This document shows positions 1 to 32,000 of a DNA stretch of 32,000 bases, piece after piece. A program made the translations under genes and the position numbers. The DNA is from Edaphobacter aggregans. GTDB lineage: Bacteria; Acidobacteriota; Terriglobia; Terriglobales; Acidobacteriaceae. Location: the NCBI RefSeq assembly GCF_003945235.1, contig NZ_RSDW01000001.1, forward strand, positions 3,030,001 through 3,062,000. The letters are read 5' to 3'. How positions within the stretch are numbered: position 1 is the stretch's first letter; each line of letters opens with the position of its first letter. The notes beneath the pieces are model-generated. The model ran no database searches. It saw only the letters and a list, made by a program, of their open reading frames with translations, and was not told the origin of the DNA.

Positions 1-77
1 ACATTTCGACCATCGTGATGGAGCGAGACGGCACAGCGGTACCTCTCTTTCAGACTTCCGTAGCAAACCGGAAGAAC

Positions 78-111
78 GAAAAATGTGGCAACCGTTTACC
101 ACGATTGCCAC
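78..111 (-). terminator. Rho-independent terminator candidate after the PadR-linked membrane protein gene
   Basis: The minus strand reads GTGGCAA-N13-TTGCCAC (arms at 85-91 and 105-111) followed by ATTTTTCGTT. Confidence 0.5.
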
Positions 112-146
112 ACGTTTAACCACAACCTAACCGCAAATTACCACCA

Positions 147-1172
147 CTAAACCACAACACGCGAAGTCGCCCGAAGCCCAACCCACGTGTCCCGCACAAA
201 CACCACCACATCCCAAATAAGCTTCAGCGTCGCAATCAAAAGAGCAACCCGGAAACCCAGGTAGATCGCCTGGTTAAGCGCAGCCAGAGTCTCATGCGGC
301 AGCGACTTAAACCCTTGCGCAGGAACAAAATAGATCTGCGCTCGCACCATCACCGCAAGAATCCCCAACCCCAGCGCATGAACCACCAGGTCGAGAACCT
401 TCCGCCACGTACCGAACCGCCGGATCCCAATCATTATGGCCTTGAGCACCAGCTGCGCGACCAGCAACCCGATAATCTGCCAGTAAAACGTATGCCACTG
501 CGGCGTAAACCCTATCTGCTGGTTCTTCAGGTAATCGACGCCCGGTCCTAGAATCAGGAACGGCCGCGTAGGAATCGCCAGCAACCAAAGCAACATAACT
601 GCGCTGACGATCAGATCCGCAATGCCACTCGCCAATGAGGGCACCTTGCCACGACTCTTCTCCACACGAGGAAGATCACGCGGATTCCACGGCTGCGCGA
701 TGCTCGTACCATTGTGTCTGCAGGCCCACTCGATGCCGACAAAGACCGCTGTCATCACTCCCCAGAACGCGAACAGCGTGCCCGGAAGATGTCCAATGGC
801 CGCGCCAATTACCGCGCCAATATTGACTCTTCCATGGGTCTGAAACACGAGATTCACCACCTGCGCAAAGACGGAGAACAGAATCACCCAAGGTAGGCTC
901 CTGCGCAGCGCAAGCAGGTAGAAGGGGAACACCTCCGGGCCAATCAGCGACTGCTGCGGACGATACCGCGAAGCAACAACGATCGGGCGCCCGTGGTTGC
1001 GAATGATCTCGACCAGTTCATCCTCTGTGAGCCGCCGGCCCAGCTGCTCTTCACGGTCTTCAATCATCGCAAGAAGGTTAACCCGAAGCTCGGCCAGTGT
1101 GTCGTCTTTGCTGGCGGCAGGAAGGTATTCGCCAATAGCCTGGAGATAGCGGTCAAGGATATCCATAGTCAT
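147..1172 (-). CDS. PadR-associated integral membrane protein (N-terminal DUF1700/HAAS-like soluble domain plus multiple TM segments)
   Basis: Track ORF is 147..1352. Start trimmed to ATG at 1172 (MTMDILDRYLQAIGEYL...), which overlaps the padR stop in TAATG. The N-terminal helical domain typical of PadR partner proteins is followed by several hydrophobic stretches. Confidence 0.7.
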   Translation of the reverse strand: MTMDILDRYLQAIGEYLPAASKDDTLAELRVNLLAMIEDREEQLGRRLTEDELVEIIRNHGRPIVVASRYRPQQSLIGPEVFPFYLLALRRSLPWVILFSVFAQVVNLVFQTHGRVNIGAVIGAAIGHLPGTLFAFWGVMTAVFVGIEWACRHNGTSIAQPWNPRDLPRVEKSRGKVPSLASGIADLIVSAVMLLWLLAIPTRPFLILGPGVDYLKNQQIGFTPQWHTFYWQIIGLLVAQLVLKAIMIGIRRFGTWRKVLDLVVHALGLGILAVMVRAQIYFVPAQGFKSLPHETLAALNQAIYLGFRVALLIATLKLIWDVVVFVRDTWVGLRATSRVVV

Positions 1173-1591
1173 TACTCCTGATGGCCCGTAAGTTCGGGCT
1201 GAGATTCGACGGCGGATGCAGCTTGGGACCCGAGAATGCGGTGCAGCGAGTCGTTGATACCGTTCCATTCCGCCAAGAGTTGATCGAGTATCCGGCGGCC
1301 CAGGGGAGAGAGTCGGTAAAAGCGCTTGTTTCGCTTCTCCTCCTCGCGCCATTCACTGGTCAGCAGGCCCTGCGTCTCCAGCCGGCGAAGCAGCGGGTAG
1401 AGCGTGCTCTCCTCAATGGCCAGCCCATGGTCAGCCAGAGCCTTGCGCAACGTGTAGCCGTAGTGCTCCTCGCGAAGCTGCGCCAGAACCGCAAGAATGA
1501 GGCACCCGCGGCGAAGTTCGAGTCGAAGCGAATCGAACAGTTCGCTCTGAAGAGGATCGGTTTGGAAGACGGTATCCATACTGTGCTTCAC
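1172..1591 (-). CDS. PadR family transcriptional regulator
   Basis: Winged-helix PadR signature: GYTLRKAL...STLYPLLRRLETQGLLTSEW...KRFYRLSPLG. The track start at 1591 is GTG; ATG at 1579 (MDTVFQ...) is an alternative start. Confidence 0.85.
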   Translation of the reverse strand: MKHSMDTVFQTDPLQSELFDSLRLELRRGCLILAVLAQLREEHYGYTLRKALADHGLAIEESTLYPLLRRLETQGLLTSEWREEEKRNKRFYRLSPLGRRILDQLLAEWNGINDSLHRILGSQAASAVESQPELTGHQE

Positions 1592-1615
1592 ATACTGTAT
1601 GACGCATAGTGTATG
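1591..1615. promoter_or_regulatory. Candidate PadR operator: two adjacent 11-bp palindromes
   Basis: CATACTGTATG (1591-1601, perfect CATAC-N-GTATG) is followed by ACG and then CATAGTGTATG (1605-1615, one mismatch). It sits at the 5' end of padR, inside the AT-rich divergent region shared with the beta-lactamase-like gene. Confidence 0.45.
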
Positions 1616-1800
1616 TTGTCAAGTATCTATTTGAGATTTATTTTCCTCTGCGCCCAAGCAAAAAAATCCTGATGCGATACCGAGGTTTTTACCTTTATTT
1701 TGTTGTTGTTAGACCTAAATTTTTAGTGACACCTCTACAAAAACTGTGCTTCTGTCTTCAGGAAACCGCTCGGTTTTGTATTCTGCGATCTGAAAACAAA

Positions 1801-2997
1801 ATGACCCACGCTAAACTCCTGCGCCCCTTCTTTGCCTTACTGTTCGCGCTGATTCGCATATCTGTCCTCGCGCAGGCGACCCCGCCATCGCTCCCCGACC
1901 TCCAATCCGCCGACACTTTCGGAGCGGATCTCTTTCTTCAGTCCGGCACAACCGGTATGGTTCTCGTGGTCGTTCGCGACAACCAGGTCTTTTTCCGGGG
2001 ATACGGCGAGACCGCGCCTGGCTCCCATCAGCTTCCCACCGAGGACTCTCTGCTGCGGCTCTGCTCGCTCACAAAGATCTTTACCACTGACGTCCTCACT
2101 AAACTCGTCGCGGACAAGACAGTGCGCCTCAACGATCCTCTCCAGCGCTTCGCTCCACCCCGCGCCGTTGTGCCCAAACGCCAATTCATCACGCTGGCCG
2201 ATCTCGCGACACACACATCCGGCCTCCCACGAGAACTGGGCAATGCTCCTCCCAAGACACCGCACTTCACCTTCCCTGACTACCGCACTCGCTGGCACTG
2301 GTTGCCGAATCAGCGTCTCCGCACTACTCCCGGTACTGCCGCCCTGTACTCAAATGTCGCCTTCGACCTCCTCAGCGACGCCCTCCACTCCGCCTCACAT
2401 AAGCAGTACGCGGCACTTCTTGCTGAGCGCACTCTCAACCCGCTCCACATGCACAACACGACGTTCTTCCCCAACGCTGCGCAATGCAGCCATCTGCTCA
2501 TCGGCGCCAACGACGAAGGACCCTGCACCTTCACCGAGGCCACCGCCGGAAGCTCCGGCCTCTACTCCACCGCGACTGATATGGCGATCTGGCTCCAGTA
2601 CCTGCTCGGGACCGGTGGCCCTGGCATCCCCACACAGAGCCCGGCCGCGCAAGCCGTCTACGTCCTTCCTTCTGATCTCGTTAGCCAAAAGGGACTCGAC
2701 CACGCCGGCGACCCAACCGGGATTGGTCTCGGCTGGATTCACCTCCTGCCAGCCGACGATCCCTCGCACATCATCCAAAAGACGGGTGGTGGCGCTGGCT
2801 TCGAAACCTATATCGCCATCAACCAAGCTCGCCACACCGCGATCTTCCTCGCTGCCACTGACGGTCCGGTCGACACCCACCTGCACTTCTTCAATGCCGC
2901 GAACGAACTCCTACTCGCTGTGGCCGGTCTGCCGCCGCTCCCCACCCCACCACCCAAACCTGCAGTCAAACACATGCACCCACATCGCCGTCGTTAG
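1801..2997 (+). CDS. Secreted serine hydrolase, class C beta-lactamase / D-Ala-D-Ala carboxypeptidase family
   Basis: SxxK motif (CSLTKIF) and YxN motif (YSNVAF). Start trimmed from 1609 to ATG 1801, which gives the signal peptide MTHAKLLRPFFALLFALIRISVLAQA. Confidence 0.8.
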   Translation: MTHAKLLRPFFALLFALIRISVLAQATPPSLPDLQSADTFGADLFLQSGTTGMVLVVVRDNQVFFRGYGETAPGSHQLPTEDSLLRLCSLTKIFTTDVLTKLVADKTVRLNDPLQRFAPPRAVVPKRQFITLADLATHTSGLPRELGNAPPKTPHFTFPDYRTRWHWLPNQRLRTTPGTAALYSNVAFDLLSDALHSASHKQYAALLAERTLNPLHMHNTTFFPNAAQCSHLLIGANDEGPCTFTEATAGSSGLYSTATDMAIWLQYLLGTGGPGIPTQSPAAQAVYVLPSDLVSQKGLDHAGDPTGIGLGWIHLLPADDPSHIIQKTGGGAGFETYIAINQARHTAIFLAATDGPVDTHLHFFNAANELLLAVAGLPPLPTPPPKPAVKHMHPHRRR

Positions 2998-3044
2998 ACG
3001 AAGGCGAACTGCGTCCACTGCATGTGTCTACTGATAGCAGGTCG

Positions 3045-4196
3045 TCAGATGCGCATAGGCATCAGGATGTAGCGATACTTGACATCCTCGTTGCCGTCTT
3101 CAGGACGCATCTGACCGGCAGACTGAGCATCCTTGAATTCCAGCCTTACTTCGCCGGTGTTGCCGATGGCCTTGAGGAAGTCCAGCAGATACTGGCTATT
3201 GAAGCCAACGACGAGAGGATCGTAGTTGTACGGAGTTTCGATGGAGTCTTCCGACTCACCCGCATCCGTGCTCGAAGAAGAGAGCTTGAGTTCGTTCTGT
3301 TCGAGCCTAATCTTGATGGCTCCGCTCCGTTCATCAGCAAACTGTGCGACGCGCTGGATAGAGCCCATGAGGTCCTCGGAACGAACGATAACGAACTTAT
3401 TGTTATCGCGAGGCAGCACCGCTTCATAGTTGGGGAACTGCCCAGTGAGCTTGCGGCTGGTGAGCACGCGGCCACCAACCCGGAAGAAGAGCGTCTGGTC
3501 GTCATCGGCAAAGTCGAGCGTCTCAGCGTCCGTATTGCTGAGCAGACCAGAGAGCTCGCTAAGAGCTTTACGGGGAATCAGCGTCTTCTTCTCGCCGGAG
3601 ATGCCGTCGAGCGTCTCGCCGAGCTTTTCGATGTGCGCCAGCCGATGACCATCCGTCGCGACCATGGCCATCGACTCCGCCTTCAGCACCAGCAGCGCGC
3701 CATTGAGCGTGTAGCGGCTCTCCTCGTTCGAGATGGAGAAGATCGTCTTCGAAACCATGTTCTTTAGCGAGGGCACGGAGATCTTCACGGCGCCGCTGGC
3801 AGGGAACTCGGGCACCTGGGGAAAGTTGGCGCGAGCCATACCAACCATCTTGGTGTTGGAGCGGCCGGCGCGGAGCTGTACCCAGTGGTTGTCCATCAGC
3901 TTGATGGAGATGTCACCCTCGGGCAGCAGCTTGATGTAGTCATAGAGTTTGCGGGCAGGAATCGTGCAGGCTCCGGGCTTCTTGACCTTGGCAACACAGC
4001 TTGTACGAAGGCTTTGGTCGAGGTCAGTTGCGGTAATCGTGAGCTTGTCGTCCGCGGCCTCAAAGAGAAAGTTCGACAGAATCGGGATAGTGGTCTTGCG
4101 CTCGACGACGGACTGGGCCGCGGTCAGCTCACGCAGCAACTCCGCACGGGAGACGGTGATCTCGAGGTTGCCGGTGGGGGGTGCGGTCTCGGCCAT
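3045..4196 (-). CDS. dnaN: DNA polymerase III beta sliding clamp
   Basis: Typical DnaN N-terminus (LEITVSRAELLRELTAAQSVVERKTTIPILSNFLFEA) and C-terminal end YILMPMRI. Start trimmed to ATG 4196, which has AGGAG 6 nt upstream. Confidence 0.95.
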   Translation of the reverse strand: MAETAPPTGNLEITVSRAELLRELTAAQSVVERKTTIPILSNFLFEAADDKLTITATDLDQSLRTSCVAKVKKPGACTIPARKLYDYIKLLPEGDISIKLMDNHWVQLRAGRSNTKMVGMARANFPQVPEFPASGAVKISVPSLKNMVSKTIFSISNEESRYTLNGALLVLKAESMAMVATDGHRLAHIEKLGETLDGISGEKKTLIPRKALSELSGLLSNTDAETLDFADDDQTLFFRVGGRVLTSRKLTGQFPNYEAVLPRDNNKFVIVRSEDLMGSIQRVAQFADERSGAIKIRLEQNELKLSSSSTDAGESEDSIETPYNYDPLVVGFNSQYLLDFLKAIGNTGEVRLEFKDAQSAGQMRPEDGNEDVKYRYILMPMRI

Positions 4197-4360
4197 CTTG
4201 GGCTCCTGGGACTCCTGAGTAGCAATCGTCACGGTCGGTCTCTCCGGGTTTGAATCGTAGCTGCTGGCCAAACTGTACACCGAATGGGGTAGTGGATGCA
4301 GCAGGGCAGCCGTCTGCTTGATTCTAGGGGCGAAGGCCACCCGAAGGCGACAGATTTATT

Positions 4361-4685
4361 TGTGGAAAGCCGGGACGCTATGTGCGACGCCGGGAATAAC
4401 TGGAGTGCGGGCCAGCACGAGTCTGGCGCCCAGCGATCACGTGTGTTGCGGTTGGGTACGACTGCCTGCGGCGCGAGTGCTTCTAAGAATTAAGACTTTA
4501 AAGAAGATAGATACCAGTAGCCTTAACCGTTGTCGCTTGAAAAGTGGATAACTGTCCCATCTGCTTATAAGTCATCGAGTTGGAGTACCATCCAGTTTTA
4601 GAAAACTAGACAAGAGAAGACGCAAAGGTAGGAAGAGTAGCCGAAGATCTGGTTACCCTGTACCGGCATATCCCACTTCTCCACA
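4361..4685. promoter_or_regulatory. DnaA-box-like motifs in the 640-bp AT-richer spacer upstream of dnaN
   Basis: TGTGGAAAG at 4361-4369 (7/9 to TGTGGATAA). AGTGGATAA at 4543-4551 (8/9). TTCTCCACA at 4677-4685 (8/9 to TTATCCACA). AT-rich stretch TTCTAAGAATTAAGACTTTAAAGAAGATAGATA at about 4480-4512. Confidence 0.4.
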
Positions 4686-4837
4686 ATGCCGAGTGACAGC
4701 CGTTGAGAAGACACACACTGATTCGTGGGAATGTTGATCAAATGAAATGGAATCATTCATTTAGCTAAACCTTTAATTTCACAGGCTCATCGAAACGCAG
4801 AGGATAATGTGTCCGAATTACCAAAGGAGACGTTGCC

Positions 4838-5476
4838 ATGAAGATCGCCATCTTCGGTGCCAGTGGAGCGACGGGTCAGCTACTGACGGAGCGTTGCCTG
4901 GGTGCGGGTTACAGCGTCACGGCACTCCTGCGAAGGCCGGATAACTTCGCGCAGCGTGACCGGATACGCGTGGTGCAGGGAAGCGCGTTTGATGCCGCGG
5001 CTGTTCGAGAGACCGTCGAAGGATCGAATGTTGTGTTGTCAGTGCTAGGAGCTCGCTCACTCAAAAAAGAGGATGTGCTGGAGCAGGCCGTACCCCTGAT
5101 CGTCGCCGCGATGAAGCAGACTGGAGTGCGGCGGATTATCGCGCTGGGCTCGGCAGGGGCACTCCCCGATTCACTGAAGAAACAGCCAACGTGGCGCAGG
5201 TGGATCGTCGAAAATATCGTGTACAAGACCATGCTGAAATGGCCAGTGGCATCGCAGATATCCCAATATGCAACGCTCTCTTCGAGCGGCCTCGACTGGA
5301 CCATGGTGATGCCCCCCATGCTCACCAACACGCCGGGACGCGGTGTATACCGGATCGACGGCGAGGCGCTACCTCGCAATGGAAGCAAAATCTCACGGGA
5401 GGACGTAGCAGACTTCATGATGAGCCAGATCGACTCACGAGAGTGGGTCGGCAAGGGCGTGTATATCTCGTACTAG
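4838..5476 (+). CDS. NAD(P)H-binding oxidoreductase (NmrA/BVR-B-like atypical SDR)
   Basis: N-terminal Rossmann motif MKIAIFGASGATGQLL. AGGAG lies 8 nt upstream of the ATG. Confidence 0.75.
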   Translation: MKIAIFGASGATGQLLTERCLGAGYSVTALLRRPDNFAQRDRIRVVQGSAFDAAAVRETVEGSNVVLSVLGARSLKKEDVLEQAVPLIVAAMKQTGVRRIIALGSAGALPDSLKKQPTWRRWIVENIVYKTMLKWPVASQISQYATLSSSGLDWTMVMPPMLTNTPGRGVYRIDGEALPRNGSKISREDVADFMMSQIDSREWVGKGVYISY

Positions 5477-5490
5477 TCCTGACTCAGGCG

Positions 5491-6927
5491 TTAGGGCGTG
5501 GACCGCGCCGCTACCCGTGTATTCACCTCACGCTCCACGCGATCGAGATCCTGAGCCACCAGGTGCCCTCGTTCGACTTTCAGTTCGCCGCCCACATAGA
5601 CACGCTCAAGGTCTGGCTGACTGGTGACAAAGACCAGCGTTGCATACGGATCGAAGACATGCCCGTAGTCGCTAGGGTCGATCACGAGAAAGTCGGCGAA
5701 CTTGCCCTTCTCGAGGCTGCCCAGGCGATCAGCGACCCCCAACACATCGGCACTGCCCATCGTGTGCAGCTTCAAGACGTCATAGGGACTCATCACGCCG
5801 GCATTCTCGTACTTGTCTCGGATCGCGTAGAGCCCGGTTCGCAGGTTCTCGAACGGATCGGCCAGATCCGCGCTCGCCTCGCCATCGACGCCCATTCCGA
5901 CCCTAACCCCGGCCTTCAAGTAAGCAGGAATATCCGCCACACCCGAAGCCAGCCTGCCATTCGAGAGCGGGTTCCAACTCATCGCTGCACCTGCCTTGGC
6001 CGTTGCAGCAATGATTATCGGGTCAGTGTGGATGAAGTGTCCGAAGATCATCCTGTTGGTGACCAGGCCCGCATCGGTGAACGCCTGGAAGAGTTTGCGG
6101 TCCTCCACCTGTGTCTCCGGCTGCTCAAGATAGTGGCTCTGATTGCCCAGATCGAACTCCTTCATCAGCGCGGCCTCCATCAAGGCCTGCGTCCCGGCCT
6201 GTTTTGGCGTGTCGGTAAAGGCCGTGCCGCCGTTGATCATCACCGAGAGCAGCTTGCCTCTCGTCTGCGGATCCTTGCTGGCTTGTTGGACCGCCACCCA
6301 GTCGAGAAAGGTCTTGAGCCGTTTACGAGCATCCTCCAGCCCATAGGTTGCGGTCGCCCTTCCGGGCTCCAATCCAAAGACGAACCGGAAGCCAGAGTCC
6401 ATCTGGCCGCGATACTCCTGTTCGGCGAACTCGACCGCCTGCTCCGGCGTGTGGCCACCGTAGTTGAAGCTGTAGGCCGAAGTCACGCCATGCCGCAGGT
6501 GGTCAAGCGAGCCCTCAAGCGTAAACCAGTAGAGGTCCTCTGCGGTCGCCTTGGTCGCTGCCTTGCCATACAGCTCGTCGATCCATCCCAGCAGCGTCTT
6601 ATCCGCCGCGAGGCCGCGATAGGCCGACTGCCACAGATGGCTATGCGCCGAGATGAAGCCTGGAATCACCCAGTGCCCCTTCGCGTCCCACACCGTCGCG
6701 GCCTTCAGCGAGGCAGGAGGTTCACCCTTACCCACGGCAAGAATTCTGCCATCGGCCCCCACGGCAAGGAACCCAGTAAAAGGTTCTCGCTCCGACGAGG
6801 CCATCGAAAAGATATAAGCGTTCCGTACCACAAGCTTCGCCGGGATCTGCGCAGCCGCTCGCAGCGACGTCAGGATCCCCAGCAGGCACACAACAAACAT
6901 CCAGACCAGACGCGAAAGGAAGTTCAT
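5491..6927 (-). CDS. Secreted metal-dependent amidohydrolase family protein
   Basis: Signal peptide MNFLSRLVWMFVVCLLGILTSLRAAAQ. Amidohydrolase-type segments PGFISAHSHLW and GMGVDGEAS. Confidence 0.75.
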   Translation of the reverse strand: MNFLSRLVWMFVVCLLGILTSLRAAAQIPAKLVVRNAYIFSMASSEREPFTGFLAVGADGRILAVGKGEPPASLKAATVWDAKGHWVIPGFISAHSHLWQSAYRGLAADKTLLGWIDELYGKAATKATAEDLYWFTLEGSLDHLRHGVTSAYSFNYGGHTPEQAVEFAEQEYRGQMDSGFRFVFGLEPGRATATYGLEDARKRLKTFLDWVAVQQASKDPQTRGKLLSVMINGGTAFTDTPKQAGTQALMEAALMKEFDLGNQSHYLEQPETQVEDRKLFQAFTDAGLVTNRMIFGHFIHTDPIIIAATAKAGAAMSWNPLSNGRLASGVADIPAYLKAGVRVGMGVDGEASADLADPFENLRTGLYAIRDKYENAGVMSPYDVLKLHTMGSADVLGVADRLGSLEKGKFADFLVIDPSDYGHVFDPYATLVFVTSQPDLERVYVGGELKVERGHLVAQDLDRVEREVNTRVAARSTP

Positions 6928-7047
6928 ACCCTTTCTTATCTCGTCCCCGATGCGAAGACAAGAAGATTATGCCCGGAATAGCGATGCCGCCCTTCGTCCA
7001 TTGCCTCCATGCACGCGTTACAGTATTCCAGTTAGCATAGGAGCTCT

Positions 7048-7632
7048 ATGAGACAAGCCATCCTCGTCCTCACACTTGCCTGTACTGCGGCGATAGCGCA
7101 GCAGCCCTCTCCCGCTCCGGCACCGGCACCCAAGCCGCTCGTCGGCTCCATCGCGGCGCACCCTGAGTGGCCCCAGGCTAAGCCGGAGGATGTGAAGTCG
7201 GTCGACGCCATCCTTGCTGCGCTCTACGACGTCATCTCCGGACCGAAGGGCAAGGCACGCGACTGGGACCGCATGCGTTCGCTCTTCATCCCCGATGCCC
7301 GTTTGATTCCGTCACGCATCAACAAGGACACCCAACGCGTGGACGCCATCGTGCTGTCAGTCGACGGCTACATCGCGCGCAGCAGTACAACCATGACGAC
7401 GAACGGCTTCTTCGAACACTCCATCCACAACGAGGTCGAGCAGTTCGGCAACATAGCCCACGTCTGGAGCACCTATGAGTCTCGGCACAATGCCGACGAC
7501 GCAACGCCATTCGCCCGCGGCATCAACAGCATCCAGCTGCTCAAGGACGGTGACCGCTACTGGATCGTCAACGTCTTCTGGGACAGCGAGCGGCCGGATT
7601 CGCCCATTCCTGCGAAGTATCTTGGGAAGTAA
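7048..7632 (+). CDS. Secreted hypothetical protein, possibly NTF2/SnoaL-like fold
   Basis: AGGAG lies 5 nt upstream. Signal peptide MRQAILVLTLACTAAIAQQ is followed by a PAPAPAP linker. The fold assignment is only a weak impression. Confidence 0.55.
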   Translation: MRQAILVLTLACTAAIAQQPSPAPAPAPKPLVGSIAAHPEWPQAKPEDVKSVDAILAALYDVISGPKGKARDWDRMRSLFIPDARLIPSRINKDTQRVDAIVLSVDGYIARSSTTMTTNGFFEHSIHNEVEQFGNIAHVWSTYESRHNADDATPFARGINSIQLLKDGDRYWIVNVFWDSERPDSPIPAKYLGK

Positions 7633-7645
7633 TTCGCGCCCCTCG

Positions 7646-8797
7646 TTAGCGCAGCTCACGGAAGAACGCCCGGACGTCTTCCGCGAGTAGTTGTGGCTGC
7701 TCCATCGCGGCGAAGTGCCCTCCCTTGGGCATCGTCGTCCAGCGCGTGATGTTCAGGCTTCGTTCCGCAAGCTCACGCGGCGGTAGGGGAATCTCACCGG
7801 GGAACGCGGCGAAGCCAACCGGAGTTTTAATCCGATTGGCATGCGAGAGATTGAGCGGTTGCTGGCGCGTCTCATAGTACAACCGCGCCGAAGAAGAGAT
7901 TGTCTCCGTTACCCAATAGATCATCACATTGGTCAGGAGCTCATCGCGGGTAAAGACGCTCTCGACATCGCCTTGGCAGTCGCTCCATGTTTGGAACTTC
8001 TCAACGATCCAGGCCAGCAGCCCTACCGGAGAATCGTTCAGCGCATAACTCAGCGTCTGTGGCTTGGTTCCTTGTTGATGGCTATATCCGCCCTCGGCGT
8101 CCCACCAGTCGCGGAGCTCTTCGAAATAGGCTCTAGCCATCTCATCTTGCGGCGGCTGATTCAGTGCGCCTCCGAAGAGAAAGCGTCCCGCGATGTAGTT
8201 GAGATGGATGCCAATCATGCGATCGGCATGGTCGAGTCCAAGCGCGATCGAGACCGTCGATCCCCAGTCGCCTCCCTGGGCCGCGAATCGCTCATAGCCG
8301 AGCTCACGCATCAGCCGCACCCAGAGTGTAGCGATCTTCCGTGGGTCCATTCCGCGCTCGCGTGGGCGATCGGAGAAGCCATAACCCGGCAACGAGGGAA
8401 CGATCACATCAAACGCATCTTCTGCTCTGCCACCGTGCGATGCGGGGTCCGTCAGCAGTGGAATGAGCTTTACCATCTCAACGAAACTTCCGGGCCACCC
8501 GTGCGTAAGGATGAGCGGCAATGGAGTCGGTCCTTTTCCGCGTGCGTGTACGAAGTGGATGTGAAGGCCGTCCAGCGCGATACGATACTGCGGCAGTTGA
8601 TTCAAGGCCGCCTCTTCGCGCCGCCAGTCGTAACAACGACGCCAGTACTCGGCAAGCGAGCGCAGGTAAGCGAGGTTAGAACCCAACTCCCAACCTGTGT
8701 TTTCAAGCTCGTCCGGCCAGCGCGTCGCATCGAGCCGCTGCTCCAGATCTCGAAGTACTGCGTCTGGAATCTGGATTGAAAATCTCTCCGCAGCCAT
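7646..8797 (-). CDS. Epoxide hydrolase (alpha/beta hydrolase with EH N-terminal domain)
   Basis: N-terminal epoxide-hydrolase-type segment FSIQIPDAVLRDLEQRLDATRWPDE, plus HGWPGSF and GGDWGS motifs. Start trimmed to ATG 8797, which has GGAGG 5 nt upstream; the track start at 8809 is GTG. Confidence 0.8.
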   Translation of the reverse strand: MAAERFSIQIPDAVLRDLEQRLDATRWPDELENTGWELGSNLAYLRSLAEYWRRCYDWRREEAALNQLPQYRIALDGLHIHFVHARGKGPTPLPLILTHGWPGSFVEMVKLIPLLTDPASHGGRAEDAFDVIVPSLPGYGFSDRPRERGMDPRKIATLWVRLMRELGYERFAAQGGDWGSTVSIALGLDHADRMIGIHLNYIAGRFLFGGALNQPPQDEMARAYFEELRDWWDAEGGYSHQQGTKPQTLSYALNDSPVGLLAWIVEKFQTWSDCQGDVESVFTRDELLTNVMIYWVTETISSSARLYYETRQQPLNLSHANRIKTPVGFAAFPGEIPLPPRELAERSLNITRWTTMPKGGHFAAMEQPQLLAEDVRAFFRELR

Positions 8798-8864
8798 CTC
8801 AACCTCCACAAATCCGCTTACGAAGAGATGCTGCCGCCGTTACGCACGACGCAGAGTTTCCAGC

Positions 8865-8889
8865 AAAAAGCCCCGCCGTTTGGCGAGGC
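8865..8889 (-). terminator. Rho-independent terminator immediately after dnaA
   Basis: The minus strand reads GCCTCGCC-AAAC-GGCGGGGC (8-bp stem with one G.U pair) followed by TTTTTGCTGG, about 30 nt after the dnaA stop. Confidence 0.7.
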
Positions 8890-8921
8890 CTGCTGATTCG
8901 CTGATCTGCTGACTCACTTCC

Positions 8922-10355
8922 TTAGCTCAGTGTCTCCATCAGCTTGTTGATGGTACGGTTGAGATCCTTATCCGTCCGCCGCTGCTCATCGATCTTCGCA
9001 ATCGAATGCATGACAGTGGTGTGGTGCTTGCCGCCGAACTGCCGTCCAATCTCCGGCAGTGATGCCTCGGTAAGCTGCTTAGCAAGGTACATCGCGATCT
9101 GGCGCGGTACAACGATCTGGCGTGAGTTGTTCTTCTGCTTCAACTCGGCCACACGCATGCCGAACTGCTCGGCCACGGTGCGTTGGATCGTCTCGATCGT
9201 AATCTTCCGCACCTGCGTGTCGATGAACTGCTTGAGGCATTGCTGCGTGACCGCCAGCGTGATCTCGACGCCATGCATCGAGCACCAGGCGATCAGTCGC
9301 ACCAGCGCACCCTCAAGCTCACGCACATTGGTCCGCACGTTCGATGCGATGAACAGCGCCACATCGGTCGGCAGCGACGTCTGCTCGCTCTCAGCCTTCT
9401 TCTGCAGAATCGCAACCTTGGTCTCGAGATCAGGCGGTTGAATGTCCGCGATCAGTCCCCACTCGAAGCGCGAGCGCAGGCGGTCTTCAAAATCAGCAAG
9501 CTCTTTCGGCGGCCGGTCGCTGGCGATCACGATCTGCTTCATGCTCTCGTGCAGCGCGTTGAAGGTATGGAAGAACTCCTCCTGCGTCCGCTCCTTGCCC
9601 GCGAGGAACTGGATGTCGTCGATCAACAGCACGTCCACGTTGCGGAACTTGTCGCGGAAGCTGGTCATCTTGTCATAGCGGACCGAGTTGATCATCTCGT
9701 TAGTGAACTTCTCGCCCGAGACATAGCAGATCGACGCGTGCGGCTGCCTGCGCTTCACGTCGTGACCAATGGCATGCATCAGGTGGGTCTTGCCCATGCC
9801 GACGCCGCCGTAGAGGAAGAGCGGGTTGTAAGCCTTCGAAGGCCGTTCCGCAACAGCCTGCGCCGCGGCCATGGCGAACTGATTGCCACTGCCGATCACG
9901 AACGCATCGAACTGATAGCGCGGGTTGAGCTGCGACGCGGCATTCCAGTCGAAGCGAGACTGCTCAGGAGCAGGCCCTGTCGGAGCACCTGTGTTGAGGC
10001 TGCCCATGCGACTCTGTCGCGGCGCGTTCTGGCTGTGGCTCGGCACCGGAGCAAAGCCGCCGTCCTCGCGAACCTTCGGCGCGCGCGGATCCTGCTCAGG
10101 AGTGGTAAACGTCACCGAATCAACGTCGAGGCCGAGATTGTCGATCGCTTCCTGAATCAAATCGGCGTATCGATCGCCTACATGCTGGAAGTCGACGGAG
10201 GGTATCCGCACGAAGAGCTTCTTTCCCTCAAGGTGGGAGAATCGCGTTGGCTTCAACCAGGTCTCGTACGACTGCCGATTGATCTTCTTCTCGAGAGCCG
10301 CCAGGATGCGAACCCAGTAATTCAACACGGCCGTTGCCGTCGGAACGAATGACAT
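8922..10355 (-). CDS. dnaA: Chromosomal replication initiator protein DnaA
   Basis: Walker A motif YGGVGMGKTHL, an AAA+ core, and the C-terminal DNA-binding helix-turn-helix region GGKHHTTVMHSIAKI. Confidence 0.97.
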   Translation of the reverse strand: MSFVPTATAVLNYWVRILAALEKKINRQSYETWLKPTRFSHLEGKKLFVRIPSVDFQHVGDRYADLIQEAIDNLGLDVDSVTFTTPEQDPRAPKVREDGGFAPVPSHSQNAPRQSRMGSLNTGAPTGPAPEQSRFDWNAASQLNPRYQFDAFVIGSGNQFAMAAAQAVAERPSKAYNPLFLYGGVGMGKTHLMHAIGHDVKRRQPHASICYVSGEKFTNEMINSVRYDKMTSFRDKFRNVDVLLIDDIQFLAGKERTQEEFFHTFNALHESMKQIVIASDRPPKELADFEDRLRSRFEWGLIADIQPPDLETKVAILQKKAESEQTSLPTDVALFIASNVRTNVRELEGALVRLIAWCSMHGVEITLAVTQQCLKQFIDTQVRKITIETIQRTVAEQFGMRVAELKQKNNSRQIVVPRQIAMYLAKQLTEASLPEIGRQFGGKHHTTVMHSIAKIDEQRRTDKDLNRTINKLMETLS

Positions 10356-10742
10356 TCTTTATCTTTCCTTGTCTTTTCCCTGTTCCAACCCAGATGATCC
10401 GCACTTTCGAACACAGTTGCGCAAATAAAAAAATCTGCAATGGCAAACAGAATTCCTCGCCCGCCGGAGCAGGCTATCGAGACGAAATCTGTGTTGCCAG
10501 AATTCTCTCCGCTAGGCAGCTATTACGTGCGGGGCAGAGAGGAGTAATTCAACATAAGTCAGAGTGCGGAACAGCTGGACCTGCAGAAAAACGTCTTACT
10601 AAACGGGTTCGATGGTAGCACGGAAAACAGCACGTTTTTCAAGCCATTGTTTCAAAAAAATTAAGTTGCACCATTCACGGTGAAGAACGCAAAACCAAGC
10701 GCTCAGGTGCGAAAAAAATCATTCGAACATCGACACAAACCT

Positions 10743-11219
10743 CTATGCCGATGCGTTCTCTTGTGGTATCGGTGGCGAGAAGCGAAAGGCCATCGCGATC
10801 CTGTTCCATGCATTGATCGAAGCGACAGCAGCTGTAAGAAATACCAGTTCGCTCTCGTCGAATACTTTACGTGCCGCGGCAAAATCTTCATCTGCAACGC
10901 CTGCTGGAGTTACGTGAGTTAGCGCTTCCGTCCACGCAAGCGCCACCATCTCACGTGCGTTGAAGATGCCTGCATCGCGCCACACCGCTACCAGATCAAG
11001 TTTTGTTTGCGGCACACCAAACTTGCGTGCGAGGTTAAGATGAAACTGCACGCAGAAGGTACAGCCGTTGATCTGTGAGGCGCGAATCTTGATCAATTCA
11101 GTCAGCGCTTTGTCGAGCCCCGAATCACCCACAGCCTTGCTCAAAGCCGTCAGCGCTGCTCTTGCCTCCGGCGCAATCTTTTCAAACTCTGCAAACTCAA
11201 TCCGCGCATCCGTTGCCAT
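10743..11219 (-). CDS. Carboxymuconolactone decarboxylase / AhpD-like alkylhydroperoxidase family protein
   Basis: CxxC motif in NGCTFCVQFH, typical of the AhpD-like CMD family. Start trimmed to ATG 11219, preceded by GGAGAAGGA. Confidence 0.75.
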   Translation of the reverse strand: MATDARIEFAEFEKIAPEARAALTALSKAVGDSGLDKALTELIKIRASQINGCTFCVQFHLNLARKFGVPQTKLDLVAVWRDAGIFNAREMVALAWTEALTHVTPAGVADEDFAAARKVFDESELVFLTAAVASINAWNRIAMAFRFSPPIPQENASA

Positions 11220-11393
11220 TCCTTCTCCTTTGGTCCTAACTAGATTCCCAGGCACACCCGAGCGATGCAGTCGCGATTTAGAAGTGTCCTATTTTCATTC
11301 CCCACAATGTTCCGGCATTGCTTCTCGCTCGACGCTCCGCCCTCATCACTTTTATCTTGACCGAGAAACGAAGGTCGATCTACAACCGCATCC

Positions 11394-11936
11394 ATGCGAA
11401 ATGTCGTCCTTGGTCTTGGCATCAGCCTTGACGGGTACATCGCCCGTCCCAACGGCGCAGTCGACTTCCTCATCAGGCCCAAAGACTATTCCATGGCCCC
11501 CTTCTTCGCCCCCGTCGACACCTACGTCTTAGGTCGCAAGTCGCTGGACGCCGCCCTCAAGATGACAGGAGGCTCCCTCAGCGCCTTCACCATGCCGACC
11601 TACGTCTTCTCTCGTTCCAAACCACCTGGCGAACGCGACGGCCTCGTGTTCGTCAACGAACCGCCCGCCGGCTTCATCCGGAAACTCCGCAAACGCCCCG
11701 GCAAAGACATCTGGCTCATGGGAGGCGGCGAACTGGCCCGCGACTTCCTCAAAGCCGATCTTGTCGACCGCCTCTACCTCGGGATCGTTCCCGTCCTGCT
11801 CGGTGAAGGCATCCCACTCTTTCCAAGCGGCTTCCCCCAGCGCGACTTCAAGCTGCTCGAAAACAAGACCTACTCCAAAGGCCTGATCGCCCTCACGTAC
11901 GAGCGCTCCCGCACAAAGCCCAAACGAAAGTCCTGA
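11394..11936 (+). CDS. Dihydrofolate reductase family protein (RibD C-terminal domain type)
   Basis: N-terminus MRNVVLGLGISLDGYIARPNG and WLMGGGELARDFL are typical of the RibD_C/DHFR-like family. Confidence 0.75.
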   Translation: MRNVVLGLGISLDGYIARPNGAVDFLIRPKDYSMAPFFAPVDTYVLGRKSLDAALKMTGGSLSAFTMPTYVFSRSKPPGERDGLVFVNEPPAGFIRKLRKRPGKDIWLMGGGELARDFLKADLVDRLYLGIVPVLLGEGIPLFPSGFPQRDFKLLENKTYSKGLIALTYERSRTKPKRKS

Positions 11937-12053
11937 TGGGGCGAAGAGGCCTAAGCCCCCTGTGAAAATCCCGTCCAATCAGGTATACTCAGAGATTGTT
12001 GCAACAAGCCTAAAGATTCAGCAGGAGTTCGATCCTGCGCAGGAGTTTGTCCG

Positions 12054-12209
12054 ATGCCGAAGCGTACCTTTCAACCGAACCGCCGCCACCGCGCCAAGAC
12101 CCACGGCTTCCTTAGCCGCATGAAGACCAAGGCCGGGGCTGCTGTACTCAGCCGCCGTCGCGCCAAGGGCCGTCACAAGATCGCCGTTAGCGCCGGATAC
12201 CGCGACTAG
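12054..12209 (+). CDS. rpmH: 50S ribosomal protein L34
   Basis: Not in the ORF track because it is under 60 aa. Hand translation: [56 protein letters not shown] lies 8 nt upstream. Confidence 0.95.
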
Positions 12210-12254
12210 TCTCCTCACTGCGTCTCTTTCTCCGTAACCTTCGGTAAATAGACA

Positions 12255-12644
12255 GTGTTGCAGCAAGAACCCATCTCGTTGGAACTCGCGTGTGCAGCTC
12301 TCTCAGAGCTTTGGTCGCCGCGAGTCGTGGGTCAGGTCAACGATCAGTACATTAAAGTAGCGAAGATCCAGGGAGAGTTCCCCTGGCACCAGCATGACCA
12401 GGAGGACGAGATGTTCTTCGTTCTCCGTGGCCAGCTCCGCATCGGACGCTCCGATGCAGACGGCGGCCCCGTGTTTGTGCGCCCCGGCGAGTTCTTCGTA
12501 GTGCCGCGTGGCGTCCGTCACAACACGTCAGCCACAGAAGAGACCTGGATCGCCCTGATCGAAACCGTTAGCACGCTCCATACTGGCACCGAACAGACCC
12601 CGTTCACCCGCTCCATCGAAGAACAACTCGCTCCCAACCGCTAA
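12255..12644 (+). CDS. Cupin domain protein
   Basis: Cupin-like motifs WHQHDQEDEMFFVLRG and PGEFFVVPRGVRHN. The start codon is GTG. Confidence 0.7.
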   Translation: MLQQEPISLELACAALSELWSPRVVGQVNDQYIKVAKIQGEFPWHQHDQEDEMFFVLRGQLRIGRSDADGGPVFVRPGEFFVVPRGVRHNTSATEETWIALIETVSTLHTGTEQTPFTRSIEEQLAPNR

Positions 12645-12743
12645 ATCGTTATGTTCCAACATCTCGCCGTAGAGCGTCATTTAGGCGCTATTGCGGTTGC
12701 CATGCATGGGCAACCTGTCTCTCGAAAGGGTCAATCCAACCTA

Positions 12744-12786
12744 CTGTCAGCTTGGTTGAACGTCGACGTAACCGCCCTGCTGACAG
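12744..12786 (+). promoter_or_regulatory. Extended imperfect stem-loop abutting the SD of the small Q-rich ORF
   Basis: CTGTCAGC (12744-12751) pairs with GCTGACAG (12779-12786). Inner pairings are GGTT/AACC and the palindrome ACGTCGACGT. The 3' arm overlaps the first bases of the AGGAGA SD at 12785-12790. Confidence 0.4.
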
Positions 12787-12796
12787 GAGATGAATC

Positions 12797-12958
12797 ATGG
12801 AGAAACAGAACCAGCAAAACCAACCGAATCAACAGGCAGGCAAGCCCTCGCAAGGTAACCCGTTGTCCGGTAAGCCCGCGCAGCCGGCACAGCAGAGCGG
12901 CAGCCAACAAGGCAGCGGCCAGCACTCACAGACTGGCACTGGTACGAATAAGAGATAA
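12797..12958 (+). CDS. Small (53 aa) Gln/Gly/Ser/Pro-rich low-complexity protein
   Basis: Hand translation: MEKQNQQNQPNQQAGKPSQGNPLSGKPAQPAQQSGSQQGSGQHSQTGTGTNKR. AGGAGA lies 6 nt upstream of the ATG, and a hairpin follows at 12975-13004. It is not in the ORF track because it is under 60 aa. Confidence 0.5.
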   Translation: MEKQNQQNQPNQQAGKPSQGNPLSGKPAQPAQQSGSQQGSGQHSQTGTGTNKR

Positions 12959-12974
12959 CGATTGTTGATTCCTC

Positions 12975-13004
12975 GAAGGCCCGCTGACATACCGGCGGGC
13001 CTTC
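12975..13004 (+). terminator. Hairpin / weak terminator candidate after the small Q-rich ORF
   Basis: GAAGGCCCGC (12975-12984) pairs with GCGGGCCTTC (12995-13004) around a 10-nt loop. The downstream tract CTGTGTCTGGGCTTGTTTGG is only moderately T-rich. Confidence 0.4.
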
Positions 13005-13054
13005 CTGTGTCTGGGCTTGTTTGGCGCTGCCGTGGTCTGCATCTAAAGTTCCCG

Positions 13055-13426
13055 ATGGATCAGCCGATGGAAGCATCGATGGACCGCCCAGACGAAGCCC
13101 GCAAGTCGCCACGTCACCCGTGCTACGGCCCCATCGACTTCCGCGTCGACGACTGGCACATCACAGGCAAGGTCATCAACCTGTGCCTCGACGGCTGCCT
13201 CATCCGGCCACGACAGCGTCCCGTGTGCAGCATCGGCGATAACCTCGATCTCCGCTTCGAGGTGAACGGCCTCACCTTCCGCGCGCATTGCATCGTGCGC
13301 TGGGTAGGTGCGGATCACATGGTTGGCGTCGAGATCCTGTTACTCAGCGAACGCGGCCGCAGACAGTTGAGCGAACTGATCGATCAGCTTGCCTCGTTGC
13401 GGAAGCCGTCTACGTTACAGCGATAA
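13055..13426 (+). CDS. PilZ domain protein (putative c-di-GMP receptor)
   Basis: RxxxR motif (RKSPR) followed by a (D/N)xSxxG-like NLCLDG about 25 residues later. Start uncertain: ATG 13055 was chosen, and there are in-frame alternatives downstream. Confidence 0.6.
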   Translation: MDQPMEASMDRPDEARKSPRHPCYGPIDFRVDDWHITGKVINLCLDGCLIRPRQRPVCSIGDNLDLRFEVNGLTFRAHCIVRWVGADHMVGVEILLLSERGRRQLSELIDQLASLRKPSTLQR

Positions 13427-13469
13427 TCTCTCAACGAAACAGGTAAACTGGAAGTTCGCAGGAACTCCT

Positions 13470-13904
13470 ATGATGGCGCTCACCTTCCGCCTCCGCAAAC
13501 ACTCCGACTATCAGCGCGTCTACAAGGCCAGCCGCAAGCAGTTTGCGAAGCAGATGACCTACTTCTTCACCCTGCGCCCGCAACTCGGCCCCGACGGCAC
13601 GCCATTACGCGATGCAGAAGAGTCGACCCCTCGCGTCGGCCTCACAGTAGGCAAGGTGATGGGCAAGGCCGTCGATCGCAACCGCATCAAGCGCCGCATG
13701 CGCGAGGCTGTCCGCAGGAACATCGCTTCCCTCAGCCTCCCCGTCGACGTCGTGCTGCATCCACGCCGCAGCGTCATCGATCTCGACTTCACCGTGCTGG
13801 ACCGCGAGGTGGCCCAAGTCTTCCGGATGATCCAGAAGGCAGCCGAAAAACAGCAAGAAAAACAACAGGACAAGCAGCAAAACGCTCCCCCTCCGGCGTC
13901 ATGA
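13470..13904 (+). CDS. rnpA: Ribonuclease P protein component
   Basis: LRKHSDYQRVYKASRK...VGKAVDRNRIKRRMREAVR is the RnpA signature. Start trimmed to ATG 13470, which has AGGAA upstream. The unusual Q/K-rich tail is QKAAEKQQEKQQDKQQNAPPPAS. The stop overlaps the yidD start in ATGA. Confidence 0.9.
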   Translation: MMALTFRLRKHSDYQRVYKASRKQFAKQMTYFFTLRPQLGPDGTPLRDAEESTPRVGLTVGKVMGKAVDRNRIKRRMREAVRRNIASLSLPVDVVLHPRRSVIDLDFTVLDREVAQVFRMIQKAAEKQQEKQQDKQQNAPPPAS

Positions 13905-14191
13905 CCGACTCCCAGCCTACGCTCGCCGCCCGTATCGCCTTTCGTATCTATAAGTCTGTTCTCTCTCCGGTATTGCACGCCTTCAGCCCATCGCAGTGCC
14001 TCTATCTGCCGACCTGCTCGGAGTACGCCTACGTAGCGCTCGTCCGTTTTGGCCCCATTCGCGGCTCGTGGATGGCTCTGCGCCGGGTCGCCCGCTGTCA
14101 TCCATTCGCTAAAGGGGGCTTCGATCCTGTCCCCGAGCGAAACTCCGGTGCACCCCCATCCGTCTCCATTCATTCAGACCGTTTACCATAG
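13901..14191 (+). CDS. yidD: Membrane protein insertion efficiency factor YidD
   Basis: YKSVLSPVL...C.Y.PTCSEYA...G...G..MALRRVARCHPF..GGFDPVP is the YidD family signature. Confidence 0.9.
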   Translation: MTDSQPTLAARIAFRIYKSVLSPVLHAFSPSQCLYLPTCSEYAYVALVRFGPIRGSWMALRRVARCHPFAKGGFDPVPERNSGAPPSVSIHSDRLP

Positions 14192-14250
14192 AGAGTGCGC
14201 CTGCATTCTTGCGGCACAGCCTCGGTTTCACAAAGAATAGGAAGTTTCAC

Positions 14251-16044
14251 TTGGCAGAGTTTAAGAACCCCAATCAGCAGGGCGGCGGGCAGGACAGCCG
14301 GTCCTTCCTCGTCATGGTCGTTGTCATGGTCGCCGTCTTCTTCGGCCTTCAGTTCTTCCGCTCGAAGAACCCCCAGACTGTGACGCCCTCGGCGCCTGCG
14401 ACGACACAAAGCGCGCCCGCCCCGACTGCAACTCAGCCCGGAGCAGTTGCACCAGCCGTAGCAGCAGCCACACCAACTCCGTCCGCTGTGCCCGCCGTCA
14501 AAGCCACAGCTGAAGAGACCACCACCGTCGAAAACGAGCTCTACCGCATCACCTTCACCAACCGCGGCGGCCGTGTCGCGACATGGATTCTAAAGCAGTT
14601 CCGCGACAGCGACGGCCACCCGCTCGACCTGGTCCACCATCAGGCGGCGGAGCCCTTCGGCCACCCGCTCTCGCTCTACACGTACGAGCCCGCCCTCACC
14701 ACGGCGGTCAACGACGCAATGTACGTCCCTTCTGCGACCGGCAACCTCGCCGCGCCCGCGACCCTGACCTTCAAATACTCCGAAGGCAACCTCGAAGTCA
14801 TCAAGACCTTCTCCTTCGACGAGACCTACCTCCTGCACGCCGACGTTCAGGTCCTTCGTAACGGCACACCTGTTCGTGCGCTTATAAGCTGGCCCGGCGG
14901 CTTCGGCGATCAGGACAACGCACAAGCCTACGCAAGCGCTCAGCTCGACTTCTCGCGTGACGGCAGCTCAACCCATCTGGCCCCCAAGAAAGTCTCAGGT
15001 GGCGATACCCTCAACGGCCCATTCGACTGGGCGGGCGTCAGCAGCAACTACTTCGCCGCTATCTTTCTGCCCGACGCACCGGCGACCTCGACCGTCGCTA
15101 CCTTTCACAACCAGCTCGACGTAGCCAAGACCATCCGTCGCACCGGCCTGGGCAGCGGCTCGCCCGCTAAGGGGTCCATCGAGGTCTCGATCCTCGGCGC
15201 CGCGCTCGGTGACGTCAACGGCCACACCCAGACACGCGTTTACGTTGGCCCCAAGGCCGTCAACGTTCTCCGGAACATCCGCGCCACCGGCAGCAACGTC
15301 ACGCTGGAACCGCTACTCGACTTCGGCTTCTGGGGTCCGATCGGCAAGTACCTCTTCCTCGCGCTCCAGTTCATCCACACCCACATCACGTCGAACTGGG
15401 GATGGGCGATCGTCATCCTCACCCTTATCGTCAACACGCTCATCCTGCCTCTCCGTATCAAGACCATGCAGAGCGGCCTGAAGATGCAGCGCATCCAGCC
15501 TCAGATGGACGCCATCAAGGAGAAGTACAAGAAGTACAAGGCCACCGACCCCAAACGCAACGAGATGAACATGGAGATCATGAAGCTCCAGAAGGACAAC
15601 GGCGTCAACATGTTTGGCGGCTGCATCCCGACTCTCGTGCAACTCCCGCTGCTGTTCGCCTTCTTCAGCATGCTCCCCCGCGTCGTCGAGCTGCGTCACG
15701 CGCACTGGCTCTGGGTCCCCGACCTGACCTCTCCCGACCCCTTGCACATCCTGCCCATTCTCATGGTGCTTAGCTCCTTCCTGATGCAGTACTACACGCC
15801 GTCGCCGGGTGTCGATCCGCAGCAGCAGAAGATGATGGCCTTTACCATGCCAGCCGTCACCGGCTACTTCGTCTGGAACTACGGCGCCGGACTCGGACTC
15901 TACTGGGCCGTCGGCAACCTCTTCGGCATCGCGCAACAGATGGTGATGAACCGCACCTCGCTCGGCCGGGAGATGCGCGAGATCGCCGCCAAACGCGCCC
16001 GTCGCAAGGCCGGCGCACCGGCTACACTGCAAGGCAAGCGCTGA
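14251..16044 (+). CDS. yidC: Membrane protein insertase YidC
   Basis: Large periplasmic P1 domain plus the conserved C-terminal core (WGWAIVILTLIVNTLILPL, QPQMDAIKEKYK, GGCIPTLVQLPLLFAFF, YWAVGNLFGIAQQ). The probable start is TTG 14251 ((M)AEFKNPNQQ), with AGGAAG 7 nt upstream. The track start at 14209 is also TTG. Confidence 0.92.
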   Translation: MAEFKNPNQQGGGQDSRSFLVMVVVMVAVFFGLQFFRSKNPQTVTPSAPATTQSAPAPTATQPGAVAPAVAAATPTPSAVPAVKATAEETTTVENELYRITFTNRGGRVATWILKQFRDSDGHPLDLVHHQAAEPFGHPLSLYTYEPALTTAVNDAMYVPSATGNLAAPATLTFKYSEGNLEVIKTFSFDETYLLHADVQVLRNGTPVRALISWPGGFGDQDNAQAYASAQLDFSRDGSSTHLAPKKVSGGDTLNGPFDWAGVSSNYFAAIFLPDAPATSTVATFHNQLDVAKTIRRTGLGSGSPAKGSIEVSILGAALGDVNGHTQTRVYVGPKAVNVLRNIRATGSNVTLEPLLDFGFWGPIGKYLFLALQFIHTHITSNWGWAIVILTLIVNTLILPLRIKTMQSGLKMQRIQPQMDAIKEKYKKYKATDPKRNEMNMEIMKLQKDNGVNMFGGCIPTLVQLPLLFAFFSMLPRVVELRHAHWLWVPDLTSPDPLHILPILMVLSSFLMQYYTPSPGVDPQQQKMMAFTMPAVTGYFVWNYGAGLGLYWAVGNLFGIAQQMVMNRTSLGREMREIAAKRARRKAGAPATLQGKR

Positions 16045-16099
16045 CGTATCATGGAGATAGAATCAACAAACAAACTGTTTACAGATAGAAACGCAAACA

Positions 16100-16669
16100 A
16101 TGGAAGAGCCCGAATCCAAATCAAAAAAAATCGCTGACTTCCTTCAGACCGTCATCACCACTGGCGGTCTGAAGCTGAAGTACAGCATCCTTGCCAGCGA
16201 CAGCCAGACGCAATCGAGCGACCCCACCGCCCATATCCCCGAGATCCGCGTCGAATTCAGCGGCCCGGACACCTCCCTCCTGCTGGCCCGTAACGGCGAA
16301 CTCCTCCTTTCCCTTGAGCACGTCGCCGCCAAGATCCTCCGCTTCGAGCACGAGGAGCACGACCGCATCTCCTTCGACGCCGACAACTTCAAAGTCCTCC
16401 GTCAGCGCGAGCTGCAACTGGCCGCCGAAGTCGCGATCGAGAAGGTGCGTCACACCGGCCAGCCCTTCGCCTTCGCTCCCATGACCTCGCGCGAGCGCCG
16501 TCTCCTGCATCTCGCACTCTCCACGTCGGGACTGCCGACTGCGTCATCCGGTGTAGGCCCACGCCGCTTCGTCGTCCTCTATCCCGAAGGCCAGAAGCCG
16601 GTCGAAGATCCTGCACCTTCCACACCGGACCGCGTGCGCGCCATCCGAAACACCTTCCGCCGCCGCTAA
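16100..16669 (+). CDS. jag: RNA-binding protein Jag/KhpB (KH plus R3H domains)
   Basis: Sits directly downstream of yidC. The C-terminal R3H-type segment is PMTSRERRLLHLALS. Confidence 0.85.
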   Translation: MEEPESKSKKIADFLQTVITTGGLKLKYSILASDSQTQSSDPTAHIPEIRVEFSGPDTSLLLARNGELLLSLEHVAAKILRFEHEEHDRISFDADNFKVLRQRELQLAAEVAIEKVRHTGQPFAFAPMTSRERRLLHLALSTSGLPTASSGVGPRRFVVLYPEGQKPVEDPAPSTPDRVRAIRNTFRRR

Positions 16670-16684
16670 CGACGCACCCAATAG

Positions 16685-16719
16685 AAAAGGCCAACTCAAC
16701 CGAGCTGGCCTTTTCTTTT
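16685..16719. terminator. Bidirectional rho-independent terminator between convergent jag and the PEP-CTERM gene
   Basis: AAAAGGCCAACTC-AACC-GAGCTGGCCTTTTCTTTT. The A-run and T-run flank the stem, so it can terminate transcription from both directions. Confidence 0.8.
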
Positions 16720-16742
16720 GCGGCTATAGAGGGAAACGGAAT

Positions 16743-17429
16743 CTAGCTCGCCACTCTACGCCGCACCATACCCGCGGCTCCTGCTATTCCCGTCAGAACC
16801 AGTAAAACGCTACCCGGCTCCGGCACAGTCGATACCGGTGGTGGTGGAGGATCGTCCGGCGTACCACCGGAAGGCGGTGTGTTTGGAATATGTGGAGCAG
16901 GGCCGTTTGGGTAGCTACCGCCCCCAAATCCGCCAAAACCACCATATCCTGGCCCGCCCTCATTCGGTAGGTAGCCACCCATCGGTGGCAGGAGAGGCAA
17001 TTCGTTTGCGGCGATCAATGGACCGTCGCCATCATCAACATCCTGTGCGATGTACGGTCGCGCCGCAGAAAACGGCGGCAGATCCTCGCCCTTCAGCAGC
17101 TCGGGCGGAGTCGAACCTTCTGGCAGCTCATCGCCGCAAGCCAGATTGAAGGACCGGAGCATCTCCTCGCGAGTCTTGGGCCGCCGATGGACCTTTGCAC
17201 GCAATATCCTGGGCTTGTTTTTGGGCTTAGGCTTCAGTGCTGCCAGCTTGCGATGGACATAGCGGCGCACGCGGTGATCGGCTGCACGAAGTTTATGGAC
17301 GGCTTTGCTCTGCGCCAACGCGTGTTTGTACTGGACGAACCAGCGCTCACACTCCGTGGAGGCGTGGACACCCGTGGCGGCAGAAGCAACGACCAGAAAG
17401 ACAACCAGAGAAAGCAGAAAGCGACGCAT
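16743..17429 (-). CDS. PEP-CTERM sorting domain protein, secreted, Gly/Pro-rich
   Basis: Signal peptide MRRFLLSLVVFLVVASAATGVHA. The C-terminus VPEPGSVLLVLTGIAGAAGMVRRRVAS has the PEP motif, a TM helix and a basic tail. Confidence 0.8.
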   Translation of the reverse strand: MRRFLLSLVVFLVVASAATGVHASTECERWFVQYKHALAQSKAVHKLRAADHRVRRYVHRKLAALKPKPKNKPRILRAKVHRRPKTREEMLRSFNLACGDELPEGSTPPELLKGEDLPPFSAARPYIAQDVDDGDGPLIAANELPLLPPMGGYLPNEGGPGYGGFGGFGGGSYPNGPAPHIPNTPPSGGTPDDPPPPPVSTVPEPGSVLLVLTGIAGAAGMVRRRVAS

Positions 17430-17549
17430 AATTGACAGGGCCCAAAGTAAGATTCACTTCGTAACTGTCTGGTAAACAAGCAATCGCGTCGCCAAACAAA
17501 AATGCACCGAATCGTATGCAAATTGCAGACACAAGAGCAAACAATTCCT

Positions 17550-18137
17550 TCACTTAGGCGAAGTAGTTACCCTTTGATGTGCAAGAAAGTGCGACTTAAT
17601 TTCCACTTTTGACCCACCCACCCCACTTTGGCCCTGAGATTCCACCATTTGCATCTCAGGATTCTCTTCCAAAAACCGCTTCCACCCGTCCGACTCAGCC
17701 GTTTCCTTCAGGATCTCACTTCGCCACTTCAACAACGTGGTCATCTGGCGCCTCAGCATAATCGTCTCCATCAACCTGCCCAAGGGCCCCAGGCGAAGAG
17801 AAAACCGCACCTCATCCTTAACCCGCGTCCCGTCGTCCATCGCCGCAAAGTGCCTATCATGTTCGTAGTATTGGAAGGCGCCATCGACCATGGTCTCGCG
17901 AACATAATGAAACGGCCGCAACACCTCGATCCGACTGGTATGGATTCGTCCAAGCCCGAACATCCCCCCCTGCCATGTCACGGTGTCCCCCTGCCCCAGA
18001 GACCCGCTCTTCACACCGGCAATCGCCTTTATATTCTTTGATTTAGAGGACGCCAACAGAAAGTCCACACTGGTCGCGAGCCGGAAGCATCGCTCTACCG
18101 GTGCATTAACCCACGTGACCGTTCGAATCATCACCAT
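17550..18137 (-). CDS. SRPBCC (START/cyclase-dehydrase-like) family protein, paralog 1
   Basis: Start trimmed to M18 (MVMIRTVTWVNAPVERCF...) so that it follows the upstream gene stop at 18163. It shares with 19120..19641 and 19868..20344 the pattern ...RCF.L......G..V.W.G..FGL...H.S.I....P..F....M..G.F..F.H.H.F. Confidence 0.75.
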   Translation of the reverse strand: MVMIRTVTWVNAPVERCFRLATSVDFLLASSKSKNIKAIAGVKSGSLGQGDTVTWQGGMFGLGRIHTSRIEVLRPFHYVRETMVDGAFQYYEHDRHFAAMDDGTRVKDEVRFSLRLGPLGRLMETIMLRRQMTTLLKWRSEILKETAESDGWKRFLEENPEMQMVESQGQSGVGGSKVEIKSHFLAHQRVTTSPK

Positions 18138-18162
18138 AGACCTAGGCAAGTTGCGTACAACG

Positions 18163-19071
18163 TTACGCCAACAGGAGAATCTTTCCAATTCCGCCTTTTT
18201 CGGCTGCCGTTTGTGCCTGCCCGGCTTCCTCCAGCGGAACCATGCGGTCGATCGGAATCACAAACCTTCCGGCGGCAATATCCCCCGCCAGACTCTTCAA
18301 CGCTGCCGTGTCCGGATGCATCACAACGGATTCAACCCTAATGGTTGGATGCAGTTTCGCGTTCGCGGGACCTCCCACGACCGATGCAAACACTCCGCCC
18401 GGTTTGACCTTGCCCAGCAACTTCTCTGCTGTCGGACCGCCCACTGTATCGGCAACCGCGTCAATAAACCCGAGCTTCTCCATCGCGGCCGCGTCGTCCA
18501 ACGCAAGAACCTGATCAGCCCCAAGTTCAGCCGCCGCATTGATCTGCGATCCCCTTACCCCGGCGATCACGACGGCCCCAGCCTTCTTCGCCGTCCAGAC
18601 TGCAGACCGCCCCACGCTCCCCAACGCACCCGTCACCAGAACCGTCTGTCCCTTCTGAATGCCGGTTCCACGCGTAACCAACTGCTCGCCCGTCATCGTC
18701 ACCACAGGCAACGCCGCAGCTTCTACCGTGTCCAACCCCTCAGGAATCTTGATCATAGCGTCCGCATTTGCCGCCACCAGTTCCGCGTCCGACGAGTCTG
18801 CTACCCCCATCACCCTGTCGCCCGCTGCAAAGCCCGCCACGCCCGAGCCAACCTCCCGCACCAGTCCCGAGAAGTCATTTCCCAGGATCGCCGGAAACGT
18901 CAGCGGCATAAAAGCCTTCATCGCCCCGCTTCGCAGCTTGAAGTCGATCGGATTCACGCTGGTCGAAGTCACCCGCACAAGCACCTGACCCGCCCCGGCC
19001 ACAGGGTCTGCGACGTCCTCATACGACAGCTTCTCCGGCCCACCGTACTCATGCAGAACGATCGCCTTCAT
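18163..19071 (-). CDS. NADPH:quinone oxidoreductase / zinc-type alcohol dehydrogenase superfamily (MDR) protein
   Basis: MKAIVLHEYGGPEKLSYEDVADPVAGAGQVLVRVTSTSVNPIDFKLRSG and TVLVTGALGSVG. ATG 19071 has GAGG upstream; the track start at 19074 is GTG. Confidence 0.85.
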   Translation of the reverse strand: MKAIVLHEYGGPEKLSYEDVADPVAGAGQVLVRVTSTSVNPIDFKLRSGAMKAFMPLTFPAILGNDFSGLVREVGSGVAGFAAGDRVMGVADSSDAELVAANADAMIKIPEGLDTVEAAALPVVTMTGEQLVTRGTGIQKGQTVLVTGALGSVGRSAVWTAKKAGAVVIAGVRGSQINAAAELGADQVLALDDAAAMEKLGFIDAVADTVGGPTAEKLLGKVKPGGVFASVVGGPANAKLHPTIRVESVVMHPDTAALKSLAGDIAAGRFVIPIDRMVPLEEAGQAQTAAEKGGIGKILLLA

Positions 19072-19119
19072 CACACCACCTCAGCCCATCAGATGCTCTC
19101 CCCCGCCTCGTCGCCACAT

Positions 19120-19641
19120 TCATTCGACTGGGGACTGAAGGATACCACTTGGCCCGATGCCTTCCGTCTCCGCGGTTTCAGTCAGATAGTCTCGCCACTG
19201 TTCCCCCTCGGCCACATGCTTGAGCACCGTCAGCCGTAGCCGCAGCAACTTCACAACGTAAGGCACGACCAGATGACGTCCCACCATACGCCCCACCACA
19301 CCAAGCGGCAACGAGAATCGCAGCCGATCGATCAGCAGCGTCTGCCCATCAATCTCAAGGAACTGATGGTCATGCTGAAACCGCTTGAAACGCCCGCGCA
19401 CCATCGTGTCCTGAAAGAACTCTGGCCGCTCATATTTTGTGATCAGACTCTCATGCAGTTGCGGCAGCCCAAAGATCCATCCTCGCCACACAATCCTGTC
19501 GCCCCCCACGACCTGACCGGCGGTCTTGCCCGCCACCGGCCGCATCTCGAGCGTCCGCTGCACCAGTCCAAGATCGGTCGCCAACAGAAAGCACCTGTCA
19601 ATCGGTGCCCTGATATGAACGCTGTCGCTGACCGTAAACAT
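19120..19641 (-). CDS. SRPBCC family protein, paralog 2
   Basis: MFTVSDSVHIRAPIDRCFLLATDL...VWRGWIFGLPQLHESLITKYERPEFFQDTMVRGRFKRFQHDHQF. Homologous to the two neighbouring SRPBCC ORFs. Confidence 0.75.
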   Translation of the reverse strand: MFTVSDSVHIRAPIDRCFLLATDLGLVQRTLEMRPVAGKTAGQVVGGDRIVWRGWIFGLPQLHESLITKYERPEFFQDTMVRGRFKRFQHDHQFLEIDGQTLLIDRLRFSLPLGVVGRMVGRHLVVPYVVKLLRLRLTVLKHVAEGEQWRDYLTETAETEGIGPSGILQSPVE

Positions 19642-19712
19642 GCCTTACCTCTGTCTGCCGTGCAAGACACAGGGACACACAGAATCCTCCGAACTCATCC
19701 CTGCATCTGTGC

Positions 19713-19733
19713 CAAAAGTGGTGTCGCACCACT
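19713..19733 (-). terminator. Rho-independent terminator candidate after thrS and SRPBCC paralog 3
   Basis: The minus strand reads AGTGGTG-CGA-CACCACT followed by TTTTGG. A second hairpin, AGTGCTT-GCGA-AAGCACT, lies just upstream on the same strand. Confidence 0.55.
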
Positions 19734-19867
19734 CTACACAACCAGCCTTGTATCAGACAGTGCTTTCGCAAGCACTCCTACAAAAGCCGTAGGCAACTAG
19801 GCGGGCCGGTGCTGCATGCCCGATACAACCGTTAACTGTTACCTTACGAATCGCTGCCGCTAAGGTT

Positions 19868-20344
19868 CTACTCCTTGAGGTACTGCCGCCAGCGATTCGA
19901 TTCGGCAACCTGCTTAATCATCGCGTTTCGCTCGGCGAGAAATGCATATAGATAGCCTCGCAGCACCAGTCGCTCGGTAGCTTGGCCTACCCATCCAAAT
20001 GGGGACGCAAACTCCAGCACGTCGCGCATCGCTGTCTCGCCATTTGCTTCATGGAAGTGATGTTCGTGCCGGAAGCTTTTGAACATCCCCTTGGTCATCT
20101 CATCGCAAAAGAACGTAGGTGGTTCGTAGCACACAATCTTGCTGGCATGCCGCAAACGAAGGCCAAAGTGCCGGCCCTCCCATGTCACAGACTCGCCCAG
20201 CCTAATCTGTCCCTGCGTCACTCCCGCGATCGCCCGTTCTCTCGTCTGCGCAGTAGTGTCCATGTGCAAGTCCATATCGAGCGAAAGAAGGAAACACCGC
20301 AATGCAGGCGCAGCGATCCGCGTCTCAAGCCGGATTGTCTGCAT
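19868..20344 (-). CDS. SRPBCC family protein, paralog 3 (starts 4 nt after the thrS stop)
   Basis: MQTIRLETRIAAPALRCFLLSLDM...VTWEGRHFGLRLRHASKIVCYEPPTFFCDEMTKGMFKSFRHEHHF. Its start is 4 nt downstream of the thrS stop at 20348. Confidence 0.75.
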   Translation of the reverse strand: MQTIRLETRIAAPALRCFLLSLDMDLHMDTTAQTRERAIAGVTQGQIRLGESVTWEGRHFGLRLRHASKIVCYEPPTFFCDEMTKGMFKSFRHEHHFHEANGETAMRDVLEFASPFGWVGQATERLVLRGYLYAFLAERNAMIKQVAESNRWRQYLKE

Positions 20345-20347
20345 CCT

Positions 20348-22378
20348 TTACAGCACCGCACTCTTCGAGGCCAGCAGTCCATTCGCCCGCACAATAAAGT
20401 CGACGAGCGCCACACTCCCCTCATCACCCTTGCCACGAGTCCGCACGCTCACAGCCTCGCTGGCCGCCTCCTTATCCCCCATCACCAGGACAAACGGCAC
20501 CTTCTGCAGCGTGAACTCGCGAATCTTCGCATTCATCTTTTCATTGCGAGCATCCAGCTCCACGCGCAGTCCCGCAGCCTCGAGCTTCGCCTTGACCGCC
20601 GCTGCATACTCAAGATGCTTCTCGCTGATCGGCACCAGCCCAACCTGCACCGGCGCTAGCCACATCGGAAACGCCCCGGCGTAGTGCTCGATCAGCACGC
20701 CAAAGAAGCGCTCCACCGAGCCAAACAGCGCGCGATGCACCATCACCGGCCTGTGCAACTCACCATCCTCGCCCTTGTATTCCAGCTCAAACCGCTGCGG
20801 CAGATTGAAGTCGAACTGCACCGTCGAAAGCTGCCACAGCCGTCCCAGCACATCGACCAGCTTAATGTCGATCTTCGGCCCGTAGAACGCGCCTTCTCCG
20901 GGAATGCTCTTGAACGGTACTCCGCGCTTCGTCAGCACATCCTTCAGGGCGGCCTCGGCGTTATTCCAGTCGGACTCTTTCCCGACATAGTCGCCCGCTT
21001 TATTCGGGTCATGCATGGAGAGCTCGACGCGATACTCATTGAAGCCAAAAGTCTTCAGCACGGCCTCGGCAAAATCCAGGCAGTCTTCAATCTCGCCCTC
21101 AATCTGCCCAGGCGTGCAGAAGATATGCGCATCATCCTGCGTAAACCCACGCACGCGCAGCAACCCATGCATCGTCCCCGAACGCTCGTACCGATAAACG
21201 TTCCCCAGCTCCGCATACCGCACCGGCAAATCGCGATAGCTCTTTGGCGAGTTCTTATAGATCAGAATATGCCCGGGGCAATTCATCGGCTTCAGCCTGT
21301 ACTCCGCGTCGTCCAACTCCATCGGCGGATACATGTTCTGCGAATAGAAGCCCTCATGCCCCGAGATCTTCCAAAGATCCCGACGCATAATATGCGGCGT
21401 ATACACCATCTCGTAACCGCGACGGATACATTCGTCACGCATCCAGTCTTCCATCGTCTTGCGAATCAGCCCGCCCTTCGGATGCCAGAAGATCAGCCCC
21501 GCACCCGCGACCTCCTGTATCGAAAACAAATCAAGCTGCTTGCCGAGCACACGATGATCGCGCGCCTTGATCTCCTCCAGCCGCTTGAAGTAAGCATCCA
21601 ATTCCTTCGCGTTGAAAAACGCAGTCCCATAAATCCGCTGTAGCTGCTGATTCTTCTCATCACCCAGCCAGTAAGCTCCAGCGATCGACATCACCTTGAA
21701 CGCCTTCACCCGCCCGGTCGAAGGTACATGCGGCCCACGGCAGAAGTCGCTAAACCCGCCATTGCGATAAAGCGAAATCTCGTCGCCCGGCTTCGTAAAC
21801 TTCTCGATGAAGTGGACCTTCATGAACTCGCCCTGCGCCGAGTAATCCGTAAGCCCCTTCTCCCGAGACTCCTCCACGCGCACAAACTTCTCATCCCGAG
21901 CAACCACCTCAGCCATGCGCTTCTCAATCGCCGCAAGATCATCCTCCGTAAAAGGAGTCTCGCGATACACGTCATAGAAGAACCCCGCATCGGTCGCAGG
22001 CCCATGCCCAAGCTTGGTCTCCGGAAACAGCTCCAGAATCGCCGTCGCCATCACATGCGCCGCCGAGTGCCGCACCACCTTCAGCGCAGCCTCATCCGTC
22101 TCCTTCAACAATTCCAGCGCAACATCTTCATTCAGCGGAGCCGTCAGATCGACCAGCCGCTCCCCACCCGTCGCAGCTCCATACATCGAAGCCTCCGAGG
22201 CCTCGTCTTCCTCCGCCATCCCCACAGCAACAGCCGTCAGCGGACGAATCCGCGCCACCACCACAGCGGCTGCCAGCCTCGGCGAGATGCTCATTGCAAT
22301 GTCATACGGACTCGTACCGCGCGAAACCTCGCGCACGGAACCATCAGGAAGCTGTACCTTAATCATCTGTTCACTCAT
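20348..22378 (-). CDS. thrS: Threonine--tRNA ligase
   Basis: TGS domain start MIKVQLPDGSVREV, editing-domain HSAAHV, and a class II core (FRDLPVRYAELGNVYRYERSG, GFTQDDAHIF). Start trimmed to ATG 22378 (MSEQMIKV...). Confidence 0.95.
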   Translation of the reverse strand: MSEQMIKVQLPDGSVREVSRGTSPYDIAMSISPRLAAAVVVARIRPLTAVAVGMAEEDEASEASMYGAATGGERLVDLTAPLNEDVALELLKETDEAALKVVRHSAAHVMATAILELFPETKLGHGPATDAGFFYDVYRETPFTEDDLAAIEKRMAEVVARDEKFVRVEESREKGLTDYSAQGEFMKVHFIEKFTKPGDEISLYRNGGFSDFCRGPHVPSTGRVKAFKVMSIAGAYWLGDEKNQQLQRIYGTAFFNAKELDAYFKRLEEIKARDHRVLGKQLDLFSIQEVAGAGLIFWHPKGGLIRKTMEDWMRDECIRRGYEMVYTPHIMRRDLWKISGHEGFYSQNMYPPMELDDAEYRLKPMNCPGHILIYKNSPKSYRDLPVRYAELGNVYRYERSGTMHGLLRVRGFTQDDAHIFCTPGQIEGEIEDCLDFAEAVLKTFGFNEYRVELSMHDPNKAGDYVGKESDWNNAEAALKDVLTKRGVPFKSIPGEGAFYGPKIDIKLVDVLGRLWQLSTVQFDFNLPQRFELEYKGEDGELHRPVMVHRALFGSVERFFGVLIEHYAGAFPMWLAPVQVGLVPISEKHLEYAAAVKAKLEAAGLRVELDARNEKMNAKIREFTLQKVPFVLVMGDKEAASEAVSVRTRGKGDEGSVALVDFIVRANGLLASKSAVL

Positions 22379-22621
22379 AAGCGTTATCTCTAAGCATATT
22401 TCCTTTGCTTCCCCCGCACCAACTTCTCGCGGGCCCGCCGCATCCATATAGAGCAACGGAAGCAGTAAATGACCGTTTACCGCAGCCAACTAGACCGAAG
22501 CATCCCACGCAGGTTGTAGCCCGGCTTTCGAGATCCCATTTTGGGCCAACGCCTCCAGCACCGATAATGACCTTAGAGCCAAAACTGGCCGGCGTCACCG
22601 AATCACCCAAAAAGGAAACGA

Positions 22622-22882
22622 ATGCAGGTCTTATGCAAGCTGTCCGATAACTCCCCCGATGTTCAATGTCCCGTCTGCGGTCAGGGCTTTCTCCTTTACT
22701 GGGAACGCTCCTCGCGCACCCAGCAGGAGGCCACCCGCCACAGCATCCAGCAGACGCTCCGCGACCACCACGCCGACAACACCACTGCGGAAGCCCACCC
22801 CGAAGCCGCCTTCAACATTCCCAGCTGGTCTGGCTCACCCAAGTTCTCCGCCGCCGCCCTTCTCGGGGGAGCCCCCGTCTAG
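22622..22882 (+). CDS. Hypothetical small protein (86 aa) with a single CPVC motif
   Basis: AAGGAA lies 4 nt upstream of the ATG. I recognise no family. It is divergent from thrS. Confidence 0.45.
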   Translation: MQVLCKLSDNSPDVQCPVCGQGFLLYWERSSRTQQEATRHSIQQTLRDHHADNTTAEAHPEAAFNIPSWSGSPKFSAAALLGGAPV

Positions 22883-22895
22883 ACCAGAAAACCTA

Positions 22896-22992
22896 CACCG
22901 ATGAAACACCGATCAAAACCCCAAAAAGGGCCGTTGTCTTAATCTGTTTTTTTGATCTGTCTCTAAATCGGTGTCATCGGTGAAGATCGGTG
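22896..22992. repeat. Inverted heptad-array element: 2x CACCGAT on the left, 3x ATCGGTG on the right
   Basis: CACCGAT at 22896 and 22907. ATCGGTG at 22967, 22976 and 22986 (spacing 9 and 10 bp). The right arm TAAATCGGTGTCATCGGTGAAGATCGGTGTTAAGTAT recurs at 31333-31368. Confidence 0.7.
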
Positions 22993-23021
22993 TTAAGTAT
23001 CTCTGCACCAACACCTTCCAC

Positions 23022-23057
23022 CCAACCACTTAAAAAATTAGGACCGCTGCTAGCCCA
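23022..23057 (-). terminator. Rho-independent terminator (minus strand)
   Basis: The minus strand reads GGACCGCTG-TTGGGCTAG-CAGCGGTCC followed by TAATTTTTT. Confidence 0.75.
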
Positions 23058-23131
23058 ACAGCGGTCCAAGTACTCAGTCTTTTGCGGGGAAACCTTATTG
23101 CTACTGCTGAAACCTGCCTCTGAAACCTGGT

Positions 23132-23266
23132 TCAGGCTGCCTTCGGAACAGTGTCGACGGTTCTCTCCGCCGGCATGTTCTTCCTCAGCCACACATTAGC
23201 CCTCCACCGTCCAAAAAACGGAGCAGCGGCAACCAATGCAAACGACACTGCTAAAGCAATGCGCAT
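23132..23266 (-). CDS. Small (44 aa) hydrophobic protein, unrecognised family
   Basis: Hand translation: MRIALAVSFALVAAAPFFGRWRANVWLRKNMPAERTVDTVPKAA. AGGAGA lies 7 nt upstream of the ATG, and a strong terminator follows at 23022-23057. It is below the ORF track cutoff. Confidence 0.4.
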   Translation of the reverse strand: MRIALAVSFALVAAAPFFGRWRANVWLRKNMPAERTVDTVPKAA

Positions 23267-23520
23267 CCACATCTCCTTTCTCCCCAGCGGGCCAACTTCT
23301 CCCACCGAGTCGAAGCACCCGGACCGCCTCTTGCATACAACTGGCCGGTCCGGACTTGATCACTGCAATTGCAATACGCTAACTATCTCGCCCCCGAACC
23401 AACCTCGATATCCCCCCTCCGGGCCACTGGCCGAACATTCGGGTTATCCGCCTATCCCACCTTCGTGTTATCTGCACCATACCCATCACCCCCGGCGTTC
23501 CCATCGCCTAAAATACCTCC

Positions 23521-25026
23521 ATGTCCTACATCGCAGCCGTCGATCATCTCTACGCCCTCGGGCACGAGCTGGCCCCGGCCCCGAACGCCACCTCACCCGC
23601 CGAGCCCCGCCGCAAATTCGATCTCGCCCACATGCGCGCCCTGGCCGCAGCCCTCGGCGATCCCCAAACCACCTTCCCCTCCATCCTCATCGCTGGAACC
23701 AACGGAAAAGGCAGCACCGCCTCCACCCTCGCCAGCATCCTCACCGCCGCCGGCTACCGCACCGCCCTCTACACCTCCCCGCACCTATCCCGCGTCAACG
23801 AGCGCATCCAGATCGACGGCCAACAAATCCCCGACGACGACTTCGCCCGCCTCTACTTCCAGGTCGACGACACCGCCCGCCGCCTCGTCCGCGAATCCGT
23901 CCTCCCGCACCACCCCAGCTTCTTCGAAACCCTCACCGCCCTCGCCTTCCTCTATTACGCCGAGCAACACGTCGACATAGCCATCCTCGAAGTAGGCATC
24001 GGAGGCCGCCTCGACGCCACCAACATCGTCGACCCCCTCCTCTCCATCATCACCGACATCGCCCTTGACCATCAGGACTACCTCGGCAACACCATAGCCG
24101 AGATCACCCGCGAAAAAGCCGGCATCCTCCGCCCTAACGGCACCCTCATCACCCTCCCACAGCACCCCGAAGCCAACCAGGCCATCGGCGAAGTCGCCGC
24201 CACCCTCCACATCCACGCCATCAGCGCCGCCCCCTACATCCCCCACACCCCTATCAGGCAAACACCTGCCGTTACCTCTAATGCTGTCATTCTGACCCTG
24301 AGCGAGCAGAGCGACTCGAAGGGGAACAACCCCGGCATTCCGCCGGCAGAGCTGCAACTCCCCCACAACCACTACAGCCTCACCCTCGCCGGCCAGCCCC
24401 TGGAAATCAACTCCGCCCTAACCGGCCAGCACCAGCAGCGAAACATTGCTTTAGCCATAGCCGCTGCCGAAGAATTACGTAACCCAATAGGTTACAATAT
24501 AGCAATAAGTAACCAACACGGTTACAAAATAACCAACTCCCAAATCGAAGAAGGAATCCGCAAAACCCGCTGGCCCGGCCGTCTCGAGCTACTCCGCTTC
24601 CCCGAAGGACCCACCCTCCTGCTCGACGTAGCCCACAACCCCGCCGGAGCCTGGACCCTCCGCGCCGCCATCGCCCAGCTCCCCGAAACCCAGCCCCGCA
24701 CCCTCCTCTTCTCCTGCCTCCGCGACAAAGACCTCCGCGAGATGACCCAGATCCTCCTCCCCCTCTTCGACTCCAGCGCCGACCGCCCCCACGACCACAT
24801 CCTCTTCGCGCCCATCGACAATCCCCGCGCCACCACGCTCGACGAGCTCACCGCCGCCGCCACAGCGCTCGACATCCCCGCCCAAACCGCGCCAAGCATC
24901 GCCGAAGCCCTCACCCAGGCCCGCGCCATTACCCCCACCGACGGCATCATCCTTGCCACCGGCTCCATCTACATGGTCGGCGCAATCCGAACCCTCGCCC
25001 TCAACGGAGGCGCGAACCCCGCATGA
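23521..25026 (+). CDS. folC: Bifunctional folylpolyglutamate synthase / dihydrofolate synthase
   Basis: Mur-ligase P-loop GTNGKGST, with DIALDHQDYLGNT, GQHQQRNIALAIAAAE and WPGRLE. At 501 aa it is longer than typical FolC because of two internal insertions (see findings). Confidence 0.92.
   Translation: MSYIAAVDHLYALGHELAPAPNATSPAEPRRKFDLAHMRALAAALGDPQTTFPSILIAGTNGKGSTASTLASILTAAGYRTALYTSPHLSRVNERIQIDGQQIPDDDFARLYFQVDDTARRLVRESVLPHHPSFFETLTALAFLYYAEQHVDIAILEVGIGGRLDATNIVDPLLSIITDIALDHQDYLGNTIAEITREKAGILRPNGTLITLPQHPEANQAIGEVAATLHIHAISAAPYIPHTPIRQTPAVTSNAVILTLSEQSDSKGNNPGIPPAELQLPHNHYSLTLAGQPLEINSALTGQHQQRNIALAIAAAEELRNPIGYNIAISNQHGYKITNSQIEEGIRKTRWPGRLELLRFPEGPTLLLDVAHNPAGAWTLRAAIAQLPETQPRTLLFSCLRDKDLREMTQILLPLFDSSADRPHDHILFAPIDNPRATTLDELTAAATALDIPAQTAPSIAEALTQARAITPTDGIILATGSIYMVGAIRTLALNGGANPA
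24284..24346. repeat. Copy A of a ~63-nt dispersed repeat, in frame inside folC
   Basis: CTGTCATTCTGACCCTGAGCGAGCAGAGCGACTCGAAGGGGAACAACCCCGGCATTCCGCCGG matches 25036-25098 with about 6 mismatches. Confidence 0.85.
24479..24538. repeat. AT-rich 30-bp tandem duplication with GTAACC/GGTTAC hairpins inside folC
   Basis: GTAACCcaataGGTTACaatatagcaataa is followed by GTAACCaacacGGTTACaaaataaccaact. GC is about 30% in a gene that is visibly far more GC-rich. It encodes NPIGYNIAIS / NQHGYKITNS. Confidence 0.75.
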
Positions 25027-25035
25027 CCTCAAAGC

Positions 25036-25098
25036 CTGTCCTTCCGACCCTGAGCGAGCAGAGCGAATCGAAGGGGCACAACCCCCGCATTCCGCCGG
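25036..25098. repeat. Copy B of the ~63-nt dispersed repeat, at the folC/plsC junction
   Basis: CTGTCCTTCCGACCCTGAGCGAGCAGAGCGAATCGAAGGGGCACAACCCCCGCATTCCGCCGG. Confidence 0.85.
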
Positions 25099-25115
25099 TC
25101 GAGGCACCTACCTCA

Positions 25116-25904
25116 ATGGAAGACACCATTTCATCCGAGTCTCCAAAACCCTCCGCGAAGCCCCCAGCCTCCTTCGCCCTCCGCTGGCTGACCTACCTCA
25201 TCTTCATCCCACTGATGACCCTCTCGACAGTCTTCTTCGGCTGCATCTCTCTCCTCTGCGGCCTATGGGACAAATCCGGCCGCCAGCAGCACTACATCGC
25301 CCACCTCTGGGCCCGCAGCCTGCTCTTCATCACACTCTCCCCCGTCACCCTCATCAATAAAGAGAAGCTCCACGAACACGAGACCGCCGTCTACGCCTCC
25401 AACCACCTCAGCTACATGGACACCCCCGTCCTCTTTGCCAAGCTACCCTTCCAATTCCGCATCCTCGCCAAACAAGGCCTCTGGAAGGTCCCCTTCATCG
25501 GCTGGTACCTCAACCGCTCCGGCCAGGTCCCTGTCGACCAGTCCAGCGCCCGCCTCGCCATAGCCAGCCTCAACCGAGGCGTCCAAACCCTCAGACACGG
25601 CCTACCCCTCGTCCTCTTCCCCGAAGGAGGCCGCGCCGCCGACGGCCGTACTCACCCCTTCCTCTCCGGTTGCGCCTACATGGCCATCAAGGCCCAGGTC
25701 CCGCTCGTCCCCATCACCCTTATCGGCACCTACGAACTCCTACCGATCCACACCTACCACCTCAAACCCCGCCCCCTCGCCATCATCGTAGGCGACCCCA
25801 TCCCCACCGCCGGCCTATCCACCCGCGACGCCGACGCCCTAACCCAGCGCCTCTACGAAACCATCACCACCACCTACATGCAAAACCAACCGACCACGGA
25901 TTAA
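25116..25904 (+). CDS. plsC: 1-acyl-sn-glycerol-3-phosphate acyltransferase
   Basis: NHxxxxD motif (ASNHLSYMDTPVL) and FPEGGR motif. Start is ambiguous. ATG 25116 (MEDTISSE...) lies after repeat copy B. The track start at 25023 overlaps the folC stop in ATGA and would translate the repeat. Confidence 0.85.
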   Translation: MEDTISSESPKPSAKPPASFALRWLTYLIFIPLMTLSTVFFGCISLLCGLWDKSGRQQHYIAHLWARSLLFITLSPVTLINKEKLHEHETAVYASNHLSYMDTPVLFAKLPFQFRILAKQGLWKVPFIGWYLNRSGQVPVDQSSARLAIASLNRGVQTLRHGLPLVLFPEGGRAADGRTHPFLSGCAYMAIKAQVPLVPITLIGTYELLPIHTYHLKPRPLAIIVGDPIPTAGLSTRDADALTQRLYETITTTYMQNQPTTD

Positions 25905-25928
25905 ACATGTGGAATCTGCCTTTGCCTT

Positions 25929-26014
25929 AATCCGTCTTTAGCCTTTGCTTATCCGCCTTTATCCCTCTGATCACCGTTACGCCTTAAAATCCGCGCCCAT
26001 CCGTGAAAATCCGC
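25929..26014. repeat. ATCCGYG-type heptad array (decayed cassette copy without intact parS)
   Basis: ATCCGTC at 25929, ATCCGCC at 25950, ATCCCTC at 25960, ATCACCG at 25969, ATCCGCG at 25988, ATCCGTG at 25998 and ATCCGCG at 26008. The spacings are 21, 10, 9, 19, 10 and 10 bp. Confidence 0.7.
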
Positions 26015-26031
26015 GGTCGCCCAGTCGTATC

Positions 26032-26823
26032 ATGGACTTCACCATGATTCCCCGCATAGCCATTCCGATCCCCACCAGCACTGACCCCGACTACAACGCC
26101 AAATCCTGGCACCAATACGCCGAAGCCGTCACCCGGGCCGGCGGCATCCCCGTCGAAATCCCCCTCAACGCCACCCCCCGCGAGACCGCCGACCTCATCA
26201 ACACCTGCCAGGCCGTCCTTCTCCCCGGCTCCCCCGCCGACGTCAACCCGCAAAAGTACGGCCACGACCCCATCCCCGAGTGCAACCCCGCCGACCCCGC
26301 CCGCGAAAACGTCGACGAACTCCTCATCCAGGACGCCCACAACCTCTACAAACCCATCCTTGCCATCTGCTTCGGTACCCAATCCCTCAACGTCTGGCGC
26401 GGCGGAACCCTCATCCAGGACCTCGCCCCCATGCCGGTCAACCATCCCGCTGGCCGCAGCGTAGCCGTCGCCCACACCGCCGCCGTCGCCCCCGACTCCC
26501 TCCTCGGCACCATCATCCCCTCCGAAGAAGCCCCCGAGCAGGACGGATTCCTCCGTCTTCCCATCAATTCCAGCCACCACCAAGCCATCGGCATCCCCGG
26601 CGACGGCCTCCGCATCGCCGCCCGCTGCCCCCAGGACGCCGTCATCGAAGCTATAGAAGGCGGCCAGGACGCCACCAACCCCCACGCCCACTTCGTGCTA
26701 GGCGTCCAATGGCACCCCGAGCGCAGCTATGACATCTCCCCCGCCTCCAGAGCCCTCTTCGAGCGCTTCATCTCCGAAGCCGCCGCCTGGATCCCCCGCC
26801 CCATCCACACCTCCGTAGCCTGA
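26032..26823 (+). CDS. Class I glutamine amidotransferase, peptidase C26 / gamma-glutamyl-GABA hydrolase-like
   Basis: Nucleophile elbow ILAICFGTQSLN, with HHQAI and GVQWHPE. Start trimmed to ATG 26032 (MDFTMIPRIAIPIP). Confidence 0.85.
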   Translation: MDFTMIPRIAIPIPTSTDPDYNAKSWHQYAEAVTRAGGIPVEIPLNATPRETADLINTCQAVLLPGSPADVNPQKYGHDPIPECNPADPARENVDELLIQDAHNLYKPILAICFGTQSLNVWRGGTLIQDLAPMPVNHPAGRSVAVAHTAAVAPDSLLGTIIPSEEAPEQDGFLRLPINSSHHQAIGIPGDGLRIAARCPQDAVIEAIEGGQDATNPHAHFVLGVQWHPERSYDISPASRALFERFISEAAAWIPRPIHTSVA

Positions 26824-26830
26824 CCCTCAA

Positions 26831-26846
26831 TGTTCCACGTGGAACA
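26831..26846. other. parS: parS centromere-like site 1 (perfect 16-bp palindrome)
   Basis: TGTTCCACGTGGAACA against the parS consensus TGTTNCACGTGAAACA. There is one symmetric difference. Confidence 0.85.
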
Positions 26847-26942
26847 CCCAGACACCCGACCACGGATAGACACCGTTTTGGTCCTTAAATCCGTCTTTAT
26901 GCTTTTTATCCGTGTCCATCCGCGCCAATCCGCGGTCGAAAA

Positions 26943-26958
26943 CGTTCCACGTGGAACA
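26943..26958. other. parS: parS centromere-like site 2
   Basis: CGTTCCACGTGGAACA, containing the 14-bp perfect palindrome GTTCCACGTGGAAC. It lies 20 bp upstream of the rsmG ATG. Confidence 0.8.
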
Positions 26959-26978
26959 TCTGCCATACTTAACCCGCG

Positions 26979-27590
26979 ATGCCCCTCTCCGAATCCCAGA
27001 TCGCCGCCCTCCTAACCCCCTATCTCGCCCCGGTCCCCCCGCCGAAGAACATGATGCCCCGGCTCTCCACCTATCTCGACCTTCTCCTCAAGTGGAACGC
27101 CCGCACCAACCTCACCGCCATTCGCGACCCCGAAGAGATCGTCCGGCGCCACTTCGGCGAAAGCCTCTTCGCCGGCCAGCACCTGGGCACTCCGCTCCCC
27201 GAAACCCTCCTGGATCTGGGCTCCGGAGCAGGCTTCCCCGGCCTCCCCATAGCCATCCTCCACCCCGATCTCCCAGTAACCCTGGCCGAATCCCAGAACA
27301 AAAAGGCTACCTTCCTCCGAGAAGTAGCCCGCACCCTCGAACTCCCCAACGTAGAAATCTGGGCCGCTCGAGCCGAATCTCTCCCCCCAACCCGCAAATT
27401 CCACACCGTAACCCTCCGAGCCGTAGACAACATGGCCGCCGCCCTAACCGCCGCCGCCCCCCGAGCCACCCACCAACTCCTACTCCTCACCAGCACAATC
27501 CCAACCCTCCCCCCCGAATTCACCCCCAACCCACCCATCCCCATCCCCAAGACCCAAACCAGCATCCTCCTCCAAGCCACCCGTACGTAA
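26979..27590 (+). CDS. rsmG: 16S rRNA (guanine527-N7)-methyltransferase RsmG (GidB)
   Basis: LLKWNARTNLTAIRDPEEIVRRHFGESL plus the SAM-binding motif LDLGSGAGFPGLPIAI. Confidence 0.92.
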   Translation: MPLSESQIAALLTPYLAPVPPPKNMMPRLSTYLDLLLKWNARTNLTAIRDPEEIVRRHFGESLFAGQHLGTPLPETLLDLGSGAGFPGLPIAILHPDLPVTLAESQNKKATFLREVARTLELPNVEIWAARAESLPPTRKFHTVTLRAVDNMAAALTAAAPRATHQLLLLTSTIPTLPPEFTPNPPIPIPKTQTSILLQATRT

Positions 27591-27592
27591 AA

Positions 27593-27608
27593 CGTTCCAC
27601 GTGGAACA
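27593..27608. other. parS: parS centromere-like site 3
   Basis: CGTTCCACGTGGAACA, beginning 2 bp after the rsmG stop codon. Confidence 0.8.
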
Positions 27609-27728
27609 CTCAGACACCCGACCACAGATCCACACGGATAAAAACACAGCCCGTAAAGCCCTAAGCCTTTAAATCCGTCTTTCAAGCTTTTAAAATCCGT
27701 GCTCATCCGCGCCAATCCGCGGTCGCAA

Positions 27729-27744
27729 CGTTCCACGTGGAACA
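27729..27744. other. parS: parS centromere-like site 4
   Basis: CGTTCCACGTGGAACA. Confidence 0.8.
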
Positions 27745-27748
27745 AAAG

Positions 27749-27887
27749 TTTTCCACACCATCCGGCCCCAAACCCCTCCATTCCCGCAGCATTTTCGCCC
27801 TTCCACAAGTTCTCCACAGACTCGGACCCTTCTCCACAACCCCTCCCGCCTTGCTCCCAGCTCATCGGCCCGATACCCTTCTCCATA
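27749..27887 (+). promoter_or_regulatory. Cluster of same-orientation DnaA-box-like motifs upstream of parA
   Basis: TTTTCCACA at 27749-27757. CCTTCCACA at 27799-27807. TTCTCCACA at 27810-27818. TTCTCCACA at 27830-27838. TTCTCCATA at 27879-27887. The consensus is TTATCCACA. Confidence 0.45.
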
Positions 27888-27892
27888 CGCCG

Positions 27893-28861
27893 ATGATCAC
27901 CATTCACCCCAAAAACAAGCCCCTCCCGCAGCCCGCAACTGCAGAAACCCCAGAGACCCCGGCCACCACACCCGAGACCCCTAAACCCTCCAAGGTCATC
28001 GCCGTGGTCAACCAGAAGGGCGGCGTCGGCAAAACCACGACAGCCATCAACTTAGCGGCGTCCTTGGCTCTCGAAGGCCTCCCAACCCTCCTCATCGACT
28101 GCGACCCCCAGGCCAACACCACCGGAGGCCTCGGTTTCGGCCGTGACGACGCCCGCCCCAGCATCTACGACCTCCTGATGGACCATCACGCCGCCGACAA
28201 GGTCATCGTCCCGACCGACGTCGACAACCTCTCGCTCATCCCCGGCAGCAAGAACCTCATCGGCGCCAACATCGAGCTCGTCGCCCAGGACCGCCGCGAG
28301 TACCGCCTCCGCGACGCCCTCGCCCCTGTCCGCGCCAACTACCCCTTCATCCTCCTCGACTGCCCCCCGGCCCTCGACCTCCTCACCCTCAACGCCCTCG
28401 TAGCCGCCGACGGCCTCCTCGTCCCTATGCAAGCCGAGTACTTCGCCCTCGAAGGCATCTCCGAGCTAATGTCCACGCTCGACCGCGTCACCCAGTCCTT
28501 CAACTCCTCCCTCGCCCTCGAGGGCGTCCTCCTCACCATGTACGACGACCGCACCAACCTATCCCAGCAGGTCACCGAGAACCTCACCTCCTTCTTCACC
28601 GACAAGCTCCTCAAGACCAGCATCCCCCGCAACGTCCGCCTCGCCGAAGCCCCAAGCCACGGCAAGCCCGTCGCCCTCTATGACTCCAAATCCCGAGGAG
28701 CCGAAGCCTACCGCGAACTAGCCCTCGAACTCCTAGCCCGCAACAATATGGAGAGCCCCGAGGTAGCCCGCCGCCGAGCCGCCGCAGCCGCCGCAGCCAG
28801 CGCCCTCAAATCTTTCACCAAACCCGAAAAGAAGCACCGATTCTGGCAATCCAGCAAATAG
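27893..28861 (+). CDS. parA: Chromosome partitioning ATPase ParA (Soj)
   Basis: Deviant Walker A motif VVNQKGGVGKTTTAINLA. Start trimmed to ATG 27893. The track start at 27737 is a GTG inside parS site 4 and adds an implausible 52-aa leader. Confidence 0.93.
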   Translation: MITIHPKNKPLPQPATAETPETPATTPETPKPSKVIAVVNQKGGVGKTTTAINLAASLALEGLPTLLIDCDPQANTTGGLGFGRDDARPSIYDLLMDHHAADKVIVPTDVDNLSLIPGSKNLIGANIELVAQDRREYRLRDALAPVRANYPFILLDCPPALDLLTLNALVAADGLLVPMQAEYFALEGISELMSTLDRVTQSFNSSLALEGVLLTMYDDRTNLSQQVTENLTSFFTDKLLKTSIPRNVRLAEAPSHGKPVALYDSKSRGAEAYRELALELLARNNMESPEVARRRAAAAAAASALKSFTKPEKKHRFWQSSK

Positions 28862-28976
28862 CCACGCCGTTACTCCTTACTCAGAACTCGTTCTCGCGAT
28901 TCTCGTTCTTAGGTAAACCGCAAACCACCTTTGCCACACATAAAACCGCTACCTAACCACCAGTGAGCCACCGAAA

Positions 28977-29903
28977 ATGCCAACCGCCACACACGATCCC
29001 AAACGCCGCGCCCTGGGCAAGGGCCTTGAATCCCTCCTTCCCGCCCGTCCGGCCACCCCGCCGCCCGCGCCCGTAACCCATGTAGAATCAAACGGAAAAC
29101 CCCTCGAAATCCCCCTCGACCACATCGAGCGCAACCCCTGGCAGACGCGCACCCAGTTCGACGAAGCAAAATTACAGGAACTGGCCCAGTCCATCGTCGT
29201 CTCCGGAGTTGTGCAACCCATTGTAGTCAGGCCACTTAGCCAAAAAAATGGTGAGGCCCGATACCAGCTCATCACCGGCGAACGCCGCTGGCTAGCCAGC
29301 CGCAAGGCCCAAAAAACCACCATTCCCGCCATAGTCCGCCAAGTCGCTGATGAGCAAGTACTTGAGATGACCATCATCGAAAATCTCCAGCGCGCCGACC
29401 TCAACCCCATGGAGCAAGCCCGGGCATATCAACGACTTAGCCAGGACTTCCAGCTCACCCAGGAACAGATGGCCACCCGAACTGGCAAAGAACGAGCCAG
29501 CGTAGCCAACTTCCTTCGTTTGTTGAAGTTACCCGAAACCGTCCAGCAAAAAGTAGAATCCGGCGACCTCTCCTTCGGCCACGCCCGCACCCTCTTAGCC
29601 TTAGAGTCCCCGGAATCAATCACTTCCGCCGCCCTAAAGGTCCTGGCTCTCTCCCTCTCCGTCCGCCAGACCGAAAGCTACGTTCAAAACCTGATCAACC
29701 CAGAAGCCAAACAAAAGAAAGAAGATAAGCAACAAGCTCAACCCGAAGATCCCAACGTCCGCGAAGCCCAGGACCGCCTCCAGCGCACACTAGGCCTAAA
29801 AGTCCGCATAGAAGACAAAAAAGGCAAAGGCAAAGTAATCATCGAATACTCCGGCTTAGAAGACTTCGACGCCATCCTCACCGCACTCGGTCAAGAAAAA
29901 TAA
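28977..29903 (+). CDS. parB: Chromosome partitioning protein ParB (Spo0J)
   Basis: KRRALGKGLESLLP, with the ParB box and arginine patch LITGERRWLASR and an HTH region. Confidence 0.93.
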   Translation: MPTATHDPKRRALGKGLESLLPARPATPPPAPVTHVESNGKPLEIPLDHIERNPWQTRTQFDEAKLQELAQSIVVSGVVQPIVVRPLSQKNGEARYQLITGERRWLASRKAQKTTIPAIVRQVADEQVLEMTIIENLQRADLNPMEQARAYQRLSQDFQLTQEQMATRTGKERASVANFLRLLKLPETVQQKVESGDLSFGHARTLLALESPESITSAALKVLALSLSVRQTESYVQNLINPEAKQKKEDKQQAQPEDPNVREAQDRLQRTLGLKVRIEDKKGKGKVIIEYSGLEDFDAILTALGQEK

Positions 29904-29926
29904 TCCGCAAGAACGAGAAAACGCCC

Positions 29927-31219
29927 ATGCGCAAACTCTATTTGCTCCTCATTTTGTTACAAATTGCATCACTCTCCGCTGCCGCCCAAACCACAGCAAC
30001 AACCCGCACCCTTCTGCGCACAGGCCACATCCTCAATGTAAAAACCGGAGCGGAACCCGCTGCCCAGACCATCATCATCACCGGCGATCGCATCACCGCC
30101 ATCGCCTCCACGGCCTCCACACCCAAGCAATCCGGCGACACCGAAATCGACCTCACAAAATACACCGTCATGCCCGGCCTGATTGACGTGCACACGCACC
30201 TCACCATGGCCAACAACTTCGATCCCTACTTCGAACTCTCCATGACGCCTGCAAAAGAGGCCATCATCGGAGTAGAAAACGCCAAGGTCACCCTCGAAGC
30301 CGGCTTTACCACCGTCCGTAACGTCGGCGCCAACGACTTCACCGACGTAGCCCTCCGCGACGAGATCAACGCCGGTCACGTCCCCGGCCCGCACATGCAG
30401 GTCTCCGGTCCCGCCCTCGGCATCACCGGCGGCCACATGGACGAAAACCTTCTCCCCTACGAGTACCACGCCCACGGCCAGGGCGTAGCCGACGGCGTCC
30501 CCGCCGTCCAGCATCAGGTCCGCGAGAACATCAAATACGGCGCCGACCTCATCAAGATCGCCTCCACCGGCGGCGTCCTCTCCAAGGGCGACGACCCGCA
30601 AGCCAGCCAGTACACCATGGAAGAGCTCCAGGCCATCGTCGCCGACGCCCACCGCCTCGGCCGCAAAGTCGCCTCGCACGCCCACGGAGCACAAGGCATC
30701 CTCTGGGCCACCGAAGCTGGCGTCGACTCCATCGAGCACGGTTCCTACATCAACGACGAGTGCATCGCAGCCATGAAGAAACGTGGCACCTACCTCGTCC
30801 CCACCGCCTACCTCGTCGACTGGATGCGCGAGAACGGCCATCTCCCCGCTCTCTACCAGCAAAAGATGACAGACGTCAGCGCCGCCATGAAGGCCAACCA
30901 CAAGCGCGCCATCGCCGCCGGCGTCAAAGTGGCGCTAGGCACCGACGCCGCCGTCTACCCCCACGGTCTCAACGCCCACGAGATCGACGTATACGTCAAT
31001 CAATACGGCATGTCCCCGCTCGCCGGCATTCAGACCGGCACCATCAACGCCGCCGACCTCATGGGCTGGACCGACCGTGTAGGCACCATCGAACCCAACA
31101 AATGGGCCGACATCATCGCCATCGAAGGCGACCCGCTCAAAGACGTCCGTCTTCTCCAGCACGTCCCCTTCGTCATGAAGTCGGGCGTTGTCTACAAAAA
31201 CGAGACCAACAAGCAATAG
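29927..31219 (+). CDS. Secreted metal-dependent amidohydrolase (imidazolonepropionase / Xaa-Pro dipeptidase-like)
   Basis: Signal peptide MRKLYLLLILLQIASLSAAAQ. Metal-binding motif PGLIDVHTHL, with ASHAHG and LGTDA. Confidence 0.8.
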   Translation: MRKLYLLLILLQIASLSAAAQTTATTRTLLRTGHILNVKTGAEPAAQTIIITGDRITAIASTASTPKQSGDTEIDLTKYTVMPGLIDVHTHLTMANNFDPYFELSMTPAKEAIIGVENAKVTLEAGFTTVRNVGANDFTDVALRDEINAGHVPGPHMQVSGPALGITGGHMDENLLPYEYHAHGQGVADGVPAVQHQVRENIKYGADLIKIASTGGVLSKGDDPQASQYTMEELQAIVADAHRLGRKVASHAHGAQGILWATEAGVDSIEHGSYINDECIAAMKKRGTYLVPTAYLVDWMRENGHLPALYQQKMTDVSAAMKANHKRAIAAGVKVALGTDAAVYPHGLNAHEIDVYVNQYGMSPLAGIQTGTINAADLMGWTDRVGTIEPNKWADIIAIEGDPLKDVRLLQHVPFVMKSGVVYKNETNKQ

Positions 31220-31254
31220 CCACCCGCGTGCCCCATTTGTCTTGTGCTATCAGC

Positions 31255-31361
31255 CTCTATCCCTCGGATCACCGTTACGCCTTAAATCCGCGCCCGTCCG
31301 CGCTCATTCGTGTTCGCGTCGTCGCCTGTTCTTAAATCGGCGTTATCGGTGACAATCGGTG
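31255..31361. repeat. Composite heptad-array element (ATCCGCG-type followed by ATCGGTG-type)
   Basis: TATCCCTCGGATCACCGTTACGCCTTAAATCCGCGCCCGTCCGCG matches 25958-26004. It is followed by ATCGGCG at 31336, ATCGGTG at 31345 and ATCGGTG at 31355, which matches 22967-22992. Confidence 0.75.
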
Positions 31362-31428
31362 TTAAGCATTCGAGTTTCTGGACAGTCTCCAAGAAAGCCA
31401 CGCAAAGGATTCCCGCGCCTCGCGCCCC

Positions 31429-32000
31429 ATGTTAAAAGCCTCAGCCTTCGAGTTCCGCTTCCGCTTCCTCCTCCACGCCATCCTTTACGCCCTTGGCTTC
31501 ACCACGCCATGGAACCACTGGCTTCATCTCGACACCATCCGCACCTGGCAATATCTTGCCGCGATCCCTTCACGCGCAGGATGGCTCTCCTTCGTTGCCG
31601 CTACCAACGCAGTCCTCATCCTGGGAATCCTCTGCGCCCTCGCCGCCGCCCTTCTGCGCACCTGGGGCTCAGCCTACCTCGGAGCCTCCATCGTCAAAGA
31701 TGCCTCCATGCACGCCGATCGCGTCGTTGCTGCTGGGCCCTACCGTTATCTGCGCAACCCGCTCTACCTCGGCACCTTCATCCACACGTTGGCTCTCGCG
31801 CTCCTCATGCCACCGAGCGGAGCCATCTTCGCCATCCTCACCATCGGCTTCCTGCAACTCCGCCTCATCGCCGGCGAAGAGTCTTACCTCACCGAGCAAC
31901 AAGGCGCACCCTACCTCGCCTATTGCGCCAAAGTCCCCCGCCTCATCCCCGCACTCACCCCGCGAGTTCCCGCCTCGCCCGCGCAACCCAACTGGCCACA
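31429..32000 (+). CDS. Isoprenylcysteine carboxyl / phospholipid methyltransferase family membrane protein (partial, runs off the window)
   Basis: Hand translation MLKASAFEFRFRFLLHAILYALGF...GPYRYLRNPLYLGTFIHTLALALL...AGEESYL. It is open to the end of the window, so it is absent from the ORF track. Confidence 0.7.
   Translation, partial: MLKASAFEFRFRFLLHAILYALGFTTPWNHWLHLDTIRTWQYLAAIPSRAGWLSFVAATNAVLILGILCALAAALLRTWGSAYLGASIVKDASMHADRVVAAGPYRYLRNPLYLGTFIHTLALALLMPPSGAIFAILTIGFLQLRLIAGEESYLTEQQGAPYLAYCAKVPRLIPALTPRVPASPAQPNWP

Follow-up and report, generated by a model that had tools for sequence, protein, structure and literature searches.

Is the DNA immediately upstream of parAB in Edaphobacter aggregans a composite centromere with its own repeat array, a mobile carrier of centromere sites, or an ordinary centromere in which unrelated repeats have lodged? 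The question is raised by the 32,000-nt stretch analysed here (the window), in which four parS-like 16-mers flank rsmG and enclose arrays of short, regularly phased repeats. A previous sequence-only reading had seen in these sites the ends of two homologous cassettes, and had proposed either a composite centromere or a mobile, MITE-like carrier of parS.

Pfam places dnaN (3045-4340) and dnaA (8922-10355) on the minus strand, and yidC lies at 14209-16044 in the same 32-kb window, where the other Pfam-assigned genes are thrS, a FolC-like ligase, an acyltransferase, a C26/GATase and an amidohydrolase. Since it contains dnaA, dnaN and yidC together with parAB, the window represents the origin region, the parS cluster being located 17 kb from dnaA. 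Pfam also agrees with the identities previously proposed for rsmG (GidB), ParA and ParB. The segment under study is organized as follows.

26831-26846, no strand: parS1, TGTTCCACGTGGAACA, 7 bp past the GATase/C26 stop codon (TGA 26821-26823)
26943-26958, no strand: parS2, CGTTCCACGTGGAACA, 20 bp ahead of the rsmG ATG
26979-27590, plus strand: rsmG (GidB), assigned by Pfam, with ATG at 26979 and TAA at 27588-27590
27593-27608, no strand: parS3, 2 bp past the rsmG stop codon
27729-27744, no strand: parS4, immediately 5' of a conserved block upstream of parA
27749-27838, plus strand: co-oriented cluster of DnaA-box-like 9-mers, TTTTCCACA followed by two copies of TTCTCCACA, each with one mismatch to TTATCCACA
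27851-27879, plus strand: candidate parA promoter TTGCTC-17-TACCCT, proposed from the sequence and the conservation of TTGC..GATACCCTTCT
27893-28861, plus strand: parA, assigned by Pfam (ParA, AAA_31/CbiA)
28977-29903, plus strand: parB, assigned by Pfam (ParB_N, HTH_ParB, ParB_C)

The 14-mer GTTCCACGTGGAAC occurs exactly four times in the window, at 26832, 26944, 27594 and 27730, and the corresponding 16-mers begin one position ahead, exactly at the 26831, 26943, 27593 and 27729 reported previously. When up to two mismatches are allowed, a fifth match is found at 18665 (two mismatches), while the chance expectation is 0.09 as estimated from shuffles, none of which (0/100) reached five matches. 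The validated parS of Pseudomonas aeruginosa is the 16-mer TGTTCCACGTGGAACA, and that of Myxococcus xanthus has GTTCCACGTGGAAC as its 14-mer core (PMC4368675, PMC5098823, PMC3899335). The TGTTCCACGTGGAACA and CGTTCCACGTGGAACA sites of the window fit the 16-bp palindromic consensus tGTTNCACGTGAAACa, adjoin parA-parB, are proximal to the origin and are found at the same positions in relatives. By these sequence criteria the four sites are parS, as had been claimed, and they constitute a conventional origin-proximal multi-site centromere for Acidobacteriaceae-like loci. The distances of 7, 20 and 2 bp that separate them from the neighbouring genes had likewise been given correctly.

The cognate protein is canonical. 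The ParB of the window is of the type Ia HTH kind and is encoded alongside ParA; it contains the motif GERRWLA, taken as the N-terminal CTP-binding (GERRxR) box, and, at its N-terminus, LGKGLESLL, and an exact look-up of its sequence retrieved no record. The parA open reading frame opens at 27737, and its ATG was set at 27893 by sequence and by conservation among relatives. The DnaA-box-like block upstream of parA is also conserved among relatives, and a weaker fourth box, CCTTCCACA, could be read by eye at about 27799. An oriC reading of the cassettes was discarded: the heptad TTATCCGTG has three mismatches to the DnaA box TTATCCACA, and the DnaA-like cluster is instead found at 27749-27838. 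As in P. aeruginosa (parS1-4) and M. xanthus (about 22 parS next to parAB), which share the core TGTTCCACGTGGAACA or GTTCCACGTGGAAC, several sites lie near parAB and the origin genes, and the ParB is an HTH protein with GERR. In contrast to those clusters, the sites here come in pairs, one closely set on either side of rsmG, and a copy of an unrelated hairpin repeat lies within each pair.

A scan of metagenomes with the RsmG protein returned 80 loci of 58-99% identity, many on contigs too short to include both flanks. Among these RsmG-anchored loci, most of those long enough carry one to three parS within 400 bp 5' of rsmG, where parS is followed by a conserved TCTGAGATACTGA ahead of the gene, and one or two parS 3' of it, the first most often 5-16 nt past the stop codon. 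Where parA directly follows rsmG, the second parS lies just 5' of the conserved parA-upstream block. The spacers between paired parS are unrelated among loci, being in some a short piece of unique DNA and in others a heptad hairpin or a different repeat. Tandem units of parS plus a different spacer occur in L146, L188, L180 and L170, the last with about twenty parS spaced roughly 55-105 bp apart. The comparison of rsmG flanks that had been suggested thus finds parS maintained in most loci long enough to be informative, but not the DNA between the pairs.

As for that DNA in the window, the two cassettes (26831-26958, 128 bp; 27593-27744, 152 bp) align in a common internal order, as the sequence-only reading had described, and their homology does not reach past the terminal parS on either side. 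On the right side of each, three ATCCGYG heptads follow one another at a 10-bp phase. The left side carries the same heptads inverted (CACGGAT at 26861 and 27633), CGACCACGGAT opposing ATCCGCGGTCG, which makes the cassette interior an imperfect inverted repeat. The repeat and the related arrays in the window, the two cassette interiors included, are as follows.

22896-22992, plus strand: ATCGGTG-variant hairpin, with inverted units at 22896 and 22907 and direct units at 22967, 22976 and 22986
25891-26020, plus strand: a third hairpin-repeat copy that lacks parS; its left arm overlaps the acyltransferase stop codon and its right array is at 25989-26015
26847-26942, plus strand: interior of cassette 1, an ORF-less heptad-array hairpin, with left arm CGACCACGGAT at 26857-26867, then TAAATCCGTCTTT, then the right array at 26908-26934
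27609-27728, plus strand: interior of cassette 2, the same hairpin repeat, with left arm CGACCACAGAT-CCA-CACGGAT at 27619-27639 and right array at 27695-27721, followed by GTCG
31248-31369, plus strand: two more arrays without parS, one of the ATCCGCG type (31286-31312) and one of the ATCGGTG type (31336-31361)

The right array of cassette 1 reads ATCCGTG-N3-ATCCGCG-N3-ATCCGCG and is followed by GTCG. Phased ATCCGYG arrays ending in GG(T/C) are found at 26908-26934, 27695-27721 and 25989-26015, with inverted CRCGGAT units forming the opposite arm at 26861, 27633 and 25895; the loops of the window copies measure about 30-55 nt. All six arrays lie within 22.9-31.4 kb, four of them without parS, and none was found at positions 1-22,000. 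Rfam gave no match at the gathering score across the whole window, and none of relevance at E<=10 for 22800-31500. Several of these features had gone unmentioned before: the left part of the cassettes (CGACCACGGAT, CACGGAT) as the inverse of the right-hand heptads, the parS-free array at 31286-31312, and the ATCGGTG variants at 22896-22992 and 31336-31361.

The copy at 25891-26020 had been described, as 25905-26020, as a decayed cassette retaining half of a parS site. It is a genuine hairpin repeat, but the supposed half-site, ACATGTGGAAT at 25906, was rejected as a parS remnant. It falls within the hairpin, 3' of the left arm, while the parS of the cassettes lies outside, before the left arm, so that the two are not positionally homologous; chance is the simplest explanation for ACATGTGGAAT.

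The similarity of the two cassettes extends beyond the hairpins. The linker from parS to hairpin, C(C/T)CAGACACC, is identical at 9/10 positions in cassettes 1 and 2, with a different sequence at the third copy and among relatives, while the right junction, GGTCG-(A)AAC-parS, is common to both cassettes and to L126/L130. Given the shared linker and junction, the entire parS-linker-hairpin-parS segment was probably duplicated, or gene-converted, from one rsmG flank to the other, and two independent insertions are less likely. The downstream cassette has the greater depth among relatives, being present also in L166/L182 and, decayed, in L126/L130. Cassette 2 of the contig L121 (96.8% identity to the window) carries an additional 10-bp unit in its left arm, a difference indicating that arrays change by unit slippage. 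The cassette borders show no target-site duplication, and no usable pair of empty and filled sites was found among close relatives; the hairpin is possibly mobile.

How widespread is this repeat? A scan for three phased heptads, with one genome per species, returned at least 120 genome stretches, against a chance expectation of about 2 by our own uniform-composition estimate. The matches listed come from Acidobacteriota, Verrucomicrobiota, Planctomycetota, Chloroflexota, Spirochaetota, Nitrospirota, Bacteroidota, Chlamydiota and other phyla, including several classes of Pseudomonadota, and the pattern was also found in 103 viral contig stretches. Inverted heptads lie within 160 nt of 84 of the 139 arrays among the matches listed (about 60%), with loops of 7-150 nt. 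Between opposite arms, 62% of spacer-triplet positions are complementary, compared with 43% in shuffled pairings. The conserved feature in these sequences is the heptads themselves, not a perfect stem. CsrA-sponge and Pho-box-like readings were set aside: the motifs are paired in stems, follow stop codons genome-wide, and have a 10-bp rather than an 11-bp phase.

Clustering the ORFs of the 120 listed array loci yielded a single informative family and no other recurrent neighbour. This family, of about 140 residues, corresponds to TIGR04256 (GxxExxY) and PF13366 (PDDEXK_3). All four GxxExxY ORFs in the listed array loci (4/4) are bracketed by inverted heptads 5' and direct heptads 3', as in L048, where arrays at 5757-5783 (minus strand) and 6198-6224 (plus strand) surround an ORF at 5762-6184. 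Orthologues of one such gene in Terriglobia lie between ispD and ispF and keep both arrays at 75-84% protein identity. When genes were instead found by protein similarity alone, using tblastn against plasmids and chromids, 6/7 GxxExxY genes were flanked by inverted heptads, four by arrays of at least two phased units and two by a lone heptad at either end. The heptad differs between lineages: three of the six genes have ATCCGTG/ATCCGCG (those of Gemmatirosa, Treponema and a fusobacterium), the Bacteroides and Bernardetia genes have CTCTGTG, and the Sphingomonas gene has CTTCGCG. Because of its 10-nt period, a translated array yields the peptide pattern IR..P..S[AV]. Among 150 family representatives, each less than 50% identical to the others, this pattern is found near the C-terminus of 16, compared with 0.4 in shuffles, and the signature of a reverse-strand array is found in 13, compared with 2.3. 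One survey describes PDDEXK_3 as being of unknown function and having undergone multiple transfers. The literature on the repeat and on GxxExxY, PDDEXK_3, PF13366 and TIGR04256 yielded no description of the repeat or of its link to the gene. Neither the window nor the RsmG-anchored loci contain a GxxExxY ORF, and the window copies, being ORF-less, look like miniature derivatives of GxxExxY-bearing units; alternatively, they may represent the type of hairpin into which GxxExxY genes insert.

This arrangement is reminiscent of REP/BIME sequences with their RAYT (TnpA-REP) partners (REPtrons), in which many short palindromic repeats are dispersed between genes, mostly at gene 3' ends, and are inverted around a small nuclease-type gene. 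However, the partner gene here encodes a PD-(D/E)XK GxxExxY protein rather than a Y1 HUH transposase, and the arms are 10-bp-phased heptad arrays rather than a single GTAG-led palindrome. Likewise, as in MITEs such as Correia and Nezha, short ORF-less copies share inverted arms with longer ORF-bearing ones, but the heptad arms gain or lose units by 10-bp slippage, and target-site duplications and empty sites were not found.

We consider it likely that the locus is an ordinary centromere, with four parS around rsmG and passenger hairpin repeats inside a duplicated parS-bounded segment. By analogy with known ParABS systems, the ParB whose gene lies 1.2 kb downstream would nucleate at parS and spread as a CTP-dependent clamp. 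Since two of the sites lie just before the promoter regions of rsmG and parA, parS2 occupying the -35 position just upstream of a -10-like CATACT (26964-26969), ParB may also modulate both promoters; the other two come directly after stop codons. The DNA inside each parS pair is an ORF-less copy of a widespread inverted repeat and most likely a passenger; the relation of this repeat to GxxExxY genes resembles that of REP to RAYT or of MITEs to their parent elements. Once the cassette had been duplicated or converted, its arrays would drift by gain and loss of 10-bp units.

Could the arrays instead be part of the centromere? They might bind a second factor, of the GxxExxY type or another, or extrude a cruciform, and so shape the partition complex, perhaps by blocking the path of sliding ParB clamps, which would then stay between paired parS, or by helping SMC to load. 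In de-duplicated RsmG-anchored loci plus the window, arrays are found in 10/93 parS-bearing gaps and in 2/188 other gaps (Fisher p = 4e-4, with lineages that are not independent, a crude gap prediction, and shared ancestry of the rsmG flanks that inflates the result). In several lineages, and at both rsmG flanks, 8-10 nt separate parS from the base of the hairpin, and the 10-bp phase, strict heptads and only partly complementary spacers suggest recognition by a protein on one face of the DNA rather than a plain RNA stem. Against this, the same arrays abound in many phyla with no parS nearby, the parS 14-mer being present in none of the 120 array stretches listed (0/120), most relatives pair their parS around unrelated spacers, and four of the window arrays lie in parS-free gaps. 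The geometry is also variable. Where both elements co-occur, parS may be found 8-10 nt outside the left arm (the window, L166, L148, L159), inside the hairpin loop (L134), on either side of inverted arrays (L143, L145) or 30-80 nt from a hairpin (L163, L133), and the hairpin occurs in either orientation. The iterated-repeat centromeres of type Ib/II plasmids (ParR/ParG/omega) also consist of short direct repeats of about one helical turn beside a partition operon; unlike these, the locus has no gene for a ribbon-helix-helix centromere-binding protein, its ParB is of the type Ia HTH kind, and the arrays also occur far from partition genes in many phyla. On balance, a composite centromere seems improbable. 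Even so, the enrichment of arrays at parS is stronger than a pure passenger model predicts, and the confinement of all six window arrays to 22.9-31.4 kb also weighs against that model; a role for the arrays in partition is no more than possible.

The hairpins could also act at the RNA level, as transcription terminators or insulators, or as stabilisers of mRNA 3' ends, that separate the GATase gene, rsmG and parAB, with parS merely co-resident in the short gaps. Every window hairpin does come after the end of a plus-strand gene, and arrays in the matches listed are mostly intergenic across phyla, often starting about 10-30 nt from a stop codon, with few between divergent genes (12/99 classified gaps holding arrays). 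This reading is nevertheless unlikely. The terminator scan found no terminator-like site at the cassettes, and no U-tract follows the stems. Folding is, moreover, far better on the antisense strand: the sense (plus) folds of cassettes 1 and 2 reach -22.8 and -19.8 kcal/mol (z about -2 and -1.5), whereas the minus strand of cassette 2 reaches -51.8 kcal/mol (z = -6.35). Mismatches between the arms, A.C when read on the plus strand, become G.U on the minus. The ATCGGTG-variant hairpin at 22896-22992 has a minus-strand fold with z = -4.4. Finally, the heptads keep their sequence across phyla and do not covary.

That the cassettes are a mobile MITE-like element with parS termini, spreading centromere sites round the chromosome, is very hard to credit: they are bounded exactly by parS, where homology stops, and L134 has parS within the hairpin loop, but none of the 120 listed array loci has parS, no other cassette or parS is present in the 32-kb window, relatives without the hairpin keep their parS positions, and no target-site duplication is visible. 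What survives of the earlier proposal of a MITE-like carrier is the interior, which looks like a small, possibly mobile, MITE-like repeat. The repeat does not carry parS, which is missing from the listed arrays and from four arrays of the window itself; relatives keep paired parS with unrelated spacers, and the geometry varies where the two co-occur.

If the locus is, as we favour, an ordinary centromere with passengers, the view of segregation it offers is mostly reassuring: a little-studied phylum has a parS cluster whose core is that of Pseudomonas and Myxococcus, and parS-bounded segments are the unit duplicated in Acidobacteriaceae-like loci. The most interesting outcome is the heptad-array repeat family itself, which is defined by sequence as inverted arrays of 10-bp-phased heptads and extends from Acidobacteriota to Spirochaetota and to viral contigs. 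Translation of its arrays accounts for a class of strange peptide tails on predicted proteins, such as IRVHPR.SA, and the bracketing of GxxExxY genes provides a testable hypothesis for this PD-(D/E)XK family, namely heptad-array recognition. A broader proposal, which we put forward tentatively, is that the heptad hairpin and the GxxExxY gene belong together as a selfish or mobile system akin to REP/RAYT, so far undescribed and spread across phyla, in which the PD-(D/E)XK protein would recognise phased heptads; ORF-less copies would preferentially settle, or be retained, beside parS where ParB binds the Acidobacteriaceae origin region, and might there affect the partition complex. Should the enrichment beside parS prove real, it would indicate an interaction between a selfish repeat and a bacterial centromere.

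Inverted arrays of 10-bp-phased heptads, seen in their ATCCGYG form between the paired parS sites of the window, are also found on both sides of genes encoding GxxExxY proteins (TIGR04256/PF13366), a family of PD-(D/E)XK nuclease-like proteins, and this arrangement recurs across phyla. The GxxExxY loci concerned are as follows:

L048, 5757-6224 (a locus selected by its array)
L007, 2658-3125
L201, 9945-10423
L204-L210

These genes are often inserted between housekeeping genes (e.g., ispD-ispF and fabD-fabG), and the heptad around them depends on the lineage, reading ATCCGTG, CTCTGTG, or CTTCGCG. In viral/prophage contigs, the heptad array is present in 103 stretches, with some 45-kb contigs carrying at least eight arrays; examples are IMGVR_UViG_3300037067_012809 and IMGVR_UViG_3300037755_001323.

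In relatives found through RsmG, parS sites have themselves multiplied. Tandem parS-plus-spacer duplications occur in L146 (1796-2040) and around rsmG in L188 and L180, the spacers of the duplicated units being other repeats. The unit of amplification in these three lineages is the parS-bounded segment. Another relative, L170, has ~20 parS sites on both sides of rsmG (3576-5800), spaced roughly 55-105 bp apart.

As for possible recent exchange, comparison of the window with L121, a contig 96.8% identical overall, reveals only two differences over the ~2 kb of 25041-27031, whereas the flanking stretches diverge by several percent. This near-identity between divergent flanks suggests that the segment was recently exchanged. 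At 23000-29000, the + strand shows a very strong negative GC skew, with per-kb values from -0.36 to -0.48, which exceeds that of the window's other + strand gene stretches.

Between a small ORF (22622-22882) and the FolC-like gene lies a 640-bp stretch (22883-23520) with no confident gene, which contains a strong terminator-like hairpin. A 78-nt repeat is present nearby in two copies (87% identical), one inside the FolC-like ORF, in its Mur_ligase_M region, and the other at the folC/acyltransferase junction. The positions are:

23041-23067, minus strand, terminator-like hairpin with a T-run
24274-24351 and 25026-25103, the two copies of the 78-nt repeat

The window's densest cluster of DnaA-box-like 9-mers is placed between parS4 (27729-27744) and a candidate parA promoter, and this block upstream of parA is kept in ~12 relatives. 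Three further sites lie in an AT-rich gap of 500 bp (4340-4838) upstream of dnaN, which is 4.6 kb from dnaA with several genes between; upstream of dnaA, no DnaA box was found at one mismatch or fewer.

4361, 4543, and 4677, DnaA-box-like sites upstream of dnaN
27749-27838, co-oriented DnaA-box-like 9-mers: TTTTCCACA once, TTCTCCACA twice, and, by inspection, the weaker CCTTCCACA
27851-27879, candidate parA promoter, TTGCTC-17-TACCCT

A conserved -10-like motif is seen just before the rsmG start (CATACT at 26964-26969 in the window, TCTGAGATACTGA in relatives), and parS2 (26943-26958) occupies its expected -35 position, the two together spanning 26943-26969. Because of this placement, ParB may occlude the putative rsmG promoter.
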